NCBI GenBank assembly: GCA_965205595.1
Contig: CBDBHI010000056.1
Location: 16,832 to 80,831 of the forward strand
Direction: 5' to 3'
Length of the DNA: 64,000 nt
From: Bryobacterales bacterium
Lineage (GTDB): Bacteria; Acidobacteriota; Terriglobia; Bryobacterales; UBA6623
This document shows positions 1-64,000 of this stretch, in pieces. Numbering within the stretch: the first letter of the stretch is position 1; every line of letters begins with the position of its first letter. The notes under the pieces are model-generated. The model was not told the origin of the DNA and ran no database searches. It was given only the letters and a program-made list of their open reading frames with translations. The position numbers and the translations under genes were made by a program.

Positions 1-1575
1 GAGAAATAAATCAAGCGAGCCGTCGTTGTCGAGATCGACGAAATCGGCTCCCCAGCCCCACCGGCCCATTGTCACGCCGGCTTCGTCGCTGACATCGGCA
101 AAGGTGCCGTCGCCGTTATTGCGAAACAGCGAGTTCCCGCGCGCTTGACGCTGGAATTTTCGGCGCACGTCGTCCGAGTCCACAACGTCAGCGAATTGAT
201 CCGCGAACGTTAGCCGCTGGCCTGCCGACGACCACATGTTTGCGACGTACAAATCAAGATCGCCGTCGTTGTCATAGTCGCCCCAAGCCGCCGACATCCC
301 AGCCGCCAAATCCTCAACGCCGGCTTCTGCCGCAACGTCGTTAAAGGTGCCATCACCGTTGTTGCGATAGAGATTATTTCGGCCGAAATCATTGGCGACA
401 TAGAGGTCCGGATCGCCATCATCGTCGTAATCGCCCCAGGCCGGCGAAAAACTAAATCGATCGTTGTTCGCCATCAACCCGGCCGCTTCGGTGATTTCTT
501 CAAACGTCCCGTCGCCTCGGTTGCGAAACAGCAAATTCGGAGGACCATTCGTTGCGTCGTAGTACGGGGTGGGCGATGCATAGTCCGACCCCGCCTGCCA
601 AAAATCGTACGAGCAAACGTAAAGGTCGAGGTCGCCGTCGAGGTCGTAGTCCGCTAGCGCCGCCCCGGTGAACATTCCGCCGCGATCAGGGGGCGGGCGC
701 AAGCCGGCCTCGCGATCAATCGCAAATTCACCTCCACCGGCGTTACGAAAGAGCATCGGCTCTGAGCTAATCAAGATCAAATCTTGGTCGGAATCGTTAT
801 CCACATCAGCGAATAAACTCATCGAAGTATCGTCAAGCACCGCCAATCCGTCAGGCGTAGCGTCGCTAAAGGTGCCATCGCCGTTGTTGATATACAGCCG
901 ATTCGGCAACCCGGCCGGCTGACTGATATAGATGTCCTCCCAGCCGTCACCGTCCGCGTCGCCCACCGAAATACCCTGATGGCCGTAGACTGACACGCCA
1001 ATCGCGGCGTCAAGCCGCGCGCGCCAGTAGTCGGTATCGTTCGAAAGCTGGACATTGAATGACGGAATACTCCCAAAGGTCTCGTCAGTAATCTCCGTAA
1101 AGTGAAACTGGCCCGCGCGTACCTCGCGTAGGCCTTCGACGGTGGCCGAGTCGAGCGCCCAATCCTCGCCCAAAGCCGCCCACGCCATCTCGATTGGACC
1201 TAGCAGCGAAAGCAACCCAGCGGATGTGCGACCGCCCAACTCCAAGCGAACGTCGGCGACCGCCGAAGCGTCGACGCGGCGGATGCCAACGATCTTGAAC
1301 TCGGCCAGACTGATCGAATCGAAACGGGCCGTGGTTTCAAGAAGAAAACGGGGCGGAACTTCTCCGGCGACAATCGCCTTGGAGATCGCCTTGAGCTTCG
1401 CGTCGATGGACTGAAAGTCGCGCTCGCCGATCCACTCGTCTTGGTCGGCATCGACCTTCTGTAGAACCCGATCGATCGAGCGCTCGGCTTCGAATGCCGC
1501 ATCGACGCTGTACTCGGGCGCTTGCGCGCTCAAGGCCACCGTGCACAACACTAAGACCGTAGCCGACCGATACAT
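1..1575 (-). CDS. FG-GAP/VCBS-repeat secreted protein (CRTAC1 / ASPIC-UnbV type); 3' end lies outside the window
   Basis: The minus-strand frame is open from ATG 1573-1575 to the window edge; it is absent from the ORF track because it has no stop. I translated the whole stretch by hand and found no stops. N-terminus MYRSATVLVLCTVALSAQA looks like a signal peptide. Repeated LFRNNGDGTF..V...AG and WGDYDNDGDLDLYV motifs are typical of FG-GAP/VCBS repeats. Confidence 0.8.
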   Translation of the reverse strand, partial: MYRSATVLVLCTVALSAQAPEYSVDAAFEAERSIDRVLQKVDADQDEWIGERDFQSIDAKLKAISKAIVAGEVPPRFLLETTARFDSISLAEFKIVGIRRVDASAVADVRLELGGRTSAGLLSLLGPIEMAWAALGEDWALDSATVEGLREVRAGQFHFTEITDETFGSIPSFNVQLSNDTDYWRARLDAAIGVSVYGHQGISVGDADGDGWEDIYISQPAGLPNRLYINNGDGTFSDATPDGLAVLDDTSMSLFADVDNDSDQDLILISSEPMLFRNAGGGEFAIDREAGLRPPPDRGGMFTGAALADYDLDGDLDLYVCSYDFWQAGSDYASPTPYYDATNGPPNLLFRNRGDGTFEEITEAAGLMANNDRFSFSPAWGDYDDDGDPDLYVANDFGRNNLYRNNGDGTFNDVAAEAGVEDLAAGMSAAWGDYDNDGDLDLYVANMWSSAGQRLTFADQFADVVDSDDVRRKFQRQARGNSLFRNNGDGTFADVSDEAGVTMGRWGWGADFVDLDNDGSLDLFL

Positions 1576-1625
1576 CAGCACTTCGCAGTATCGCAACTTG
1601 CCGCGCTAGGCCTAGTTTTCCTCCG

Positions 1626-1976
1626 TTACTCCGCATCCCCCAAAAACCGGTTTGGCTTCTGAAAAAACGCAAGCACCAGCGCCCCGTCAGGACAGCGAAC
1701 CGAGTGGCGGCTGCCGGCGGGCCGCCAAACGAAATTCCCCGCCGTCACCTCGCCCTCGTCGTCAACCATTCTCCCCTCAATCACATAGCTCTGCTCGATC
1801 GCGGTGTGCTCGTGAAGCGGCAGCGATGCGCCCGGCTGTAGCCGAACCAACGCTGTCAGCAGCCCTGACGACGGCTCTTCAAATAGAATTTTCATCTCGA
1901 CCCCGGAGTGCTCGGTCGGCGTCCACGGGACTCCATCAACCTGCACGTAGCGAGACCGTAGATCGTCGTCACTCAT
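1626..1976 (-). CDS. cupin-domain protein (ChrR-like cupin)
   Basis: 116-aa ORF with the cupin core LPLHEHTAIEQSYVIEGRM...WRPAGSRHS. It lies immediately upstream of, and is co-oriented with, the FG-GAP gene. Confidence 0.7.
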   Translation of the reverse strand: MSDDDLRSRYVQVDGVPWTPTEHSGVEMKILFEEPSSGLLTALVRLQPGASLPLHEHTAIEQSYVIEGRMVDDEGEVTAGNFVWRPAGSRHSVRCPDGALVLAFFQKPNRFLGDAE

Positions 1977-2118
1977 TTGCTGATTCCTCCACTTCGGCGG
2001 CGTTTATGCACTTCGAAACAAGTACCGACGTACTATTTTCAACCGGCCAGTCTTCTGAGATCATTGACCCGGAGCGCAGCCGGTAACCTCCGAGAACCCG
2101 CTCGCTTTCGCACCGATC

Positions 2119-4299
2119 ATGTCGCGCCCCGCAATCGCAATCTTAACCGTAGTGCTGTCCCTCTCACTGGCGGCGACATTCGCCACGGCTCAGCAGTACG
2201 ACACATCGATGGCCTGGCCGCTATGCGGGCGCATCGACGAAGCTCCGCCGGCAGGCTGGGTTGAAACCGACGGTTGCCCTGCCGAGCGCTGGGGCAACGC
2301 GGGCTTTACCGACGAGCCCATCGCGTCGCCCTACGGCCCGCGGCCGTTGGCATCTGAGAATGGTCGCTACGACTTCCACCGCGGCATCGACATCGCAACG
2401 GATTCAATGACGCCGGTATTCGCAATTGCAGACGGCGTGGTCCGAATCGCCGGCAGTCACCCAAGCTATTCCGACCCACTGGTCCAACTGCGTCACTTCC
2501 GCCCCGGCGAAGTCGGTTGCGGCACAGTCGGCTGCTACCACAGCAACTACATGCACCTAACGCAAGCGGTGGTGGTTGTCGACGTGAGCGTTAGCAAGGG
2601 CGACCTGATCGGCTACAGCGGAGCCAGCGCCAGCGGCTTCGAGCACCTGCACTTCGAGATCCGTGACGCGCCGGGCTTCGACCCATTCAGCAGTTGGCAG
2701 CGTGACTGCGTCCACCCGGTGGGCGTTCTGCCCTATTCGAGCGCGACCGTCCCAGACATCATTTTTGAAACGGTTGACACTTCCGACCCCGCCAATCCGC
2801 AAGTCCGCCTCAAGGTTCTTGCAGACCGCATCGACATCGTGCGCGTCGACCTCGAGCTATTCGATTCCGGCGGCGGTTCCATCCCCCAGGCGGGCAATAC
2901 GCCCAATGCCAACGGATACAACGAAGAGCCTTCGTGGTTCGGGATGAACGCTTGGAATGCCCAGTACACTCACAAAGATTCAAGCAGCATTCCATGGGAG
3001 AGTTTCGGCCCCGGCGGTACGTACGAATGTCCGTACAACTCTGAACACGGCGGCAGCTACAGCGCTCACGTCCATATGGACCGGCAACTCGCTTCAGACC
3101 CCAAGGTCGGCGATTTCAACGGGGCGGAAATTCGGCCCGTCGCCTATTCCGAGGGCAACTACACTCTCGACGTCACCTTTAAGCAACTTGTCGGACCAGC
3201 GGCTTGCATCGTAGCGACGGTCCAACACGCCTCTGGTGGGACGTCAACCGCCGAGTGGGGAACCTGCTCACCTTCCGGCGGCTTTAACGATTTCACAGCG
3301 ACCAGCGAGTTGCTATCGGGTGGCACACAGCAAGGCGACTATACCGACACGTCCGACCAAAACGAAGGCGCGGTCGAAGTGCTTACCGAGCGTCAAAGTG
3401 GCGGCAAGCCCCGGAACCGCTACAGCTTCTTAGACCACGAATGGACTGTCGATATCGGAGCAGGTGGAGGCACCGCGACGCTTTGGATCGACGCCTACAC
3501 ATCGCAATCCACCGATGGTGATACGTTCGAGCTCAGCGCGACAGGAGCAAGTGGAGTCGTAACTCTCGACCGGACGAGCGACACCGACGGCTACCAGACG
3601 CTCACGCTGCCGGCGGGCGCGAGCGGGCTGATCACAGTCGGATTAAGCGATACGGACCAAACGCCAGGAGCCAAAGCTCTCGACTCGGTAACGGTCGACC
3701 ACCTGTTTATCCGCGTCGAAGACCCCGGCGAATTGATGCTGCCGAACGCGCCCACCAACGCAAACGCCAACGCACTCTCAGCTAGCAACGTCGAACTTAC
3801 GTGGGATCACTCGGGCGACGATGAGTCTGGCTTTAAAGTCGAACGTCAAACGCAGAACCCTGATCTAAGCTGGGGCAGCTGGCAACAGGTTGGCACGGCG
3901 GCTGTGGACGCAGTGTCTTTCACCGATAGCAGCCTTTCGTCACAGCAGACACTTCGTTATCGCGTCGCCGCGACGAACGCCGCCAGCGACTCCGACTGGG
4001 CTGATTCGAACGAAGTCACTACGCCGCTCGGCCTCAGCGCGGCAGCTTCCGGCCACAAGTCTAAGGGCTGGCAGTATGTCAACGTGTCTTGGTCCGGCGC
4101 TCCGCTCGGCAACGTGGACATCTGGCGTAGCGACAACGGCGGGAGCGCCCAACTCATTGCGACGGTTCCGGCCGGAGTCTCCGGCAGTGGAAGTCATGAA
4201 GACGGCCCGATCGCCAAGGGCTCCGCGACCTACGACTACCAAGTCTGCGTCGAGGGTGACGCCGGCATCTGCTCGAACGTCGCTTCGGTCGTTTTCTGA
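2119..4299 (+). CDS. secreted M23-family metallopeptidase with C-terminal fibronectin type III domain
   Basis: Signal peptide MSRPAIAILTVVLSLSLAATFATAQ. M23 zinc motifs HRGIDIA and HLHFEIR. FN3-like segment NVELTWDHSGDDESGFKVERQ...LRYRVAATN. Confidence 0.8.
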   Translation: MSRPAIAILTVVLSLSLAATFATAQQYDTSMAWPLCGRIDEAPPAGWVETDGCPAERWGNAGFTDEPIASPYGPRPLASENGRYDFHRGIDIATDSMTPVFAIADGVVRIAGSHPSYSDPLVQLRHFRPGEVGCGTVGCYHSNYMHLTQAVVVVDVSVSKGDLIGYSGASASGFEHLHFEIRDAPGFDPFSSWQRDCVHPVGVLPYSSATVPDIIFETVDTSDPANPQVRLKVLADRIDIVRVDLELFDSGGGSIPQAGNTPNANGYNEEPSWFGMNAWNAQYTHKDSSSIPWESFGPGGTYECPYNSEHGGSYSAHVHMDRQLASDPKVGDFNGAEIRPVAYSEGNYTLDVTFKQLVGPAACIVATVQHASGGTSTAEWGTCSPSGGFNDFTATSELLSGGTQQGDYTDTSDQNEGAVEVLTERQSGGKPRNRYSFLDHEWTVDIGAGGGTATLWIDAYTSQSTDGDTFELSATGASGVVTLDRTSDTDGYQTLTLPAGASGLITVGLSDTDQTPGAKALDSVTVDHLFIRVEDPGELMLPNAPTNANANALSASNVELTWDHSGDDESGFKVERQTQNPDLSWGSWQQVGTAAVDAVSFTDSSLSSQQTLRYRVAATNAASDSDWADSNEVTTPLGLSAAASGHKSKGWQYVNVSWSGAPLGNVDIWRSDNGGSAQLIATVPAGVSGSGSHEDGPIAKGSATYDYQVCVEGDAGICSNVASVVF

Positions 4300-4433
4300 T
4301 CAAGCGATAGGTTGAAAACTCAGATTCGCCTCGGAGCGAGCGCGGCAGTCGGCCAGCCATTTGTCGATCGACAAATCAACGTCTATCGAAAGCATAGGAA
4401 TTGCAAAAAAGTTCCTTAGGAGCGACGCACGTG

Positions 4434-5246
4434 CTAAGGCTGGGACTTCAGGCCACTCGAGCCCATCGCCGAGGGAAACAAGCGGCTGAAGTTTTCTGTC
4501 GTCCGCGCGGCAATCTCTTCGAAGGTTGTATCCGTGACCTCAGCCAGCTTCTTTGCAGTTTCAACCACAAACCGGGGTTCGTTGCGCCGAACCTTTCGAA
4601 ACGGCGCGGGCGTCAGATAGGGCGAGTCGGTCTCGACCAACACGCGCTCAAGCGGAACACCCTGAGCCGTTTCGCGCAACTCGTCCGAGCGGCCGAAGGT
4701 CAGAATTCCTGCGAACGAAATATAGAACCCCATGTCGAGACTCCGCTTCGCTTGTTCGGCGTTGCCCGAAAAGCAATGCATGATGCCGCCAAGCCCTCTC
4801 GCGCTCCAGTATTCGGCGAGCAGCGCCAGAGTGTCGTCCCACGCATCGCGTGTGTGGATGATGATCGGTTTTTTTTGGTGAGCAGCGATCTCCATTTGAT
4901 CTATGAATGCGCGCTTTTGGATGTCGCGCGGCGAGTTGTCGTAGTGATAGTCGAGGCCGATTTCGCCGAAGCCGACGACCTTCGGGTGGCCGCAAAGATT
5001 CGTCAACTCGTCGGCCGCCGCCGAGTCGAACTTCGCCGCGTCGTGTGGATGCACGCCGACGCTTGCGGACACATTGTTATAGGCATCGGCAAGCCGAATG
5101 GCGCACGAGAGATCCGGGGGGCCATCGCCGGTACCGATTGCGAGAAAGTGGCCGACTCCAGCCTCACGCGCCTCCGAAATTACTGCGTCGCGATCCGCGT
5201 CGAACGCTCGCCCGTCGAGGTGGCAGTGTGAGTCGACTAGCCGCAT
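4434..5246 (-). CDS. tatD: TatD-family metal-dependent hydrolase (YcfH/YabD type)
   Basis: N-terminus MRLVDSHCHLD, then IGEIGLDYHY, IIHTRDAWDD and ETDSPYL motifs; 270 aa. It sits downstream of metG, as in many bacteria. Confidence 0.9.
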   Translation of the reverse strand: MRLVDSHCHLDGRAFDADRDAVISEAREAGVGHFLAIGTGDGPPDLSCAIRLADAYNNVSASVGVHPHDAAKFDSAAADELTNLCGHPKVVGFGEIGLDYHYDNSPRDIQKRAFIDQMEIAAHQKKPIIIHTRDAWDDTLALLAEYWSARGLGGIMHCFSGNAEQAKRSLDMGFYISFAGILTFGRSDELRETAQGVPLERVLVETDSPYLTPAPFRKVRRNEPRFVVETAKKLAEVTDTTFEEIAARTTENFSRLFPSAMGSSGLKSQP

Positions 5247-5420
5247 TTCTCACCACGTGGCGATCGAAAGTGCGTGAGAGGTGCGTCAATACGAGGCGGG
5301 CGACAGTCGGCGCGCGGAGGCGTACTTGACGGTCCGTCGAGCACGACGACCGAGCGCAACGAAGTATTGGCGTGCCTCTCGCGTGCTTTCGCCGTCAGGT
5401 GGTGAGAAATGCGGGTTAGC
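5237..5420. repeat. 184-bp long-hairpin repeat element, copy 1 (MITE-like or structured RNA)
   Basis: Termini CTAGCCGCATTTCTCACC ... GGTGAGAAATGCGGGTTAGC are inverted repeats, and the arms pair for about 55 nt. A second full copy lies at 18308-18495 and an end fragment at 58377-58401. The small ORFs 5237..5422(-) and 18309..18500(-) only reflect this DNA-level similarity. Confidence 0.75.
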
Positions 5421-5428
5421 ACCGGCCG

Positions 5429-7399
5429 TTAGCTCAAGCGGGCGCCGGTCGGCGCATCCTCCAAGAAGCCGGCCAGATACGGCTGGCCGTGATCGATGGA
5501 CGCCGCGATCACCATTCCTTGCGAAATCCGCCCCATCATCTTTCGGGGCGCCAGATTTGCAACGATCGCGACCTTGCGTCCGACCAACTCTTGGGGGTCG
5601 TACGCGCCCGCGATCCCGGCCAAAATCGAGCGCGGCTCGGCTTCGCCGATATCGACGGTTAACGCCAACAGCTTTTTCGACTTCTCGACCTTTTCCGCCG
5701 TCACTACTATACCCACGCGCATATCGACTTTGACGAAATCGTCGAACGCAATCTCGGGGGTATCGATCGTAATCGTCTCGGGCTCTGCAGGCTCGGCTTC
5801 GGCCGGCTTGCCTAGAATTCCGGCCTGATCTTTGAGTGCTTGTTGCTCTAGCTCTTCCATCTGTTTCACCGACTTCTCGACATCGAGTCGAGGGAAAATT
5901 GCTTCCTGATCACCGAGCTTGATGCCCGGCCTGAGTCCGCCCCAGCGCAGCTCGTGCAACTGGAAGTCCCGCAGTGAGGAGCTTTCTCCGAGCATCGCCC
6001 AGACTTTTTCGGAAGCCTGGGGCAACACTGGGTGGACCAATGCCGCTCCAATCCGCAGTACCTCGCCCGAGTTGTAGAGCGTCGCGGCCAGTTGCCTCTT
6101 TGACGCCTCGTCCTCGGCCTTCGCCAAAACCCAGGGTTTGTTTTCAACGATGTATTTGTCCACGCCCGCCAGCATCGCCCAAATTGCTTCCAGCGCCCGC
6201 GAGAATTCGAAATTCTCATAGTGAGCCACGACCTTGTCGATGGTCGCAACAGCGAGAGCTTCTAGGCCGCCATCGTCGCCACCTCCGGCCTCGGGCACAA
6301 CACCGCCATAGAACTTCGCGACCATCGCCGCCGTGCGGCTGGCCAGATTGCCGATGCCATTCGCGAGATCGGAGTTGTAGCGCCGAACCAGAGCATCGAG
6401 CGAAAAATTGCCGTCTTGTCCGAAGACAATTTCGCGCAGCAGGTAGTAGCGAAGACCTTCGATGCCGACAACTTCGTCGATTGGACGCGCCCGCACGATG
6501 TTGCCTTTCGACTTCGACATCTTGTCGCCTTGGAAGATCAGCCAACCGTGCGCCCAAACCTGCTTCGGCAGCGGCAATCCAGCCGCCATCAAGAATGCCG
6601 GCCAATAAACCGAGTGAAATCGAACAATTTCCTTGCCGACCATGTGAACGTCGGCAGGCCACAGCCGTTCCCACTGCTTACGCTCGTCGCCCTCTTCGCC
6701 GTAGCCAATCGCGCTCATATATGTTGTCAGCGCATCAAACCAGACGTAGAAAACATGCGCCGGATCGTTCGGTAGCGGGATGCCCCACTTCAGCGTTGAG
6801 CGGCTGATCGAGAGATCTTTCAGGCCGCCGCGAACAAACGACAGAACTTCATTGCGCCGCGAATCAGGCTGGATAAACTTGGGCTGCGACTCGTAAAGAT
6901 CAATCAGCTTGTCTTGATACTCCGACAACTTGAAGAAGTAGTTCTCTTCAGTCACGGTCGTGATCATCGCCGGGTCGGCCTGCTCAGCCTCTTCGTCGGT
7001 GACGAATGCCTCATCGCCGATGTGATACTTGCCGGTGTAGGAATCTTTGTAGATTGCGCCGTTTTCGAGGCACCGCAAGAAAATTTCCTTGACAGCCTTG
7101 GCGTGTTTCGGGTCGGTCGTTCGGCGATAGAAATCGTACTCCAGTCCGAGTGCATCCCACTCAGAGCGGAACGCGGCCGAGACGCGATCGGTAAATTCCC
7201 GTGGGCTCCAACCCGCCGCTTGCGCCGATCTTTCAACCTTCTGGCCGTGCTCGTCGGTTCCGGTCGTCAGATAAACTTCGTCGCCCATCATGCGCCGAAA
7301 ACGCTTGATGGTATCGGTCACGATCGTCGTGTAAGCGTGGCCGATGTGAGGCGTCGCGTTGACGTAGTAGATCGGCGTCGTTAGATAGTACTTGCCCAT
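5429..7399 (-). CDS. metG: methionine--tRNA ligase with C-terminal tRNA-binding (EMAP/Trbp111-like) domain
   Basis: MGKYYLTTPIYYVNATPHIGH (HIGH motif), KMSKSKGN (KMSKS motif), and C-terminal VKVDMRVGIVVTAEKVEKSKKLLALTVDIGE. I place the start at ATG 7397-7399 (MGKYYL) rather than the upstream 7501 of the ORF track. Confidence 0.93.
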   Translation of the reverse strand: MGKYYLTTPIYYVNATPHIGHAYTTIVTDTIKRFRRMMGDEVYLTTGTDEHGQKVERSAQAAGWSPREFTDRVSAAFRSEWDALGLEYDFYRRTTDPKHAKAVKEIFLRCLENGAIYKDSYTGKYHIGDEAFVTDEEAEQADPAMITTVTEENYFFKLSEYQDKLIDLYESQPKFIQPDSRRNEVLSFVRGGLKDLSISRSTLKWGIPLPNDPAHVFYVWFDALTTYMSAIGYGEEGDERKQWERLWPADVHMVGKEIVRFHSVYWPAFLMAAGLPLPKQVWAHGWLIFQGDKMSKSKGNIVRARPIDEVVGIEGLRYYLLREIVFGQDGNFSLDALVRRYNSDLANGIGNLASRTAAMVAKFYGGVVPEAGGGDDGGLEALAVATIDKVVAHYENFEFSRALEAIWAMLAGVDKYIVENKPWVLAKAEDEASKRQLAATLYNSGEVLRIGAALVHPVLPQASEKVWAMLGESSSLRDFQLHELRWGGLRPGIKLGDQEAIFPRLDVEKSVKQMEELEQQALKDQAGILGKPAEAEPAEPETITIDTPEIAFDDFVKVDMRVGIVVTAEKVEKSKKLLALTVDIGEAEPRSILAGIAGAYDPQELVGRKVAIVANLAPRKMMGRISQGMVIAASIDHGQPYLAGFLEDAPTGARLS

Positions 7400-7562
7400 G
7401 GCCCAATCTTTAAGTGTCTCGCATCGAGCCAACGTCTCGCTGTCGTCTAATCGTTTCGCCGACCCAGGCGGCAGAGCCGCGGACGAGAAGTCCGCGATCA
7501 TCGCGATTGCTCATTAACGCGGGCTCGCCGACCGCGGTTCTACAACTACCGGTTCTCGCGTC

Positions 7563-8738
7563 TTAGCGCCCGTCGCGCTTCAAGTATTCGAAATTTGCCG
7601 CTTGCCAAACTTCCTTGAACGGGATACCCTTCTCGCGGGCAATGCGGCGGCAGTCTTCATACTCCGGTGCAAAATTCCGCGTCGCCCCATTCGAGGTTGA
7701 CACTTTCATTCGCACCATTCCGTACGCCGTCGGGACGTCCTCTACTCGCCGTTCGAGTACGCGCCGCCGCGCTGAGTATTCGCGAATCCCGATCGTCGTG
7801 CTCTCGGCGAAAATCAGGTCTCCCAATCGAACCCGGTCAGCCGGATCAGCCAAAACGGTCAGCGTAAAACCGGGCCGGTCTTTCTTCATAAACACGGGAG
7901 TCAACGTCACATCGAGAGCCCCGGCCTCAAGCAGGCGTTCGCGAATGTAGCCCGCCAGCTCGGGGGACATATCGTCAATGTTGGCTTCGATCACGTGGAT
8001 CTCGGTCGCTTCCTTAACATCCGCCGTCTCGCCAATCAAGACACGCAGCAAATTGGCGCGGCCCTTAAAATCGCGATCCCCCGCTCCGTAGCCCGATGAT
8101 TCGATCCGCATCGCCGGCAGCGCGCCGAACGACTCGGCCAGAGTGACCGCGATCGCGGCCCCCGTCGGAGTCGTCAGCTCAACGGCCGGACCGTCAGCGT
8201 AAGTCGGCACCCCTTCGACGAGCCGGGCCGTGGCCGGTGCCGGGACAGGCATCACGCCGTGTGCAGCCTCGACCGTCCCACTACCGAGGTTGATTGGCGA
8301 ACAAACAATTCGCTCGATCCCCAGCGCCTCAATGCCGATCGCCGCGCCAACGATATCGACAATCGCGTCGAGCGCCCCCACCTCGTGAAAGTGAACTTTT
8401 TCGATCGGAACGTCATGCGCCAGCGCCTCGACCTCTCCCAACCGCCGAAAAATCTTGCGCGCCGTGGATTTCACAGCATCGGCCAACTCACTCTCATTGA
8501 TAATTTTTTCGATCGTCGACAGTGAGCGGTGGTGATGGTCGTGAGCTACCTTGACGGAAACATTTGTTCCGGCCAAACCGCCACGTTTTGCCTTCTCGGC
8601 GTGTAGCTCAACGCCCTCGAGGTTCAGTTTCGACAGCTCCGACCGCAACAGCTCGACGTCTAGCCCGGCATCGATCAGCGCGCCAAGTAGCATATCCCCG
8701 GCGATACCGGAAAAGCAGTCGAGATAACAAATCTTCAT
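7563..8738 (-). CDS. larC: nickel-pincer cofactor biosynthesis / nickel insertion protein LarC (DUF111)
   Basis: N-terminus MKICYLDCFSGIAGDMLLGALIDAGL and HFHEVGALDAIVDIVG are characteristic of LarC; 391 aa. Confidence 0.88.
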   Translation of the reverse strand: MKICYLDCFSGIAGDMLLGALIDAGLDVELLRSELSKLNLEGVELHAEKAKRGGLAGTNVSVKVAHDHHHRSLSTIEKIINESELADAVKSTARKIFRRLGEVEALAHDVPIEKVHFHEVGALDAIVDIVGAAIGIEALGIERIVCSPINLGSGTVEAAHGVMPVPAPATARLVEGVPTYADGPAVELTTPTGAAIAVTLAESFGALPAMRIESSGYGAGDRDFKGRANLLRVLIGETADVKEATEIHVIEANIDDMSPELAGYIRERLLEAGALDVTLTPVFMKKDRPGFTLTVLADPADRVRLGDLIFAESTTIGIREYSARRRVLERRVEDVPTAYGMVRMKVSTSNGATRNFAPEYEDCRRIAREKGIPFKEVWQAANFEYLKRDGR

Positions 8739-8809
8739 CGAAGGTCTCGCGCAGCCGCGCGCGCCTACATCATTGATAATAATATGGTTGTCCGTAGGGC
8801 CGTGGGTAG

Positions 8810-9715
8810 CTACGCCGACCGCACTAGTTTCAAGGCTCCTAGCTCTTCCCCGACAAGCTCCAAAAAGGCCTCCGCCGCCTGCGAAAGCTTGCGCTTCATC
8901 GGGTAAACCAACCGGATCTTGCGCTCCATTGCAAGTTCTTTCACGGTCACCTCTTTTAGTGAACCGTTCTTAATTTCCTGCTCTACGCACATCTTCGGCA
9001 GGAACGCCACGCCCAAATTTCGCTGGACCAGCCGCCGAATGGTCTCGATCGTCGGCATCTCAACCGCCATATTCAACGGGACGTCGTAGGTACGGAACGT
9101 TTCGATAACGCGCGCGCGATACGGAGATACGACGTTGTGCGCGATAAACGTTTCCTCGCCAAGTTCCCTAATACTTACCTTTCGCCGCCGCGCCAAGCTG
9201 TGCTTTGGCGAAACGACGAACGTCAAGCTATCGTTGTAAAGCTCAAATATCGCCAGGTTGGGATCTTTCGGGTCGTAGCTTATCGCGCCAAGTTCAATCG
9301 AACCCTCAACAACGGCTTCGGGAATTTCGCTTGAAAGACTTCTCCGCAGCTCAACCGAAATTCCGGGGTGGTGTCTGCGGAAAGCTTCGAGATGCTCCAG
9401 CAGATAGAGCGCCGTCGACTCGTTCGCCCCAATCGTTAATTTGCCCGCCTCGAGGTCGCGAAGTTCCGTCAGCGCCCGGCGGAGCTGTTTTTCCACCCCA
9501 TCAAAGCGCTTGGCGAACACGAGCACTACCGTGCCGGCGTCCGTCAAGACCAACGTCCGCGACGAACGATCAATCAACTGCACTCCGAGATCGGTCTCAA
9601 GCCGCTTAAGAGCCAACGAAATAGCGGGCTGCGTCCGAAAGAGCTTTTGAGCCGCGCGCGAGAAACTGCCTTCCTCGGCGACGACTTGGAACGTTTGCAG
9701 CAGCGAGACATCCAT
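8810..9715 (-). CDS. LysR-family transcriptional regulator
   Basis: N-terminal wHTH LQTFQVVAEEGSFSRAAQKLFRTQPAISLALKRLE followed by a LysR substrate-binding fold length (301 aa). Divergent from the LeuA-type gene. Confidence 0.85.
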   Translation of the reverse strand: MDVSLLQTFQVVAEEGSFSRAAQKLFRTQPAISLALKRLETDLGVQLIDRSSRTLVLTDAGTVVLVFAKRFDGVEKQLRRALTELRDLEAGKLTIGANESTALYLLEHLEAFRRHHPGISVELRRSLSSEIPEAVVEGSIELGAISYDPKDPNLAIFELYNDSLTFVVSPKHSLARRRKVSIRELGEETFIAHNVVSPYRARVIETFRTYDVPLNMAVEMPTIETIRRLVQRNLGVAFLPKMCVEQEIKNGSLKEVTVKELAMERKIRLVYPMKRKLSQAAEAFLELVGEELGALKLVRSA

Positions 9716-9724
9716 ATGTTTATG

Positions 9725-9746
9725 TTATCGAATCTAGAAATATAAT
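9725..9746. promoter_or_regulatory. candidate LysR box / -10 element in the divergent spacer
   Basis: AT-rich spacer in a GC-rich genome. The dyad TTAT-N13-ATAA (9725-9745) loosely resembles a LysR T-N11-A box. A perfect TATAAT lies at 9741-9746, 55 nt upstream of ATG 9801. Nothing here is experimentally anchored. Confidence 0.25.
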
Positions 9747-9800
9747 AAATTTGCTTTATTTCCCTAACTCGGGTGTACTGGACGAAAGAGGTCCCTTCCC

Positions 9801-10985
9801 ATGTCGGAACAAGTATTTATCTTCGACACCACATTGCGTGACGGCGAGCAGTCCCCCGGCTGTAGCATGACGACGCCTGAAAAGATGCGCATGGCGCGCA
9901 AGCTCGTCGATCTCGGAGTCGACACGATCGAGGCCGGGTTTCCGATCGCCTCGAACGGCGACTTCGATGCCGTACGAACCATCTGCCGCGAATACCCTGA
10001 CATCCACATCGCAGCGTTGGCGCGCGCGGTGCCGATCGATATCGAACGCGCCGCGCAATCGGTCGACGGCCATAAGAGACCGCGCATCCACTGCTTCATC
10101 GCGACTAGTGAGATCCACCTCAAGTACAAGTTCGACAAGAGTCAGGATGAAATTCTTGAGGAAGCTGTGACAGCGGTCGAAATGGCGAAGAGCTACGTCG
10201 ACGACGTCGAATTCTCCGCCGAAGATGCGACGCGCACCGAAATCGGGTATCTCTGCCGCGTAGCCGAAGCCGCGGTCAACGCCGGAGCGACGACCATCAA
10301 TATTCCCGACACCGTTGGCTTCATGACCCCCGACGACTATTCCGAGATGATTGCCAAGGTCTTCGAGAGCGTCGGTGATCGCGCCATGATCAGCGTGCAT
10401 ACTCACGACGACCTCGGTCTCGCCGTAGCGAACGCTCTGGCCGCATTGCACGCCGGCGCCCGTCAGGTTGAGTGCGCGATCAACGGTATCGGTGAACGCG
10501 CCGGCAACTGCTCATTGGAAGAAATTGCAGTCATCATGCAGGTGCGCCCCGATCGCGTGCCGTTCCACACCAACATCGACTGCACCAAGCTCTACGACGC
10601 CAGCCAAACGCTTAACGGCTGCATCACGTTTGGCCCGCAGCCGAACAAGGCAATCGTAGGCCGTAACGCATTTGCCCACGAGGCCGGGATTCACCAGGAT
10701 GGCTATCTCAAGCACCACACGACCTACGAAATCATGACGCCCGAATCAGTCGGCGTACCGGCTTCGAGACTCGTCCTTGGCAAGCACAGCGGCCGTCATG
10801 CGCTGCACGATCGCATTATCGAGCTCGGCTATGGCGATCTCGACAAGCCCGACACCATCAAGGTTTACAAGGCGTTCACGGCCCTGGCCGATACTCGTAA
10901 GGGCTTGCTGGATGAAGACATCACCGAGCTGCTCGGAGAACTGGGCTTTCGCAAAGTAGGCGAAGCGGTTCCGGTGGGCGACTAG
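9801..10985 (+). CDS. 2-isopropylmalate synthase-type (LeuA/CimA family) enzyme lacking the C-terminal regulatory domain
   Basis: IFDTTLRDGEQSPGCSMT...EAGFPIASNGDFDAV and HTHDDLGLAVANALAAL are LeuA-type catalytic motifs. It is only 394 aa and ends after the linker subdomains. Confidence 0.8.
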   Translation: MSEQVFIFDTTLRDGEQSPGCSMTTPEKMRMARKLVDLGVDTIEAGFPIASNGDFDAVRTICREYPDIHIAALARAVPIDIERAAQSVDGHKRPRIHCFIATSEIHLKYKFDKSQDEILEEAVTAVEMAKSYVDDVEFSAEDATRTEIGYLCRVAEAAVNAGATTINIPDTVGFMTPDDYSEMIAKVFESVGDRAMISVHTHDDLGLAVANALAALHAGARQVECAINGIGERAGNCSLEEIAVIMQVRPDRVPFHTNIDCTKLYDASQTLNGCITFGPQPNKAIVGRNAFAHEAGIHQDGYLKHHTTYEIMTPESVGVPASRLVLGKHSGRHALHDRIIELGYGDLDKPDTIKVYKAFTALADTRKGLLDEDITELLGELGFRKVGEAVPVGD

Positions 10986-11090
10986 CGCCGGAGCGGACTC
11001 CTCGGGGTGATTGGCGACCTCAAGCTGCGGCAGGGACGGCGCGAAGACCGAGCATTCGCGCTAGAGCGACTACTAGCCTGGTTCTAGCCG

Positions 11091-11363
11091 GCCGAGCCCC
11101 AAATCCGTCCGTAAGCAAGCGATGACCTCGACCGGGATCAACAGAGGCGAGGACGGAAGTCCACGCTTTCTTCAGGTTCGGTAGACACTTCGAGTGAAAA
11201 CGTGGACTTCCGTCCACGCCTCGTTTTCTAGACATCGATCGACTCTGCACCCGCACGGTGTTGTCAAAGTATCAGTGGAAAAATAGCGCGGGGTTCGTAG
11301 TTCGAGAATTTACGCCGCGCCGACAGCCGGCGTCGAATGCTTACAGACGGATCGGGGCCGAGC
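11091..11363. repeat. about 270-bp GC-rich palindromic repeat element (REP/MITE-like), copy A
   Basis: Terminal inverted repeats are GCCGAGCCCCAAATCCGTCCGTAAGCAAGCGA (11091-11122) and TCGAATGCTTACAGACGGATCGGGGCCGAGC (11333-11363). Internal hairpin arms are GAGGACGGAAGTCCACG (11149-11165) and CGTGGACTTCCGTCCAC (11201-11217). A homologous partial copy lies at 18157-18285. Confidence 0.6.
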
Positions 11364-11493
11364 TGTGTAACCACCCCGGAAACCCTGTCGCCTGTAAGGT
11401 TTAGGCTACGACGGGCATTTCGGTTAGGCTGGAGGATCAACGCTCGTAATGGCTGTATCCGGTCGACGCGGCTTCGTTGACCTCGGAGGATTT

Positions 11494-12072
11494 ATGGTGC
11501 ATCGCAATTTTCGACTATTGGCGGCCCTGCTAAGCGTTTTGTTGGCTATGCCGACGTTCGGCCTGGCGCAAGACTCCGGCATCCAAGTCAGAGTGCTGGC
11601 TGGAGAAGCGGGCATCAATAACATCAACCAGAATGTGGTTGTCGAGCCGATGATCGAGGTTCAAGACGCGAACGGAAAGCCAATTCCAAAGGCGAGCGTG
11701 ACGCTGCGGTCGCCTGCTACGGGCCCGAGCGTCACGTTCTTTGGCGCTTCCCGCGTCTCAACGCTTACGACTGACGATCTGGGCCGCGCACGAGCCGCCG
11801 GCATGTTGCCGAACTCCGAGGAAGGCACCTTCGATATCGAAGTGGAAGCCTCTTTCAACAACATGACCGCGAACACCACGATCACCCAAACTAATGCCGT
11901 TGCTCCAGGCGACCCTAAGCCTAAGAAAAAGGGCGTCGGCTGGCGATTGCTGGCCCTAATTGGAGCCGGCGCGGCAGCCGGCATCGTCGCCGCGGCTCGA
12001 CGTGACGAAACATCCGTGACAAGTCCGACCAGCGTCGGAATCACATCGGTGGGCGTCGGAACACCGCGCTAA
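11494..12072 (+). CDS. hypothetical exported protein: signal peptide, bacterial Ig-like (Big_1-like) domain, C-terminal TM anchor
   Basis: I prefer the start MVHRNFRLLAALLSVLLAMPTFGLAQ. Ig-like segment VEPMIEVQDANGKPIPKASVTLRSP...TFDIEVEA. C-terminal hydrophobic WRLLALIGAGAAAGIVAAARR. The fold assignment is from motif resemblance only. Confidence 0.5.
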   Translation: MVHRNFRLLAALLSVLLAMPTFGLAQDSGIQVRVLAGEAGINNINQNVVVEPMIEVQDANGKPIPKASVTLRSPATGPSVTFFGASRVSTLTTDDLGRARAAGMLPNSEEGTFDIEVEASFNNMTANTTITQTNAVAPGDPKPKKKGVGWRLLALIGAGAAAGIVAAARRDETSVTSPTSVGITSVGVGTPR

Positions 12073-12115
12073 CGCACCGGATCGTCATTCGAAAAAACCA
12101 CGAAAGATTTTAGAC

Positions 12116-14278
12116 ATGCGCAGGTTCCTGACAACAACATTAGCCCTCGTTTTTAGCGTGATGTTCGTATCGGCGCTCAGTGCGCAGGTCGCAATTTCGC
12201 TCCAAGACGACGACACATTTCGAGATATTCGCAGTGGTGAGACGCTGACGTTCGACTCCGAAGGCGTCGGGCAGATTATTACCAAGCGGCTCGTCATCTC
12301 GTATGATGGCGACGAGGACACGTCCGCCAGAATTGCTGAACCTTCGATCGCCGGCTCGACCACGTTTTCGGTTTCGTCAACGATTCCTTTTCCGGTGTTT
12401 GTCCCTCCCGGCACGAGCCACGAAATCCGCGTCAGTTTCTCTCCCACTGGTGGAGGCCCATTCTCCGGCCAGCTGAATTTACCGCTGACGCGGACGAACC
12501 TTCGGCAGCAGGACGTTGACAACTCTTTCCGTTTCAACTTGAGCGGCCGCGTTCCCGAATACAACCTCAGCTTCCAGCTTCCAGGCGGCAATCAGACGAT
12601 CGTCACTAATGGCGGGACAATTCAATTTGAAGAAACAACTGTCGACACGACGATGACGGCTAACGTAACCGTGACAAACCGCGGAAGCGGCCCCGGAACC
12701 TTGGAGACCGTTACATTCGACGGCCGTGAATTCTTCGAGCTAGGCGGTTTGGCTTTACTGCCGCGAACAATTGAAGCGGACCGCGACTTCACCTTTCAAG
12801 TGCGCTTCACTCCTCCGGCCGTCCAAGCCTACAGCGGCTCAATGTCCCTCGGCTTTGGCGTTGGAACCAGTTCCCTGCAAATAGTAGGCAACGGTGTCGC
12901 GGCTGTCTATAGCTATGAGCTTACAACCGCGGACGGCCAGACCACATCAGTTCCCGATAGCGGCACGATCGCGATTGGATCGACGCCCGTGGGCGAAGAA
13001 ATCATCGCAAACCTAACCGTCACCAACTCAGGTACCGCCGAGGGCACCATCACGAACATCACGATCACCGGCGACGGCTACAGTCTTTCGGACCGGCCGT
13101 TGATTCCCGCGGTCTTAGACGTCGGTGATAGCTTCACAATGGCGATTAACCTAACGCCTATCGAGCCCGGCATGGCGACCGGCCAGTTGCGCATCGGCGA
13201 TTCGACATTTGATCTTACGGCCGAAGCCCTTGGCTCGTTGCTGACGTACACCCTCATTGATGCCGACGGACCGCGCCAAGTCGATCCACGCGACACCATC
13301 GTTTTTCCGCAGACCCAGATTGGCGGGAGCTCCGCGCTCACATTTGAAATCTCAAACTCCGGAAATGAGGCGGAAACAATCTCGGGCGTCGGCGTCGGCG
13401 GGACCGTATTTGTTCTCGGCAGTTTGCCCAGCCTGCCCGCGCCTCTGAATGCCGGCCAGACAATCTCGTTCACAATGTCTTTCGAGCCCGACCGTCTCGG
13501 ACCGCAGAACGCAACGCTTGCTGTGAACGCCGCTACGTTTACGCTTACCGGAGTTGGCGATGAGGTTCCCGATCTGCCGCGGGTCAGTTTCTCGACTTCG
13601 GGCGGAAACGTAAACGCGGCCGACGCCGTGCCGATTAGCCTCAGCATCGCTGAAGCGTTCCCGGTTGACATCGAAGGCACCCTCAGCCTGACATTTGACA
13701 CGTCGGCGTTTGCGAACGACCCGACGATTCAGTTCTCCACCGGCGGCCGCACCGCGCGTTTTCGCATAGCAAAAGGCAGTACAGAGGCCATTTTCCCCGG
13801 CAATGTCAGCACCAACCCATTCTTGACCGGAACGGTAGCAGGCACGATTACCTTGTCAGCGACGTTCGAGACAGAGGCCGGTGGAGTAGACATTACTCCC
13901 GACACGGTTCCCGAGGTGTCGTTTGCAGTCGGCAAGGCCCAACCCTCGCTGCTGAGAGTCGTGTTGGGCAATACAGGTCAAGGCGGATTTAGCCTGCAGG
14001 TTACCGGTTTCGCGACCTCGCGTACTGTCAGCGAGCTTCAAATTACATTCGCCGGAATTCCGGGTTCGAACGTGACTACACCGAGTTTGACGGCCGACGT
14101 CGCGAGTGTGTTCGGGACTTACTACGGCGGCAACCAGTCGGCCGGCTTTGGCAGTCAGTTCACGGCGACCGTTAACTTCACGGTCAACGACGGCTCTTTT
14201 GAAGACCTGAGCAGCGTTTCGATTACCGCCGCGAACGAGAACGGCCAGTCGAATTCTGTCAATCTGACGTTGAACTAG
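12116..14278 (+). CDS. large secreted protein with tandem choice-of-anchor-D / ASH-type Ig-like repeats
   Basis: Signal peptide MRRFLTTTLALVFSVMFVSALSAQ. At least five repeats follow the pattern F..T.VG......L.V.N.G....I..I...G..F.........L..G.S....V.F.P...G, for example TIQFEETTVDTTMTANVTVTNRGSGPGTLETVTFDG. Confidence 0.65.
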   Translation: MRRFLTTTLALVFSVMFVSALSAQVAISLQDDDTFRDIRSGETLTFDSEGVGQIITKRLVISYDGDEDTSARIAEPSIAGSTTFSVSSTIPFPVFVPPGTSHEIRVSFSPTGGGPFSGQLNLPLTRTNLRQQDVDNSFRFNLSGRVPEYNLSFQLPGGNQTIVTNGGTIQFEETTVDTTMTANVTVTNRGSGPGTLETVTFDGREFFELGGLALLPRTIEADRDFTFQVRFTPPAVQAYSGSMSLGFGVGTSSLQIVGNGVAAVYSYELTTADGQTTSVPDSGTIAIGSTPVGEEIIANLTVTNSGTAEGTITNITITGDGYSLSDRPLIPAVLDVGDSFTMAINLTPIEPGMATGQLRIGDSTFDLTAEALGSLLTYTLIDADGPRQVDPRDTIVFPQTQIGGSSALTFEISNSGNEAETISGVGVGGTVFVLGSLPSLPAPLNAGQTISFTMSFEPDRLGPQNATLAVNAATFTLTGVGDEVPDLPRVSFSTSGGNVNAADAVPISLSIAEAFPVDIEGTLSLTFDTSAFANDPTIQFSTGGRTARFRIAKGSTEAIFPGNVSTNPFLTGTVAGTITLSATFETEAGGVDITPDTVPEVSFAVGKAQPSLLRVVLGNTGQGGFSLQVTGFATSRTVSELQITFAGIPGSNVTTPSLTADVASVFGTYYGGNQSAGFGSQFTATVNFTVNDGSFEDLSSVSITAANENGQSNSVNLTLN

Positions 14279-14319
14279 GCGCCGCGAACACGGCCGGACT
14301 CAGCGGCGAGGACTGTCGC

Positions 14320-15222
14320 ATGGAATTCCGTGGTAAAAAATGCGAGCTAGTTACCCGCTACGCGCCCAGCCCGACGGGCTATCTTCATCTCGGCCACGTC
14401 GCCCACATCATCTACGTCTGGGGACTAGCCGAAGTGCTCGGTGCAAGCGTCCAGTTGCGGATCGAAGACCACGACCGCCGCCGCTGCCGCAGGGCGTACG
14501 AAGCAGCAATCTACGATGACCTAGAGTGGCTTGGCTTCGAGCCCGCGAACGTTGTCAGTCCGAATTTTCGCCAAAGCGAATCCGCTGTAGCGTATAACGA
14601 CGCGATTGCCAGGATCCACCGCAGCCATCACGTCTATCGCTGCATTTGTACACGCAAAGACTTGGCGGTCCACTCCACCAAGAACGCCGCGGGGGAGTTT
14701 ATTTACTCAGGCCATTGCCGCGACGCGAATCATCCCGCCAACACCCTCCACGGCCTGCGTCTCGAATGGGGCCGTGGCGAAGAAGCGTTCAACGATGTCC
14801 TGCTTGGCGCGCAAACTCAGAAGCCAGTTGAGCAATGCGGCGACATGCTGCTCAAAGACCGCCACCAGCAGTGGACCTACCAATTCGCGGTCACTGTCGA
14901 CGACATTCGCCACGGCGTCAACCTTGTCATTCGAGGAGAGGACCTGCTCGACTCAACCGGCCGGCAGATTCGCTTAGCGAGGCAACTAGGCCGCGCGGAA
15001 CCGGCTCAGTTTTGCCACCATCCGCTCATCACCGATCCCGAGGGCGTCAAACTCAGCAAGAAACAGCGTTCGCCGGCGATAAGAGATTTGCGCGATTCGG
15101 ACGTATCCGCGGCGGCGGTGATCGGCGAGGCCGCAAACGCGGTGGGCCTGCTAAGCGACGCCAGGCCGCTCGAACGACCCGAGATCGCCCAGTTAGTCGC
15201 TGCCCGGCATGGCCTGGCCTAG
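14320..15222 (+). CDS. gluQ: tRNA glutamyl-Q(34) synthetase (GluRS paralog)
   Basis: TRYAPSPTGYLHLGHV (HIGH-type), LRIEDHD and KLSKK motifs. The 300-aa length lacks an anticodon-binding domain, as in GluQRS/YadB. Confidence 0.85.
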   Translation: MEFRGKKCELVTRYAPSPTGYLHLGHVAHIIYVWGLAEVLGASVQLRIEDHDRRRCRRAYEAAIYDDLEWLGFEPANVVSPNFRQSESAVAYNDAIARIHRSHHVYRCICTRKDLAVHSTKNAAGEFIYSGHCRDANHPANTLHGLRLEWGRGEEAFNDVLLGAQTQKPVEQCGDMLLKDRHQQWTYQFAVTVDDIRHGVNLVIRGEDLLDSTGRQIRLARQLGRAEPAQFCHHPLITDPEGVKLSKKQRSPAIRDLRDSDVSAAAVIGEAANAVGLLSDARPLERPEIAQLVAARHGLA

Positions 15223-15372
15223 GCCCCGATACTTGGCCAACACCGCCCGGCCTCAAGAATCCGAGATGGGATGAGGAGGCTGCCCTCGAGCCGCGAGAGC
15301 AATTAGGCAAGCGGCCAGCGCTTCCCGCTAAGGGGAGTCACCATCTTTAGTTCGAAAAAGGAGAGAGCAGCC

Positions 15373-16560
15373 ATGAAGAAGACGATCATCCGGAAACAAA
15401 TGCAGCAAGGATTAATCGCCGACAACAGCAAGATCAAAGGCGTCGTCGGACTTGACTTAGGAGAGAAAAAGAGCCGGCTCGTGCGGCTGAACCTGAAAGG
15501 CGAAGAAGTCGCCAATCGATCCATCAGCACCACCCGCGCGGCGCTACGCAAGTGCTTCAAATGCAAATCGCGTCTACGCCTGGTGATCGAGGCCGGTAGC
15601 CATTCCAACTGGATCGCGGCGTTGCTCAAAGAGCTCGGTCACGAATTCATCGTCCCCAATCCGCGTCAACTCAAGCTGGTCAGCGTGTCGTTATCGAAGA
15701 ACGATCGGCGTGACGCGCGCTTGCTCGCCGAACTCGGTTTGACGAGTCCGAAACTGCTCTCGCCAACGCAGCTGCTGTCACAAGAAACCCTGCGCAACCG
15801 TTGCGTCTTGATCGGTCGTCAAGCGCTCTTAACGGCGCGCACGAAGTTGATCAATTCGGTGCGCGGCATGCTCAAGAATTTCGGCATTCGAGTGTCGGCG
15901 GGCGACGCTTCGACGTTCGCCAAGCGCGCCCGCGTGGAGTTGTTGGAAGAGTTTTAAGCCCTGCTGGAAGGGCTTTTGATGATGATCGAGCAGTTGAGTG
16001 AGCAGATCAAACAGGCCGACGCGCGAGTGAAGCAACTGTGCGAGACGCGCTATCAGGCAACGGAACTGATCGAACAAATTCGCGGCGTGGGACCGACGAC
16101 ATCGTTGGCGTTTACGCTGGCTCTCGACAACGACGCGGAGCGCCTGGACAAGAGTCGTGCGGCGGGGGCATTTGTGGGCTTGCGGCCGAAGCAACGGGAC
16201 TCGGGATCGCGCTCGCCGGAGCTACATATCTCGAAAGTGGGTGACCGCAACTTACGGTGCCTGTTGGTGCAATGCGCGCAATACATTTTGGGACGACACG
16301 GGCAGGACTCGGCGTTGCGGCGCTGGGGATTGGGTCTGGCGGAGCACGGCGGCAAGAACGCCAAGAAGCGATCGATCGTGGCGGTGGCGCGCAAGCTGGC
16401 GGTGCTGATGCACGTGTTGTGGAGCCGCGGCGAAGTGTACGAACCGTTTCAGCTGGGAGTGTATGGAGCGAAAACAATGGCGACGAGAGGGCAAGAAAGA
16501 CGCTCGCGGCGAGGCCGCATCGCATTGAATTTTCCTAGTAGGAAGAAGACGATTTGTTGA
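15373..16560 (+). pseudogene. IS110-family DEDD transposase/recombinase interrupted by one in-frame TAA (15955-15957)
   Basis: ORFs 15373..15957 and 15976..16560 are in the same frame. The N-terminal part carries VVGLDLGEKKS...VIEAGSHSNW (DEDD/RuvC-like). The C-terminal part carries IRGVGPTTSLAF...HISKVGDRNLRCLLVQCA (Transposase_20-like). A good SD AAGGAG precedes the ATG. Confidence 0.85.
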
Positions 16561-16770
16561 CAAAAGAAGCACGAAACGAGGGAAGGACGGCGCCAGGCGA
16601 ACGACCGCGTCGCGACGACTGCGAGTCCGCGCCAGGCTCAACCGACGGCTTGGCTGTCGGGGCGAGCCGGAACAGAGAATGCAGCGTCGTAAGACTGGAC
16701 CCCTACAAGCACCGCGTCGCAACCGGCGCAACCAGAGTGCGAATGCAAGCCGCGGACGGAAGTCCACCCG

Positions 16771-18154
16771 CTGGAGTTTGGCTGTTCGGCGGCGGTCGGA
16801 GTTTGGGATAGGGTGGGGAAATGGGGAGTTGGCGTTAGCCGGAAGCGTAGATTGCTGCAGGTGGAGCGCCTCTTGGGAGTTTCTGCAGCTTCGTGTTGGG
16901 GTGCGGAGTGTTCCTCAAGCCGCAGAAATGTTGACGCTGCACGCCGTCCGCCCAAAGCTCGGCCCGCAGGTGGCTGATCAGCCGTTGCGTGGTGAGCCGT
17001 TGCGGCTGCGAGCGGCGTCGCCAGTGCGGTCGCGGCAAGGCGTCGTCCACGCCCTGTTGGCGGCTCCAACTCGCGCCCGGCAACACCAGTAGTGCATACA
17101 CCGCCGTCATGAATTGAGGGATCCGCTCGACCGCGTCCGGCTGCCGCACCTGCGCCTGTCCGACTCCCAACAGCGTCTTCTGCTCACGGCAGTTGACCTC
17201 GATCTCCCAGCGCCAAACGTACTGCCGCACGATCTGCTCCAGACTCAGATTCGGATCACTAACAATCAAATACGGCGGCTTGCGATACAACACCTTCGAG
17301 CCCGCCCGCGGCCGATAGCCCAGCGGTCGAATCACCACCAAACGTACGTCCCGCTTGCCTCCCGCCGGTTGCTGCCGCTCGCTCGGAGGCAGTGCTGCCG
17401 AGAACTGCAAGAAGCGCTGCGCGAGAATCAAGTTGGCCTGAAACTTGGGTCCAAGCGGAGCGCGCCGCCAACTCACGCCGGGCGTTTTGAGACTCGACTT
17501 GGCGAGCAGTGTATCGTCGATGGCGACGAGCAAGGGAGCCTCGGGCGGCAAGCGAGCGAGCACCTCGCGGCGCGAGGCATCGAGCAGGCGTTGGGGCTCC
17601 ACACGTTGTTGCGAGAACAGGCGGTAGCCGGCGCTCCAATCCTGAAAGCTCTCGCCGGAGGCATGCAGCAGGCCGGTGATGGTGGAGCGGCCGAGGCAGA
17701 CGGTGGCGCCGAGAGCGAGGCGGGTGAGGTGGTCGTTCACGCTTTGTCGGGCGTGGGGGTTGAGGCCTTTGGCGAAGAGTTGGGAGAAGGTGTCGACGAC
17801 TCGTTGAGGAGTTTTTTTTTAACTCAACGGGCGGGGCTTGTAAACGATTGAGCACGAGTTGGGAGCGGTCGAGCAGGATCCATTCGAGCTGTTCGCCGGG
17901 CTGGAAGTCGAGCATCTGAGCGGTGGCGGAGGGGAAGTTGACGTAGAACTGTTGCGAGGCCTTGCGCTTGATCAACTGGAGTTTGGTGGGGAAGGGCATG
18001 AGGTCTCCTTTGCAGTGAATCTAGTTATAAAACAAGCTAAACAACTAGATACAAGAGTACCTCAAAACGTTTTAAGACACAAGCATTCTCAGATCCCTCA
18101 CAACTCAACTACGCGCCTACCGCGCATCCCATCTAGTGAAAGGCCAAACTCCAG
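16771..18154 (-). mobile_element. IS701/IS4-superfamily-like insertion sequence (boundaries tentative)
   Basis: Candidate 17-bp IRs are CTGGAGTTTGGCTGTTC (16771-16787) and the reverse complement of GAAAGGCCAAACTCCAG (18138-18154), matching at 15/17. Both ends abut the GGACGGAAGTCCAC hairpin motif (16754-16767 and 18161-18174). An alternative inner boundary pair (about 16803 and 18131, TGGGAT...) cannot be excluded. Confidence 0.45.
16835..17999 (-). CDS. DDE transposase (IS701/IS4-like) encoded in two frames that meet at an A9 run
   Basis: The upstream frame (17999 down to the run) gives MPFPTKLQLIKRKASQQFYVNFP...GEQLEWILLDRSQLVL, an AbrB/SpoVT-like fold by resemblance. The downstream frame gives VVDTFSQLFAKGLNPHARQSVNDHLTRL...YVWRWEIEVNCREQK, a YxxRWxIE-type motif. 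The frames switch (+1) at T9 17812-17820. Confidence 0.7.
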
Positions 18155-18156
18155 GG

Positions 18157-18285
18157 GCGTGGACGGAAGTCCACGCTTGCGTTCAAAATGTTTAGCAACC
18201 CAGGGGAAAGCGCGGACTAGCGTCGACGCCTCTGCCGATCTGGATTGAAATCATCGCTTGAATACCGACGGATTTGGGGTCAGGG
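18157..18285. repeat. REP/MITE-like palindromic repeat, partial copy B
   Basis: GCGTGGACGGAAGTCCACGC...AAAGCGCGGACTAGCGTCGACGCCTCTG...ATCATCGCTTGAATACCGACGGATTTGGGG aligns, roughly 70% by eye, with the reverse complement of 11091-11220. Confidence 0.5.
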
Positions 18286-18307
18286 TTTCAGACACGTTTC
18301 TCTAACG

Positions 18308-18495
18308 GTTAGCCCGCATTTCTCACCCCGTGACGAGCGAAAGTGTGTGAGAGGTGGGCCAATACGAGGCGGGCGACGGTCGGCGCGCGGAGGCGTACTT
18401 TTGCAGTCCGTCGAGCACTCGCGATCGAGCGCAACGAAGTAGTGGCGCATCTATCGCCTGCGTTCGCCGTGAGGTGGTAAGAAACGTGGGTTAAC
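18308..18495. repeat. 188-bp long-hairpin repeat element, copy 2
   Basis: GTTAGCCCGCATTTCTCACC...GGTAAGAAACGTGGGTTAAC. It shares the same core (CAATACGAGGCGGGCGAC.GTCGGCGCGCGGAGGCGTACTT...GAGCGCAACGAAGTA) as copy 1 at 5237-5420. Confidence 0.75.
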
Positions 18496-18497
18496 CT

Positions 18498-19950
18498 CAA
18501 TACTCGTTACTTAATTATTTTTATAGCTTTCTCGAAATCAATGCGATGGTGGCGCAGCGGCGCGCGCGGTCGGAGCGGGTAGCTGCTCATCTTCCGCTTG
18601 ACTCCTCGTGGCGTACGTCTGCCGCGACTCGACCGCGCGCGCTCTTCGAGAACCTCCCGGACGACCGCGCGATGAAAGGCTTTTCTAACCCGAGGGGGGA
18701 ATAGCCGCCGCGAGCGGCATCTTGCGTCGAATCACTCGCACCGCGTGAATATACGAAAGTCGATGCGGATCTTCGTCCGCCTCCAACGCCGCTTCGTGCA
18801 GCAAGCCGCGGATCGCAAAATGGGCCAGCATCAATCCGTAGAACTCCTGCCGCACCAGCTCCGGCGTCTTGCTGCGCAACACGATCCGCGCGCCGCGCAA
18901 GTGGGTCTTGAGTTCGTCCAGCGCGTTTTCGATCTCCCAGCGCTCGTGGTATAAAGACGCCATCTCGTCCGCCGCAGCCCGCTTGGGATCAAGCACTGTC
19001 GTCAGCAAGCGATAAAACGGCTCGGCATCCTCAACGCCTTCGAGTTCGTATTCAATCACGCGCACACGGATGCCCGCGCGGCGCTTCCGCCGATCACTTT
19101 CGGAAGCGTAGATGACCCTCAGGTAGGAGCCGTCGGCGAACCGTTCGAGCACCTCAAGACGCACATTCTTCTTGGCTCTCCACAACAGATCCGCTCCCGT
19201 TTGGCTCGCCTGCCGCCACAATTCGTAACCCAGGAAGTTGCGGTCCGCGAGGCAGAGCCAACCCTTTTGCAAGGCGGGCAGCACTTGTTTCGCCAGCGTG
19301 ATTTCGCCCGCGGCGTAAGGCCCCAGGCGGCTGGCGAACAACACGTGGGTACCGTTTTCGACCAGCGAGACGAAACGAATTTGCGGAAAGGCGCTGGGGC
19401 CGCGGCCGGCGGCCGGTCGCCCGAAGGCCTGCTGATTGCGTTTCTCATCGGCCACGTCCAAGCTGCTGCCGTCGAGCGAGACGAGCCGCCAGCGACGGTA
19501 GAATGCGCCTCGCGTGCGGCGCTTCGCCAGGGGCCGGACCAACTCGTCGTGCAGATGCGCAAGCGGCTCCCATCCGAGCCGCGTACGGGCTCGCGAGATT
19601 CCGGAATGGCCGGCGACGCGCCGCGCTGCTTGCGGTCCCTGAATCCACTGGAGCCCTGCCAGCAAGCAACGCAGTACCTCGCGATAGGAAACCCGCATGT
19701 ACAGCGCCAGAGCGATCACGTAATAGACGACGACGTACGCGGGCAAGTCGCGCTGTCGGCGGCTGAGCCTGCCCGTGGCGGCCAGCGCCCGCTCCACCGC
19801 CACACGAGGAAACCACTTGGCCACCACGCCCAAACTGATGTAGTCAGTAATGCGCGCATCCGCTGGCAACCGCGCTAACGTCCGTGCCATCTCGCGCCCT
19901 CCCGTCTACAAGTCAGGATAGCATCGAAATGATCTAAGTCACGAGTATTG
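18498..19950 (-). mobile_element. IS4-family insertion sequence
   Basis: 15-bp terminal inverted repeats: CAATACTCGTTACTT (18498-18512) and AAGTCACGAGTATTG (19936-19950), matching at 14/15. They enclose one 401-aa transposase gene. An AT-rich subterminal segment lies at 18510-18540. I found no clear target duplication. Confidence 0.75.
18685..19890 (-). CDS. IS4-family DDE transposase (intact)
   Basis: N-terminal IS4-type domain ITDYISLGVVAKWFPRVAVERALAATGRLSRRQRDLPAYVVVYYVIALALY. DDE domain with LADRNF and YHERWEIENALDELK. Confidence 0.85.
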   Translation of the reverse strand: MARTLARLPADARITDYISLGVVAKWFPRVAVERALAATGRLSRRQRDLPAYVVVYYVIALALYMRVSYREVLRCLLAGLQWIQGPQAARRVAGHSGISRARTRLGWEPLAHLHDELVRPLAKRRTRGAFYRRWRLVSLDGSSLDVADEKRNQQAFGRPAAGRGPSAFPQIRFVSLVENGTHVLFASRLGPYAAGEITLAKQVLPALQKGWLCLADRNFLGYELWRQASQTGADLLWRAKKNVRLEVLERFADGSYLRVIYASESDRRKRRAGIRVRVIEYELEGVEDAEPFYRLLTTVLDPKRAAADEMASLYHERWEIENALDELKTHLRGARIVLRSKTPELVRQEFYGLMLAHFAIRGLLHEAALEADEDPHRLSYIHAVRVIRRKMPLAAAIPPSG

Positions 19951-20703
19951 GGGGTAGCGGCGCCGGTAATCCTGAGTAGAAATTCGCACCTCGTGGCAAA
20001 CTTCGCAGAGCCGCGAAACAGCCCGAGCGCCAATGCGGTCCGCCAACGAATCGTTCACCCGAAGGCGGCTGCGGCCCTCATTCTCCGCGATCGCATTGTG
20101 GCCCATCTCGACAACAGGAAGATTGGTTGTGATGATCAGCGCCTTCTCTTCGTTGTAGCGGTGATTGATGATCGCCGTGACCGTATCGAGTACCCAGTCC
20201 GTAACACGGTGCGCGCCTAAATCATCGAGCAGCAGAACCTCCGTGTCTAGCGCCGCCCGATACGTTTCGCGGCTACCGGCCCCTGCAGCCGGGTCGTAGC
20301 CGTCGCGAATCTTTTGAAGCAGTGTCTGGTAGTCAAAAAAAATGCAGTCAAAGCCGCGCTCAGCCAGCCGTTTGAGCGAAGCTATCGCCAGGTGCGTCTT
20401 GCCAACGCCCGGCGCGCCCTGAAATAGTAGCCCTCGCTTAGGACCGAACGGATATTCCTCCGCGAACTTCTTCGCGACACCCATCGCGCCGGTCAACGCG
20501 TTGTATTCGATCGAATTTTCCCGCGGGCTGCCGGCCCGAAAGTTATCGAAACCTACACCGCCGAATCTCGGCGGTAGACCGAGTTTCTGGATACGTTCGT
20601 TGGGCTCGACATCGCCTACGCATTTACAGCGGACAACGCTGCCATCGTCGACGTGGGACCAGCCGGTACCTTGGCAATCTGGACAATCGGCGTTAACTGC
20701 CAC
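19939..20703 (-). CDS. DnaC/IstB-like AAA+ ATPase with N-terminal CxxC...CxC zinc ribbon
   Basis: CPDCQGTGW...RCKC; Walker A GAPGVGKTHLA; Walker B VLLLDDLG; ITTN sensor. There is no istA partner. The last three codons and the stop overlap the IS4 terminal repeat. Confidence 0.75.
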   Translation of the reverse strand: MAVNADCPDCQGTGWSHVDDGSVVRCKCVGDVEPNERIQKLGLPPRFGGVGFDNFRAGSPRENSIEYNALTGAMGVAKKFAEEYPFGPKRGLLFQGAPGVGKTHLAIASLKRLAERGFDCIFFDYQTLLQKIRDGYDPAAGAGSRETYRAALDTEVLLLDDLGAHRVTDWVLDTVTAIINHRYNEEKALIITTNLPVVEMGHNAIAENEGRSRLRVNDSLADRIGARAVSRLCEVCHEVRISTQDYRRRYPQYS

Positions 20704-20808
20704 CGCTCGGTTCCTTAGCTAGCCGGCCTTCGCCGCGGTGCACGCCGTGGGCTGCCGAGTTCTGACAACGGAATCTCCATGACGCTGCTCTGATCTCATC
20801 GTATGCGA

Positions 20809-21300
20809 TCAGTCGATCACCACAAGCGCGCTTCCCGGTGCGACGGAATCGCCGGCGGAAACTTTGACCGAAACCACGGTGCCGTCTTTGGCGGCTTTGA
20901 GCTCGTTCTGCATTTTCATCGCTTCAACCACGACTACACCGTCCCCTGCATGCACCGCGTCGCCAGGCGTCACCTTGACTTCGATTACCTTTCCCGGCAT
21001 CGGCGCGACGATCGTCTGGGGCCCGGCGGCCGCGAGTCCGGCGCCGCCACGCGCTAGCCGCCGCGGGTCAACAATTTCGATCTGGAACAATCGATCTCGC
21101 GTGGCGGCCTCATATGTGCCGTTTCCGATGTGACCTGCGTTCACAACGTATTGGTCGCCGTCGACAACGACTGAAAACCTCCCATAGCCCACCGGCGCAA
21201 GTGCGGCGTTTCCGCTTGCGTGATCGATCTGAAAGCGCCCGTCAGCGTCGAGCGTAACCAGCCGCTCGATGCCGTCGACAATGACCGTTGTCGACTTCAA
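20809..21300 (-). CDS. biotin carboxyl carrier-type protein (BT-like N-terminal part plus biotinyl domain)
   Basis: C-terminal IVAPMPGKVIEVKV..GD.V..GD.VVVVEAMKMQNEL carries the AMKM biotinylation motif. The apparent TTG start overlaps the accC stop (GTTTGAAG). Confidence 0.75.
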   Translation of the reverse strand: MKSTTVIVDGIERLVTLDADGRFQIDHASGNAALAPVGYGRFSVVVDGDQYVVNAGHIGNGTYEAATRDRLFQIEIVDPRRLARGGAGLAAAGPQTIVAPMPGKVIEVKVTPGDAVHAGDGVVVVEAMKMQNELKAAKDGTVVSVKVSAGDSVAPGSALVVID

Positions 21301-22820
21301 ACGGTAGCCCCAAATGTTTTCATGCGCCTCTGGCGGCCGCTAATTTTCCAACGCGACGGAGCGCAAATTCTCTCGGGCGCCGGCTTCGCCGAACCGCAAC
21401 GATCGGCGAATAGAGCGGCTAGAATCGCCGCGGTCTCGCTAGGCTGCAACTCACTTTCCGGGTCGCCTGATCGCGTCTCCATCCAGCGCGCAATGAATCC
21501 CGTGTCGATGTCACCGGCGACGAATGCTTCGTCGGCGAGAATTTCGTAGAAGAACCGCAAAGTCGTTCGAATTCCCGCAATGTGGTAGTCGCCGACAGCC
21601 GAGCGTAGCTTGGCGATGGCCTCGTTACGGCTAGGCGCCCACGTCGCGAGTTTGGCGATCATCGGGTCATATTCGAGCGGAACCTCCCAACCCTCGAAGA
21701 CGCCCGAGTCGACCCTGACGCCGGGCCCAGACGGTTCCCGCAGGGCGGTAATTTTCCCAGGCGCCGGCATAAACGCCGAGTAGGGGTCTTCCGCGTAAAC
21801 CCGGCATTCTATCGCATGCCCGCGTGAAGTTACGTCATCCTGCGAATAGCGCAGTTTGTCGCCGTTGGCGATCAAAATCTGCTCGCGCACAATATCGATT
21901 CCCGTCACCAGCTCCGTCACTGGGTGCTCGACCTGTAGCCGAGTATTCATCTCGAGGAAATAAAAATTGCAATCGGAATCCATCAGGAATTCGACTGTCC
22001 CCGCGTTTGAATAATCACAGGCGCGAGCCGCCATCACCGCCGCGTCGCAAAGTGTGGTGCGTATCGACGGGTTGGCTTCGACCAGCGGAGAAGGCGTCTC
22101 TTCGATCACCTTTTGATGCCGTCGCTGCAAACTGCATTCGCGCTCACCCAGGTGAATCACGTTACCGTATTCATCGGCCAATACCTGCACTTCGATGTGA
22201 CGCGGCTTGACGATCGCCTTCTCGATGTATAAGGAATCGTCTCCAAAGGCCTGGCGCGCTTCGCCGCGCGCTTGATCGAGCGCCCCCGGCAGCGCATCGG
22301 CGCTCTCGACTAGTCGCATGCCTTTGCCTCCGCCGCCAGCGGCCGCCTTGAGCATCACTGGGTAACCAACGCCGGCGGCCGTCGCAAGCGCTTCGTCGAC
22401 GTCCCGCACTGCCGATGCCGTGCCCGGCACGACCGGTACTCCGGCGGTCCGCATCACCTCGCGAGCCTCGGTTTTCGAACCCATCTGGCGAATCGCACTG
22501 GAATTGGGCCCGATGAATTTAACGTTGGCATTCTCGCAAGCCTCGGCAAAAGCCGCGTTTTCGCTCAGGAAACCATAGCCGGGGTGGATTGCGTCAGCGC
22601 CTGCAAGCGCGGCGATTTCGAGGATGCGCTCAACACGGAGATAGCTCTCGCTCGCCGCGGCCTGACCCACGCGATAAGCTTCATCCGCCATCTGCACGTG
22701 AAGCGCGACACGGTCCAAATCCGAATAAACCGCCACGGTTCGAATGCCCATCTCGCGGCAAGTTCGCATCACGCGAACAGCGATCTCGCCTCGGTTAGCG
22801 ATCAGGATTTTCTTGAACAT
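21297..22820 (-). CDS. accC: biotin carboxylase subunit of an acyl-CoA carboxylase
   Basis: MFKKILIANRGEIAVRVMRTCREMGI..., the glycine-rich KAAAGGGGKGMR, and EMNTRLQVEHPVTE. 507 aa with a C-terminal extension. Confidence 0.9.
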   Translation of the reverse strand: MFKKILIANRGEIAVRVMRTCREMGIRTVAVYSDLDRVALHVQMADEAYRVGQAAASESYLRVERILEIAALAGADAIHPGYGFLSENAAFAEACENANVKFIGPNSSAIRQMGSKTEAREVMRTAGVPVVPGTASAVRDVDEALATAAGVGYPVMLKAAAGGGGKGMRLVESADALPGALDQARGEARQAFGDDSLYIEKAIVKPRHIEVQVLADEYGNVIHLGERECSLQRRHQKVIEETPSPLVEANPSIRTTLCDAAVMAARACDYSNAGTVEFLMDSDCNFYFLEMNTRLQVEHPVTELVTGIDIVREQILIANGDKLRYSQDDVTSRGHAIECRVYAEDPYSAFMPAPGKITALREPSGPGVRVDSGVFEGWEVPLEYDPMIAKLATWAPSRNEAIAKLRSAVGDYHIAGIRTTLRFFYEILADEAFVAGDIDTGFIARWMETRSGDPESELQPSETAAILAALFADRCGSAKPAPERICAPSRWKISGRQRRMKTFGATV

Positions 22821-22867
22821 GGGCCGAAACGAGATTGTATCAATCGACCGCGCGCGACCCTGCGATA

Positions 22868-24391
22868 ATGGCCCCGATGCTTAGATTGCTTGCCACCATC
22901 TTGTTGACCACCGTCGTCGCGTTCGCCCAATCCGATCGCCCAAACATCCTGTTTGCGATCTCTGACGATCAGTCGGCAATGCACGCCGGCGCTTACGGCG
23001 ACACATCCAACAAGACGCCTGCGTTCGACCGCATTGCCCGCGAAGGCGTCCTGTTCAACTACGCCTATACCGCCGCACCGTCATGCGCGCCGTCGCGTAG
23101 CGCAATCCTTACCGGACGCAATATCTGGGAAGTCGAAGAAGGCGGCATCCTGCTGGGCATACTGCGCGCTAAGTTCACCGTGTTTACCATCCTGCTCGAA
23201 GACTCCGGCTACGAACTCGGAGCCACCGGAAAAACATGGGGTCCTGGTCGCCTCGAGGGATGGACGCGCAACCCCTTCGGCAAGAATTTCGATGCACACC
23301 AGATCCCCGATTCGGAGCGGCGACCGGGCCTGCGCCCAACCGACTACGCCAAGAATTTCGATGAGTTCCACGCTCAACGAGACCCGAGCAAACCGTTTTT
23401 CTTTTGGCTCGGAACGAGTGAACCTCACCAAAGCTACGATGTTGGCGCATGGAAGCGCGCCGGCAAAAAGTTAGCAGACGCCCGCCTGCCAAAATTTTTG
23501 CCTGACACCCCCGAGGTACGCGGCGAAATCCTCGATTACGGCCTTGAAATCGAGCACTTCGACAACCATCTAGGGCGGGCGCTAAAGACCCTGGAGGATG
23601 CGGGCGAGCTCGACAACACCCTAGTCATCGTCACGAGCGACCACGGCAACCCGTTGCCCCGCTCGAAGTGCAATCTCTACGATGGAGGCACTCAAGTCCC
23701 GCTGGCAATTCGGTATCCCAAAAAGATTCCCGGAGGCCGCAAAGTCGATGACTTCGTCAGCCTTGTTGATATGGCCCCGACCATGCTTCAGGCGGCCGGG
23801 CTTGAAGTTCACTCGGAAATGTCGGGGCGCAGCGTTTGGCCGGTCTTGCAATCTGACAAGTCGGGAATCGTTGACGAGACACGCGACTTTGTCACCACCG
23901 CCTTCGAGCGCCACACTGTCGCCCGCCGAGGCGGCGTCGGCTACCCGATGCGCGCGATTCGTACCCATAGGTATGCCTACATTCGAAACTACGAGCCCGA
24001 CCGCTGGCCCGCCGGTGACCCCGATTATAATGCCCCGCCCCAGGGATTCTTCGGCGACGTCGACCGAGGCGTGACGAAAACATATCTGATCGCGCACGCG
24101 CTCGATCCGAAAATCCGACGGTATTACCTGATGGCCTACGGACGCCGCCCGGGTGAAGAACTCTACGACATGGAAAAGGACCCCGATCAGCTCGTCAACA
24201 TAGCGGATGATCCATCAATGAGCGAAGTCAAACAGAAGTTGATCTGGAAGCTAAACGCATATCTGCGTCAGACCGGCGACCCCCGCCAGCACGGCTCGAC
24301 GCCATGGGATAGCTACCCCTTCACGACCGAAATCGTTCTCAAGAACCCCAACTGGAAAACTGAGGGAATGCCGACCGTACTGCCTGACTGA
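22868..24391 (+). CDS. sulfatase (type I, formylglycine-dependent; N-sulfoglucosamine sulfohydrolase-like)
   Basis: Signal peptide MAPMLRLLATILLTTVVAFAQ. PNILFAISDDQ and the C-x-P-x-R motif SCAPSRSAILTGR. I prefer ATG 22868 over 22835. Confidence 0.85.
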   Translation: MAPMLRLLATILLTTVVAFAQSDRPNILFAISDDQSAMHAGAYGDTSNKTPAFDRIAREGVLFNYAYTAAPSCAPSRSAILTGRNIWEVEEGGILLGILRAKFTVFTILLEDSGYELGATGKTWGPGRLEGWTRNPFGKNFDAHQIPDSERRPGLRPTDYAKNFDEFHAQRDPSKPFFFWLGTSEPHQSYDVGAWKRAGKKLADARLPKFLPDTPEVRGEILDYGLEIEHFDNHLGRALKTLEDAGELDNTLVIVTSDHGNPLPRSKCNLYDGGTQVPLAIRYPKKIPGGRKVDDFVSLVDMAPTMLQAAGLEVHSEMSGRSVWPVLQSDKSGIVDETRDFVTTAFERHTVARRGGVGYPMRAIRTHRYAYIRNYEPDRWPAGDPDYNAPPQGFFGDVDRGVTKTYLIAHALDPKIRRYYLMAYGRRPGEELYDMEKDPDQLVNIADDPSMSEVKQKLIWKLNAYLRQTGDPRQHGSTPWDSYPFTTEIVLKNPNWKTEGMPTVLPD

Positions 24392-24461
24392 TTCGCGGGT
24401 CGGACCATGCCCGCCCTGTGACGGGCCGTGAAAAAATCGTCAGATCGCGCTGAAGCGGACG

Positions 24462-25886
24462 CTACTGATAAAGCGTCAGCACATCCGACTCGACCGAAAC
24501 AAGGTAAGCCATCAGTTGCCTGTGCAGTTCCCGAGCCCTTTCCGGCTGGGCCGCGGCAAGATCTTTCGTTTCGCCAAAGTCGTTTTTTAGATTGAAAAGC
24601 AGCATCTTGTCTTCTCGCCAGAACTGCACCAGCTTGTAATCTCCCACACGGATGGCGGTGTGCGGGTAGCTGTCGTTGTAGCGATGAAACACTAGCCCTG
24701 GGTTAGGCCGCTGCACCGAGCCGTGTCCTTCATTTTCCAGCAGGCCGCGGAAGCTGCCACCGTCGATGTCGCTCGGCAGCGCCTGTTTGTAGCCCACGAG
24801 ATCGGCAATCGTCGGCAAGATGTCCCAACCAACGACGGGCACGTTGCAAAACGAATTTGCTTTCACGCCCGGACCGCGCACGATAAACGGCACGCGAACT
24901 CCGCCCTCGAACGTCACCCACTTGCCGCCCCGTAGCGGCTCGTTCCGGCTTGGTATTTCGTAGGTCGTGGGGTTCGAGAGGTTGCGCTTGGTGTTCGGCG
25001 GAATCCAGCCCGCCGCGCCGTTGTCCGCCATGTAGATCACATAGGTCGAGTCGGCGATTCCCAGCGCATCGATCTTGTCGAGGATTTTTCCGACACCAAC
25101 GTCGAGGTCTTGTGTCATCCCCCCGAATGCAGGCACATTGTGCTTCTTTCCTTTCGGCAACTGCTCGTATTTCTCGAGCGTGGCTTTGCGTGTCTGCATC
25201 GTCACGTGGACCGCATAGTGCGAAATCTGTAGGTAGAACGGGCGCTCGTCGTTCACGCTACGCACCATGAAGTCGAGGCCGCGGTCGGTCAGACTGAAGA
25301 TTCGTTTGGGATCCTCCGTCACCGTGTATTTGTGCCATTTTTCCCGATTGTCAAACCCCGACGTAATGCTGCCGGGACGATTGCCCGTGTTGCCGTCGCT
25401 CTCGTCATAGCCCAGGTGTTCGGGCGCCAAATCGGTGCGGTGATCCCACTTTCCGAAGTGCGCCGCGACATAGCGCGGGTTAGCTGATTTCAAGATGCGC
25501 GGAATGGTCGGGCGCGTGTTGTCGGTCGGATACTTCGCCCCAAAACTGCTGGAGCCCTGACGAACCGGCATTTGTCCAAACTGCAGGCTACGGCGCGTCG
25601 GACTGCACAACGCGGCCGGCGCGTAGCCCTCACTAAATCGCATGGCCTGGCGCGCGAAGCGTTCGAGGTTCGGCGTCTGGAAGTAGTCGCTCTTGGCGTC
25701 CTTCCGCGTGGGGTGCATCTGCACTGACGTCGCGGGCCAGCCCTGATCGTCGCTCAGGATAAATACGAAATTGGGAGAGCCGGCCACCGGCTGAGCGCTG
25801 CCCGGATAGGGCAGTGCAAGCGTCGCGACCGCCAACCGGAAGGCAACAGATAGAAACATGCCGGCCGATATTTCCTTCGCGTTCAT
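24462..25886 (-). CDS. sulfatase (arylsulfatase family)
   Basis: PNFVFILSDDQGW and LCSPTRRSLQFGQ (C-S-P-T-R), with a signal peptide. Confidence 0.85.
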   Translation of the reverse strand: MNAKEISAGMFLSVAFRLAVATLALPYPGSAQPVAGSPNFVFILSDDQGWPATSVQMHPTRKDAKSDYFQTPNLERFARQAMRFSEGYAPAALCSPTRRSLQFGQMPVRQGSSSFGAKYPTDNTRPTIPRILKSANPRYVAAHFGKWDHRTDLAPEHLGYDESDGNTGNRPGSITSGFDNREKWHKYTVTEDPKRIFSLTDRGLDFMVRSVNDERPFYLQISHYAVHVTMQTRKATLEKYEQLPKGKKHNVPAFGGMTQDLDVGVGKILDKIDALGIADSTYVIYMADNGAAGWIPPNTKRNLSNPTTYEIPSRNEPLRGGKWVTFEGGVRVPFIVRGPGVKANSFCNVPVVGWDILPTIADLVGYKQALPSDIDGGSFRGLLENEGHGSVQRPNPGLVFHRYNDSYPHTAIRVGDYKLVQFWREDKMLLFNLKNDFGETKDLAAAQPERARELHRQLMAYLVSVESDVLTLYQ

Positions 25887-25889
25887 CGT

Positions 25890-27164
25890 TCAACTTCCTT
25901 TCCAGTGCTTGTCGGTGAAATCGAGATAGCGAAGCCAGTCGTACTGCTCGATGCCGTGGCCGCCTTTTCGAATGTGGTATCCGATTCGTCCTATCTGGAC
26001 GGGGCTTTCCACCCGGGGCATGTGTTCGGTTTCCAAGCCCTGAACGCCTAGCAGGTGATAGATAGGTTCGGCATGTTTCGCGCCAAGGAACTCGCCGCGA
26101 GGATCCGCCCACAGGTCCTCGTCGGCACTGCTGACGTACAGCAGGCGCGGCGCGATCAGAGACAGTAACATATGCTGGTCGAGCGGCAAGCCATCCTCGT
26201 TCCCGCCGTATTGCTTGTAGTTCTCGCTATACCAATGCTGGTTGCGGTCGTTCAGCACGTCCACGGGGTTCCCGTAGCGCCGGCGGCTTAACGCCGCGCC
26301 AGTCGAACCAGAGCAGACCGAGATCGTCATCGCGAATCGTTCGTCTTGTGCTCCTGCCCAAAGCGCCGTTTTTCCGGCCCGCGAAACTCCCATGACCGCC
26401 ACGCAGCTCTCGTCCACATCCTCGTCTGTCTCGAGATAATCCATCGCTCGGCTCAACCCCCAGGCCCAGGCCGCGATCGTGCCCCACGCATCCCCGGGTC
26501 TCTCACCCGCTGCGTCGAATGCGCCATGGACTCCGTTTTTGAATTCATCGTCCTCATCGGGGTCAATACTTTCCCTGTCAACTACAGCCAGGGCGTAGCC
26601 GCGCGACAAGATTTCTGGCAGGACTTCTTCCCATCGCGTTTGCGGCGCGGAATCCGCCTTTAGTGGCCGTCCAAGATAAAGAAATGCGGGAACCGGCTTC
26701 GGTTCGCCATTGGGTAGATAGATGCGCATGTCCATGCGCGGACCGTCGGCCTTGCCCGTGAAGTTAATTGCGAGGTCTTTCTGAGTCGCGGTTCCCTCTA
26801 GCGCCTGTCCGTTCGCTGCCCCGAGTTCAATTGTCATGCCCTCTGGACGCGCTACTGGCGCACGCCCATGAACGTGCGTCCGGAACAGTTCAAGAATTTC
26901 GGGACGGCGAAAGCTCCGCCACGCGTCAGCATCCGCGACTTTCGAACCGTCGCTCATCGCAAGGGAGTCCGGCAGCGTATAGGCCGGAACATTTACTTCG
27001 CGGAAGTTCGATTCGTAGCTCCGATTCCGATCGCGATCCTCGAACTTCTTTACGAATTCGGGCGGCGCAACCCAGCCTTGTGGCGCTTGCTCCTCAGCGA
27101 GAGGCGAGGAACTACAGCCCGCAAACAGCGTAAGAGCAGCGAGGAACAGGCGATTGCTTTGCAT
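25890..27164 (-). CDS. CE15-like glucuronoyl esterase lipoprotein
   Basis: Lipobox LFAGC. The segment MGVSRAGKTALWAGAQDERF matches the G-x-S-R-x-G-K nucleophile motif of carbohydrate esterase family 15. About 420 aa. Confidence 0.65.
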   Translation of the reverse strand: MQSNRLFLAALTLFAGCSSSPLAEEQAPQGWVAPPEFVKKFEDRDRNRSYESNFREVNVPAYTLPDSLAMSDGSKVADADAWRSFRRPEILELFRTHVHGRAPVARPEGMTIELGAANGQALEGTATQKDLAINFTGKADGPRMDMRIYLPNGEPKPVPAFLYLGRPLKADSAPQTRWEEVLPEILSRGYALAVVDRESIDPDEDDEFKNGVHGAFDAAGERPGDAWGTIAAWAWGLSRAMDYLETDEDVDESCVAVMGVSRAGKTALWAGAQDERFAMTISVCSGSTGAALSRRRYGNPVDVLNDRNQHWYSENYKQYGGNEDGLPLDQHMLLSLIAPRLLYVSSADEDLWADPRGEFLGAKHAEPIYHLLGVQGLETEHMPRVESPVQIGRIGYHIRKGGHGIEQYDWLRYLDFTDKHWKGS

Positions 27165-27291
27165 GTCAGATTCTCTAGTCTCGGCGCGATGCGCTCATAT
27201 CATCTGGCAACCCGAACGCCCAATCTAGGATGAACAGCCGCTCCCATCGTTCCGCACGGAGAAGGGCCGGTCGCGCGGGCGACGGTTACAA

Positions 27292-27477
27292 CTACAAGTA
27301 CCACCAATTCCGGCTTGCGGACATCGTGGGGTCTGCCAACCGGAGATCTAACCACAAGTTTCTCAAGTCGTCGACACCGGCAATGCCTTCTTCGAAAACG
27401 GTAGCTGAATCGTGGCCTGCGCGATTCAGATCCTCTGACAGTTCAGAGGGCAGGTTTTCGTCGACCTTGAATTTCAC
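27292..27477 (-). CDS. DUF5615-type (PIN/Mut7-C-like) toxin, apparently truncated
   Basis: MKFKVDENLPSELSEDLNRAGHDS matches the DUF5615 N-terminus, but the ORF stops at 61 aa where family members are about 110 aa. It overlaps the DUF433 gene by 4 nt. Confidence 0.55.
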   Translation of the reverse strand: MKFKVDENLPSELSEDLNRAGHDSATVFEEGIAGVDDLRNLWLDLRLADPTMSASRNWWYL

Positions 27478-27710
27478 TTGGCGTGGATCGGTAGCAGCGC
27501 TTCTTCTCGTGCGAGCTCAGCGGCGTAGGCAAGCGCAGCCTCAATGTGTTCGTTCCGTAGCGAGGGGTAGCTTGTCAGAATCTCCTGCACGGTTGAGCCT
27601 TCGGCGAGGCTGTCTAGGATGACGCTTACCGGCACACGAGTCGCTTTGGCGCAGATTTGACCGCCGGAAACGTTGGGGTCGCTCGTAAGGTATTCGTTCC
27701 ACCGAACCAT
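27474..27710 (-). CDS. DUF433-domain antitoxin-like protein
   Basis: SDPNVSGGQICAKATRVPVSVILDSLAEGSTVQEILTSYPSLRNEHIEAALAYA is the typical DUF433 pattern. Confidence 0.75.
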   Translation of the reverse strand: MVRWNEYLTSDPNVSGGQICAKATRVPVSVILDSLAEGSTVQEILTSYPSLRNEHIEAALAYAAELAREEALLPIHAK

Positions 27711-28476
27711 CGCTAAAGTAATTCTACGCTAGGAGATTGGTCGCGCGACTCCTCAGCGGGATCCGTGAGACCTGTCGAACTAGCTCAAGCTAGCCGAATC
27801 GTGCGACGCTACCGCGCGTAGTCAGCCGGCTAGCGAAGCAGGGGACTGGGCGTGAAGGGGACGGGAAGGTATGAAAGAGTTCAGAATCCGGTCGATTTGG
27901 GTCGTCTATGTCCTTTTGAACCAGAGTTGAAGATTCGGGCAAGGCTATTTTTCACACCTTCCGGACCCCTTCACGGCGCAATCGACGCTTAAGAGTCGCC
28001 CTATTGCGAGGCTGTCCCGGATCTCTTCCCCGTCCCGGATCTCCCCGGATCTCCCGTCAAAGCCAACCTTTCGTAGCGAACTGCAACCTGTCCCTTATTT
28101 CCTGGTCTCACGAGCCGATTGCATTCCAGCCTGTCCCTGGAACTTCTATCCTGGAACTTCCGGAGTTTCATTCGAACTGCTGCGCGGTTCGGCTCTTGCG
28201 CACTCGGGACTCGACGACGCTGACGGATCGTAGAATAATCGGATGGTGGTTCGCGTACAATACTGGCTTTTCCGGAAATTCTACGCAGTGCGGTCGAAAT
28301 TACTTCGAGCGAAACGTGGTGACAACGTGGATCCGTTACGTTTTCAGCAAGACTCAAAACGAAGTGGTGCGTTCCGATGGGCGTCCAATCGATCGTCGGC
28401 GGGACTCGTCCAGCTAGCCCGGATCTCCCACAGAATAGATCGATGCGGGCCGGCGTGGTTTTTCCACGGTTGAGCA

Positions 28477-29613
28477 ATGCCAGCCAGGCCTACGAATAGA
28501 GTTGCCCTACGGATTCTCATCGGTGGATCCTGCCTGTTGTTCGGATTGTTCGCTTTTTTCTACGGCCGTGGCGATTTCAGGGAAGGTGACCATGACTTCG
28601 TGATGTTCTACGTCGCGGCTCAGACGGCGGGCGGCAACGACCTGTATCACCCGGATCTCTACCGTCAATTCGAAGCTCGTGCTTTTGACTCCAAGGATCA
28701 GTCGACACTACCGGTGCGCCTCCCGTTTTACTTCTGGATTCTCAAACCTCTGAGTTGGTTTGAGTACCAAGACGCTCATTTGATATGGACGGCCATTCGG
28801 CTGGCGGCAATCGCGTTATTTCTGTGGACGCTGCCGCGGACCTGGCGAGGAGAGGCCGCAATGTTTTCGGCAGCCTCGTTTCCTTTGATGTCGTCTTTCG
28901 CAAGAGGCCATGATTCGGCGCTATTGCCCGCAATCATTGGTCTTTCTATGTTTCTCGATCGCCGAGGCCGCCGCTGTTTGGCGGGTGCTGTTCTAAGCTT
29001 GCTGTCGATTAAGTACCACCTGTTCTTAACCGTGCCCTTGGTGATCGCCGCGCAACGACGCTGGGACCTTGCCAGGGGATTTGCAATCGGAGCAGGGATT
29101 CAGGTCATAGTTTCGTTCTGGATCGCCGGACCCACTTGGCCGCTCGAATACTACGCAATCGTTACCACACCTGCAATCAACTCAAATCCCGTGCTCATGC
29201 CGAACCTCCATGGTTTGGTCGTCGAAGCGCCGGCCTCAAACACGATGGAAGCGCTGCTTGCCGCTATCGTCGCATTCACGACTTGGCGAATTGCTCGGCA
29301 TCGGGGCTTGGCTGAATCACTAGGTTTGGCATTCATCGGGGGCCTGCTAATTAGCTATCACGCTTACCTCCCTGACGCGGTCGTGCTTATTCCAGCGGCC
29401 ATGTTCATCGGGACGAAAATTTCCGGCAGCGCTCTTCATCTAGGAATTACAGTGCTGCTGCTGCACCCCATATGGCTGCTGTTATTGATGGGGCGACCGT
29501 ATTCCTACCTCCCTCAGGTCTCGCTCTTGCTGGCGTTCGCGCTCATCGCCACTAAGTTTTGGCGGCCTGAGAAGACTACGGCAGGAGCGATAGGGTGTGC
29601 GACAGAATTGTGA
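28477..29613 (+). CDS. polytopic membrane glycosyltransferase-like protein (DUF2029 / GT87-like); 3' end fused to an IS remnant
   Basis: About 10 predicted TM segments. The N-terminal DFVMFYVAAQTAGGNDLY resembles the DUF2029 signature. The last 7 codons (29593-29613) lie inside an ISKra4 end remnant. Confidence 0.55.
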   Translation: MPARPTNRVALRILIGGSCLLFGLFAFFYGRGDFREGDHDFVMFYVAAQTAGGNDLYHPDLYRQFEARAFDSKDQSTLPVRLPFYFWILKPLSWFEYQDAHLIWTAIRLAAIALFLWTLPRTWRGEAAMFSAASFPLMSSFARGHDSALLPAIIGLSMFLDRRGRRCLAGAVLSLLSIKYHLFLTVPLVIAAQRRWDLARGFAIGAGIQVIVSFWIAGPTWPLEYYAIVTTPAINSNPVLMPNLHGLVVEAPASNTMEALLAAIVAFTTWRIARHRGLAESLGLAFIGGLLISYHAYLPDAVVLIPAAMFIGTKISGSALHLGITVLLLHPIWLLLLMGRPYSYLPQVSLLLAFALIATKFWRPEKTTAGAIGCATEL

Positions 29614-29644
29614 CGATCAGGCGGCCTTGGTGCGGTTTCCCCAG
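29593..29644. mobile_element. solo end remnant of an ISKra4-type element
   Basis: GGGTGTGCGACAGAATTGTGACGATCAGGCGGCCTTGGTGCGGTTTCCCCA aligns with the right end of the intact element (36372-36422: GGGTGTGCGACAAATCTGTGATGGTCAGGCGGCTTTGACGCGAGTTTCCCA). The aligned stretch includes the terminal repeat and the last transposase codons. Confidence 0.6.
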
Positions 29645-29755
29645 GGAGGCTGAAGGGGACAGACCCGTTCAGCCGCTCGGATCTCCTGTAATTCGCGCTA
29701 CAACTTCTAAATTGCTAACGTTCTAACGTCGGATAACACGTAGCGATTCGCGACG

Positions 29756-30205
29756 ATGCCAACTGAGCGCTTACAAGTCTTCATCGATATTGACGGTACC
29801 ATTCTGTACGATCCGCCGTACGGTGGTGGTAACGATCACCTCGACATGCAGTTGCTCTGCGCCGGGATCGAAGAGTTTCTCGAAGTTTGCGTTGAGAATT
29901 GCGAACCGTACTGGCTGAGTTATCGCACGCACCAGGGCAGTATTGATGCGCTCGAAGAGCGGCTCTTCCCGCACCTTCCCGATGTCGCCCGCAAGATCCC
30001 AGCCGTCTATTGGGACGAATGGAAAAGTGAGGCTGTCGACCCCGATCGTCCTTTCGTCTGGTCCGAGGATGGACTTGAAGATGAGTGCGAGGCCTGGCTG
30101 TCAAGCCGCGGGCTGCTCGTCAATTACTTCGAGCTTGATCGGACTTGCCCGGATAATCCGGGGCTTATGCTGGAGCATCTCAAACAGCGCCTCCAAACAC
30201 GCTGA
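29756..30205 (+). CDS. hypothetical protein with HAD-like DxDGT start motif
   Basis: 149-aa ORF. VFIDIDGTIL resembles HAD motif I; I recognise no further motifs. Confidence 0.4.
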   Translation: MPTERLQVFIDIDGTILYDPPYGGGNDHLDMQLLCAGIEEFLEVCVENCEPYWLSYRTHQGSIDALEERLFPHLPDVARKIPAVYWDEWKSEAVDPDRPFVWSEDGLEDECEAWLSSRGLLVNYFELDRTCPDNPGLMLEHLKQRLQTR

Positions 30206-30270
30206 TGAATATCAACAGGGAGTGACCGCGAATTCTCAGGGTAGTGATTCGATTGCTTTGGCGGCGCTGG

Positions 30271-31617
30271 TCAGTCGCTGAACTGACTCAACCATTTCTC
30301 GAAACTCGCTTCGAGCTGAGCGATCAGCTTTGGCTGTTGGCTCGCTAGGTTGTTGGTCTCCGCAACGTCCGCTGCGACGTCGAACAGTTGGAACGGTTTA
30401 TCCGGCGCCTCGCGCAGAATTTTGTGGCGTCCGTTGCGAACGGCGCTGTACCCTCGGTAGTGCCAGAAGATTGATCGCGGCGGTGCTTGTTGCTCGCCGG
30501 CCCAAACTGAGCCGACGTCGATGCCGTCAAGTTTCGCGCTGGCCGGAACCTGTCCACCGCCGGCGGCGACTAGCGTTGGCAAGATGTCGAGGCTGATGGA
30601 CGGTTCGCTGACAATCGACCCGGCGCGGATCCTACCTGGGTGGCGTACCATCGCCGCAACCCGAATGCCGCCCTCCCACAATGTATTGCCGCCTTCGCGC
30701 AATGGCTCGTTTGTCGCTACTTCGAGACCGGTGCCCGTCCTCATGAACGCGCCGTTGTCTGAGTAAAAAAGCACTATCGTGTTCGAGGCCAGGTCAAGAG
30801 CATCGAGTTGCGCCAACACTCGTCCGACGCCATCGTCTAGTGCGGTCACCGTCGCCTGATATCGCTTCCGTTCGTCCATGGTGTCGGGACGGTAGCCGTA
30901 TTGAAAAAAGAAGCGGGGTGGCGCCTGCCAGATGTTTGGCTCATCCGGGCGCTTATTGCGGGCCTTGGGGTAGTGCACGGCGCTGAACGGTAGATAGACG
31001 AAAAACGGATCGTTCTTGTGGCGGCGCATGAAGTCATTTGCGGCTTCAGCGAAAAGATCTGTCGAATAACCGGAAACGTATGCAGGCTCGACGCCTCGGT
31101 AAAGATCGTGCTCGCCGGAATAGACGTGCGTGTAGTAGTCCGCATTGCCGCTTCGAATTCCCAAAAATTCATCGAAACCGCGCTCGGTTGGGCGGCTACC
31201 GGGAGCGAATCCGATATTCCACTTGCCAAAGCAGGCCGTCGCGTAACCGAGCGGCTTGAGGTAGGCGGGGATGAGCTTTTCACTGTGCGGAAGACCGATG
31301 CCGCGCTGGTTCTCCTCAACATCGAGCTGGTGGTTGAGTCCGATGCGCTGAGGGTAGCGCCCAGTCAGCAGCGTGGCGCGGGACACGGTACAGGTCGCCC
31401 CGGCCGTGTAGAAAGACGTCAATCGCGCGCCCTGGCCGGCAAGTCGATCGAGGTTTGGCGTCAGATTGGCGCGGTTCCCGAAGCTGCCAAGATCGCCATA
31501 GCCGAGATTGTCGGCCGTGATCAGAAGAATATTCGGCGCATGATCGGCGGCGCGGACTTGCGCTGCCGCGAGTAGAAGAATTACTAAGGCGAAACCGGCG
31601 GTCACTGACGTTCGCAT
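30271..31617 (-). CDS. sulfatase with non-canonical C-T-V-S-R active-site motif
   Basis: Signal peptide, PNILLITADNLGYGDLG, and ATCTVSRATLLTGR. The codons TGT ACC GTG TCC CGC were read from 31378-31392 on the minus strand. Confidence 0.85.
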   Translation of the reverse strand: MRTSVTAGFALVILLLAAAQVRAADHAPNILLITADNLGYGDLGSFGNRANLTPNLDRLAGQGARLTSFYTAGATCTVSRATLLTGRYPQRIGLNHQLDVEENQRGIGLPHSEKLIPAYLKPLGYATACFGKWNIGFAPGSRPTERGFDEFLGIRSGNADYYTHVYSGEHDLYRGVEPAYVSGYSTDLFAEAANDFMRRHKNDPFFVYLPFSAVHYPKARNKRPDEPNIWQAPPRFFFQYGYRPDTMDERKRYQATVTALDDGVGRVLAQLDALDLASNTIVLFYSDNGAFMRTGTGLEVATNEPLREGGNTLWEGGIRVAAMVRHPGRIRAGSIVSEPSISLDILPTLVAAGGGQVPASAKLDGIDVGSVWAGEQQAPPRSIFWHYRGYSAVRNGRHKILREAPDKPFQLFDVAADVAETNNLASQQPKLIAQLEASFEKWLSQFSD

Positions 31618-31664
31618 GAAAACCAGACTATATCAACGCGCAATGATTGCGGGATGACTGCGGG

Positions 31665-32201
31665 CTAAAAGCCCTCAAGAAGCGCTGAGACTAGCGTTCT
31701 TGCCATCGATTGGCTGGCCCGCCGTAGCGCGGCGCCGCGCTCCTCGATAAAGGCGTCGGGGTCCGCACTCACCTCGTAATTCTCGCGTTGTTCGAGATTA
31801 GGGTTTAGATAAAGTGAACGGCCCTGCCGACGATCCCACAAATCCACATGCACGCGCGTTATTGTCGTCACACTCGTTGCGCGACTCGTAACCGGATCGA
31901 AGTTTTGCGGGATCACGTCGAACGTGACAACGGTGCCTCGCAGCAGCGCGTCGGCATTGTTTTCGTCGCTAACCACGCTGTATCGAGTGCGGCTAATAAA
32001 TTCTCGGACGACCGCCTGCGTCAAGTACTGCTCAATCTTGAATTCCGTTGTGGCGTTAGTGAAGGCCGGTATAGCAATCGTCTGAATGTTGTCGGGCAAG
32101 GTATCGGCCTTCCCCGCGAGGTGATACCCGCACGATGTGCAAAACGCGAGCGCGCTGATCAGGGGCCAACCCACTCGCATCGTTATCGTCGAGACCATCA
32201 A
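31665..32201 (-). CDS. lptE: LPS-assembly lipoprotein LptE-like
   Basis: Lipobox ...FCTSCGYHL, a size of about 175 aa, and the pattern IAIPAFTN.T....IEQYLT.AV..EF are typical of LptE/RlpB. Confidence 0.65.
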   Translation of the reverse strand: MMVSTITMRVGWPLISALAFCTSCGYHLAGKADTLPDNIQTIAIPAFTNATTEFKIEQYLTQAVVREFISRTRYSVVSDENNADALLRGTVVTFDVIPQNFDPVTSRATSVTTITRVHVDLWDRRQGRSLYLNPNLEQRENYEVSADPDAFIEERGAALRRASQSMARTLVSALLEGF

Positions 32202-32207
32202 TTCACT

Positions 32208-33077
32208 CTACGCGGGGGTTTCGGGAGTGGGTGCCGGCGGATCTTTGGCGTGAGCGAACGTTCGCCTCCGTAGCCCGGCGATGCGTGTCACGATGCCGCT
32301 GAGCACGAACGTGGCAGCCATGGTAAGAAGCACGGGCCTGGAGAAATTCCAAATCAGGAAGATCATCGTCGCGAAAAACACCACGCCTAGGGTCGGCTTC
32401 TGCATGAAGTTCATGTCTTTGAAGCTGCGGTAGCGCCAGCCCGAAATCATCAGCGCGCCCAAGCACGCGATTAGAGCACACCACAGCACGCCCCATGGCC
32501 ACCAAGAATCGATCGGATACCCCGAGCGGACGTGGACGATCGCAGCCAGTAAGCCGGCGGCCGGCGGAATCGGCAATCCGACGAAATACTTTCTGTCGGG
32601 TCTACCAGGGTTCTTCGGCCGAGGGTTCTTCTGGACATTGAAGCGGGCGAGCCGCGCCGCGCCGCAGGTCAAGAATAAGAACGTACAAAGATATCCAATT
32701 GGCCGCAGCAGCTCACCGAACAGCAAGCCCTCTTCGAACGCGAGTCCGCGCATGCCCCAGGCAAACGCGAGGGCGGCGGGAGCGGCGCCGAAGGTAATGC
32801 AATCGGCCAGCGAATCGAGCTCAGCGCCAAATTCGCTAGTCGATTTCGTCATGCGCGCAATGCGTCCATCAAGGCCGTCGGTAAACACAGCGATGCCGAT
32901 GGAAATAGCGGCAAAATCGAAGAATTGCGCGGCCTGCGCGGCTTCCGACACCGGCAGGGCAGTCGCCTGCAACGTCTTCATCAGGGTGTAGTAGCCGCAA
33001 AACAACGTGCCGACCGTAAATAACGTCGGCAACGCATATGACGGAGTGTCGGGTTTTCGTCTACGAATTCTCATCAC
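32208..33077 (-). CDS. pssA: CDP-diacylglycerol--serine O-phosphatidyltransferase
   Basis: CDP-alcohol phosphatidyltransferase motif DGLDGRIAR....S.FGAELDSLAD. Multi-TM. The apparent GTG start at 33077 has an ATG alternative at 33074. Confidence 0.88.
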   Translation of the reverse strand: MMRIRRRKPDTPSYALPTLFTVGTLFCGYYTLMKTLQATALPVSEAAQAAQFFDFAAISIGIAVFTDGLDGRIARMTKSTSEFGAELDSLADCITFGAAPAALAFAWGMRGLAFEEGLLFGELLRPIGYLCTFLFLTCGAARLARFNVQKNPRPKNPGRPDRKYFVGLPIPPAAGLLAAIVHVRSGYPIDSWWPWGVLWCALIACLGALMISGWRYRSFKDMNFMQKPTLGVVFFATMIFLIWNFSRPVLLTMAATFVLSGIVTRIAGLRRRTFAHAKDPPAPTPETPA

Positions 33078-33733
33078 TATGGCGAACCCTTTTTCGTGGC
33101 CAAGATTGAACTGCCTCCCTCCACTCGATCACCGATGGAGACATTTATTTTCCACTCGGGACCCAAAAAAACGTCGGTTCGTGAGCCGAACTTAATCAGC
33201 CCGAAGCGTTCTCCTTTTGCAATTCGATCGCCGACCTTGTTATTGCATACGATGCGGCGGGCGATCAAGCCGGCGATTTGCCTGACCTCCACTGTGCTCT
33301 TGGTAGTTACGGGGCTGTCGTCGATCTGTTCCTCAATAACGACGGTGTTTTGTTCATTGTTGGACGAGGCCAATTCCTTGTGCGCCATTAGGAAGCTGCC
33401 ACGCTGATATTCGACTGACTTCACCGTACCGGCGATTGGTGAGCGGTTCACATGAACGTCGAAAATGTTCAGAAAAATACTGATACGGGTGCGGCCGTCA
33501 GCGATTTCTCGAATGTGAACCACCTTGCCGTCAGCGGGTGAAACGCACACAGGCCCATCGGGGATGACCCGGTCGGGATCGCGAAAAAAGTAAAGACAAA
33601 AGGCGCCGAAGACGATAAAAGGCGTGGCCGAGATGGGGTGCATCAAGTAGGCGACAACGATAGCGCCAGCGGCGCACCCTATCGCGTAATAGATGCCGTC
33701 TTTGACCATAATGGCGCTAGCAGCCCGCGGCAA
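33077..33733 (-). CDS. psd: phosphatidylserine decarboxylase proenzyme (short form)
   Basis: FLNIFDVHVNRSP and the self-cleavage region GLIKFGSRTDVFL (G-S-R). It is adjacent to and overlaps pssA. Confidence 0.88.
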   Translation of the reverse strand: MPRAASAIMVKDGIYYAIGCAAGAIVVAYLMHPISATPFIVFGAFCLYFFRDPDRVIPDGPVCVSPADGKVVHIREIADGRTRISIFLNIFDVHVNRSPIAGTVKSVEYQRGSFLMAHKELASSNNEQNTVVIEEQIDDSPVTTKSTVEVRQIAGLIARRIVCNNKVGDRIAKGERFGLIKFGSRTDVFLGPEWKINVSIGDRVEGGSSILATKKGSP

Positions 33734-33860
33734 AAGTCACACGGGCCGCTAGGGTAAACGTCTATTGTGGCTGATCGGCGATTTGCCGGACCGGCTTACA
33801 AATGGCTGCGGTCAATCAAATAATGACGATGGCGGCACGCGCGTGATGCTCCCGGTCACC

Positions 33861-34094
33861 CTAAGTGACGCTAGCCGGGTGCTGATCTACGATTTGCTGC
33901 ATTTGGTCTTTAAGGTTGAGTTTAAGTTTCTTCAGGCGGGCTTCTTCGGTTTGCTCTTCTTGGGAGGGGAATCGGCGTTCACGAAGTTGGTTGAGGCGGC
34001 GCTCATAGTCGGCGTGCTGGTGCTTGAGTTTACGGAACTCCGGGTTCGATTCCATCAACTCGGCGGTTACCTTTACTGACTCGGGTATTTCCAT
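33861..34094 (-). CDS. DUF465 (YdcH-like) small coiled-coil protein
   Basis: NPEFRKLKHQHADYERRLNQL....P...E..E...LKK.KL.LKD.M is the DUF465 pattern. Confidence 0.75.
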   Translation of the reverse strand: MEIPESVKVTAELMESNPEFRKLKHQHADYERRLNQLRERRFPSQEEQTEEARLKKLKLNLKDQMQQIVDQHPASVT

Positions 34095-34255
34095 CGGGTA
34101 CGACCTCCTCCTGCGGGGTTGAAGATCCTACGAAGCCACTCGCTAGAGCTCGAAATTGTTCGTGCTGTGGGGTGCGGCGGCTGCCGTAGAGTGCGCGGAT
34201 TTGTCATCCAGTGCGGGATTTACTCTATCAAAGTTACGAGCGCGTTGCAATGGGA

Positions 34256-35866
34256 CGTCTTGTCCAATACAAGATGAGCCTGAAGGGGAGGGCGATTCCA
34301 ATACAAGATGAGCCTGACGGGGATCCGTTGGGTGGTCAGGAACAGAGCAGCTGCGGGCGATGGGAGTCGCCGTGCAGCAAGCCGAATCGCTGAGTCTGGA
34401 GCAGATCGAGTGTTTTCTCGACGGGTGCCAATCCGTCGCCTTCGAGGGCGGCAATCGAAGCGACAAATATGCGCTCGTCGAAAGCGTCTTGAAGCGGCAT
34501 CACTATGCCGACCAGAAGCGCTCCGTCAAGGGTCTCCTGCGGCGTTATCTCGCTAAGCTCACGGGCTTAAGCCGCGCGCAACTCACCCGCCTGATCGGAC
34601 AGTTCTTGCACACGCGTTGCGTCCGTCCGAGGGCCTATCGGCGGCGCCGTTTTCCCAGCAAGTACACACGCGCCGACAGCGTCTTACTGGCGCACGTCGA
34701 TCGAGTTCATCAGCGCCTCTCGGGGCCGGCCACCCGCCGCATTCTCCAACGCGAGTTCCAGATCTACGGCCGCAAAGAGTTTCGACGCCTGGCCGAATTG
34801 TCCGTGGGCCAGCTGTACAACTTGCGAAAAAGAGCCGTCTACCAACGTCACAGTTTGCATCTCGACAAGACCCGTCCCACGCCCGTTGCGATCGGCGAAC
34901 GCCGCCAACCCGAGCCGCGAGGACGTCCGGGCTACCTGCGCATCGACACCGTGCACTCGCCCGAACAGGAAGGCGAAAAAGGCGCCTACAGCATCAATGT
35001 GGTCGACGAAGTGACGCAGTGGCAGGCCGTCGGCTGCGTCCAACGCATCAACGAAAACCACCTCATTCCCTTGCTGGAAGGCCTTTTGGAACAATTTCCA
35101 TTTATCGTTCGCGGCTTTCACTCCGACAATGGCAGCGAATTCGTCAACCATCAAACCGCTAAACTGCTCGAGAAGTTGCGAATTGAATTTACGAAGTCTC
35201 GCGCGCGCCGTTCGAACGACAATGCCTTGGTCGAAACCAAGAACGGCGCGGTGGTGCGCAAGTGGATGGGCTACCAGTTTTTGCCCTCGGAAGCGACGCA
35301 GGCGATCGACACCTTCTACCGCCAGTGGCTCAACCCGTACTTGAATTTTCATCGCCCATGCGCTTTCGCCAGCGAGCGCCGAGACCGCCGCGGCAAGTTG
35401 CGCAAGGTGTACGCCGAGTGGAGCACGCCGTGGGAAAAGCTGCTCAGCCTGCCCGCCGAGCAGCGCGGCCTGCGCGCGGATCGCTCGCTCAAGAAGCTCC
35501 AAGCGCGAGCGGACACTTGTTCCGACACCGAGTTTGCCGAGCAACTCGACGCTCAGCGCAACGAACTGCAACGCGTCTGCAAAGACCTCGCGATCTGCTG
35601 GCGCACGCGCTAGACAACGCCCCGACCCGAGGCGTTGTCGGCTCCTCCGGCCCACGTCCGAAGACGGCCGTGGGGTCTCGCCTGGGATGGCTGCAAAGGG
35701 GGACTGGGGCTGCCGCCCCTTCCCCCTTATGCAATCCCCCTCACCCCGCCCTACGGGCCCCACAACGGGCTTCAACCTCAAGCCCCAATCCGAGCTATAA
35801 TCCCTCCTGCCCACAGCTACCTTCGCCTGCCTCCTTCAGGCTCATCTTTCGATCGGAAAAGAGGGG
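34256..35866 (+). mobile_element. rve-type IS (IS481/ISNCY-like), copy 1
   Basis: The left end has two direct CCAATACAAGATGAGCCTGA(A/C)GG repeats. The right end carries CCTTCAGGCTCATCTTTCGATCGGAAAAGA, its inverted counterpart. The ends are defined by comparison with copy 2 (56715-58326), to within about 5 bp. I could not identify a target duplication. Confidence 0.7.
34360..35613 (+). CDS. DDE integrase-core (rve) transposase, intact
   Basis: D...D...E context: YLRIDTVH, GFHSDNGSEFVN, NALVETKNG. 417 aa. Confidence 0.85.
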   Translation: MGVAVQQAESLSLEQIECFLDGCQSVAFEGGNRSDKYALVESVLKRHHYADQKRSVKGLLRRYLAKLTGLSRAQLTRLIGQFLHTRCVRPRAYRRRRFPSKYTRADSVLLAHVDRVHQRLSGPATRRILQREFQIYGRKEFRRLAELSVGQLYNLRKRAVYQRHSLHLDKTRPTPVAIGERRQPEPRGRPGYLRIDTVHSPEQEGEKGAYSINVVDEVTQWQAVGCVQRINENHLIPLLEGLLEQFPFIVRGFHSDNGSEFVNHQTAKLLEKLRIEFTKSRARRSNDNALVETKNGAVVRKWMGYQFLPSEATQAIDTFYRQWLNPYLNFHRPCAFASERRDRRGKLRKVYAEWSTPWEKLLSLPAEQRGLRADRSLKKLQARADTCSDTEFAEQLDAQRNELQRVCKDLAICWRTR

Positions 35867-35884
35867 GACGCTGGTACGCAGGCG

Positions 35885-36343
35885 TTACTCTGGCGTCATG
35901 GGCTCAATGTCATGACTAAGGCGTTGTCCGGTGGGTTGGAGTAATAGGCGGTACGCCGAGCCTCTACTTTGAATCCCAGGCGCTTGTAGAAACGCACGGC
36001 GGGCTCGTTGCGCTCTCGTACCCTCTAAGTGAACGGCGGCCGTGCGCCGCCCGACAGCGCTCACGAGCAGCGTGCCAACACCGCTCCGTCGTGATTCTTG
36101 GGCCACCGCCAGATTGAGGATCTCCTGTTCGCCGACAGTGTCAAGCGTGACGGCAAATCCAACGACCTCGTCCAAATGCACGGCCACTAAAACTGAGTAT
36201 CGGCTGGCGGACTCCAGTAGTGTCTGGCGATACCAATCAGATGACCACTGCGAGGCCTCAGGCGCCCCTCGCTGGATGCGAATGATTGCGTTGAGATCCT
36301 CTGAGTTCGCGGATCTGATAGTGGTCGCTAAGGCGGTCTGCAA
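35885..36343 (-). pseudogene. GNAT (RimI-like) N-acetyltransferase with a +1 frameshift near 36021-36023
   Basis: The N-terminal 100 aa look normal (motif A QESRRSGVGTLL). After ...AAVHLE the ORF-track frame becomes non-GNAT. The adjacent frame reads VRERNEPAVRFYKRLGFKVEARRTAYYSNPPDNALVMTLSP*, the expected GNAT C-terminus, ending at 35896. Confidence 0.7.
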
Positions 36344-36395
36344 TCTATTGTCCTGACTCTAGAGTTCGAGCGGGTGTGCGACAAATCTGTGATGG

Positions 36396-37835
36396 TCAGG
36401 CGGCTTTGACGCGAGTTTCCCAGTAGTCGTCGAAGCGATTGCTGAGGCGGGCGCAGCGCAAGGCGGTGATCGCGTTGGCGCCGCGCACGCTCCAGAACAT
36501 GCCCGAACGCTTCAGGCGACTTGCGATGAGCGTGCGACAGCCCGCCTCGATCACTCCCGAGCCCACAAACAATCCCTGCCGCCGGAATTCCCGATAACGC
36601 ATTCGCTCGGCGTTGCGCTCGAAGTAGCCCGCCTCCAAAGCGAGTTGATGCTGCAACTCCAGATTGTCGCTTGCGGTCCCTCGCAGCGTCGCGACGAGTT
36701 GCTCGATGCGCCCCGCGTCGAGCTTTTTCTGCAGCCGCCTCTGCCAACCGCCGCGACGCTTCTGTTGTTGGGGAAACAGCTTCGACGCCAGATCCCACAG
36801 ATGTTCGCGAGCGTGATACAAGTCAACGATCTCGATGGCGCCTGGAAAGTACTGCTGCGCAAGATTCCAGATCCAGGCCGCGCCGTCGCCGAGGATGACT
36901 TTGCGGCGCGCCCGGCTCCAGCCCCGTCGCCAGGCTTCGTTGAACAGGCGCGGGCCGAAAGCGGCGGTGTCCTCAATCGCGCCGCTATACGTGGTCGAGT
37001 CCTCGTCTCGAACCGGGCGGCCTCGCGCGTCGCGGCTCGATTGCGTGAAAACGCAGCCCAGTTTGACCTCGCGTGTGCGGGCCGGGCTACCGTTCTTGCC
37101 TTTGCGTCCGGTCGTTTCAGCGGCCGCAACAGGCACGCCCGTGCCGTCCATCTCGATGTAGAGAATCGGAATTTCCGCTCCGCATATCTCAGGGAGTTCC
37201 AGCTGCACAGCGCGCTCGATCTCGGCCTGTTCGCGCGCCGCGACGTCAGCGCCGATCGCTTCGGCTTCGCGCTCGACCGCCTTTGCCGTCAGCTCAATCC
37301 CGGCCAATTCGTCGAGTAACGCGCGGCCGCGGCCGAACGAAGTTTCGCTGCCGACCAGCGCCATCATGCGGCGCACGCTTGGCGAGTACTGCGTCGCTAC
37401 GACATCGAGTTCCTGGTCGCGCGCCGCAAAGCCGCTGCCGCAGTGGCCACAGTGATCATACGGTCGTTCGACAACAATCGCGCCCAGCATGGTGACGAGC
37501 TTCTTCGCGCGCTTGGCGGCGTAGCGCGCTTGTCCGCCACAGGCGCAGTGTTGTTGCGGTCCGTACGCCGCGTCGTCGTTCAGTAGCATCTCGATCAAGC
37601 TTGCGCCGGCTTGATGCAGGGCGTCGCGCGTCGCTTGCTCGACAGCTTCGAAATCGAGCGCGCCGCTGTTGCGACCTGCGGCGAACACGACCCGCAGCAG
37701 CCGACCTACTTCTTGAGCGACTTCTTGTTGGATTGCTTCGGCCGTTTTTTTTCCTGCGAACTTAGCTCTGTGTCTTCTTCCACTGGGCGCAAACGGCAGA
37801 TCGCGATATTCACCTCGACCAAGCTGCTGGTCCAT
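36396..37835 (-). CDS. ISKra4-family transposase (orfB)
   Basis: LGDGAAWIWNLAQQYFPGAIEIVDLYHAREHL and LFVGSGVIEAGCRTLIASRLKRSGMFWSVRGANAITALRCARLSNRFDDYW match the ISKra4-type signature as I remember it. Confidence 0.85.
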   Translation of the reverse strand: MDQQLGRGEYRDLPFAPSGRRHRAKFAGKKTAEAIQQEVAQEVGRLLRVVFAAGRNSGALDFEAVEQATRDALHQAGASLIEMLLNDDAAYGPQQHCACGGQARYAAKRAKKLVTMLGAIVVERPYDHCGHCGSGFAARDQELDVVATQYSPSVRRMMALVGSETSFGRGRALLDELAGIELTAKAVEREAEAIGADVAAREQAEIERAVQLELPEICGAEIPILYIEMDGTGVPVAAAETTGRKGKNGSPARTREVKLGCVFTQSSRDARGRPVRDEDSTTYSGAIEDTAAFGPRLFNEAWRRGWSRARRKVILGDGAAWIWNLAQQYFPGAIEIVDLYHAREHLWDLASKLFPQQQKRRGGWQRRLQKKLDAGRIEQLVATLRGTASDNLELQHQLALEAGYFERNAERMRYREFRRQGLFVGSGVIEAGCRTLIASRLKRSGMFWSVRGANAITALRCARLSNRFDDYWETRVKAA

Positions 37836-38110
37836 TGCTGAAACCGCCGAAATTCACCGATTTCACGTTTCGCCTTGCTCTGAGCGACGCGGCTGGGCAA
37901 GGATTCAGTCACTGTTTTACCGGCGATCTTGGAGGTGAACTGGGCACGGCCGGGATGGCCGCTCTCGCCCTCCTTCGCGCAATGGCAGGACGGCTTACCG
38001 CAGCGCTTTGTGGGGCTGCTAATGGACCCCGGACGAAAATCTCCGAACTCAACAAGCTGCCGCAGTAACTGGGCACGCTGGCGCCGGCACCGATCGAGGG
38101 AAGTGGTCAT
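37706..38110 (-). CDS. IS-encoded orfA, DUF6788-like zinc-ribbon protein
   Basis: RCGKPSCHCAKEGESGHPG...KTVTESLP...EIGEFRRFQQWTSSLVEVN resembles DUF6788. It overlaps orfB by 130 nt, with orfB in the -1 frame. An A8 run (T8 at 37745-37752) lies in the overlap. Confidence 0.65.
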   Translation of the reverse strand: MTTSLDRCRRQRAQLLRQLVEFGDFRPGSISSPTKRCGKPSCHCAKEGESGHPGRAQFTSKIAGKTVTESLPSRVAQSKAKREIGEFRRFQQWTSSLVEVNIAICRLRPVEEDTELSSQEKKRPKQSNKKSLKK

Positions 38111-38286
38111 GGGAAATCTCCTGTCTGAAAGTCTCCCATACTTGCAGATTAAGTTCCCCTGCCTGCTCCTCTCTCAAAACCTCACTTTCTCGTCGCACAC
38201 CCAGTTCGAGCAACGCCTCTATCCGAATACGAAGATACGGAGATACGGAATCGCGGTTTTGCGAGCCCGGGACTTTCCGTTCGCGG

Positions 38287-39867
38287 CTAGTTTGAAGCGA
38301 CCAAGCTCTTGTCGTCTTTAAGAAGCTCCTTGGCCTTAGGCAGCAGCTTCACGGCCTCTTGCACGTCGGGGTCGAGTTCGTAATAAACTCGTTGGCCCTC
38401 TTCAATGTCATACGCCGAGTTGTAAACCTCGCGTTTGATGAATCGCTTCATGAACTCGACGTTCTCGATGAAGTCGGTCTGGTCGTACTCGACCTTTTCG
38501 TTGTTCAGAAATATCCGAAACTCTTCGATGACCGCGTCAGATACTTCCCAGCCGGTAGGCAGGTCGGGGTGTTCGCGGGTGTAGTCCTGTGCAAAAGTGC
38601 TAATTGTGAATTGCCTGATCAGCATCCACTGGAAATCGTTCGGGCGGCGCTCCTCGAGCGTGACATCAGGGGTGATGCCGCCGCCGGCAAACACTCGCCG
38701 GCCTTTGTCGGTAAGACGAACATCATCTTGATTGGGCTGAAATCCGTCGCTGCATGGATTGCTGTAGTAGTCAATCATCGAAACGCCGTCGTAGCGGCGC
38801 TGGATCAGCCGACCGCTAGGAGTGTAGTAGCGCGCCGTGGTTAAGGCCAATCCGGAGGTCTCTGAGAGCGGATAGACCGTTTGCACCAGTCCCTTGCCGA
38901 AGGTGTTGTGCCCCACGACTAGAGCCCGGTCGTGATCTTGCATCGCTCCGGCAACAATCTCCGACGCTGAAGCGGAGTTGCAGTTGACCAGCACTACCAT
39001 CGGAAATTTCTTGCCGTTGTTGCCCTGGCGCACGTTGTAGCTGCGCTCTTTGGACGAGCGGCCATGGTGGGAAACGATCGTCTGGCCCTTTTCGAGAAAG
39101 CGATCTGAAACTCGAACGCCCTCGCTAAGCAAGCCACCGCGGTTTTCTCTGAGGTCGAGAATGATGCCGTTTAGATTGGCCGTGTCGAGCTTGGCGAGAG
39201 CCGCATCCAGCTCGCGACCTGTGTTTTCGTTGAAGGTATCGATCTTGATAAAGCCGACGCCCGGCTCTATCTGAAACGAGGTCGGCACGCTTGGCCGCGG
39301 GATCTCCGCTCTTACGACGGCGAATTCCAATTTCTTGTCAAGCCCGCGACGCTCGATCCCGATCAGCACTTCCGTGTCGGCGGGGCCTCGTAAACGGTTC
39401 GCCACCTCGCCAACCGCCAACCCTTCGACGTCGAATTTGTCGACTTCAACAATCACGTCGCCCGGGCGCAGACCTGCCTTGTAAGCAGGCGTGCGTGGAA
39501 ATGGAGCGATAACGATAGTTCCGCCATCGCGGTTGCCAATCTGCATGCCGACGCCGGCGTAACGACCCTTTTGGTCATCCCTTAGTTGCTTGAACGCATC
39601 GGGATCGAAAAACGACGAATGAGGATCGAGCGCTCGCAGCATCTGGGGGATAGCGCCCTGATAAATCGCTTTGCTGGTATCGACTTCGTCCGCATAGTTG
39701 TCCTCGACAGCGGCCAACACTTTGGCGAATTGGCGCAGGCTGGCGTCGATCTGGTCGTTGCCTGGCTCGGAGGCGGCCATGGCTCCAGAGCTGCCGAGCG
39801 CCAGAACGAGAGCGAATGTCCCGGCTACGAGGCATGCTGCGTAGAGCCAACGTCTGTTTGTTTTCAT
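38287..39867 (-). CDS. S41-family C-terminal processing (tail-specific) peptidase
   Basis: Signal/TM MKTNRRWLYAACLVAGTFALVLALG. PDZ GLRPGDVIVEVD. Catalytic region LVNCNSASASEIVAGAMQDH.RALVVG..TFGKGLVQ. I prefer the start at ATG 39865-39867. Confidence 0.88.
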   Translation of the reverse strand: MKTNRRWLYAACLVAGTFALVLALGSSGAMAASEPGNDQIDASLRQFAKVLAAVEDNYADEVDTSKAIYQGAIPQMLRALDPHSSFFDPDAFKQLRDDQKGRYAGVGMQIGNRDGGTIVIAPFPRTPAYKAGLRPGDVIVEVDKFDVEGLAVGEVANRLRGPADTEVLIGIERRGLDKKLEFAVVRAEIPRPSVPTSFQIEPGVGFIKIDTFNENTGRELDAALAKLDTANLNGIILDLRENRGGLLSEGVRVSDRFLEKGQTIVSHHGRSSKERSYNVRQGNNGKKFPMVVLVNCNSASASEIVAGAMQDHDRALVVGHNTFGKGLVQTVYPLSETSGLALTTARYYTPSGRLIQRRYDGVSMIDYYSNPCSDGFQPNQDDVRLTDKGRRVFAGGGITPDVTLEERRPNDFQWMLIRQFTISTFAQDYTREHPDLPTGWEVSDAVIEEFRIFLNNEKVEYDQTDFIENVEFMKRFIKREVYNSAYDIEEGQRVYYELDPDVQEAVKLLPKAKELLKDDKSLVASN

Positions 39868-40019
39868 TGATTTAGGTCCCGCTGTTCGAGCGCCATCAGT
39901 ATAGCAATAGGACATGGTCGTCCCCCGTGCTCCGTAGGACGCACGAAATTGTCCTATGGTTTGCATTTTTTGGACGAAATCACCGCCGCGGGACTATACT
40001 GAGGCGTAAGAGACACGCT

Positions 40020-40475
40020 ATGAACAAGCAAGTGAAATTTGTCGCGATTATTGCCGTGATCATCGTCACGCTGGCCTGGATGGGGGTCAGTGGCGTTCAG
40101 CAAAGTGCGACTTACTACGTGACAATCGATGAACTCTTCGCGATGGACGATTCCGAAACCAAGCGAATTCGCGTAGGCGGCGATGTCGAGGTTGGTTCGA
40201 TTGTACGGAGCTCGAGTGAGGTGGCATTCACGATTAGTCAGAAGGACGAAACGATGTCGGAGCCCAAGCTTCTCGATGTCGTCTACACCGGCGACGACCC
40301 GCTGCCCGACACGTTTCGTGACCGTGCCCAAGCGCTTTGTGATGGACGACTAAGGGCCGATGGCAAGTTCGAGGCGAAGAAGATTCAGGCGAAGTGTGCC
40401 TCGAAGTACGAGGCCAAACCCGGCGAAGGCTCTGCCCCGGTCTACGAATCGGAGCCCACAACGGCGTCGGACTGA
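40020..40475 (+). CDS. ccmE: cytochrome c maturation heme chaperone CcmE, CxxxY variant
   Basis: N-terminal TM anchor, OB-fold pattern RIRVGGDVEVGSIV...LPDTFRDRAQALCDGRL..DGKFEAKKIQAKCASKY. Cys126 (TGT 40395-40397) occupies the position of the usual heme-binding His of HxxxY. Confidence 0.85.
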   Translation: MNKQVKFVAIIAVIIVTLAWMGVSGVQQSATYYVTIDELFAMDDSETKRIRVGGDVEVGSIVRSSSEVAFTISQKDETMSEPKLLDVVYTGDDPLPDTFRDRAQALCDGRLRADGKFEAKKIQAKCASKYEAKPGEGSAPVYESEPTTASD

Positions 40476-41060
40476 ACCGGATGTTGAGTTTTTGAGCTGC
40501 GGGCCAAGCTACTTGTTGGCGTGGCCACCGCCGTGGGCCGGATCGTTCGTGGGAGAAACTCGCTGTGGCATCAGCTTGGTAGGAACATCTATGATAGGTA
40601 TTTGTCAAGGAAAAAATGGCGGCAGGCATTTTCGGGTGACCACAAGCTGGGTTCGCCCGCTTATTAGGTAGGTTTTTCGCGGCGGGGCGGGTTCTGTCCA
40701 CTGCGCGTCCGTAGGACGCGGCGCAGCGAACGGTTGACAGGTTCCGCGGCGGCGCGTACGTCGACTGTACGCGGGCGAACACGGCGCTCTCCCGCGGGGG
40801 AGTTTCTGCTTGTCAGTCCACGACGACTACCTTGCCGAATCGCGTCATTTGGCGCCGTTCGAAAAACGCGGCCAGACATCCATTTGCCACCTCGGGCGCC
40901 CGCAAGTGTGATCGCGGGCGCCGTCGCGGAAGATTCAGTTGAGGCCCAAAAACTAGATCCCGCCAGCCCCGAAACAGGCAGCATGGCGTCTACTCACCCG
41001 TGGGCTTTCACGCAGTCCCCTTCGTGCGGGGCCCGGCGGGAAATCGTCGTTTCCAACTCG

Positions 41061-42065
41061 TTACTCGCGCTTCTCGTAGCCCGTGCCACGGCGTTCGACC
41101 GCCAACAACAGCGCTACCAGCTTGCGCGCTAGCGCCACCGTCGCCTGGTTGCGGTGGCCGCGCGCGACTTCGTCCGCGTGCAGCCGCGCCAGTTGGTCGT
41201 TCCAGCGCGGCGCCAACTTCGCCGCCTCGATCAGCACGTGTTGCAAGTGTCCGTTGCGTTGTTTCGACAGCGGTCCGCGGCGCGACTTGCCGGCCGACTC
41301 GTTCAGGCGCGAGCACAGTCCGCAGTAACTCACCGCCTCGTCGATCTTGCCGAAGCGCTTGACGTCGCCTATTTCGAGTGCCCAGGTCAGCGCGGTAATC
41401 GCGCCGACTCCGGGGATCGTGCGCAGCAACTCCACGCGCTTGGCGAGCGACGGGTGGGTGAGCAGCTTGTTCTCGATCTTGCGCACGATTGCGAGTGTTG
41501 CTTCGACGCGATCACGGCTGACGCCGAGCAGCAGCAGGTCGGTTTCGCAGGCTTCGAGTCGATCGACGAAGGGCTCGAAATATCTCTTGGTGTGCAGTTT
41601 CGATTTGGTGTAGGGTTCGCCGAGTTCCATCAACAGCGTGGCGATGCGGTTCTTGTTCCAGACCGCTTGTTGGACGAGGCGGTTGCGAAAGCGCAGCAGG
41701 CGGCGCAGCTCGCGTTGTTGGCGCGGCGGCATCCAGACACGCGGCACCAGGTTGGCGCGGGTGAGGTCGGAAAGTTTGCGGCCGTCGAGCTTGTCGCTCT
41801 TCTTCTTGGCGCGCGTGATGGCCTCGAGCGACGCCGGATGAGCGACGGCCAGATCCACGGCGTGGGGCTTGAGAGTGTCGTAGATCCAGCCGCTGAACAT
41901 GGTGGCTTCGAGCGTGCCCTTCCAAGGCGCGGGCCGCGCGGCGGCCCACGCCTCAAGCTCGGGGCGCAGCGCCTGGATCGTGCCTTCGTCAACGATTGTG
42001 CCGGCGGCGGTCTTGGCGCAATAGGCAATGGTTTTTTTGTGAACGTCGAGTCCGATAAAGTGCAT
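41061..42065 (-). CDS. IS110-family DEDD transposase/recombinase (intact)
   Basis: MHFIGLDVHKKTIAYC... (DEDD N-domain) and LRTIPGVGAITALTWALEIGDVKRF...GLCSRLNESAGKSRRGPLSKQRNGHLQHVLIEAA (Transposase_20-like). I prefer the start at MHFIG (42065) over the ORF-track 42158. Confidence 0.85.
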   Translation of the reverse strand: MHFIGLDVHKKTIAYCAKTAAGTIVDEGTIQALRPELEAWAAARPAPWKGTLEATMFSGWIYDTLKPHAVDLAVAHPASLEAITRAKKKSDKLDGRKLSDLTRANLVPRVWMPPRQQRELRRLLRFRNRLVQQAVWNKNRIATLLMELGEPYTKSKLHTKRYFEPFVDRLEACETDLLLLGVSRDRVEATLAIVRKIENKLLTHPSLAKRVELLRTIPGVGAITALTWALEIGDVKRFGKIDEAVSYCGLCSRLNESAGKSRRGPLSKQRNGHLQHVLIEAAKLAPRWNDQLARLHADEVARGHRNQATVALARKLVALLLAVERRGTGYEKRE

Positions 42066-42300
42066 TTTGTCCTCCTGGGTCTGGGTTTCGGTTCGCCTGC
42101 TTGCCGCAGCCGAGCCCGACTTATTATTCCCGCCAGGAGGACGCTTTTTCTTAATCACCTATGCATTGAAACAGGCAACACGAGGGTTCGTCAGGCTGGA
42201 GAGATTACGATATCGCATGTGCCAGTCCCGGCCCGAAAGTCCGTCTTCTTCCGTTCGGGTCGCCACAGCGAAGCGCAACGCCGCTACTGTGGTCTCTCAA
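42066..42300 (-). ncRNA. candidate IS110 bridge (guide) RNA region in the non-coding left end
   Basis: About 235 nt lie between the recombinase ATG and the point where an unrelated disrupted ORF loses protein-like sequence. Visible stems: CCACAG/CTGTGG (42263-42268 / 42287-42292) and CCCGAA/TTCGGG (42232-42237 / 42254-42259). The assignment is by analogy only. Confidence 0.25.
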
Positions 42301-42677
42301 GTTTCTACCTTGAATGATCCGCAACCAAGGCGAGCAGATATAGGGCTCAGTCGGCTTCCAGTGGTGCTTGATGATGTTGCTATCAGCATGGCGACGCTCA
42401 GCCCAATCAACACGTTTCTGACGCGAAACACAAAAGTCATCGGGATGAGTAGTGCCCGCGTAGAACGATAGTTGGATCGATTTAGGTAGCGAAAATTCCT
42501 TCGTCCGAACAGCCGTCGTCGATCTCAAAGCCAGCGAGTCGATTCAGCTGCTTCTCGCCAATAACAATATTGCACCTCGCCCCGATGGCTTTGTTATTGA
42601 AGAGACACACGCTTATATTTCGGCCCTCGGGGACGAAACGGCTTTGTTGGAGCCAGCGACGGTCTCAGTCTGAAGGG

Positions 42678-42926
42678 CTAGACGGTTTGAGCGAAATCAT
42701 ACACCGGCGTCAGCACCTCGCGAGTTGGCTTTCCGGCTTCGATGAGGCGGTCGATCTGCTGTGAAACTTCAGCGGTGAGCCAGACATGACCGCATTGCTC
42801 GCATGTCTGGACCGGAACATGCTCGAATCGATGAACCTGCTCGCCCCAGGGCACGGTGTGAGTAATCGTTTTTGCGCGCAATGTGCCGCCACACTCGGCG
42901 CAGATATTGGTGTTCGTACGGGGCAT
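42678..42926 (-). CDS. YgiT/MqsA-type zinc-finger antitoxin-like protein
   Basis: MPRTNTNICAECGGTL...VPVQTCEQCGHVWL carries two CxxC pairs. Its start lies 5 nt after the stop of the upstream DUF4258 gene. Confidence 0.7.
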   Translation of the reverse strand: MPRTNTNICAECGGTLRAKTITHTVPWGEQVHRFEHVPVQTCEQCGHVWLTAEVSQQIDRLIEAGKPTREVLTPVYDFAQTV

Positions 42927-42930
42927 GGAT

Positions 42931-43164
42931 CTAGTGAGTTCTCCGTGTCCACGGATCGACCCAGACATTTGAATCATACCAGTGAACAGTGACAATATAC
43001 GCTTTGCCGCCATCAAACGCGCAGGAAACGTAGAGCGGATCGCCATTGACATAAGCCATGAAGAGCGCCTTCGGAAAGGGCCGGTCGTCGGGATACCGCT
43101 CGATCACATCGCCAGTTGTGACGACTTGTTTTATGTCCGCGTCGTGGATACGTCGCTCTCCCAT
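42931..43164 (-). CDS. DUF4258-domain toxin-like protein
   Basis: DIKQVVTTGDVIERYPDDRPFPKALFMAYVNGDPLYVSCAFD...IVTVHWYDSNVW fits the DUF4258 pattern. Confidence 0.75.
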   Translation of the reverse strand: MGERRIHDADIKQVVTTGDVIERYPDDRPFPKALFMAYVNGDPLYVSCAFDGGKAYIVTVHWYDSNVWVDPWTRRTH

Positions 43165-43272
43165 CCGCTCCTTAGCGTGGAGGGTTATGAGGTATCGATC
43201 CTCGCCAACCGCATTGCGGAGGGCTTCAATATCTAGATGTGACCTAGCGGGTGAGCCGAGCGAATAGTTGAA

Positions 43273-44835
43273 TCAGGTCACCGGGGTGCTGCGGCCGTTT
43301 TGTTTGTAGCCCTCCAGCAGCGCGTTCAAGTGCTCGACTACCCGCGGGTTCTGCTTGTACACATTGTTCGTTTCAGCGATGTCGGCTTGCAGGTCGTATA
43401 GCTGTATTGGTGGCAGGTTTTGCTCTTGCGCCTGCTCCGGCGTCAGTTTGTAGTAGCCGCCTGTACTGGGGGTGTTTTCCAGCTTCCAGCGGCCTTGGCG
43501 GATAGTGAATGAACCGTCGCCCGCTTGTGACACTGTCGCCTCGCGGATGGGCTCGGTGAGCGTTTGTCCCAAGAGCGCGGGCAGGATATTGTAGCTGTCT
43601 TCTCCGGCATCGTTGGGCAGCTTGGCGCCGACGATCCCGGCGCAGGTCGCCAGTAGGTCCGTAAGACAAACTGTCTCGTCAGAACTCGAACCGGTCTCGA
43701 TCTTGCCGGGCCAGCGAGCGAGAAACGGGACCCTGTGGCCGCCCTCATAAATGTCGGACTTGTAACCCCGGAAAATGTAGCTCGGGTAGTGCCCTTTGTC
43801 GTTCAACTCGGTGATGCCGATGTAGGGCGCGCAGCCGTTGTCGGAGGTGAAGATGACGAGCGTATTTTCGGTGAAACCTTTGCGGTCGAGGGTGTCGAGG
43901 ACTTTCCCGACTGTGTCGTCGACCTCGATGCAAAAATCGCCGTATGGACCGAGCTTGCTCCTGCCGCGATACTGCTCGCTCGGCACGATTGGGATGTGCG
44001 GCGCCGTTAGCGGCATGTAGACAAAAAATGGCGTGGTCGACGACTGCCCTTCGATGTACTCGAGGGTCTTCGTCGTGATGGTCCGCAAGACGTCTTCAGC
44101 TACGAAATCTTTGTGGGCGGGGCCGCTATTGTCGGCATAGCGCGCGGGGCGGTAGTCCCTGGTGACAAATAAGAGATCTTGCTTGGTTGTGCATTCGCCA
44201 ACGAAATGATCGTCTTCGATGTAAATATACGGGTGCATATCGAGGGACGCGGAAATTCCGTAGTAGTGGTCGAAACCGACCGACAACGGGCCGTTCTCGA
44301 TGGTCCCTTTCCAGTCGACGTCGCCGTAGTAGGCTCGCCTGTCGACTTCGGCATCGGATTCGCTCCAGGCCTTGCCATCTGTCGCCGGCATGTCCATGCC
44401 AAGGTGCCATTTGCCGATCGCGGCCGTGTTGTAACCATGGTCTTTGAGCAGGGACGCGACGGTTGTCCGTTCGGAATCGATTAGGTGTCTGCTGTATCCC
44501 CAGGCGACGCCCGACTTGATGCGCGTGCGCCAACAGTAGCGGCCGGTCAGTAGGCCATAGCGGGTGGGGGTACAGATTGCGGATGGTGAGTGGGCATCGG
44601 TGAAGTGCATGCCGCCCCGCGCGATACGGTCGATGTTGGGGGTGGGGATTTGAGAATTTTCGTTCAGGCAGGTGAGGTCGCCGTAGCCCATGTCGTCGGC
44701 TAGGATGACGACGATGTTCGGGGTTTCGACCGAAGAGTGGGGGGCTTCCGATTGATTGAAACAGCCTGGAGTAGCGGCAGTCGCTGTTGCTGCTCCGACT
44801 GCTTTTAAGAATTCGCGTCTACGAATATTTGGCAT
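43273..44835 (-). CDS. TAT-signal sulfatase (arylsulfatase family) lipoprotein
   Basis: RRREFLKAVGAATATAATPGC (twin-arginine plus lipobox-like), PNIVVILADDMGYGDL, and SAICTPTRYGLLTGR (C-T-P-T-R). Confidence 0.88.
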   Translation of the reverse strand: MPNIRRREFLKAVGAATATAATPGCFNQSEAPHSSVETPNIVVILADDMGYGDLTCLNENSQIPTPNIDRIARGGMHFTDAHSPSAICTPTRYGLLTGRYCWRTRIKSGVAWGYSRHLIDSERTTVASLLKDHGYNTAAIGKWHLGMDMPATDGKAWSESDAEVDRRAYYGDVDWKGTIENGPLSVGFDHYYGISASLDMHPYIYIEDDHFVGECTTKQDLLFVTRDYRPARYADNSGPAHKDFVAEDVLRTITTKTLEYIEGQSSTTPFFVYMPLTAPHIPIVPSEQYRGRSKLGPYGDFCIEVDDTVGKVLDTLDRKGFTENTLVIFTSDNGCAPYIGITELNDKGHYPSYIFRGYKSDIYEGGHRVPFLARWPGKIETGSSSDETVCLTDLLATCAGIVGAKLPNDAGEDSYNILPALLGQTLTEPIREATVSQAGDGSFTIRQGRWKLENTPSTGGYYKLTPEQAQEQNLPPIQLYDLQADIAETNNVYKQNPRVVEHLNALLEGYKQNGRSTPVT

Positions 44836-45016
44836 TGGCGTTCCTTCCGAACTTCGCCGGGTTAACCTTGTGGTCCGCTTGGCACGAACAGCATAGCCGA
44901 CGTATGGATTTGGTTTAGGAATGCCAGGTGAATCGGGGCACCTGTGTTCGTACGCGGCCGCATTTGAATAGGTGAATTCCGCGAACTATGCTACGGTCTC
45001 GTTGGGAGATTTCACC

Positions 45017-46381
45017 ATGGGTTCGAATGTGATCAATCGCCGCCGGTTCGTTCAGGCTGCCGCCGCCGCGGGCTTGCCGCTGATGGGCGCGCGAGCCGCC
45101 GATCGGCCTCGCCGGGTGGCGCTCATCGGCTCCGGTTGGTACGGCAAGAATGACCTTTTTCGCCTGGTTCAGGTGGACGACGTTGAGATCGTCGGGCTTT
45201 GCGACCCCGACAGCGAACGATTGGCCGCTGATGCGATCACGGCGTCGAAACGGCACAAGAGTGGCAAGAAACCCCGCACCTACGGCGACTATCGCGAATT
45301 GCTCAAGCAAGAGCAGCCCGATATCGTCGAGGTCGCGACGCCCGACCACTGGCACTGCTTGCCCGCCATCGCCGCGATGCAAGCCGGCGCGGATGTCTAT
45401 GTGCAGAAACCGATTTCCGTTGACGTGGTCGAGGGGCAATCGATGGTCGCGGCCGCTCGCAAATACAAACGCGTGGTGCAAGTGGGCATCCAACGGCGTT
45501 CGGCTCCGCATTTGATCGAGGCCCGCAAACGTATCCAAGACGGCATGCTTGGCGAAATCTCTCACGCTGAAGTTTGTTGCTACGTCTACAACGGGCCGCG
45601 CGGCAATCCGCCTGACATCGACCCTCCGGCTAACCTCGACTACGACATGTGGACCGGCCCCGCGCCGAAGCGTCCGTTCACGCAATGGACGCACCCGCGG
45701 CGCTGGCGCTACTTCATGGAGTACGGCAACGGCGTGATCGGCGACATGTGCATTCACATGCTCGACCTGGTGCGCTGGACGCTCGACCTCGGCTGGCCGA
45801 CCGACATCTATTCGACCGGCGGCATTTACATGGACAAGCACAGCAAGGCCAACACGCCAGATACCCAGTCGGCGCAGTTTGCTTTCAACAATCTCAACGT
45901 TCTGTGGACCCACCGCAACTGGGGTAACCCGGTCGACCCCGAATACCCCTGGTCATTCTTTATTTATGGCGACAAGGGAACGTTCAAGGGGTCGACGCGC
46001 AAGTGGGAGTTCATTCCATACGACAAGAACGAAAAGCCGATCTTACAGATGGCGTACACCGAGATGGACGACCCAAGGTACGCGATCGACAAGAAAGATA
46101 CCGTCGATTCACCGCTGCCGCCCCAGGAATTTCCGGTGATCCGCGCGCACATGCGAAATTTCCTTCAAGCAATCGACGAGCGCAAGAATCCGGTCGGCGA
46201 CATCCAGCAAGGGCACATGTCGACAGCATGTTGCTTACTGGCGAATGTTTCGCTTGAGGTGGGCCGCTCGCTGAAGTGGGACCCGGTGCGGCACCAAGTG
46301 GTTGGCGACGCCGAGGCCAATAGCAAATTGGCTCGGCCGTATCGATATCCCTGGGTTCATCCAACGCCGGAAACGGTTTAG
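45017..46381 (+). CDS. TAT-exported Gfo/Idh/MocA-family oxidoreductase
   Basis: INRRRFVQAAAAAGLPLMGA signal; Rossmann VALIGSGWYGKN; EVATPDHWH motif. I prefer the start at ATG 45017. Confidence 0.85.
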   Translation: MGSNVINRRRFVQAAAAAGLPLMGARAADRPRRVALIGSGWYGKNDLFRLVQVDDVEIVGLCDPDSERLAADAITASKRHKSGKKPRTYGDYRELLKQEQPDIVEVATPDHWHCLPAIAAMQAGADVYVQKPISVDVVEGQSMVAAARKYKRVVQVGIQRRSAPHLIEARKRIQDGMLGEISHAEVCCYVYNGPRGNPPDIDPPANLDYDMWTGPAPKRPFTQWTHPRRWRYFMEYGNGVIGDMCIHMLDLVRWTLDLGWPTDIYSTGGIYMDKHSKANTPDTQSAQFAFNNLNVLWTHRNWGNPVDPEYPWSFFIYGDKGTFKGSTRKWEFIPYDKNEKPILQMAYTEMDDPRYAIDKKDTVDSPLPPQEFPVIRAHMRNFLQAIDERKNPVGDIQQGHMSTACCLLANVSLEVGRSLKWDPVRHQVVGDAEANSKLARPYRYPWVHPTPETV

Positions 46382-46457
46382 ACATCACTAGCTGGGGTTC
46401 GCTAAAAAACGCGGCGCACCCAATTCGCTCATAGATGCATCCAAGTCGTATGAGAGG

Positions 46458-47104
46458 ATGTCGCTGATGGTTCTTCGCGTGCTGACGAATTTGGTTGCGC
46501 TTGCCGCGACCGTCGCCGCCGACCAGAGCGCCACCGCGCCGGTCGTACTCGAGCTATTTACTTCGGAGGGGTGTTCGAGTTGCCCTCCCGCTGATGCACT
46601 GCTGGCGAAGTTGCATCGGTCGGGGTCAATCAACGGCATCGATGTGATCGTGCTCAGCGAACATGTCGACTACTGGAACAGGCTGGGATGGGTGGACCCC
46701 TTTTCGTCTGGCCAATTCTCAAAACGCCAGCGATCGTACAGCAGCAACTGGCCGGATCGGATGTATACGCCGCAGATGGTGATCGATGGTGCGATCGAAG
46801 TTCTAGGCAGCGACCCATTGGCAGTGAATCGCGGCGTAATAGTTGCCTCGCTGGCGAAGAAAGCTTCGATTTCGTTGGACGCGAAATTTAAGGGGCACGG
46901 CCGTATCGATTTAACCGTTGGAATCGCCGAGATCCCCGAAGGAGACTGGACGAAGCTCGATGTTTATGCCGTGGTGATCGAAGATGACATCTCGATAGAT
47001 GTCACTCGCGGTGAGAACAGAGGGCGCGTGCTGAAGCATGTTGGGGTCGTTCGAAAGTTGGAGCAGCTCGGGCAGTTTTCATCTGACGAGCGCGCGCCGG
47101 TTAG
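46458..47104 (+). pseudogene. DUF1223 (thioredoxin-like CxxC) protein, 3' end interrupted by IS1182 insertion
   Basis: VVLELFTSEGCSSCPPAD...LSEHVDYWNRLGW.DPF is the DUF1223 signature. From 47105 the ORF reads into the IS terminal repeat, so the ORF-track end at 47288 is IS-derived. Confidence 0.7.
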
Positions 47105-48948
47105 GGGCCGTGAAAGAACCCTCCCTGGCCGCTTGTTGGATTTTTTCGTGAGGTCCGCAGTCGCAATATGCTTTTCGCGCGATTGCGGCCCTGTTGTTGG
47201 CACTTGTCGTCTCGAAGGCCTTCAGGGCGCTCCCAAGGCCCGTCTTGGGCTCTTTTTCGGCCGTTTTCCGGCCTCAGGCGGGTTCTAGGCCAGCGCCGTC
47301 GGCAACGGCGCGCACCCTCCCTCAGGCTGCTGCCACACCAGCCGGATCCAGGCCCTCACGTTGTACGCCAACATCGCCCACAGTAACTCCGATCGCGCCT
47401 TCCGCAACCCCCGCACCCGAAACTTCCTCACCCCAAACCGCTCCTTCAACCATGCGTTCGGAAACTCCGCCAACTCCGATCGCCGCCGATACGCCTCCTT
47501 CGCCCGCTGCGTCTCCATCCACTCCCGATGCTTCGCCATCAGCTCGTCTTCTTCCGCCCGACTCGCCGTCCGTCCCCGCTCGTAACTCTTCGGACAACAC
47601 TTCAGCCGATATTCACAAACTTTGCATTCCCCACTTCGCTGCCTATACCAGCGGTATCTCCTCTTCCTCTTCGTCGTTGTTCCCCGGTATTGCAACTCTT
47701 TGTTTGCCGGACATCGAAACGTGTCCGTCTTTTCGTCGTAAATGAAAAACTGTGTCTCGAACTCCGGCTGGATCCCCGCCGCCCGCGCCGCTGCCGTCGA
47801 GCGCTTGCCCCGCTCCGGAGCCGGCGTCACGTACTCGATTTCTTCCGCTTGCGTCCTCGCGATGTTCGCTCGCGAGTTGTACCCGTTATCAGCCAAGACT
47901 TGCTTCGCCTTCTGCTGCAGCCGCCGCTCCATGTCCTCAAGCGTCGGCTTGAGTTGTTGCGCGTCCGAGGCGTTGTTCGTCAACTCCACCCCGACGACAA
48001 TCTTCTCCTTCGCGTCCGTCGCGAACTGCGCGTTGTAGCCCACTCCCCAGCCGCTGTTCGACTCGTGTTGCAGCCGCGCCTCCGGTTCCGTTTCACTCGC
48101 CCGCGCTTCGCTTTTCTTCTTCTTGCCGCCGCGGCCTTTCGCTATCCACCGCACGTCATCCAACGCTTCATTCAACCTCTCGACGCGCTCGCGATCCGCT
48201 CGCTTGCGCGCCGCTTGCCGCCGCTTGTTGCCGGCTTCGTCTTCCGCTTGCGCGCCCAACTCCTCGACCACCGCGTTCGCTTGCTCCAGATGTTTCTCGA
48301 TCGTTCCCCGCCGCCTCCGCGAACTCGTCGAACCTTGCGAGCGCAGCCGCCTGCCGTCCACCGCCAGCTGTTCGAGATCGATCAAGTTCGCTTCGCTCAA
48401 CACCGCCAACACGTTCGTGAACATCCCCTCCAGCGCTTCGCTTTGCGAAACCCGAAAGTCCGACGGCGTGTGGTGGTTGATCTTTTCCATGCCGCACAGC
48501 GACTGCAGTTCGGGACGGTACTCGCACAGCCGTTCGATCTCGCGCGCCGACGAAATGCCTTCGGAGTCGGCCCAGATCCAGACCGCCACGAGCAAGCGCG
48601 GGTCCCAGGCCGAGCGTCCGCCGAGGTCGCGCTGCGTGCGCAACCTGGGCGGCGAACGGGCGCAGATCGAGTTGGCCGGTCAACTCCCAAATCGCGCGCA
48701 CGCGATGTTGCGAGTGAACGAGATGCTCGACCTCGATCTCGCAAAATACTTTCTGGCGCCGATCGGGCCGCCGCAATTTCAACTGTTCAATCGGGATCGG
48801 CGGCACCGCCGAGGACTCGTTGCGGGGCCGTTGTTCGAGCTCAAGCAACGGCATCTGTTCGCCCATACATAAAAGGCGTCCGCGGCCCTTCCCCGGTTAT
48901 CCAAACGTTCCCTCTTCTTGATGCTTTGGCCAGGTTCTTTCACAGCCC
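47105..48948 (-). mobile_element. IS1182-family insertion sequence with 5-bp target duplication
   Basis: Terminal repeats GGGCCGTGAAAGAACC (47105-47120) and the reverse complement of GGTTCTTTCACAGCCC (48933-48948) match at 15/16. The direct repeat GTTAG lies at 47100-47104 and 48949-48953. Confidence 0.85.
47285..48866 (-). pseudogene. IS1182-family transposase with a +1 frameshift near 48640-48650
   Basis: The N-terminal frame reads MGEQMPLLELEQR...HLVHSQHRVRAIWELTGQLDLRPFAAQ. It continues in another frame as RTQRDLGGRSAWDPRLLVAVWIWADSEGISSAREIE...NAWLKERFGVRKFRVRGLRKARSELLWAMLAYNV. Confidence 0.8.
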
Positions 48949-48949
48949 G

Positions 48950-50176
48950 TTAGGGTGAGGGCACCGGCGTCGTCCGCGGACCTTCGACCCGGTGGTGCAT
49001 TTCTTCGTACGATGCCCGGCCCTCGACCATGTCGACAAGATCGTCGGGGTTGACGTCGATTCCAATAAAGTTTCGCGCGAATGCTTTGCCGGTAATGTAG
49101 TCCCAGCACTCTTTCTTGGTACGGAAATTGTCGACTTGCAATTCGACGCGGTTGAGGTCTGGGTCGGCGTAGTAGAACGACGTGGTCATACCGTGGTTCG
49201 TCGGCCAATACGGCAGGATGTTTTGCTGCTTAAGCCGCGCGTAGACGTTGACCGCGAGATCGCGCATGGTGGCGTATTCGAACGCGTAGTGGTCAAACCC
49301 GTACGTTGGCCCAGGCGCGGTGACTTTCTTTTCGCGCACGATCGCAATCACGCTTTGGGTCTTGTCGTATGAAAGAAAGCAAACGCGATCGTTCTGGAAC
49401 TGCACGTCGGCTGGGAAGACCGTTTGGTACCAGCGGATCATTTCGTCGTAGCGTTCGGTCTTGAGGATCGTGTGGGTCGGAGGAGACGGGATGCGAACCG
49501 GCGCATCGGCGTCGACCTTTGATCCGGCTCTCACTAGCGTCTCGGGATCGAGTGTTCCAACGCCGCTTCCGTCGACGAGACAGCCGTCGGCGCAGTACTT
49601 CGCCAGGTCTTTGCCGGATGCAGCCGCGGTCACTGATAGTTCAATATTCAATCCCGTTGGATCGTGATAGTGCATGGCGGTGATTGGACCCAGTTCGGTA
49701 ACGCGATGGGGTTGGATGCCGTTGGCCTTCAAGCGCTGATAGGTGTAGACGAGATCGTCTAGCGAGCCGTAGCCAAACGCCATCCGCTCGAAGCCGCCAA
49801 GGTCGGCTGGAAGGGCGCCCTGATTCGGGCGTGAGAAAAACGAGATACGGTGATGCTCTTCGTCGTAGGTCGCAAATGCGCCGCGTCCGGTGTGTAGCGC
49901 GACGCGCGTGCCGAGAACTTTCGCGTACCAGTCGAGGGTCTTGTCGAGGTCACGGGCGCGTACCGCGATGTGGGCGAAGGCAATTGGAGCAACGGCTGTT
50001 TCTTTTGCTGTAAGCGGCGAACCGGCCGCGGCTGCGGTCCCGAGTAAGGCAGCGCCTTTGCCAATAAAGTCGCGACGAGATAGGTTGGTGGGATCTTGCA
50101 CGTTTCGGTCTCCTGGTTTATCTGTGGGCAGAGTAGCATGTGCGACATGGCGATTCACGCTAGAATCGGTCTTCAA
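48950..50176 (-). CDS. TAT-signal two-domain VOC-family protein (glyoxalase / extradiol dioxygenase fold)
   Basis: SRRDFIGKGAALLGTAAAAG twin-arginine signal. Two repeats of the VOC pattern (FAHIAVRARDLDKTLDWY..., FDHYAFEYATMRDL...). Its stop codon lies in the IS1182 target duplication. Confidence 0.7.
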   Translation of the reverse strand: MKTDSSVNRHVAHATLPTDKPGDRNVQDPTNLSRRDFIGKGAALLGTAAAAGSPLTAKETAVAPIAFAHIAVRARDLDKTLDWYAKVLGTRVALHTGRGAFATYDEEHHRISFFSRPNQGALPADLGGFERMAFGYGSLDDLVYTYQRLKANGIQPHRVTELGPITAMHYHDPTGLNIELSVTAAASGKDLAKYCADGCLVDGSGVGTLDPETLVRAGSKVDADAPVRIPSPPTHTILKTERYDEMIRWYQTVFPADVQFQNDRVCFLSYDKTQSVIAIVREKKVTAPGPTYGFDHYAFEYATMRDLAVNVYARLKQQNILPYWPTNHGMTTSFYYADPDLNRVELQVDNFRTKKECWDYITGKAFARNFIGIDVNPDDLVDMVEGRASYEEMHHRVEGPRTTPVPSP

Positions 50177-50224
50177 TGAATTGCTATCCGACGACCGACC
50201 CGCAGCCGAGCCAGGCTAGTTTCA

Positions 50225-51460
50225 ATGGCAAATAACGGCAAACTGCCTTGGCTCGTCGTCTACCTGCTTTTCATCGCGATGGTGATCGCCTATATCCATC
50301 GCGTCGATCTTTCGTCTGCACTTCCTCTAATGTCGGACGAGTTTGGCTGGAGCGCGACGCAACTCGGCCAAGCGAGCTCCGCTTTTTTTTGGATCTACTT
50401 CATGCTGCAAATCCCCGCCGGCTACGCGACTGATCGCTGGGGTGTGCACTTTGTTTTCTGGGCCGGGTTCGTCATATGGTGCGGCGCAACGCTGCTGACG
50501 GCACTCACGACCGGCTTCGCAATGTTGCTAGGACTACGGCTTCTATTGGGGATCGGACAGTCGATCGTGACTCCAGCCGGGCTGCGTTATATCCGGCTGA
50601 GCTTCCCCGAGGAGCAGCGTGGCACGGCGGTGGGCGTCTACATGTCGGGAACGAAGGTCGGGCCCGCGGTGGGTTTCGTTGTTTGCGCCTATCTGTTGAA
50701 TGCGTTTGGCTGGCGCGGAATGTTCGCCGCACTGGGCATTGGTTCGCTGCTTTGGCTCATTCCATTCTTTATTTGGGTCAAGCGCGAGGACCCAGCGGCG
50801 CGGCCATCAACCGCTCAACCGGCCGACGCCGGACGCGCGGTTCCGACAAGCGAGCTCATGCGCAGTCCGGTCATTTGGGGCACCGCGATTGGCACGTTTT
50901 GCTACATGTATTTCGTCTACTACTGCATGACGTGGATGCCGACTTACTTCAAGCAGCAGCACGGCATGTCGATCAAGGAGCAGGGCTGGTATAGCGCGGT
51001 CGCGTTCGGAGGAATGGCGATCGTTATCGTCGCGGCCGGGCGAGCCGCCGACCTGCTGATCCGGCGTGGTTACGACGCGGTAAACGTCCGCAAGGGATTT
51101 ACGATTGCCGGATTTCTTTGCGCGTTTACGCAGACCATTGCGGCTTACACGGATTCGGTATCGGTGATGCTGTTCTTCGCCGTCTTCTCACTGTGCGGGC
51201 TTGGTCTCATGACGGCGAACTACTGGGCCTTGACGCAAACGCTGATTCCCGGTGGGCGCATCGCAACCGTGGTGGGTTTTCAAAACACCGCCGCGAACTT
51301 TGCGGGCGCCGTTTCGCCATGGATTACCGGATGGCTTGTTGACCGGACTGGAAATTTCGACGCCCCGATCCAGGCGGCGGCGTTTTGGCTTTTGCTGGGA
51401 CTGGCGAGCTATATTTTCTTGGTCCGAAAGAAATACGCTCCGCCGCTCGAAGCCGCGTGA
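50225..51460 (+). CDS. MFS transporter (anion:cation symporter / hexuronate-type subfamily)
   Basis: 12 predicted TM segments; the loop motif GYATDRWG and LLGIGQS are typical of the ACS subfamily. Confidence 0.85.
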   Translation: MANNGKLPWLVVYLLFIAMVIAYIHRVDLSSALPLMSDEFGWSATQLGQASSAFFWIYFMLQIPAGYATDRWGVHFVFWAGFVIWCGATLLTALTTGFAMLLGLRLLLGIGQSIVTPAGLRYIRLSFPEEQRGTAVGVYMSGTKVGPAVGFVVCAYLLNAFGWRGMFAALGIGSLLWLIPFFIWVKREDPAARPSTAQPADAGRAVPTSELMRSPVIWGTAIGTFCYMYFVYYCMTWMPTYFKQQHGMSIKEQGWYSAVAFGGMAIVIVAAGRAADLLIRRGYDAVNVRKGFTIAGFLCAFTQTIAAYTDSVSVMLFFAVFSLCGLGLMTANYWALTQTLIPGGRIATVVGFQNTAANFAGAVSPWITGWLVDRTGNFDAPIQAAAFWLLLGLASYIFLVRKKYAPPLEAA

Positions 51461-51474
51461 TCGCGGTCGCGCCG

Positions 51475-53151
51475 CTAGCGAACACTGCCGTCGACAACGA
51501 CTTCGACTAAATTCGGACCGTTGTTCGCGAATGCTGCTTCTAGAGCCGGCGCGATCTCGTTGGGCTCTGTCACTTTTGTCGCCGTGACACCGAGCGAGCC
51601 TGCAAGCGCGGTGAAGTTTATAGCGGGGTCGTCAAGATCCATCGCAATGAAATGGTCGCTTTTGTGGAAAGCCAACAGTCGTTGCTTCAGAATGCGGTAC
51701 CCACCGTTGTTGGGAATCACGTAGGTCATGGGCAGCTTGAGATGCGCGGCGGTCCACAGCGCCTGGATCGTGTACATCGCGCTGCCGTCGCCAATCAAAG
51801 CGCATACGGGGCGCTCGGGTTGCGCGAGTTGCGCGCCGACGGCGGCAGCCATTCCCCAGCCAATGCCGCCGCTTGCGAGCCCGTGATAGCTGTAGCGGTC
51901 ACGGTAGGCAAGCAGGTCGGGCAGGCGCGCGCCCGACGTTAGACCTTCATTTACAACGATCGCGTCATCAGGCAAAGCCTCGGCGAGCCGCAGCATCAGA
52001 TAGTCGGGGTCGATCGGGCTGGCGCGACATTTTTCGGTTGTGAGTTTCTCGGCAATGATGTCCCGCTTAGCCGACCAGTTGCGCGCTTTGAGAGCGCCGA
52101 TAGCCACTTGCGCACCGTCGGCGAGGGCTTGGCCGCCTTTTTCACGCAGTATGGGCGTCAACGCTCGCAACGTCTCTCTGACGTCCGCGCGCACGGCAGT
52201 CTCAGAGGAATAGTTCTTACCCATTTCCCAATCAAGCTGGCCAATCTGCATCACAGGCATGCCATCGGGTAAAGGCTCGATCTGTGACCAGACGGACATG
52301 CGCAATGCGTCGGCGCCGAGAACGATCATCAAATCGTGCGCCGCCAGAATCTCGCGGACTTGGCGTTGATCGCGAGTGAGCCCACCGAGGTAGCAGGGGT
52401 GTTCCGAGAGGAAATGCGCTCCGTAGGGGACGCTCTGTTGGTAGGCCGCCGCCCCAAGCGCTTCAGCGAACTCGGCAGCCTCGGCTAGGGCGTCTGACTT
52501 GACGACTTCGTCTCCGCAGATGATCACTGGCGCGGTTGCGGCGAGCAGACGATCGGCCAGTTGGTCGAGAACGTCGTCGGAAGGTCGGACGCGGGTATCG
52601 ACGCGCGTGGAAGCGCCGAGGTCGATCAGCGCTTCGTTGTTCAGAATGTCGCCCGGCAGCGAAATGAACACTGGCCCGGTGGGAGGTGTGGTCGCGATCT
52701 TCGCGGCCCGTCGCACGATGCGGGGTAAATCTTCGAGACGTGGGACCTCGACCGCCCACTTGACCAGCGGCTCAGCGATGGGCACGAGTGGGTCGTAGAG
52801 CATCGGCTCGGTAAGGCCGTGGCCGAGTTCCTGCTGCCCGGCGGTCAAGATCATCGGAGTGCCGGTAAAGCGCGCGTTGTAGAGCGAGCCCATTGCATTG
52901 CCTAGCCCCGGAGCAACGTGCACATTGCAGGCGACGAGTTCGCCACTCGCGCGCGAGAAGCCGTCGGCCATCGCGACGACAACCGATTCTTGCAGCCCGA
53001 GGACGTACGTCAGGTCGGGGTGGTCTTTCAGCGCATGCATGATCGGCAACTCGGTTGTGCCCGGGTTGCCGAATAGATGTGTAATGCCCTCGTCCTCGAG
53101 TAACGAGAGAAACGCCGAGCGGCCGGAGATTGGGGTGGAACCGGTTGCCAT
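51475..53151 (-). CDS. thiamine-diphosphate enzyme (benzoylformate decarboxylase / acetolactate synthase-like)
   Basis: N-terminal GITHLFGNPGTTELPIMHAL. ThDP-binding GDGSAMYTIQALWTAAHLKLPMTYVIPNNGGY. I prefer the start at ATG 53149-53151 (MATGSTP). Confidence 0.85.
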   Translation of the reverse strand: MATGSTPISGRSAFLSLLEDEGITHLFGNPGTTELPIMHALKDHPDLTYVLGLQESVVVAMADGFSRASGELVACNVHVAPGLGNAMGSLYNARFTGTPMILTAGQQELGHGLTEPMLYDPLVPIAEPLVKWAVEVPRLEDLPRIVRRAAKIATTPPTGPVFISLPGDILNNEALIDLGASTRVDTRVRPSDDVLDQLADRLLAATAPVIICGDEVVKSDALAEAAEFAEALGAAAYQQSVPYGAHFLSEHPCYLGGLTRDQRQVREILAAHDLMIVLGADALRMSVWSQIEPLPDGMPVMQIGQLDWEMGKNYSSETAVRADVRETLRALTPILREKGGQALADGAQVAIGALKARNWSAKRDIIAEKLTTEKCRASPIDPDYLMLRLAEALPDDAIVVNEGLTSGARLPDLLAYRDRYSYHGLASGGIGWGMAAAVGAQLAQPERPVCALIGDGSAMYTIQALWTAAHLKLPMTYVIPNNGGYRILKQRLLAFHKSDHFIAMDLDDPAINFTALAGSLGVTATKVTEPNEIAPALEAAFANNGPNLVEVVVDGSVR

Positions 53152-53352
53152 GTCCACACAAGGGTAGTACGGAATAGGCGGACGACACGCTTCAGAATGT
53201 GCGCGGCCTCGAGCCGTTGGCAAGCATCCTTCGCGAGTGCCTGCAATGCTTGGTCGCGTGTAACAGTAGGCCATTCATGTTTTCCTAAGAGATCCATTCG
53301 CGACGCTCCGCGGGTGCGCTCCGTTGCCGCGGAAGGTCTCGCGTTTGAGGCA

Positions 53353-53689
53353 GTAGAGTAGGGGAGGGTCCCGCAAGTGGGCGTAACCTCCCCCCTCGTC
53401 GAACCGGACTTGCGGATTTCCCGCATCCGGCTCTCCAACAAGCTCTCGCCTTGGGCATGCGCGGGTCGAGACTAGTGCGAGCGGTTCAGCTCCAGCAGCC
53501 CCTGGCGTTGGAAAAAGGAATACCAAGGCTCGTCCTTCGGCGGTCGAAACCGGTGCTGTCCCCGCCGTCGCAGATGTCGCATGAAACGCCACCGCAGGTA
53601 CCAGTCCAGCTCCCAGTAGGCACCCCGCGGATAGCCCCTCGAAAAGTAGTTCGCCCAACCTCTCATCTGTCGGTTTAGCCGCCCGATCA
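53353..53689 (-). mobile_element. group II intron 3' fragment (copy A): end of the RT maturase domain, domain V, complete domain VI
   Basis: It encodes ...[45 protein letters not shown]...ELNRSH*. Domain V is GAGCCGGATGCGGGAAATCCGCAAGTCCGGTTC (53433->53401). Domain VI has a bulged A and ends ...CCCCTACTCTAC at 53353. Confidence 0.75.
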
Positions 53690-53693
53690 CCAA

Positions 53694-55137
53694 GGGGCTG
53701 TGAAAAAACCTCCCCTAACTCGAGAATCGGGCGTAGCAAGCTACGCCCCTACAAATAACTTGCGTGTTATCAGCGCTGTAGGGGTGCGACATGTCGCACC
53801 CTCGGGCGACCGTAGGCTCGGCTACGCCGCGAGTTCGGCGGCGCGCGCCGCCGAAAGTTCCTCCTGCGCGGTCTCCATGTTGAAGTAGGCCCGTTCGGCC
53901 AGCTGCCAGCGTTCGTGCTGCTCGACCAGCAACGCGCCGACCAGCCGTTCGCACGAGGCCCGGTTCGGAAACACTCCCACCACCCGGGTGCGCTGCTTGA
54001 TCGTCTTCATCAGCCGCTCGGCCATGTTCGTCGACGTCAATCGCTTGCGATGGCTCTCCGGGAATCCCAAGACCGTCAGGCAATCCTCCAGGCCCGCGCG
54101 CAGCATCGCGGCCACTTTCGGCCGCCGCCGCTCCCACTTCTCCGCCATCTCTTCGCCGATCCGCAGACAGCCTTGGCGGTCCGCCGCCGCGAATACCGCC
54201 GCCAAGTCACGCAGCACTTCGCGGTACTCGGTATGCGCCACTTTGCGCGCGATCTCGCGTTTGAAATGCACGCGGCAGCGCTGCCACCGCACCCCTTGGA
54301 AGTGTTTCTCCAGCGCCGCCCGGATCCCTGAGTGCGCGTCTGAAATGACCAGTTTGACGCCCGTCAGTCCGCGCTGCTTGAGCCCTTGCAATACCGACCC
54401 CCAGGTCTCGAGCGATTCGCTGTCGCCGTTACGCCAGTCGAGTATTTCCCGGCCGCCCTCAGCGTTGAAGCCGATCACCACCAACACCGCTTCGCTGCTG
54501 ATCGAGCCTCCAGCACGAACTTTCTCATAACGGGCGTCGATCATCAGGTAGGGATACTCGCTCGTCAAGCGCCGCCCGCGCATCGCGTCCAGCTTCTCGT
54601 CAAGTTCCGCCGCGACGCGCGAAACCGTCATCGCTGAGATGTCGAGACCGCACATCTTCTCCAGAACCGTCTCGACGCGCCGCGTCGAGACGCCTTGGAA
54701 ATACATCTCGCTGCAAGCCACCAGCAACGCTCGTTCGCTGCGTTGCCAGCGGGCGAACAGCGACGGGTGGTAGGGCTCGCAATCGCGCACTTGCGGTACG
54801 TCGAAATGCAGTTCGCCGTTGCGCGTCTTGAACGTCCGCGGCTTCTTGCCGTTGCGCCGTTCCGCGCCGGCTCTCGATTCGTTGGTAGGGCTGCGCCCCC
54901 AGATGCTGGTTGACTTCCGCCTGCATTGCTTGTTCGATCAGGGCTGCGAGCAGCTGCTTGACTCCTTCGTCTTGTTGGAACAGCTCTTGCGCCAGTTCCA
55001 GGATCTTGTCACTGTGGTCTTGGGTCATCGTTGTCGTCTCCTCTAGACGGGTTGTTTGGTTCTTCCCATCGTGAGCGCCGACCGATGACCCGGTCTACTC
55101 CGCGTCAAACATTTGCCAGAAGTATTGTTACAGAACC
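53694..55137 (-). mobile_element. IS256-family insertion sequence (no target duplication)
   Basis: Imperfect terminal repeats are GGGGCTGTGAAAAAACCTCC (53694-) and the reverse complement of ...GTTACAGAACC (-55137), matching at about 13/20. Both flanks are group II intron sequence, but from non-contiguous positions. Confidence 0.7.
53822..55028 (-). pseudogene. IS256-family transposase with a +1 frameshift near 54860-54880
   Basis: The N-terminal frame reads MTQDHSDKILELAQELFQQDEGVKQLLAALIEQAMQAEVNQHLGAQPYQR. The expected continuation ERRNGKKPRTFKTRNGELHFDVPQVRDCEPYHPSLFARWQRSERALL...MYFQGVSTRRV is in another frame. Confidence 0.85.
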
Positions 55138-56714
<1,577 letters not shown>

Positions 56715-58326
56715 CGTCTTGTCCAATACAAGATGAGCCTGAAGGGAGGGGTGATTCCAACACAAGATGAGCCTGGAGGTAATTTGGGCAAGGTCGATTA
56801 GGAACAGGCAAACTGCGGGCGATGGGAGTCGCCGTGCAGCAAGCCGAATCACTGAGTCTCGATGAGATCGAGAGTTTTCTTGACGGGTGTGGGTCCGTCG
56901 AGTTCCAGGCCGGAAGTCGAGCGGATAAATACGCGCTCGTCGAAGGCGTCCTGAAGAGGCATCATTATGCCGACCAGAAGCGCTCGGTTAAAGGATTGTT
57001 GAGACGCTTCCTGAGCAAGCTAACCGGCTTAAGCCGCGCCCAATTGACTCGCCTCATCGGGCAGTTTTTGCGCGAAAAGTGCGTTCGGCCGACAGCCTAT
57101 CGAAGGCGCCGCTTCCCCACCAAGTACAGCCGCGCCGACATCGTTCTCCTGGCGCATGTCGACCAAGTACAGCAACGTCTCTCCGGGCCGGCGACGCGTC
57201 GCATTCTCCAGCGCGAGTTCCAAATCTACAACCGCAAGGAGTTCGAACGCCTTGCCGAACTGTCGGTGGGACACCTCTACAACTTGCGCAAACGCGCCGT
57301 CTACCGGCGACACAGTTTGCATCTCGACAAGACTCGACCGACACCCGTGGCGATCGGCGAACGCCGCCAACCCGAGCCGCGAGGACGTCCGGGCTACCTG
57401 CGCATCGACACCGTGCACTCGCCCGAACAGGAAGGTGAAAAAGGCGCCTACAGCATCAACGTGGTCGACGAAGTGACGCAGTGGCAGGCCGTCGGCTGCG
57501 TCCAACGCATCAACGAAAACCACCTCATTCCCTTGCTGGAAGGCCTTTTGGAACAATTTCCATTTATCGTTCGCGGCTTTCACTCCGACAATGGCAGCGA
57601 ATTCGTCAACCATCAAACCGCTAAACTGCTCGAGAAGTTGCGAATTGAATTTACGAAGTCTCGCGCGCGCCGTTCGAACGACAATGCCTTGGTCGAAACC
57701 AAGAACGGCGCGGTGGTGCGCAAGTGGATGGGCTACCAGTTTTTGCCCTCGGAAGCGACGCAGGCGATCGACACCTTCTACCGCCAGTGGCTCAACCCGT
57801 ACTTGAATTTTCATCGCCCATGCGCTTTCGCCAGCGAGCGCCGAGACCGCCGCGGCAAGTTGCGCAAGGTGTACGCCGAGTGGAGCACGCCGTGGGAAAA
57901 GCTGCTCAGCCTGCCCGCCGAGCAGCGCGGCCTGCGCGCGGATCGCTCGCTCAAGAAGCTCCAAGCGCGAGCGGACACTTGTTCCGACACCGAGTTTGCC
58001 GAGCAACTCGACGCTCAGCGCAACGAACTGCAACGCGTCTGCAAAGACCTCGCGATCTGCTGGCGCACGCGCTAGACAACGCCCCGACCCGAGGCGTTGT
58101 CGGCTCCTCCGGCCCACGTCCGAAGACGGCCGTGGGGTCTCGCCTGGGATGGCTGCAAAGGGGGATTGGGGTGCCGCCCCTTCCCCCTTATGCAATCCCC
58201 CTCACCCCGCCCTACGAAGCCACAAATAGCTGTAGCCGCCGACCTCAACTCACGCTATAATCCCCCTCACCCCGCAGCTGCTTCGCCTCTCTCCTTCAGG
58301 CTCATCTTTCAATTGGAAAAGAGGGG
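56715..58326 (+). mobile_element. rve-type IS (IS481/ISNCY-like), copy 2, inserted in group II intron copy B
   Basis: It has the same end architecture as copy 1. The flanks 56572-56714 and 58327-58378 are both homologous to contiguous intron sequence 58393-58590. Confidence 0.7.
56822..58075 (+). CDS. DDE integrase-core (rve) transposase, intact (paralog of 34360..35613)
   Basis: 417 aa. The N-terminal half differs from copy 1 at many residues. The C-terminal ~215 aa are identical. Confidence 0.85.
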   Translation: MGVAVQQAESLSLDEIESFLDGCGSVEFQAGSRADKYALVEGVLKRHHYADQKRSVKGLLRRFLSKLTGLSRAQLTRLIGQFLREKCVRPTAYRRRRFPTKYSRADIVLLAHVDQVQQRLSGPATRRILQREFQIYNRKEFERLAELSVGHLYNLRKRAVYRRHSLHLDKTRPTPVAIGERRQPEPRGRPGYLRIDTVHSPEQEGEKGAYSINVVDEVTQWQAVGCVQRINENHLIPLLEGLLEQFPFIVRGFHSDNGSEFVNHQTAKLLEKLRIEFTKSRARRSNDNALVETKNGAVVRKWMGYQFLPSEATQAIDTFYRQWLNPYLNFHRPCAFASERRDRRGKLRKVYAEWSTPWEKLLSLPAEQRGLRADRSLKKLQARADTCSDTEFAEQLDAQRNELQRVCKDLAICWRTR

Positions 58327-58392
58327 CGCATTCGACTCCCGCACCAGCCCCAGCGCTGGTTATGTTTTCCCTGCGCCGCGTGGCGAGAAATG

Positions 58393-58972
58393 CGGGCTAG
58401 CAAGTGGAATCTTTTGAACATCAACGGCTCTCCCTTCTGTCGCAATCAGCATGCTTGTCTGACTCCGTCAGCATGAAAGCGCCAGGGGCCCCTTCGCTCC
58501 ACTCGCATTACCGAGCTTCTTCGCTACTATGCGCCCCTCCGACTCCCGCACCGGCCCCTGCAAGGGTTATGGATTCCCCTCGCCGGCTTGACGACCTGCG
58601 CCTCTACGAGCGCGCAGCCCCCCTGCCGATGCAGGCCTCCCAGGTTCCTGACGAATCTTTCCACGCGCGCTGTCCGCTTCCACCCCGAAGAGTCCGCCGG
58701 CTGCTTGTGTTCGTTGCTTCACCGACGGTTGCAGGCTTCACCCTACGCGACAGGCTGGCCACTCTCGACTTGCTAACGAGGCTCTCGAACGCGGTTCACT
58801 TGCGTTACGGCTCACGTGTTTGCCTTCTCGGGCTTCGCCCGCCTCGGCCACCAACAGCAGTTACCCGCTGAAGGCGTCCTCCGCGAACGCCGAGTCGGCT
58901 ACGGGGGTGAACGAACGATTCCCACGATGAACTCCTTTCAGTTCACTAGATTCGCCAGACTTAGCCTGGCAC
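58393..58972 (-). mobile_element. group II intron 5' fragment (copy C): 5' end through the region just upstream of the RT start
   Basis: In minus sense it starts GTGCCAGGCTAAGTCTGGCGAATC at 58972. Its last ~143 nt repeat 56572-56714 with 4 differences by eye. It ends at GCTAGCCCG, where it abuts a 25-nt end fragment of the long-hairpin repeat. Confidence 0.7.
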
Positions 58973-58983
58973 TCCGCGCGCCG

Positions 58984-59031
58984 GCAAGCGGTTTCCTCGA
59001 AGGCATTGATCCCTTCGAGGAAACCGCTTGC
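58984..59031. repeat. perfect 20-bp stem / 8-nt loop hairpin next to the intron 5' end
   Basis: GCAAGCGGTTTCCTCGAAGG cattgatc CCTTCGAGGAAACCGCTTGC. In minus sense it lies 11 nt upstream of the putative intron 5' end. Confidence 0.9.
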
Positions 59032-59034
59032 TGG

Positions 59035-60084
59035 GGGGCCGCCGCCGCTGGGCCGGACGTGTGGGCTCTGCCTTTCTCCCTCGACCGGTTGGAACCCACA
59101 GGAGAAGCCTTCTTGGTCGCCCAGGGAGCGGGGGACCACAGCATCGCCGATGACGGCACCCTCGTTGTCGTCGACGTGCTGGGAGGAGGTCACCAACAGC
59201 TGATCTGGAGAGACCGTACCGGCGCGAAGTTGGGGGAGATCGGGAGGTCGCAGAGGGGAATCGGTCAGCCGGCCCTCTCACCCGATGGCCGGCGAGTGGC
59301 GGTGGGCGGGCAAGAGGACGCGTCCACGTCGGCCGACGTTTGGTTGCATGAGGTCGGCCGAGCAGTCACACAGCGACTGACCTTCAACCCCAGCTCCGAA
59401 AACTACCCCGCATGGTCGCCCGACGGCAAAATGATTGTGTTTCGCTCGGGACGTTCCGGGGCGGGCGACCTCTTCCTACGCCAAGCGGACGGGACGGGCG
59501 AGGCGGAACCGTTGGTAAGCTCACCGGTAACGGAGTTCGAGTCCTCTTGGTCGCCAGACGGGCAAAGCGTGATCTACGGCGCGAGGGACCCAGACACTGG
59601 TCAGGCCGACCTTTTCCTTATCAACGTTCGAGGAGGAGGCGCGCCCAAAGCGCTGACGCAGACGCCGTTCAGCGAGCGTGTCGCGGACATCTCTCCAGAC
59701 GGGCTACTTGTGGCCTATTGCTCCGACGAGTCGGGTTCCAACGAGATCTATGTGCGTGAGTTCGCTGCCGGCGGGGGCCGCCGTCAGGTTTCCGAAAATG
59801 GAGGGTGCCAGCCGAGGTGGAACGCCGACGGCCGCGAGCTGTTCTACGTGGAGGGCGAAACGCTGATGGCGGTGAGAATTACTACGCCCCCAGAGATTGA
59901 AGTCGGCCGAGTCGAACGTCTGTTTTCGGATCCGAACTTGCGAAGCGTGATCTGGAGTTACGACGTCTCGGCCGACGGCCGTTTTGTTACGGTCGAAGAT
60001 GTGTCGGTCGAGAGCGAATCACAGCCTGACGCCTCCATCCACGTCATCGAAAACTGGTACGAAGAGTTCCGGGATCGCAAGTAG
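59035..60084 (+). pseudogene. 5'-truncated PD40/TolB-like beta-propeller protein (C-terminal part of a larger protein)
   Basis: Repeats of the type PAWSPDGKMIVFRS..SG..DLFL, SWSPDGQSVIY and DISPDGLLVAYCSDESGSNEIYV, with a C-terminal IHVIENWYEEF. Upstream of about 59035 the ORF-track frame runs through the hairpin and intron RNA domains, so no genuine N-terminus exists. Confidence 0.7.
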
Positions 60085-60987
60085 CCAGAGCCAAAAGGGC
60101 TTAGGTCGAGTTCTCCCGATCGGTGTTGGTAAATCGCGTTTCGCCGAGGTTCCGCCCCGAGCCGGTCACCCCGTCGGAATCGTCCCGAATCCGGCGATTC
60201 GACCATTTTTTCAAAGCTACTGAAAATTTATTTCCGACACAAGTGGCGACAGGCCAGAATCTCTCGGAGGCCTATAAACAGGGCGTTAGAGCCATTTGGC
60301 GAGGGTTTCAGAAGGCCTTCGACGCATCGATTGAGGCAGCGTTTGTTGCCAACAGCTATTGCCTCGTTTCCTCTGAGGCTCATTGATCTTCTCCGACCGT
60401 AGTCCCGCTTTATGCCGCTGGTGGTCGTCGACAGGTGATTAGGCTATCTATCGGGGGCCGATGATGGACCGGGTCTCACGAGGAGCTAGGCAGGTAATCC
60501 GCATCTTGGCGTGGGAGGTCCGCTCGATCGATTAACTGAGCCGAGTCAGAAATCTTCGCCACCCGTGCACAGCACCTATTTCCTTCCAATCTAGAATTTC
60601 AAGAATTTCCTTGTAGGGGTATCCGTGTAGTGCGACCATTTAGACGAGACTCGTCGATCATACGTTCGTAGCATGCGCGCTGCGAGCGAGTTTCGAGAAC
60701 TAGCGACTATTTTCTAGAGGGGACGGCCACATCATGACTTCGGCTAGTGCGGGCGAAGGCGCATGCGGTCTTTTTGTTAGCGCCACCACAGATGATCGAG
60801 CTGTTGTAGCCGTCCCGGCCGATACCGCTCGAATCCTATCAGGTGGTGTAGATCGCGACTCGTCGTGCGCGAGCGGACGCACAAATCACCAACAGTTTTC
60901 ACACGCAGGCTCGACCGATGTCGGCTGTTTGTTTGGGTTGGCTCTTCAGTCGCGATTAGCAATCGCGTAGTCTTCTCTGGAGGAAAT

Positions 60988-63900
60988 ATGAAGAAACGGT
61001 TCGCCGGGCTCGCAGTGTTGAGCCTGTTGTTCGCTATGTCAGCATTCGGCCAGCAAGCCGACACTGCGGTCGTCGTCGGCACCATTGCCGACGTCACGGG
61101 AGCGGTTATTCCAGCCGTCGAGATCCGGCTCAATCACGTCAACACGGGCGCCACGTACACAGCCCAGTCAGATGAGCGCGGTTTCTACCGCACTCCGCCT
61201 CTTCGAATTGGCGAGTACAGCATGGAAGCCGAATCGCCAGGTTTCAAGCGCATGCAACGCACTGGCGTCAACCTAAACGCCGGCGATACCCGACAGGTCG
61301 ACTTGGTGCTGGAGGTCGGCGAAGTCACGGAGACGATTGAGGTCGTCGCCCAAGCGCCCTTGCTGCAAACGCAAGAGGGGTCGACCAGCACGGTAATGGA
61401 TAACCAACAAATTCTTGAGTTGCCCTTGAACGGACGCGATTACCTGCAACTCGCGCGCATTTCGGCCGGCGTGACGCCGCCGGCGCGCTCCGAGGTCGCC
61501 AACCGCCAAGGCGTCAGCGTCGGCGGATCGCAAGCGACCCAGGTTAACTTCCTCATCGACGGCATCGACAACAACAACCAGTCGATCGCCTCCCAAGGCG
61601 GCCAGAAAGAAGCGATCAAGCCGCAGATCGACGCGGTTCAAGAGTTTAAGATCCTCACCAACGCCTACTCAGCGGAGTATGGGCGCTCCATGGGCGGCGT
61701 CGTTATAATGACGACGAAGTCTGGGAGCAACGAACTCCACGGTACAGTTTTCGATTTCTTGCGGAACGAAAAACTGGACGCAAAAAACTTCTTCGTTCCG
61801 CACGAAGTGAAGAAGCCCCCGTTCAAACGCAATCAATACGGATTTGCCATAGGCGGCCCGGTCAAGAAGAACAAGGCTTTTCTGTTCGGCGATATGGAGT
61901 TCAGCGGCATCCGCGAATCGACGACGCGGGTGAATACGATTCCCAGCGTGATCGAGCGGACGGGTGATTTTTCCGGCCAGAGCGATATCGTCCGCGATCC
62001 GCTGACGACGAACTTGGAGACCAGGGCGCGCGATCCGTTCCCGAACAACACGCTTCCTGATAGTCGGATCGACTCGGTCTCGCGGATCACGCGCGATTGG
62101 TGGCCGACGCCGACGAACAGCGGGCGCACTCGGAACCACGTCTTCGTTCCGCCCCGGAACCAGGATCTAAACCGCTGGGACGTCCGTTATGACCAGAGCA
62201 TCGACGATACGAACAACTTTTACTTCCGCATCAGCGGCCAGCAGACCGACAACCTCCGCAATCCAGTTCTTCCGGACAGCGCGGATGGCCTTTACACGCC
62301 AGGCACCAACGTGGACATCACCAACCGCCAAATTGCGCTGGTCTACAACGGAGTCTGGAGCCCTAACCTGGTCGGCTCGTTTCGCACCGGCTGGAGCTAC
62401 ATCGACACTGGCAACACGGCGGAGCAAGATAGGCCCGTGAACCCGCTCATCGGGTTGGACATGGGCAATGGTCTTGACATCTCGACGCGGGGCTCAGGCA
62501 GATTCAGCCCTTCGGGTTTCCGGGACGTCGGACACTGTTGCTTCAACTTCATCGGGTCGCAAACTCGGCAGTTTTCGGGCGACATCACCTGGACGAAGGG
62601 CCGGCACACGATCAAGTTCGGGCACACCACCTACTGGATGCAGAGCCAGATCTTCAACGCCGGCTTCATCACAGGCAGGTTCGTCTTCGACGGCCGGTTT
62701 ACCGAAGATCCGGAAACACGCGCCGGCGGCGATTCGATGGCCGATTACCTGCTCGGCTTCTCGCGGGAAGTTCGCAACTCGAACCACCGGCACATGGCCC
62801 TGCGCGCACCATGGCTGCACCAATATGTTCAAGACGACTGGCGAGTCAGCAACAAGCTAACGATCAACCTCGGCGTACGCTACGAGCTGAGTTTGCCGTG
62901 GGTTGACAAGTTCGACAAGATCTCGAACCTCGATGTCGACACCGACTTGAATCAACCCAAGTTCGTCGTTGTGGGCGAGAGGGGGAGTGGGCGTTTCAAC
63001 CGGGCGCTCGTCACATCAGACACGAATAACTTCGCCCCGCGCGTCGGGTTCGCCTATCGCTGGCAGGAAGATACGGTCATTCGCGGCGGGGTCGGCCTCT
63101 TCTACGCCAACACCATGAATACCGGCGGCGGCGAATTCATGGAGACCAATCCGCCGTCTCACGTCAAGACGCAAATCTCCACGGACCGCCTCACACCTAC
63201 GATCAGCCTGCAAGCCGGGCAAGGAGCGGGTGCCTTGGATCCGCAAAACTCTCCCCCCCTAGTCCCAGGCTCGTTCGAAATCGACCCCCCATGGCCGGTG
63301 GCCGCGCAGTGGAACTTCAACATCCAAAAGCAACTACCGAACAACATTCTTTGGGAAATCGGGTATTTCGGCACCAAGGGAACGCACATCATCCGCAGGT
63401 ACAACCTGAACTTTGCGCGCCCCGGGCCAGGCAACCCTCTCACTCGCCGACGCTGGAGGAGCACTCTGTTTCCCGGAACCGACAATGTGCAAGTGCCGCT
63501 GTCGTTCTTGCACAACTTCCGCAACGACTCCAACTCGAACTATCACGCTTTGCAGACGAAAGTCGAGAAGCGCTACGGCAGCGGCGTGAGCTTCCTGGTT
63601 TCCTACACCTGGTCCAAAGCTATCGGCGACTACAGCTTCATCCCGGGCGAGGACCGAGGGATTGGAGCGAATTGGGGCGTGCAGAACGCCGAGAACCTTC
63701 ATGCCGAGCGCTCGCTATTGAATCAGCACGTCGCCCACCGCGCCGTGGCCAGCTATTTGTACGATCTCCCGTTTGGCAAGGGCCGAAAATACGGATCTGC
63801 CTGGGGAGGGGCCATGAACGCGGTCCTCGGCGGCTGGACGGTCGGTGGCATTAACAGTTTTATTACAGGCTTCCCGATGAACTTGTCCGTCCGTGGCAAT

Positions 63901-64000
63901 CCCTCGAATACCGGCGGGTTCAACCTGGACCGGCCCAACGTCGTCGGCGAGTGGAGGATTGACAATTCGAGCCCGGATCGTTGGTTCAACACGGACGCTT
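60988..64000 (+). CDS. TonB-dependent receptor with N-terminal carboxypeptidase-regulatory-like domain; 3' end outside the window
   Basis: ATG 60988 is preceded by GGAGGA. Signal MKKRFAGLAVLSLLFAMSAFGQ. CarboxypepD_reg pattern GTIADVTGAVIPAVEIRLNHVNTGATYTAQSDERGFYRTPPLRIGEY. Plug ...LPLNGRDYLQLA. The frame is open to the window edge, ending ...NVVGEWRIDNSSPDRWFNTDA. Confidence 0.88.
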   Translation, partial: MKKRFAGLAVLSLLFAMSAFGQQADTAVVVGTIADVTGAVIPAVEIRLNHVNTGATYTAQSDERGFYRTPPLRIGEYSMEAESPGFKRMQRTGVNLNAGDTRQVDLVLEVGEVTETIEVVAQAPLLQTQEGSTSTVMDNQQILELPLNGRDYLQLARISAGVTPPARSEVANRQGVSVGGSQATQVNFLIDGIDNNNQSIASQGGQKEAIKPQIDAVQEFKILTNAYSAEYGRSMGGVVIMTTKSGSNELHGTVFDFLRNEKLDAKNFFVPHEVKKPPFKRNQYGFAIGGPVKKNKAFLFGDMEFSGIRESTTRVNTIPSVIERTGDFSGQSDIVRDPLTTNLETRARDPFPNNTLPDSRIDSVSRITRDWWPTPTNSGRTRNHVFVPPRNQDLNRWDVRYDQSIDDTNNFYFRISGQQTDNLRNPVLPDSADGLYTPGTNVDITNRQIALVYNGVWSPNLVGSFRTGWSYIDTGNTAEQDRPVNPLIGLDMGNGLDISTRGSGRFSPSGFRDVGHCCFNFIGSQTRQFSGDITWTKGRHTIKFGHTTYWMQSQIFNAGFITGRFVFDGRFTEDPETRAGGDSMADYLLGFSREVRNSNHRHMALRAPWLHQYVQDDWRVSNKLTINLGVRYELSLPWVDKFDKISNLDVDTDLNQPKFVVVGERGSGRFNRALVTSDTNNFAPRVGFAYRWQEDTVIRGGVGLFYANTMNTGGGEFMETNPPSHVKTQISTDRLTPTISLQAGQGAGALDPQNSPPLVPGSFEIDPPWPVAAQWNFNIQKQLPNNILWEIGYFGTKGTHIIRRYNLNFARPGPGNPLTRRRWRSTLFPGTDNVQVPLSFLHNFRNDSNSNYHALQTKVEKRYGSGVSFLVSYTWSKAIGDYSFIPGEDRGIGANWGVQNAENLHAERSLLNQHVAHRAVASYLYDLPFGKGRKYGSAWGGAMNAVLGGWTVGGINSFITGFPMNLSVRGNPSNTGGFNLDRPNVVGEWRIDNSSPDRWFNTDA

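Follow-up and report, generated by a model that had tools for sequence, protein, structure and literature searches.

A widespread, hairpin-forming MITE with IS1380-family ends and its probable insertion at the start of tatD in a Bryobacterales bacterium

What is the long-hairpin repeat lying between metG and tatD in this Bryobacterales contig, how did it get there, and is its interior maintained as DNA or as nucleic acid of one particular strand? In the window (the whole 64-kb stretch of DNA analysed here), the original prediction had placed two full copies of the repeat, at 5237-5420 and 18308-18495. Both are present and blastn aligns them with 85.3% identity over 184 nt, the alignment ending exactly at the ends of the element and the two copies differing by indels of 1 and 3 nt. 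The locations were right and the boundaries were not, since the element is flanked by 4-bp duplications, which the earlier coordinates had included (Table 1); in both window copies the target flanks match at three of four positions. The termini are inverted, as had been described, but the sequence quoted for them is that of copy 2: the left end of copy 1 is one C short, reading CCGC where copy 2 has CCCGC. A covariance model of the family (R1) scores copy 1 with 156.5 bits on the plus and 45.3 bits on the minus strand, and copy 2 with 133.6 and 28.2 bits, respectively. The predicted 25-nt end fragment is also real, if short: it comprises the 14-mer terminal repeat, with one mismatch, at 58383-58396 (blastn matches of 22-34 nt, E 0.002-0.02), and by our own arithmetic chance alone would give about 0.02 matches to such a 14-mer in the window. 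A candidate third copy at 26493-26690 was dismissed as a chance match, having three mismatches at each 'end', an unrelated interior and 5 bits by the model.

Table 1 Features of the element and of the metG-tatD locus in the window
Feature	Position	Strand	Remarks
tatD (TatD_DNase family, 270 aa)	4434..5246	-	ORF
MITE copy 1, left target-site duplication CTAG	5237..5240		read from sequence; family-wide 4-bp direct duplication
MITE copy 1	5241..5415	+	175 bp; + folds better and is the family's 'sense' strand
Copy 1, left terminal inverted repeat CCGCATTTCTCAC	5241..5253	+	one C fewer than consensus CCCGCATTTCTCAC
Present tatD start ATG, from left terminal repeat	5244..5246	-	translation MRLVDSHCHLD
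Copy 1, right terminal inverted repeat GTGAGAAATGCGGG	5402..5415	+	exact match
MITE copy 1, right target-site duplication TTAG	5416..5419		one mismatch to left CTAG
Putative ancestral tatD start GTG, cut off from the gene by the insertion	5420..5422	-	reconstructed empty site
metG stop codon TAA	5429..5431	-	read from sequence
metG (methionyl-tRNA synthetase, 690 aa)	5429..7501	-	ORF
Copy 2, left target duplication TTAG	18309..18312		read from sequence
MITE copy 2	18313..18490	+	178 bp; degenerate repeat at the right end, GTAAGAAACGTGGG
Copy 2, right target duplication TTAA	18491..18494		read from sequence
Lone right end GCGAGAAATGCGGG, then CTAG	58383..58400	+	~26 nt like the MITE 3' arm; remainder of element absent

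Judged by its sequence, the repeat is a non-coding MITE with IS1380-family ends and a 4-bp target duplication, that is, an element of a known kind, which is unusually widespread and structured. The terminal-repeat consensus CCCGCATTTCTCAC was drawn from the 114 listed MITE copies together with full-length IS1380 copies. The MITE ends (CCCGCATTTCTCAC...GTGAGAAATGCGGG) are those of full-length IS1380-family insertion sequences, which read CCCG[C/G][A/T]TTTCTCAC...GTGAGA[A/C]A[T/A]GCGGG and carry YTAR flanks. Thirteen full-length loci with these ends (1654-1698 bp), representing six different elements, were found on Pseudomonas, Stutzerimonas and Bradyrhizobium plasmids and on metagenome contigs; 12 of them contain an intact transposase gene and the Bradyrhizobium copy (L114) only a frame-shifted pseudogene. 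With the IS1380 transposase model NF033539 of NCBIfam, the pKF715A protein scores 406.8 bits (cut-off 180), and PF13701 matches the transposase proteins of the metagenome loci. Members of the IS1380 family, as described in ISfinder, generate target duplications of 4-5 bp and have CC-initial ends; the MITE ends read CCC...GGG, as expected of this family. Target duplications, which the original prediction had proposed to look for together with further copies and covariation, follow a 4-bp YTAR pattern: the 4-nt flanks are identical, as direct repeats, in 63 of the 114 listed copies, CTAG being the commonest flank (40 times among the listed copies), and among the 50 listed copies with a non-palindromic left flank 16 have identical flanks as direct repeats and none as inverted repeats.

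IS partners with the same ends are abundant outside this genome stretch. The 175-bp element itself has no transposase coding capacity, and a tblastn search of the 64-kb window and the 112 MITE loci detected no IS1380 transposase; where these loci have paired ends 1.4-3.5 kb apart, host genes and no transposases lie between them (L016, for example, has a Rieske oxygenase there). No MITE copy was found in a plasmid database of 72,556 records with copy 1 and two proteobacterial/deltaproteobacterial copies as queries; the IS1380 ends in this database were found only with a 37-nt terminal-repeat query at a relaxed E-value. An IS701-like remnant (DDE_5) beside copy 2 was ruled out as parent, the ends of the MITE being those of IS1380 and not of IS701.

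At the metG-tatD locus, the tatD ATG had correctly been placed in the left arm, where it belongs to the terminal repeat; the metG stop codon likewise stands where it had been read. The description of the element as filling the spacer holds in that the spacer is occupied, but the element probably interrupts the original start of tatD. The reconstructed empty site, TAA CGGCCG GTG CTA GTC GAC with the translation (M)LVDSHCHLD, indicates an insertion at the CTAG of codons 2-3 and a metG-tatD spacer which, before the insertion, measured only 6 nt. In relatives, metG and tatD abut or overlap and TatD starts with MLVDSHCH or M-x-LVDSHCH; the best tatD relatives, from metagenomes, are at most 60% identical and thus too distant to provide orthologous empty sites. 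According to this reconstruction, copy 1 would have landed 6 nt downstream of the metG stop and severed the ancestral GTG from tatD, and the ATG in the outward-facing repeat would now open the only frame retaining the essential DSHCH motif. This ATG owes its place in the tatD frame solely to the loss of one C from the repeat, a loss that may be read as a compensatory fix; with a canonical repeat end, a stop would close its frame after 27 codons. The ATG is preceded by GGTGA, and both are fully base-paired in the predicted mRNA-sense fold. The operon mRNA would form the weaker, antisense hairpin, with the tatD ATG buried in it, so that tatD is probably translated poorly, or only once the hairpin is unfolded or processed. 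That the terminal-repeat ATG commonly serves as a start in the family is unsupported: among ORFs of at least 250 codons at other copies, 16 are in the ATG frame and 12 in the +1 frame, and as open frames are thus no commoner from the ATG than in +1, donation of a start codon appears to be a one-off rather than a property of the family.

The family extends far beyond this genome. A pattern scan revealed at least 114 copies, spread over at least 112 genomic stretches, from Acidobacteriota, Planctomycetota, Verrucomicrobiota, Nitrospirota, Chlamydiota, several proteobacterial classes and a cyanobacterium. Lengths range from 173 to 190 bp, and a recognisable interior is kept in at least eight phyla as lineage-specific subfamilies, the examined copies falling into 34 clusters at 85% identity. 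Most copies are intergenic and their orientation relative to the flanking genes is random (counts of 17, 14, 13 and 12); one locus, L052, holds two identical copies 2 kb apart in opposite orientation.

Each copy had been predicted to form one long imperfect hairpin, and this is borne out. The minimum free energy of copy 1 is -118.5 kcal/mol on the plus strand (z -11.7) and -88.5 kcal/mol on the minus strand (z -6.6), a hairpin far beyond chance, and copy 2 reaches -87.9 and -70.3 kcal/mol, respectively. The supposed non-palindromic core of ~70 nt did not survive, as the family consensus continues the hairpin through it; most copies share a single rod-like structure with small purine-rich internal loops and a conserved apical stem-loop. 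RNAalifold predicts 57 pairs for 21 diverse copies, 39 of them with double changes. Among 85 model hits, double changes occur at 45 of the 57 pairs, the covariation score is 0.551 versus 0.174, and 92.7% of cells are paired, a share that falls to 71.1% in shuffles and to 35-44% when slid controls are used. The pairing is also asymmetric between the strands. G-U cells outnumber A-C cells by 325 to 50 (6.5:1), an excess tied to the element's own polarity, which recurs in 25 of the 34 clusters and is reversed in one. In copy 1, where the asymmetry had been noticed, the counts are 8 to 1; copy 2, which had been regarded as the exception, shows 6 to 2. The plus strand is the more stable one in 75 of 79 copies, with a mean difference of 18.6 kcal/mol; orienting copies by the covariance model favours the better-pairing strand, a bias only partly answered by a control in which orientation was taken from the loop motif alone and the plus strand was more stable in 44 of 45 copies. 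The constraint lies on one strand, namely the one carrying the G-U pairs and the G/A-rich loops. DNA energy parameters likewise favour the plus strand, and single-stranded DNA is therefore inseparable from RNA in this respect. What the original prediction had called a weak hint of strand-specific structure is strong and family-wide, but has no tie to the metG-tatD operon, since orientation with respect to neighbouring genes is random. Rfam gave no match to the element at the gathering score, and none at E<=10 on 5200-5460; no sigma-70-like promoter was found in or beside copy 1. An intrinsic terminator was ruled out, a search for GC-rich stems followed by a U run finding 0 terminator-like sites in 5100-5600.

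Taken as a whole, an account in which an IS1380-type MITE with a strand-constrained hairpin interior inserted into tatD, and its repeat supplied the new start, is in our view probable. The shared ends and the duplication are observed; mobilisation would take place in trans by an IS1380-family DDE transposase, recognising the ~15-bp repeats CCCGCATTTCTCAC(C), inserting at YTAR and duplicating 4 bp. The ~145-nt interior, not derived from any IS examined, would be kept by compensatory changes within lineage-specific subfamilies, and selection on the source copies may act on a nucleic acid that is single-stranded and has a fixed polarity, a transcript being the likeliest form. Of the alternatives named at the outset (MITE, structured RNA or processing site), the MITE has thus found its parent family in IS1380, and the processing element of the operon is disfavoured. 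The latter, a non-mobile structured RNA gene or cis-regulatory element of metG-tatD, could draw on the strong covariation, the strand asymmetry and the position between two co-transcribed genes; it is very improbable nonetheless, because the strand that folds well runs antisense to the operon, copies occur in unrelated contexts with 4-bp target duplications, metG and tatD abut in relatives lacking the element, and Rfam contains no match. Still further removed, to the point of being barely conceivable, is a site akin to integron attC. Such sites resemble the element in being imperfect palindromes with extrahelical bases, and they act as one folded single strand; the element likewise folds in a strand-specific way with unpaired bases, and this reading would give it GTTA...TAAC ends, some copies indeed ending in GTTAGCC...GGCTAAC. 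The outer four bases, however, form direct and not inverted repeats (16 versus 0, as given above), which we count as a refutation. The polarity of attC is RYYYAAC...GTTRRRY, opposite to that of the element; neither cassette arrays nor an integrase lie nearby, and the ends belong to an IS family, IS1380.

It had also been envisaged that the termini might match a known IS family and expose a trivial deletion derivative. They do match IS1380, being identical to its ends, and no partner IS of this particular lineage was seen. An internal deletion of a resident IS1380 with ends of ~85 bp, whose long terminal repeats would account for the structure, is nevertheless improbable: what the six full-length elements (13 loci) have in common with the MITE is limited to ~15-17 bp, none of them has MITE-like arms, and no interior similarity to any of the 13 examined loci was found. 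Given this unrelated interior and the lack of an IS1380 transposase in the window, the MITE is not a simple deletion derivative of the examined ISs. The length is moreover held tightly at 173-176 bp across phyla and the conserved apical stem-loop sits exactly where the deletion junction would be expected, which together suggest a single origin followed by spread as a MITE. A more serious objection, although we consider it rather unlikely, is that the hairpin of an IS1380 MITE is kept only at the DNA level, for pairing of the ends by the transposase or as a cruciform, and has no RNA role; the excess of G-T over A-C would then stem from strand-biased mutation or repair and not from a transcript under selection. 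In its favour, the element is a transposon, the promoter search at copy 1 came out empty, orientation towards genes is random, the plus strand is more stable with DNA parameters also, and the conserved asymmetric 'loops' could be sites at which proteins bind the duplex DNA and which differ between the two subterminal regions. In a cruciform or a duplex, however, the two strands are equivalent, and a 6.5:1 ratio tied to polarity is not predicted; mutation bias from replication or transcription follows genomic orientation, yet the opposite copies of L052 are identical; and full-length IS1380 copies transpose without such an interior.

Whether the interior functions as a module of structured RNA (or single-stranded DNA) with a fixed polarity, riding on IS1380 repeats through at least eight phyla, is a more doubtful matter than the MITE account itself, and we put it forward as a tentative possibility. 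If true, it would be a mobile structured RNA which parasitises a transposase and has a selected function of its own, for which regulation of the IS1380 transposase and a role at the level of the host are candidates. Translation starts would be rewired as a side effect, as at tatD, where a start codon at the base of a 175-nt hairpin beside the upstream stop might permit shunt-like coupling.

Irrespective of this, a parent family, IS1380, whose members are prokaryotic relatives of piggyBac, can now be named for a repeat that recurs in Acidobacteriota, Planctomycetota, Verrucomicrobiota and many proteobacterial MAGs, and within which gene callers already place an ORF start in at least one gene. 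MITEs normally are a genus-level phenomenon; one secondary structure persisting through 34 diverged, host-specific subfamilies is unusual, and the one-strand G-U bias makes it a tractable case for asking if a MITE interior is selected as RNA. The tatD gene appears to offer a clean natural example of a destroyed start codon, its substitution by a terminal-repeat ATG and a 1-nt deletion restoring the frame.

Among known systems, the closest is the ~1.65-kb IS1380 clade of P. putida pKF715A and a Stutzerimonas megaplasmid, with identical ~15-bp repeats CCCGCATTTCTCAC(C), CCC...GGG ends and duplication of a 4-bp YTAR, mostly CTAG; unlike these, the MITE has no transposase gene, its interior is unrelated to IS interior or subterminal regions and the whole element is one hairpin. 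No published IS1380-derived MITE was found in the literature. The ends of the eukaryotic piggyBac also start with CCC and finish with GGG, and its 4-bp palindromic-type duplication, TTAA, resembles YTAR; it differs in belonging to another domain of life and in the absence of a transposase beside the present element. IS1380 transposases serve as the prokaryotic outgroup of piggyBac (PMC10813416). MITEs forming a hairpin over their whole length include Correia/NEMIS of Neisseria, ERIC of enterobacteria, RUP of pneumococcus and Nezha of cyanobacteria; they are non-coding, intergenic, 100-200 bp long, with terminal repeats and target duplications, form very stable hairpins once transcribed and in some cases become fused with adjacent genes or change them (PMC3184786, PMC10969869). 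The present element shares their size, non-coding nature, repeats, duplications, hairpin and intergenic location. Those families, however, are confined to a genus or family, whereas the interior described here is recognisable in at least eight phyla, and it is set apart from them by IS1380-type ends and by a quantified bias of G-U pairs and purine loops towards one strand.

The repeat was originally predicted to be a possible MITE of an unidentified parent; it is a MITE, and its parent family can be named, since the termini and a YTAR target duplication are shared with insertion sequences of the IS1380 family. On annotated plasmids, searched under relaxed settings with a 37-nt end consensus, the same termini bound two 1,655-bp ISs with genes annotated 'IS1380 family transposase' (P. 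putida pKF715A and a Stutzerimonas megaplasmid) and, on a Bradyrhizobium plasmid, a copy of 1,654 bp whose gene is frame-shifted; each of the three is flanked by CTAG/CTAG. The pKF715A transposase scores 406.8 bits against NCBIfam NF033539 (IS1380 transposase; cut-off 180); its homologues number at least 8,000, with identity of 67% or more throughout the best 120, and named sources include Armatimonadetes and several Pseudomonadota. Ten more full-length loci from metagenome contigs represent three more elements (1663-1698 bp), all with ends CCCG[C/G][A/T]TTTCTCAC...GTGAGA[A/C]A[T/A]GCGGG and YTAR flanks. IS1380 is placed in the literature as the prokaryotic outgroup of piggyBac (PMC10813416).

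Target duplications, which had been proposed as a check, were found: the four bases outside CCCGC...GCGGG are identical in 63 of the 114 pairs, and among the 50 elements with a non-palindromic left flank identity occurs 16 times as direct and never as inverted repeats, which identifies these bases as a target-site duplication. The target is YTAR (CTAG 40 times). piggyBac has a 4-bp palindromic-type target and CCC/GGG ends, and the MITE resembles it in both. The full-length ISs show no resemblance to the MITE beyond about 15-17 bp, so a simple deletion derivative of the ISs seen, the trivial outcome envisaged beforehand, is ruled out even though the termini do match a known family. No IS1380 transposase gene is present in the 64-kb window or the 112 MITE loci. 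Other interiors of similar size, some unrelated, lie between the same ends at comparison loci L004, L010, L014, L044, L047, L048, L049, L051, L054, L057, L021 and L038, among them low-GC (42-51%) hairpins in Chlamydiota-labelled MAGs (L021, L038) and one in the cyanobacterium Floridaenema (L051). This variety fits a transposase reading terminal repeats only, and these transposase ends appear to be shared by several independent MITE families.

In the window, which belongs to a 550-kb metagenome contig, blastn pairs 5237-5420 with 18310-18493 at 85.3% identity, as expected for the two full copies (about 85-90%) seen by eye, with a sharp drop of similarity at either end; the end fragment noticed near 58377-58401 returns as a short match at 58374-58401, a lone end. 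The positions of the copies thus stand, while their limits move inwards past the four duplicated bases, which lie outside the inverted repeat. That each copy is one long hairpin is borne out by folds far beyond shuffled controls: -118.5 kcal/mol (z -11.7) for the + strand and -88.5 kcal/mol (z -6.6) for the - strand of copy 1, and -87.9 and -70.3 kcal/mol for copy 2. A candidate further copy at 26493-26690 (two 3-mismatch inverted terminal-repeat matches, 198 nt apart) was rejected; its interior is unrelated, scores about 5 bits with the covariance model, and the matches are probably due to chance. Copy 2 lies in a local cluster of mobile-element debris, between an IS701-like transposase remnant and an intact IS4-family transposase ORF.

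Coordinates of the MITE copies, neighbouring features and comparison loci
Feature	Position	Strand	Remarks
Copy 1	5241-5415		flanks CTAG / TTAG
Copy 2	18313-18490		flanks TTAG / TTAA
Lone end	58383-58396 (to 58400 with CTAG)		14-mer terminal repeat, 1 mismatch, then CTAG
tatD ORF	4434-5246	-	
metG	5429-7501	-	
IS701-like remnant	16835-17740	-	DDE_5; NF049999 104.9 bits, below cut-off
Intact IS4-family transposase ORF	18685-19890	-	NF033592, 229.6 bits
Group II intron domain V/VI matches	53353-53435, 55130-55193	-	51.7, 43.2 bits
IS256/Mutator-family transposase ORF	53822-54790	-	between the two intron 3' ends
Reverse-transcriptase/maturase ORF	55230-56336	-	RVT_1 + GIIM; adjoins second intron match
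IS481-like rve ORF	56822-58075	+	between the 144-nt repeat copies
144-nt direct repeat	56571-56714 / 58393-58537		97-98% identical, spacing 1822-1823 nt
53-nt repeat	58326-58378 / 58533-58585		77%, just beyond 144-nt repeat
metG-tatD spacer inserts	L128 1269-1512, L134 1342-1493, L139 1368-1506, L140 739-883, L146 1428-1512, L147 1300-1506		
L016 unit (1578 bp)	4816-6393		main-family MITE 4816-4993; Rieske-type oxygenase gene 4994-6133(-); lone IS1380-type right end at 6393, TTAA flank
L052 main-family copies	1694-1868 / 3648-3822	+ / -	same sequence, opposite orientation

The second copy of the 144-nt direct repeat opens exactly at CGGG|CTAG of the lone end, beside the IS481-like ORF and a group II intron. 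This repeat may have arisen by duplication of the intron's 5' part, or it may be an insertion nested at CTAG.

Further copies elsewhere are plentiful. A pattern scan of one genome per species with fixed ends and free interior (CCGCATTTCTC N140-170 GAGAAATGCGG) found at least 112 stretches holding at least 114 elements, copy numbers being lower bounds as perfect 11-mers were needed at both ends. The hosts among the matches listed are Acidobacteriota (Bryobacterales, Thermoanaerobaculia, Vicinamibacterales, Holophagae), Planctomycetota, Verrucomicrobiota, Nitrospirota, Chlamydiota, Gamma-, Beta-, Alpha- and Delta-proteobacteria, Myxococcales and one cyanobacterium, and, among these matches, the copies closest to those in the window lie in Bryobacterales (Acidobacteriota) MAGs. 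Nearly all copies are MAG-derived, two with implausible species labels, which look wrong: 'Akkermansia muciniphila' (CAMCXS010000102.1, locus at 61% GC) and 'Chlamydia trachomatis' (CAMAUB010000016.1, 51% GC). Length is tightly clustered (mode 174 nt between pattern ends in the 114 elements listed), and at 85% identity the main-family members form 34 clusters, each limited to one host clade, with a median between-cluster identity of 58%; judged by these sequences, the family does not have the look of a single sequence recently transferred between phyla. Two arrangements stand apart: a pair bracketing about 1.8 kb in one Acidobacteriota MAG (L052), possibly composite, and the L016 unit, which could be a MITE-bounded mobile unit with a passenger gene; in L016 another lone end, its interior the same, is found at position 190 (about 80-190).

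One interior architecture is common to about 80% of the elements: the terminal-repeat stem continues into a long stem with small purine-rich internal loops (conserved motifs 5' ..AUGC(G/A)AGGCGC.. and 3' ..GCAACG(A/C)AGCAG..), closed by a conserved apical stem-loop, GGCRUAGUYGACACUAYGUC. A folding and covariation check gave a positive answer: RNAalifold on a MAFFT-based alignment of 21 diverse members finds 57 pairs, 39 with compensatory double changes. R1, the covariance model of this interior, recovers 85 members at E<=1e-22 and gives the two copies in the window 156.5 and 133.6 bits (+) versus 45.3 and 28.2 bits (-). In its alignment, which is fitted to the model and so leans towards structure, a problem from which the MAFFT-based result is free, 92.7% of cells pair versus 71.1% in column shuffles and 35-44% with slid partners, double changes occur in 45 of 57 pairs, and the covariation score is 0.551 versus 0.174. 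The interior may possibly be an RNA module; Rfam holds no matching family, even at E<=10.

The hint of strand-specific structure in copy 1 extends to the whole family as a constraint on one strand, with G-U/U-G cells outnumbering A-C/C-A cells 325 to 50, purine-purine mismatches outnumbering pyrimidine-pyrimidine ones 213 to 70, and unpaired columns being 65% purine. Of 79 unique copies, 75 fold more stably as the + strand, on average by 18.6 kcal/mol with RNA and 9.0 with DNA parameters, as do 44 of 45 copies oriented by a loop motif only. There is no preferred orientation to host genes: in a survey with a simple codon-model gene finder, copies were mostly intergenic (8 overlap a predicted ORF, 17 have unclear flanks), with 17 co-directional, 14 between convergent genes, 13 antisense and 12 between divergent genes. 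Since the polarity belongs to the element itself, whichever way it lies in the genome, it is poorly explained by read-through host transcription, by effects of the replication strand or by a role as cruciform or duplex.

A transcript of the + strand is our preferred reading, to which we would give roughly an even chance; around copy 1, no sigma-70-type promoter or intrinsic terminator is predicted. That there is no function is rather unlikely, and a single-stranded DNA form we consider improbable. G-U exceeds A-C in 25 of the 34 clusters (reverse in 1, ties in 8), and the bias is not one inherited accident. An IS1380-family transposase recognising about 15 bp would mobilise the MITE in trans, and source copies would be selected as a single strand of fixed polarity. 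If this strand is a transcript, one can only guess at its role, for instance in controlling the partner transposase or in protection against RNase III-type cleavage.

At copy 1, the tatD ORF does begin within the left arm, and the element does sit between metG and tatD, but probably as an insertion into tatD rather than a spacer filling. The minus strand reads TAA (metG stop), CGGCCG, GTG, CTAA, the 175-nt MITE, CTAG TCGAC TCA CAC TGC CAC; with the element and one duplication removed it becomes TAA CGGCCG GTG CTA GTC GAC TCA CAC TGC CAC, i.e. (M)LVDSHCHLD starting 6 nt past the metG stop. In metagenomic tatD relatives (45-60% identical) the N-terminus is nearly always MLVDSHCH or M-x-LVDSHCH, and in those with metG upstream the metG stop and the tatD start usually overlap or abut; the element therefore most probably inserted at codons 2-3, into their CTAG, and cut the gene off from its former start. 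Today's start lies inside the terminal repeat (GGTGAGAA ATG CGG | CTA GTC, MRLVDSHCH), the sole in-frame start ahead of the metal-binding DSHCH motif. A canonical CCCGC end would put this ATG out of frame and lead to a stop after 27 codons; only the CCGC of copy 1 keeps it in frame. The first base of the left end differs from the consensus C in only 9 of 114 other copies, and the lost C is quite probably a compensatory 1-nt deletion. In the predicted mRNA-sense fold, ATG and GGTGA are fully paired at the hairpin base, and the stem starts 16 nt after the first base of the metG stop codon, probably out of reach of the terminating ribosome; both would count against efficient use of the start. Long ORFs in this ATG frame are not enriched across the other copies, so start donation is a local accident and not a family function. 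The metG-tatD spacer, 0-12 nt as a rule, is enlarged in several distant relatives by inserts of 84-243 nt that are palindromic or tandemly repeated and unrelated to the MITE, such as GCGGAGAC and CAACTGACAAC repeats; hairpin repeats thus seem to land at this junction recurrently.

In the searchable literature no report of an IS1380-derived MITE was found, which is absence of evidence only. The element passed the MITE membership tests that were run and behaves as do Correia, ERIC, RUP and Nezha, the classical hairpin MITEs (PMC3184786, PMC10969869), from which it differs in its IS1380 parent family, its occurrence, with the interior conserved, in many phyla, and its quantified one-strand constraint.

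What the first reader, a model, noticed from the sequence alone, without database searches (positions are those of the whole stretch)
42066..42300. Candidate bridge RNA in the 5' non-coding end of the intact IS110-family element
Established knowledge: IS110-family DEDD recombinases are guided by a structured non-coding RNA encoded in the element's non-coding end. It lies upstream of the gene in IS110-type elements and downstream in IS1111-type elements. Its two internal loops base-pair with target and donor DNA. Seen here: an intact recombinase gene (41061..42065). About 235 nt of non-coding sequence lie upstream of it before the sequence becomes the 3' part of an unrelated, disrupted ORF (about 42300 upward). 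That segment contains at least two clear stems: CCACAG...CTGTGG at 42263-42292 and CCCGAA...TTCGGG at 42232-42259. Downstream of the gene there is also an unusually long 585-nt non-coding stretch (40476-41060) with strong GC stems, for example GGCGCCCGC-9nt-GCGGGCGCC at 40895-40922. The RNA could lie on either side. Element boundaries are not visible by eye because IS110 elements lack terminal repeats.
Basis: partly seen in the sequence, partly recalled or inferred. Interest (0 to 1): 0.65.

Follow-up and report, generated by a model that had tools for sequence, protein, structure and literature searches.

The report
Bridge RNA lies downstream, not upstream
This mobile element does encode a guide ("bridge" or "seek") RNA, but it lies just after the recombinase gene at 40830-41049 and not in the flagged upstream stretch, making this an ordinary new member of the IS1111 type.

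Summary
The recombinase gene (41061-42065, minus strand) is intact and the two flagged upstream stems exist. Those stems lie outside the element.

Ten copies encoding the identical recombinase, four ~90%-identical copies and two uninterrupted target sites fix the ends. The element runs from 42170 to 40587 and is flanked on each side by a GT core. The upstream non-coding end is therefore only 105 nt; the downstream end is 474 nt, which is the IS1111 layout.

About 20 nt after the stop codon lies a ~190-nt structured segment (about 40851-41040).
- It is conserved in about 60 relatives whose recombinases share 45-56% identity.
- Five helices show compensatory changes: 91% of cells paired against 35-45% for slid controls.
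- A covariance model built without the window's family hits the window once, at 40830-41049, with 93 bits.

Its two internal loops carry the expected guides. Loop 1 matches each element's own left and right flanks (permutation z = 13 and 12). Loop 2 matches the element's own ends.

The target is TGCCnGTCCCC, found at both ends of a ~64-bp palindromic repeat.

Verdict: a new member of a known kind.

The parts
40587..42170 (-). The insertion sequence proper: 1584 bp, or 1586 bp with one copy of the GT core. It reads 5'-TTCAATGCATAGG ... CCTATCATAGAT-3' on the minus strand.
   Evidence: Similarity to copies in at least 7 different contexts stops here. Uninterrupted target repeats L005:3470-3620 and L090 read left flank + GT + right flank.
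42171..42172 (-). GT core at the left junction. The second copy is at 40585-40586, at the right junction.
   Evidence: GT appears once in the empty sites and on both sides of the inserted element. The RNA carries GU on the 3' strand of loop 1 and AC on its 5' strand.
41061..42065 (-). DEDD recombinase gene, 334 aa.
   Evidence: Pfam PF01548 + PF02371. NCBIfam NF033542. Aligns to ISCro4 (9t56) and IS621 (8wt6). The identical protein is indexed in 85 blocks of the collection.
42066..42170 (-). Left end / 5' leader, 105 nt. It contains the left subterminal inverted repeat ATGCATAGGT (42157-42166). It also contains a long-range hairpin, GTCCTCCTGG (42133-42142) paired with CCAGGAGGAC (42069-42078), that masks the Shine-Dalgarno sequence.
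   Evidence: Fold. The same architecture with different sequences in relatives. Repeat covariation.
40830..41049 (-). Full match of the covariance model of the bridge/seek RNA. The structured core is about 40851-41040.
   Evidence: Model R1 was built only from relatives with 45-56% recombinase identity. It gives one hit in 64 kb: 93.1 bits, E about 1e-31.
40959..41040 (-). Target-binding domain, 82 nt. Helix P1 (41027-41040 with 40959-40971) encloses loop 1 and hairpin P2 (40985-41014).
   Evidence: P1 has 13 pairs, 12 of them with compensatory changes, and 98% of cells paired.
41015..41024 (-). Right target guide plus core complement, CGAAGGGG-AC. It is antisense to GT-CCCC(TT) on the top strand of the right flank.
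   Evidence: Reverse complement of this strand against right flanks across relatives: 347/549 matches versus a null of 233 +/- 9.7, 0 of 5000 permutations as high. Window family flanks read GT-CCCC....
40972..40981 (-). Left target guide plus core, CUGCCU-GU-UU. It has the same sense as the left flank TTGCCT-GT-TT.
   Evidence: Against left flanks: 324/531 matches versus a null of 184 +/- 10.7, 0 of 5000 permutations as high. The informative positions are -6 to -1.
40930..40939 (-). Right donor guide, ACUGAAUCUU. The UGAA pairs with the top strand TTCA at the start of the left end.
   Evidence: Variable base against position +3 of the left end: C-G in 54 rows, G-C in 15, U-A in L061, L016 and L050.
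40887..40929 (-).
   Evidence: Every pair of P3 and P4 has compensatory changes.
40875..40885 (-). Left donor guide plus core, AAAUGGAU-GU-C. It has the same sense as the right end CATGGAT-GT.
   Evidence: Invariant where the right end is invariant. It changes together with the right end in the GGAA families and in L061 (AUAGAU with ATAGAT).
40851..40873 (-). Hairpin P5. Its 5' GGCC can alternatively pair with the linker GGCC (about 40943-40946) to close loop 2.
   Evidence: P5: 7 pairs, 5 with compensatory changes. Alternative stem: 4 pairs, 1 with compensatory change. The MFE fold uses the alternative; the centroid uses P5.
40587..40633 (-). Right terminus. It holds an AU-rich hairpin (40611-40633), the -35-like TTGACA (40603-40608), the right subterminal inverted repeat ACCTATCAT (40591-40599), and the end CATAGAT. 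This copy has A where all others in its family have G.
   Evidence: TTGAC lies about 16 nt from the right end in nearly all relatives, and the repeats covary. No sigma-70-like promoter is found inside the integrated element.
42173..42229 (-). Left part of the target repeat, GGGACTGGCA...GTGTTGCCT. The right part continues at 40575-40584 (TCCTACCAAG) and beyond.
   Evidence: The same flank is shared by L002-L005 and L009. The intact repeat is in L005 and L090.

Best explanation
The window holds one intact copy of an uncharacterised IS1111-type insertion sequence (IS110 family). Its guide RNA is encoded about 20 nt downstream of the recombinase stop codon, on the same (minus) strand.

The RNA has two domains.
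- Domain 1 (82 nt, 40959-41040) is a stem enclosing an internal loop. The loop's 5' strand is complementary to the top strand of the right half of the target (GT-CCCC...). Its 3' strand has the same sequence as the left half (..TGCCT-GT), so it pairs with the bottom strand.
- Domain 2 (about 40851-40940) does the same for the joined ends of the excised circle. One strand reads the start of the left end (TTCA). The other repeats the right end (ATGGAT-GT).

Inferred by analogy with IS621, ISEc11 and ISKpn4:
- The element excises as a circle. Joining the ends creates a promoter (-35 TTGACA in the right end, TG-extended TTCAAT in the left end) that drives the recombinase and the RNA.
- Recombinase dimers loaded with the two loops bring circle and target together and exchange strands at the GT core.

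The preferred target, TGCCnGTCCCC, occurs at both inverted ends of a ~64-bp palindromic repeat. This explains why copies sit in that repeat in either orientation.

Shown here: the ends, the core, the conserved structure, guide-flank covariation and guide-end covariation.

Inferred: transcription, RNA-protein binding, the circle and its promoter, and the order of strand exchange.
For: Ends and core:
- Similarity between copies stops at the same bases in different contexts.
- Two uninterrupted repeats read left flank-GT-right flank.

Layout:
- The left end is 105 nt and the right end 474 nt.
- Subterminal inverted repeats ATG(C)ATAGGT / ACCTAT-CAT covary among relatives.
- The recombinase is 334 aa.

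Conservation: nhmmer finds the first ~200-270 nt of the right end in about 60 loci whose recombinases are only 45-56% identical.

Structure, on 36 relatives without the window family:
- 91.3% of cells paired against 35-45% when partners are slid.
- 35 of 38 pairs show compensatory change.
- 0 of 500 shuffles reach the observed values.

Independent model: R1 hits the window once, at 40830-41049 (-), with 93.1 bits.

Guides:
- Permutation tests give z = 13.1 (left) and 11.8 (right), 0 of 5000 as high. They still hold without the window family.
- Donor-guide covariation: C-G, G-C and U-A at left-end position +3; GGAU/GGAT against GGAA/GAA; AUAGAU/ATAGAT.

Agreement with published work:
- The strand order (top-strand complement 5' of bottom-strand complement) and the position right after the stop codon match published IS1111 seekRNAs. 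So does an 82-nt target domain (PMC11187229).
- Durrant et al. place IS1111 bridge RNAs in the right end (PMC11208160).
Against: - There are no expression data. Transcription of this segment and binding to the recombinase are not shown.
- Rfam 15 gave no hit, and the published IS110/IS1111 models could not be run.
- The single-sequence fold is not more stable than shuffles (z = -0.8), so the structure rests on covariation only.
- In the window family the right target guide matches the observed flanks only over CCCC, plus T in some copies. In the window copy itself (TCCT) two of those four pairs would be G-T wobbles.
- The right donor guide pairs at only 5 of 7 positions, with a U-T mismatch at the second core base.
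- How loop 2 is closed on its outer side is ambiguous: P5 or a linker stem.
- The window copy has G-to-A in its right end (CATAGAT). It would pair with the guide only as a G-T wobble.
Confidence: 0.9

Rival explanations
1. The bridge RNA lies in the 5' non-coding end (42066-42300), as in IS110-type elements such as IS621.
For: The two flagged stems are real, and the interval folds better than shuffles (z = -2.5). IS110-group elements do carry the RNA upstream.
Against: - The element ends at 42170/42172, so 42173-42300, including both stems, is flanking DNA.
- The remaining 105 nt are a leader with a hairpin that masks the ribosome-binding site.
- Outside the window family and its ~90%-identical relatives, nhmmer finds the left end only weakly in one relative.
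- The covariance model and Rfam find nothing there.
- All four guide segments are accounted for in the 3' end.
Confidence: 0.02
2. The conserved 3' segment is not a guide RNA. It is a 3'-UTR stability or terminator element, or a set of DNA-level recombinase binding sites that repeat the element's ends.
For: - The segment contains exact copies of end sequences (ATGGATGT, GTTT), which internal binding sites would also show.
- There are no transcription data here.
- One terminator-like site overlaps it at 40959-40978.
Against: - Internal binding sites or a UTR element would not track the flanking host DNA. Here the variable loop strands follow each element's own left and right flanks.
- Compensatory changes in five helices point to a folded single strand.
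- Related IS1111 elements have been shown by experiment to make such an RNA, which binds the transposase and is needed for transposition (PMC11187229).
Confidence: 0.05
3. The copy in the window is a dead relic: the RNA and gene are present but the element can no longer move.
For: - Its right end reads CATAGAT where all other copies in its family read CATGGAT.
- Its right flank (TCCT) is a poorer match to the guide than in other copies.
Against: - The gene encodes exactly the protein found in many other copies.
- The RNA region is identical to that of most copies with the same protein (93.1 bits in each; L009 differs slightly).
- The same G-versus-A difference between guide and right end is seen in several relatives (ATGGAA guide with ATAGAA end, 5 rows). 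It is compatible with a G-T wobble.
Confidence: 0.15

Closest known systems
IS1111-family seekRNAs of ISEc11, ISKpn4, ISPa11 and ISPst6 (Siddiquee et al. 2024, PMC11187229)
   Same: - The RNA is encoded in the long non-coding region directly after the transposase stop codon.
- The target domain is about 82 nt.
- The segment complementary to the top strand lies 5' of the segment complementary to the bottom strand.
- Subterminal inverted repeats are present.
- The recombinase is 330-350 aa.
- Targets are folded repeats (REP, attC).
- A promoter is expected only on the circle junction.
   Different: - The recombinase is only distantly related to the named insertion sequences. The best plasmid hit with a named IS, IS1328, is about 33% identical.
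- The core is GT and the target is TGCCnGTCCCC at the ends of a ~64-bp repeat.
- The right end carries about 240 extra nt that are absent from relatives.
- No experiments exist.
IS621 bridge RNA (Durrant et al. 2024, PMC11208160; Hiraizumi et al. 2024, PMC11208158)
   Same: - Two internal loops, one for the target and one for the donor.
- Each loop reads both strands around a 2-nt core.
- DEDD/Ser recombinase (aligns to 8wt6, E = 3e-7).
- Insertion adds no duplication beyond the core.
   Different: - In IS621 the RNA is upstream in the left end; here it is downstream.
- The order of the strand-specific guides is reversed.
- The core is CT in IS621 and GT here.
- IS621 has only a 2-3-bp subterminal repeat; here it is about 9-10 bp.
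- The 2-nt handshake guides described for IS621 have no clear counterpart here. The bases after the core complement do not match the opposite DNA.
IS4321/IS5075, ISPpu9 and ISPa11 as insertion sequences that target inverted-repeat or palindromic elements
   Same: Orientation-specific insertion at a fixed position within a repeated palindromic sequence or the terminal inverted repeat of another element.
   Different: Here the same 11-nt target is present at both inverted ends of one short repeat, so insertions occur in both orientations (L001, L007 and L010 versus the window, L002-L005 and L009). What the repeat is remains unknown.

Membership tests
IS110 family (DEDD RNA-guided recombinase elements) | Recombinase with an N-terminal DEDD RuvC-like domain (PF01548) and a C-terminal Transposase_20 domain (PF02371) | tested here: met
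   Pfam E = 4e-15 and 4e-19. NCBIfam NF033542 at 180 bits against a cut-off of 140.
IS110 family (DEDD RNA-guided recombinase elements) | Catalytic D, E, D, D and the C-terminal serine | tested here: met
   Alignment to ISCro4 (9t56). IGLDV, LEAT and KSDKLDGR align with IGIDV, MEAT and KTDAVDAR. NES-AG aligns with YES-GS. Read by eye from that alignment; no structure was made.
IS110 family (DEDD RNA-guided recombinase elements) | No terminal inverted repeats; site-specific insertion without a target duplication beyond a short core | tested here: met
   The empty sites in L005 and L090 equal left flank + GT + right flank.
IS1111 subgroup | Long non-coding region downstream of the gene, short one upstream | tested here: met
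   Left end 105 nt, right end 474 nt.
IS1111 subgroup | Subterminal inverted repeats of 7-17 bp | tested here: met
   ATG(C)ATAGGT at 42157-42166 and ACCTAT-CAT at 40591-40599: 9 bp plus one unpaired base. They covary in relatives as ATAAGTA, ATAGGTC, ATACGTT and ATAAGGAC.
IS1111 subgroup | Transposase of 330-350 aa with the C-terminal motif GL-P----S(T)G | tested here: inconclusive
   The length of 334 aa fits. The motif reads GLCSRLNESAG (S for P, SA for SG). The paper notes occasional TA variants. No phylogeny with ISfinder sequences was possible.
Bridge RNA / seekRNA | Conserved structured RNA in the non-coding end, supported by covariation | tested here: met
   (91% paired, 35 of 38 pairs compensatory). 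An independent model hits at 93 bits.
Bridge RNA / seekRNA | Target loop whose two strands match the two strands of the target on either side of the core | tested here: met
   Permutation tests on 59 and 61 guide/flank pairs give z = 13.1 and 11.8. In the window: CUGCCU-GU against TTGCCT-GT, and GGGG-AC against GT-(C/T)CC(C/T).
Bridge RNA / seekRNA | Donor loop whose two strands match the joined right and left ends | tested here: met
   AAAUGGAU-GU equals the right end CATGGAT-GT. UGAA pairs with the left end TTCA. Both covary among relatives. The right donor guide pairs at only 5 of 7 positions.
Bridge RNA / seekRNA | IS1111 order: top-strand complement 5' of bottom-strand complement | tested here: met
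   The right target guide (41015-41024) is 5' of the left target guide (40972-40981) on the RNA. Compare PMC11187229.
Bridge RNA / seekRNA | Hit by the published IS110/IS1111 bridge-RNA covariance models | not testable with these tools
   Those models are not available here. Rfam 15 gave no hit in 40000-43000 even at E up to 10.
Bridge RNA / seekRNA | The RNA is made, binds the recombinase and is required for transposition | not testable with these tools
   No expression or biochemical data. Shown only for other IS1111 members.

The most novel reading that the evidence does not exclude
The window family differs from all its relatives by about 240 extra, GC-rich, hairpin-forming nucleotides between the guide RNA and the right terminus (about 40634-40829). 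These include a spot where otherwise identical copies differ (GTGG / CCGG / CCAG, about 40641-40644). The segment has also been hit by other insertion sequences at nearly the same place in two lineages (L006; L011 and L014). It could be an added functional module, such as a second small RNA or a regulatory or processing element for the guide, rather than filler. Separately, the element's habit of inserting into both inverted ends of a short palindromic repeat could mean that it preys on the ends of another mobile element.
Probability: 0.1. Interest if true: 0.5.

Novelty: new member of a known kind. Interest (0 to 1): 0.35.

Why it matters
The finding corrects an annotation: the guide RNA of this element is downstream of the gene, not upstream. 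It also gives base-level coordinates for all four guide segments, the core and the ends.

The data set doubles as a natural read-out of the guide code for one IS1111 clade: 6 nt on the left, a GT core and about 8 nt on the right. It comes from about 35 different guides and about 60 insertion sites in Planctomycetota-like, Desulfuromonadales, Geobacter and Acidobacteriota genomes. That could help in choosing and reprogramming new bridge recombinases.

Biologically the element is an ordinary representative of a mechanism described in 2024.

Tried and rejected
1. First end estimate. I first took the ends as ...CCT|GTTTC and ...GTCCCC| with a CT (or CC) core. Under that reading the right target guide did not match the flanks. 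Uninterrupted repeats (L005, L090) showed that GTCCCC belongs to the target and that the core is GT. That removed the conflict.

2. The variable tetranucleotide. CAGCTT[GTGG/CCGG/CCAG]TCACC in the distal right end contains CAGCTTG, which is complementary to the right flank CAAGCTG. I considered it a guide. The variants do not follow the flanks, and a 7-nt match is not beyond chance, so I dropped it.

3. Rfam scans at gathering and E-value thresholds found nothing relevant.

4. A search for a second copy of the element or of the target repeat in the window found none beyond chance. There is one near-target on the other arm of the same repeat, at 42220-42230.

5. Regex anchoring of the guides was unreliable. 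I replaced it with extraction from the model-based alignment A5.

6. Single-sequence thermodynamics of the RNA are not significant and are not used as evidence.

7. A plasmid tblastn for a named close relative found none above 55% identity.

Full report
**What is at the flagged coordinates**

The ORF 41061-42065 on the minus strand is intact. It encodes a 334-aa protein with the DEDD_Tnp_IS110 and Transposase_20 domains. It also matches NCBIfam NF033542, 'IS110 family RNA-guided transposase', at 180 bits against a cut-off of 140. It aligns to the solved ISCro4 and IS621 recombinases, with the catalytic acidic residues and the serine in place.

They appear in the minimum-energy fold of 42066-42300 (z = -2.5). 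Rfam 15 finds nothing in 40000-43000, even at E up to 10.

**Where the element ends**

The window has only one copy. The exact protein is encoded in many public assemblies, however. I fetched ten such copies (L001-L010; seven lie on a single 3.7-Mb contig and some are repeats of the same insertion). I also fetched four ~90%-identical copies from a Bryobacterales genome and about 75 loci whose recombinases are 45-66% identical.

Similarity between the window and the other copies stops at the same bases whatever the context. I first read the ends as ...CCT|GTTTC and ...GTCCCC|. Six copies share a further ~58 nt on the left, which turned out to be a repeated target sequence.

Two uninterrupted copies of that repeat settle the matter.
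- L005:3470-3620 reads ...CTCGTGTTGCCT-GT-CCCCCACCAAGC....
- L090 reads ...GTGTTGCCT-GT-CCCGTACCAAGCTGATG....

Each is the left flank, one GT, and the right flank of the occupied sites. The element is therefore TTCAATGCATAGG...CCTATCATGGAT (window 42170 down to 40587, 1584 bp) with a GT core on each side (42171-42172 and 40585-40586).

The upstream non-coding end is 105 nt and the downstream end 474 nt. 42173-42229 is the left arm of the target repeat.

**Which subgroup**

A short left end, a long right end, subterminal inverted repeats and a 330-350-aa transposase define the IS1111 subgroup. In that subgroup the guide RNA lies downstream of the gene (PMC11208160; PMC11187229).

All of these features are present here. 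The repeats are ATG(C)ATAGGT at 42157-42166 and ACCTAT-CAT at 40591-40599. They change together in relatives, as ATAAGTA, ATAGGTC, ATACGTT and ATAAGGAC. The C-terminal motif reads GLCSRLNESAG rather than GL-P----SG, so that single criterion is left open.

**The RNA**

nhmmer with the right end finds its first ~200-270 nt in about 60 of the distant loci. The left end is found, beyond the window family and its ~90%-identical relatives, only weakly in one relative.

The aligned segments share a fixed plan.
- Helix P1 encloses an internal loop and hairpin P2.
- A linker follows.
- Then comes a second loop, bounded by helices P3/P4 and hairpin P5.

RNAalifold recovers P1-P4. I wrote out P1-P5 on an alignment of 36 relatives that excludes the window family. 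On it, 91.3% of cells form standard pairs against 35-45% when partners are slid. Compensatory changes appear in 35 of 38 pairs. No shuffle out of 500 reaches the observed values.

A covariance model built from those 36 sequences alone hits the 64-kb window once, at 40830-41049 on the minus strand. The score is 93.1 bits and E is about 1e-31; the E-value is rough because calibration was shortened.

The fold of the window sequence alone is no better than shuffles (z = -0.8), so the structure rests on comparison between sequences, not on energy.

**The guides**

I aligned all 84 model matches and extracted the loop strands and each element's junctions.

Loop 1:
- The 3' strand ends in GU-UU. Upstream of that it repeats the host sequence to the left of each element.
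- The 5' strand ends in AC. Upstream of that it is the reverse complement of the host sequence to the right.

Over 59 and 61 distinct guide/flank pairs (35 distinct guides) the matches are 324/531 against a permutation mean of 184 +/- 10.7, and 347/549 against 233 +/- 9.7. No permutation out of 5000 is as high. The result holds without the window family. The signal covers positions -6 to -1 on the left and +1 to about +8 on the right.

Loop 2:
- The 3' strand, AAAUGGAU-GU-C, repeats the right end CATGGAT-GT. It changes with it: GGAA guides go with GAA ends, and AUAGAU goes with ATAGAT in L061.
- The 5' strand carries U(C/G/U)AA opposite the left end TT(G/C/A)A. The counts are C-G in 54 rows, G-C in 15, and U-A in three lineages.

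The order, with the top-strand complement 5' of the bottom-strand complement, is the one reported for IS1111 seekRNAs. The P1-enclosed domain is 82 nt, the size of the ISEc11 peak seekRNA.

**The window copy in detail**

- The left target guide CUGCCU-GU (40972-40981) faces the left flank TTGCCT-GT.
- The right target guide GGGG-AC (within 41015-41024) faces GT-TCCT. In sister copies it faces GT-CCCC.
- The right donor guide is at 40930-40939.
- The left donor guide is at 40875-40885.

The family's target is thus about TGCCn-GT-CCCC. That 11-mer occurs at both inverted ends of the ~64-bp repeat (GGGGACTGGCA...TGCCTGTCCCC). This explains why L001, L007 and L010 carry the element in the opposite orientation within the same repeat.

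Beyond CCCC the right guide (UUCGUG-complement) does not match the observed flanks, so the effective match is about 11-12 bp. The window copy also has CATAGAT where the rest of its family has CATGGAT. With the guide this gives a G-T wobble, a combination also seen in several relatives.

**Expression (inferred)**

No sigma-70-like promoter is found inside the integrated element. Nearly all relatives keep TTGAC about 16 nt from the right end. Joining the ends would give TTGACA, 18 nt, then TTCAAT preceded by TG.

A promoter made only on the excised circle is what has been reported for IS1111 and IS110 elements. The recombinase and the RNA would then be made from one transcript. This, the RNA-protein complex and the order of strand exchange are taken from IS621, ISEc11 and related work. 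They are not shown here.

**Comparison and verdict**

The element works like the IS1111-type seekRNA/bridge RNA systems and passes every membership feature I could test.

It differs from IS621 in four ways: the RNA is on the other side of the gene, the strand order of the guides is reversed, the core is GT rather than CT, and the subterminal repeats are long. I could not see counterparts of the 2-nt handshake guides of IS621.

No closely related named insertion sequence turned up, so it is a new member of a known kind.

Noticed in passing
42069-42142 (-): The 5' leader forms a long-range hairpin: GTCCTCCTGG (42133-42142) pairs with CCAGGAGGAC (42069-42078), which contains the Shine-Dalgarno sequence. 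Relatives keep the same arrangement with different sequences, for example GGAAGCCTCC...GGAGGCTTCC, GGAGACCTCC...GGAGGTCTCC and GATCTCCTTTC...GAAAGGAGATC. This looks like conserved translational masking of the recombinase.
   Followed up: partly
42173-42229 and 40520-40584; L005:3495-3570; L090: The target is a ~64-bp repeat with inverted ends, GGGGAC(T/A)GGCA...TGCC(T/A)GTCCCC, that recurs in these genomes. Whether it is a REP-like element, a miniature transposon or the end of a larger element is unknown. The window holds a second, unoccupied near-target at 42220-42230 (TGCCAGTCCCG).
   Followed up: partly
about 40634-40829 (-): About 240 nt of the right end are specific to the window family and its 90% relatives. 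They are GC-rich with strong hairpins, for example CTGCGCCGCGTCCTACGGACGCGCAG. Relatives have only ~100 nt between the RNA and the terminus.
   Followed up: no
about 40641-40644 (-): Otherwise identical copies differ at one tetranucleotide: CAGCTT[GTGG/CCGG/CCAG]TCACC. It does not correlate with the flanks. No explanation.
   Followed up: partly
L006:5374-7930; L011:4363-6218; L014:~4362 (window equivalent 40692-40722): Other DNA has been inserted into the right end of this element at nearly the same place in separate copies. In L006 it is ~2.5 kb carrying IS21-like genes. In L011 it is ~1.85 kb that I did not examine. L014 breaks at the same point.
   Followed up: no
53353-53435 and 55130-55193 (-): Two Rfam group II intron (domain V/VI) hits above the gathering score, 51.7 and 43.2 bits, about 1.8 kb apart.
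   Followed up: no
42678-43164 (-): A small gene pair upstream of the insertion site. One is a DUF4258 protein (42931-43164). It overlaps a 124-aa protein with weak zinc-ribbon matches (42678-43052). The arrangement looks like a toxin-antitoxin pair.
   Followed up: no
L053:4310-4511 (+) and 4948-5151 (-); L049:4310-4510 and 6068-6269: In Acidobacteriaceae relatives two RNA modules lie close together, head to head in L053 and in tandem in L049. This suggests nested or adjacent copies.
   Followed up: no
L011-L014 (Bryobacterales MAG) versus the window and L001-L010 (contexts with planctomycete-type PSD/PSCyt genes): Copies of the element that are ~90% identical occur in genomes assigned to different phyla. 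This suggests recent horizontal spread. The loop-1 guides differ between the two sets (CUGCCU versus GCGCGUU), and so do their insertion sites.
   Followed up: partly

Follow-up and report, generated by a model that had tools for sequence, protein, structure and literature searches.

A hairpin-site mosaic of decayed group II intron copies, MITEs and insertion sequences in a Bryobacterales genome

The locus at positions 53353-58972 of the window (the whole stretch of 64,000 nt that was analysed, from Bryobacterales bacterium GCA_965205595.1, contig CBDBHI010000056.1, positions 16,832-80,831) is a genuine mosaic, in which decayed copies of group II introns, two small hairpin MITEs and two insertion sequences (IS) are patched together through short-homology DNA joints. 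The whole is ordinary though intricate mobile-element debris. Three parts follow one another. The 5' part is C-type and holds the start of MITE1, the middle is D/B-type and carries IS256 nt 1-1334, and an A-type 3' part comes last, preceded by the end of MITE2. Tentatively, we read the locus as what remained of a group II intron site of the hairpin-targeting kind after a head-to-tail array had collapsed. All the pieces listed in a preliminary description of this DNA were found, each a few bases at most from the coordinates claimed there. They are, with the exons on either side:

58975-59056, minus strand: 5' exon: hairpin (perfect, 20 bp) of a repeated target element, then the 9-nt spacer CGGCGCGCG
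58393-58974, minus strand: fragment C, intron nt 1-566, with domains I-III and the first 20 IEP codons; 'C-type' lineage
58374-58400, minus strand: left end of MITE1, CTAGCCCGCATTTCTCGCCACGCGGCG, its last 12 nt common to the D-type intron
58325-58385, minus strand: fragment D, D-type intron sequence spanning nt ~355/367 to ~428, contiguous with B in the allele free of the rve IS
56715-58324, plus strand: rve-type IS copy 2, 1610 bp, intact 417-aa transposase, ends judged from 10 other copies
55138-56714, minus strand: fragment B, intron nt 423-1992, with the IEP ORF, domain V, and domain VI cut off by IS256
53804-55137, minus strand: the first 1334 nt of a true IS256-family element (left inverted repeat GGTTCTGTAACAATAC) whose own right end is missing
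53694-53812, minus strand: right part of MITE2, terminal repeat GAGGTTTTTTCACAGCCCC, overlapping IS256 at junction J3
53353-53693, minus strand: fragment A (start corrected to 53693), A-type intron nt 1685-2025, with the IEP end, domain V, domain VI in full and the 3' terminus ...CUAC
53190-53352, minus strand: 3' exon (TGCCTCAAACGCGAGACC...), which supplies the second half of the repeated target element and precedes a ThDP-enzyme gene

Alleles of the locus in other samples

The same junctions recur in four further metagenome assemblies (ERZ25071132, ERZ25069191, ERZ26167216 and ERZ25074053), and three structural alleles of the locus occur among the assemblies. ERZ25071132, at 32x coverage, is collinear with the window over 14.7 kb at 99.7%. 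Misassembly, which the preliminary description had kept as the alternative, is excluded by these identical junctions from four other samples, one of them at 32x. An artefact in the form of a collapsed or chimeric repeat, or a tandem duplication in situ followed by divergence, would suit repeats that are 95-97% identical and the low coverage of some assemblies, but is barely credible given junctions shared as three alleles, the nearer relatives that A and B each have at other loci, and the foreign elements MITE1, MITE2 and IS256 at the junctions.

One allele (L090/L091) is without the rve IS and has D and B contiguous. In a further allele the first duplication is lost and C is fused straight to B, an arrangement that would arise most simply from recombination between the 145-nt repeats. 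The window and L091 differ at 26 positions, which cluster in 56108-55668, with none in the 1444-nt IS256 block. Copy 2 of the rve IS is 90% identical to copy 1 (34256-35866). It has no 4-bp TSD, the target dinucleotide GA being replaced by AATGCGCC, and three of eight other copies are also without a TSD. The element scores 61 against the cut-off of 224 of the IS481 family model NF033577; its rve domain passes (35.8 vs 32.6). Since D and B are contiguous in L090/L091, the rve IS is a late, strain-polymorphic insertion without a role in the mosaic.

Intron fragments and their target site

Members of this intron family sit in a repeated element, 9 nt downstream of its 20-bp hairpin, in L001, L089, L091, L096 and L097 as well as here. 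The arms of the hairpin (58984-59003 and 59012-59031) pair perfectly over 20 bp around an 8-nt loop, with a DNA fold z-score of -8.9, and the arm has no second copy within the window. Homology of the 5' exon to other alleles and other copies stops at 59039-59056. At two unoccupied target sites, L083 15207-15278 and the reverse strand of L089, hairpin, spacer and 3' exon run uninterrupted and the intron is precisely absent. The stem-loop does not have the U-tract of an intrinsic terminator, the spacer CGGCGCGCG being without a T-run. The 5' end of the intron had been placed at 58972; alignment puts it at 58974, and the spacer after the hairpin is thus 9 nt and not 11. This end reads GAGUG, which departs from the consensus GUGYG; in L001 and L044, both relatives, it is GUGCG. 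At 53353 the intron ends in ...CUAC (consensus AY).

Group II intron models recover the domain V/VI core twice on the minus strand. The Rfam model Intron_gpII (RF00029, gathering score 40) matches fragment A at 53353-53435(-) with 51.7 bits and fragment B at 55130-55193(-), where it is interrupted by IS256, with 43.2 bits; both matches pass. The best Rfam model for D1-D4, RF02005, reaches 38.6 bits in the window and 44.1 bits in L001, against a gathering score of 49. The IEP ORF (55230-56336, minus strand) scores 336.6 with TIGR04416 (cut-off 300). RVT_1 and GIIM alone were detected in it, with neither DNA-binding nor endonuclease domain, and full-length homologues of 455-465 aa end after the maturase domain. 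The nearest intact IEP found in the database search is just 73% identical.

There is no uninterrupted, splicing-competent intron at the site: the MITE1 fragment, the rve IS, IS256 and MITE2 all interrupt it, and fragment B has an in-frame IEP stop at 56387-56385. Judged from the sequence, the locus is without function, given its non-canonical 5' end, the stop codon in the IEP and the breaks in the ribozyme. The functional consequence is small: dead DNA upstream of the ThDP-enzyme gene. A twintron was considered and rejected, as there are no internal intron termini (D begins at nt ~355-367 and B ends at nt 1992).

Fragment C is 98.3-98.8% (about 98-99%) identical to L089, L093 and L096. Fragment A is 97.6-97.9% identical to L093 and L094, at other loci, versus 94.3% to B, while L089 and L094b match B in its 3' part at 98.1-98.5%. 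By these values A and B are each closer to copies at other loci than to one another, and in identity matrices every fragment has its nearest relative at a different locus. Between A and B, 6 codons differ synonymously and 6 non-synonymously. L093 has a C-type end (98.3%), an A-type end (97.9%) and both MITEs in a single copy. The similarity of B to L089 is itself mosaic, which shows gene conversion to be active in this intron family too. Orthology of L044 and L094 was tried as proof that MITEs spread by gene conversion and was discarded: their shared flanks are short target-element sequence only.

Duplicated segments, junctions and origin of the mosaic

The long imperfect duplications that had been reported to flank both IS are real. 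Positions 53380-53689 match 55138-55447 at 95.5% over 310 nt, 56571-56714 match 58393-58537 at 97.2%, and 58326-58378 match 58533-58585 at 77%. The 145-nt stretch is 95.8-98.6% identical across all copies, while the 55 nt upstream fall into two deep types that are 72-77% alike. The contrast of 97% and 77% therefore reflects uneven, site-specific conservation along the intron. The 52-nt piece was also tried as a fourth intron lineage and rejected, being contiguous with B in L091 and all relatives.

At the first joint (J1) MITE1 passes illegitimately into the D-type intron through the 12-nt microhomology CGCCACGCGGCG at 58385-58374, as seen in a three-way alignment. The preliminary description had instead taken GCTAGCCCG for a 9-nt microhomology joint; this is the normal MITE1 insertion junction, seen beside the full MITE1 in L089, L093 and L094, where the element occupies the same position, intron nt 566. 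Its recognition of the end of a long-hairpin repeat at about 58400-58374 was correct, and the matching repeats lie at 5237-5426 and 18310-18493. With these two and three intron copies, MITE1 is multicopy, 185-190 nt long, and has the features of a MITE; its DNA hairpin fold has a z-score of -7.7. It shares one position in both C-type and D-type backgrounds.

At the other joint (J3) the 9-nt microhomology CGGTCGCCC at 53812-53804 is common to IS256 and MITE2, again by three-way alignment. The "IS256" block is a chimera: its first 1334 nt match the true IS256 at 100%, after which MITE2 takes over, with ~110 nt of the MITE2 right end in place of the ~95 nt in which the true element ends. We therefore discarded the block as a natural complete IS, since L092 and L094 show the genuine right end, in good pairing with the left inverted repeat, and an 8-bp TSD. 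The transposase, broken into two ORFs of 142 and 322 aa, is recognizable as Mutator-type DDE (PF00872, E=3e-90; NF033543, 304 vs cut-off 150). The right end derives from MITE2 and no 8-9 bp TSD accompanies it; the reported lack of target duplications thus holds for both IS. A full MITE2 sits at the same position, intron nt 1685, in L093 and L094, where it likewise marks the A junction. MITE2 is 147 nt long with perfect 19-bp terminal repeats and a DNA hairpin fold z-score of -8.2; it fits the definition of a MITE, but with copies seen inside introns only it is no more than putatively mobile on its own.

One intron struck by two IS could not give this structure; as the preliminary description had argued, diverged intron copies were combined. 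Its figure of at least three copies holds less well: diverged copies did recombine, but two parents could suffice, the C- and A-type ends being linked in L093. Its proposed route, homologous recombination between IS256 or rve IS copies at different positions in three or more introns, is improbable. It would explain the lack of TSDs at both IS and in the three other rve copies, and the true IS256 of L094, which lies between A-type and B-type intron with an overlap of ~18 nt, could have this origin. For the rve IS, however, it is largely refuted by the contiguous D and B of L091; for IS256 it is unlikely, as the block gives way to non-homologous MITE2 precisely where the final 9 nt of similarity lie and not within IS-IS homology. 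C and D, moreover, are joined inside MITE1 and not inside an IS.

The route we favour, and infer from the junctions, is a three-copy tandem array. Several diverged intron copies would have integrated head to tail at one hairpin site, in this order because each new copy would land between the hairpin and the previous one. Two RecA-independent deletions, by slippage or template switching, would then have collapsed the array, each with one end within a hairpin-forming MITE: the first from MITE1 into the second intron, the second from IS256 into MITE2. Ends at non-equivalent intron positions would leave overlaps of ~200 nt and 310 nt that mimic long imperfect duplications. The rve IS arrived after the mosaic. 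Tandem integration of group II introns has been shown experimentally, with IIC introns recognising DNA hairpins (PMC12584367), and nested cycles of homing and deletion are known in Methanosarcina (PMC4424553). A JGI contig contains a natural head-to-tail junction ...CUAC|GUGCG between two diverged related introns; among the source genome's own loci there is no tandem array or junction of this family. The true IS256 at this locus sits at intron nt 1992, and a separate donor with IS256 there was found in none of the five assemblies, which favours an origin in situ. Against the array, copies bearing a MITE or the stop would need the IEP in trans to integrate, and the nearest intact one in the databases is the 73% identical protein.

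A patch from two parents fits the data equally well, L093 linking the C-type and A-type ends in one copy, though we hold it to be somewhat unlikely. Here an L093-like resident would have had its interior replaced by intron nt 367-1992 plus IS256 nt 1-1334 from a second copy elsewhere. The exchange would have been either a pair of template switches or a gene conversion, its illegitimate ends lying at the two MITE hairpins. That L093 carries both ends and both MITEs, that both joints fall in hairpin-forming MITEs, that the 26 differences from L091 form gene-conversion-like patches outside the IS256 block, and that MITE1 shares its position in C-type and D-type backgrounds all agree with such a patch; the missing nt 1992 donor and the two coordinated illegitimate switches required between distant loci do not. 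A single replication-based event is a rather improbable form: a fork would stall at the MITE1 hairpin, copy ~3 kb of a paralogous intron-IS256 locus and return at the MITE2 hairpin, via the 12- and 9-nt microhomologies. If true, it would be a natural bacterial MMBIR-like templated patch transfer between retroelement paralogues, with hairpin MITEs as switch points.

An event at the RNA level, in which the intron RT switches between two intron transcripts at the MITE hairpins during retrohoming and the chimeric cDNA integrates, appears very improbable. In its favour, all fragments run collinearly in one orientation, the switches fall within strong hairpins at which a reverse transcriptase would pause, and the junctions have microhomology. 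However, the recipient-type RNA would carry a non-canonical 5' end, a disrupted IEP and ~1.3 kb of IS256, and a search for an intact IEP of this lineage found none. Group II RTs switch at template ends, and internal copy-choice is, to our knowledge, not a documented mode of template switching for them, which also counts against this origin.

The locus is a base-resolved natural record of how mobile elements accumulate and erode in the large, IS-rich genomes of soil Acidobacteria. It holds a hairpin-homing intron family, nested MITEs and IS, two microhomology joints, gene-conversion patches and three alleles across samples. For annotation, it cautions that long imperfect "duplications" flanking an IS need not imply IS-mediated recombination or misassembly.

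Comparison with known systems

The IS256 of this locus has a transposase at the level of NF033543, as expected for the family, and in L092 the true copy shows inverted repeats that match, flanked by the 8-bp TSD TCCCGCCT. The window copy differs in its MITE2 right end, the lack of a TSD and the split transposase frame.

The targeting of the intron appears IIC-like, and its IEP is without an endonuclease domain. Like bacterial class C (IIC) introns, it is inserted a fixed short distance, here 9 nt, downstream of a DNA hairpin, and its IEP is confined to RT and maturase domains. Among solved structures, those nearest to P0003, a 73% identical full-length homologue of the IEP, are IIC RTs (GsI-IIC, E=5e-62, then 7uim). 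However, the hairpin here is no intrinsic terminator and belongs to a repeated, partly palindromic element, and RF02005 stays below threshold. The non-coding ribozyme sequence is ~640 nt, and the minimal IIC ribozyme is smaller. IIC introns have been described as recognising DNA hairpins (PMC12584367, PMC4424553).

As in the EcKTE56.groEL tandem and the nested introns of Methanosarcina acetivorans, copies that land head to tail, again and again, at a site for which the 5' exon is the chief determinant, and that are later lost by recombination (PMC12584367; PMC4424553), would account for the locus. Here, in contrast, no intact intron-intron boundary is present and the array is inferred rather than observed, and the deletions would be illegitimate, at 9-12 nt of microhomology inside MITE or IS, and not homologous.

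Finally, inactive intron fragments in or near mobile elements, and gene-conversion tracts between subgroups, are shared with Enterobacteriales and with the RmInt1 family of Sinorhizobium (PMC3522654; PMC5894124; PMC4181065). The present locus differs from these in its unusually dense nesting, with two MITEs, IS256 and the rve IS in one site, in junctions resolved to the base, and in three segregating structural alleles.

Components of the mosaic and its structural alleles

The pieces and repeats listed in the preliminary description were all recovered by Rfam, domain profiles and self-comparison of the window, with some boundaries corrected. On the minus strand, intron fragments C (58393-58974), D (58325-58385), B (55138-56714) and A (53353-53693) follow in this order, with an rve IS (copy 2, 56715-58324) between D and B and an IS256 between B and A. 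The group II intron models, run on the window as had been proposed, gave two significant domain V/VI cores.

Features of the mosaic
53353-53435, minus strand: group II domain V/VI core, Rfam-significant (51.7 bits)
55130-55193, minus strand: group II domain V/VI core, Rfam-significant (43.2 bits)
55230-56336, minus strand: RT/maturase ORF with RVT_1 and GIIM (TIGR04416 336.6, cut-off 300)
Minus strand: IS256-family transposase, divided between a 142-aa and a 322-aa ORF (NF033543 304, cut-off 150)
rve transposase: 417 aa, intact

Self-comparison of the window paired 53380-53689 with 55138-55447 (95.5% over 310 nt), 56571-56714 with 58393-58537 (97.2%) and 58326-58378 with 58533-58585 (77%). The rve IS copy 1 (34256-35866) has 90% identity to copy 2, and the arms of the exon hairpin are perfect over 20 bp. 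The locus is non-functional: its 5' end is GAGUG, the intron-encoded protein (IEP) has an in-frame stop at 56387-56385 and the ribozyme is interrupted four times.

An RT scan of species-representative genomes found no locus identical to the window, and detected three related introns (L001, L004 and L044; 85-90% at the protein level; L-numbers designate the compared loci) in the Bryobacterales MAG chromosome OZ252030.1. The full-length copy L001 (2025 nt) served as the coordinate reference for intron positions. Many further loci were obtained by exact-protein look-ups in the long-read metagenome assemblies ERZ26167216, ERZ25074053, ERZ25071132, ERZ25069191 and ERZ28763718, which evidently come from the same or a sister population. 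RT ORFs at least 90% identical to that of the window are present only as fragments (119-393 aa) and the closest intact IEP, of 465 aa, has 73% identity; therefore, the intron family is decaying in this lineage. An intact group II RT/maturase of 461 aa, found next to the third IS256 copy (5757-7142 in L100/L102/L108), has only 38% identity to the IEP of the window and represents a different, possibly active intron family of these genomes.

The window locus, with the genes for a ThDP enzyme and an MFS protein downstream, was found in four further assemblies.

Alleles of the window locus
L097 (ERZ25071132, 32x): collinear with window 48661-63358 at 99.7%, rve IS included
L098 (ERZ25069191): structure as in L097
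L090/L091 (ERZ26167216): mosaic identical in layout, without the rve IS; upstream flank diverges past window 59056
L096 (ERZ25074053): C joined straight to B, without the MITE fragment and the D duplication; rve IS at 53189-53193 instead

The junctions B/IS256, IS256/MITE2 and MITE2/A (MITE2 being one of two hairpin-forming MITEs nested in the introns) occur in all four, so misassembly, which the preliminary description had kept as an alternative, is excluded. An artefact or an in-situ duplication as the source of the mosaic is extremely improbable. The simplest reading of the L096 form is a secondary deletion between 145-nt direct repeats. In this allele a short target duplication accompanies the rve IS (L096 10147-11757), which lies in the 3' exon immediately upstream of the ThDP-enzyme gene. 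A strain-level rearrangement has its breakpoint at window 59056/59057, immediately upstream of the hairpin element: beyond it a PD40 beta-propeller ORF, whose N-terminal part looks spurious or truncated, is present in the window, L097 and L098, and a PQQ-propeller gene in L091 and L096. Another structural difference between genomes was seen in ERZ26167216, where a 5'-truncated C-type intron with MITE1, MITE2 and rve IS (L093, 3380-5025) adjoins sequence 99% identical to window 36372-38203; unlike this counterpart, window 36372 has no intron.

Nested elements and the two joints

A 145-nt stretch covering the end of domain III and domain IVa, IEP start included, is 95.8-98.6% identical to C and to B in all copies of both species. 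The 55 nt upstream fall into two deep types, mutually 72-77% alike: a C-type (window C, L089, L093, L096) and a D-type (window D, L094, L001, L004, L044). With two deep types upstream and a stretch conserved throughout, an extra lineage is unneeded for the contrast of 97% with 77%. Complete MITE1 (the "long-hairpin repeat", 185-190 nt) follows directly after ...CACTTGCTAGC in L089, L093 and L094, where the intron continues past it, and is nested at intron nt 566 in several copies. Thus GCTAGCCCG, previously read as a 9-nt microhomology joint, is an ordinary MITE1 insertion junction. The window MITE1 ends after ~27 nt. The final 12 of these, CGCCACGCGGCG (58385-58374), match D-type intron nt ~355-367 exactly, as L094 shows; this is the illegitimate joint J1 between C and D. 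Free MITE1 copies are found at window 5237-5426 and 18310-18493, and their terminal repeats (CCGCATTTCTC...) and CTAG/TTAG-like flanks suggest an IS5-type MITE. The second copy is adjoined by one arm of a 124-nt inverted repeat pair, 77% complementary (11097-11220 and 18156-18279). A direct repeat family with four copies of 65 nt occupies the left window edge (72-904).

The rve IS has the ends CGTCTTG...AAGAGG, as defined from ten other copies (99.6-99.9% identical). Five of eight other full-length copies have a 4-bp TSD and three have none; copy 1 (34256-35864) has a clean one, GGGA. Copy 2 (flanks 58325-58332 and 56708-56714) is an aberrant insertion. It has no 4-bp TSD, and in place of the target GA stands AATGCGCC, which repeats in inverted form the flank ATGCGCC across the element. 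Since the L091 empty site reads GGGAGTCGGA/GGGGCGCATAG, D and B are one continuous intron segment, and the rve IS, formerly seen as a probable recombination partner, is a bystander. Its subfamily is probably active, because one assembly holds at least 10 copies with 99.6-99.9% identity.

The true IS256 element was seen in L092, L094 and L099-L108, where the inverted repeats of its right and left ends pair well; in L092 it has the 8-bp TSD TCCCGCCT. The window IS256 is a chimera. Its nt 1-1334 are 100% identical to the true element, and past the shared CGGTCGCCC (53812-53804) it consists of the right ~110 nt of MITE2, an element of 147 nt with perfect 19-bp terminal repeats, GGGGCTGTGAAAAAACCTC. 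In L093 and L094, MITE2 is at intron nt 1685 with the junction ...CACAGCCCC/TTGGTGATCGG, identical to "IS256/A" of the window; therefore, the A junction was inherited from a MITE2-carrying intron lineage. The junction B/IS256, at intron nt 1992, marks a genuine insertion of IS256, and the novel event is J3, which joins IS256 nt 1334 to MITE2. Since perfect identity extends over 1334 nt and the switch comes only where the similarity runs out, homologous IS-IS exchange at J3 is improbable. The preliminary description had derived the mosaic from recombination between diverged intron copies, probably through IS copies inserted at different positions; homologous IS-IS recombination of this kind is unlikely as its origin. 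Of template switching, its other proposal, the form carried out by the RT is very unlikely. All IS256 copies have the transposase split into overlapping ORFs of 142 aa and 277 or 322 aa (window 54600-55028 and 53822-54790); this frameshift is either programmed or a shared inactivating one. In L094 (7074-8700) an inverted true IS256 lies between A-type and B-type intron sequence, with a ~18-nt imperfect overlap in place of the 8-bp TSD. It repeats the phenomenon on a smaller scale and could stem from IS-mediated exchange.

Intron lineages and the origin of the mosaic

Alignment of the intron copies, also proposed earlier, gave A, B and C close relatives at other loci. In the 3' region A clusters with L093 and the L094 sequence L094a (97.6-97.9%), and B with L089 and the other L094 sequence, L094b (98.1-98.5%). 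Identity between A and B is 94.3% overall and falls to 88.8% over the first 125 nt. C clusters in the 5' region with L089, L093 and L096 (98.3-98.8%). The middle of B is itself mosaic, with 98-100% identity to L089 in most 100-nt windows and down to 92% or 73% elsewhere. Of the differences between the window and L091, 26, multi-base blocks included, lie within 56108-55668, a stretch of ~440 nt in the RT gene; the 1444-nt IS256 block next to it has none, and the ~2.8 kb between 53485 and 50700 have 7. This clustering points to gene conversion among copies, and 55668-56108 looks like a tract received from another intron copy.

In both microhomology joints, one side or both lie within a hairpin-forming nested element (fold z-scores of -7.7 for MITE1 and -8.2 for MITE2). 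We tentatively favour a route in which diverged intron copies would integrate head to tail at the hairpin site, the array then collapsing through two illegitimate deletions. Integration resting mainly on the 5' exon yields tandem copies experimentally (PMC12584367). Also in favour of the array is a JGI contig in which ...CUAC is followed directly by GUGCG of a diverged related intron; against it, no head-to-tail array of this family was found among the loci examined. Surviving arrays at hairpin sites, if real, would favour collapse. The main rival, an ectopic patch or template switch into a resident copy resembling L093, is less probable, on the unlikely side. L093 has a C-type 5' part and an A-type 3' part, with MITE1 and MITE2, all linked in one copy. 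An intron of the D/B kind at another locus, carrying IS256 at nt 1992 with the TSD GTTACGCC, would, if real, favour patch transfer; no separate donor with IS256 at nt 1992 was found among the loci from the other assemblies, which counts for the array. In an IS-rich genome, the mosaic is an intricate but ordinary result of nested mobile elements and illegitimate recombination.

Target site and comparison with group IIC introns

In the window and in L001 of the other species, the intron lies between the 5' exon (hairpin and CGGCGCGCG) and the 3' exon (YGCCTCAAAC...); in L089 and L093 this is partly so. Both exons are contiguous and intron-free in L083 (15207-15278) and on the reverse strand of L089 (2226-2437). 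Homing of the family thus takes place 9 nt downstream of the hairpin in a repeated, partly palindromic element. On one side of the palindromic hairpin of L089 lies an intron, and the site on the opposite side is empty. L044 and L094 have in common a second target type, CCTTTACAGTCG/CGGCTCCGATTTTG, where an inverted flank is also present.

Group IIC introns recognise DNA hairpins (PMC12584367; PMC4424553). The window family differs from them in that its target hairpin has no terminator U-tract. It is like them in its hairpin-adjacent target, and a putative IIC member, the closest solved RTs being those of IIC introns.
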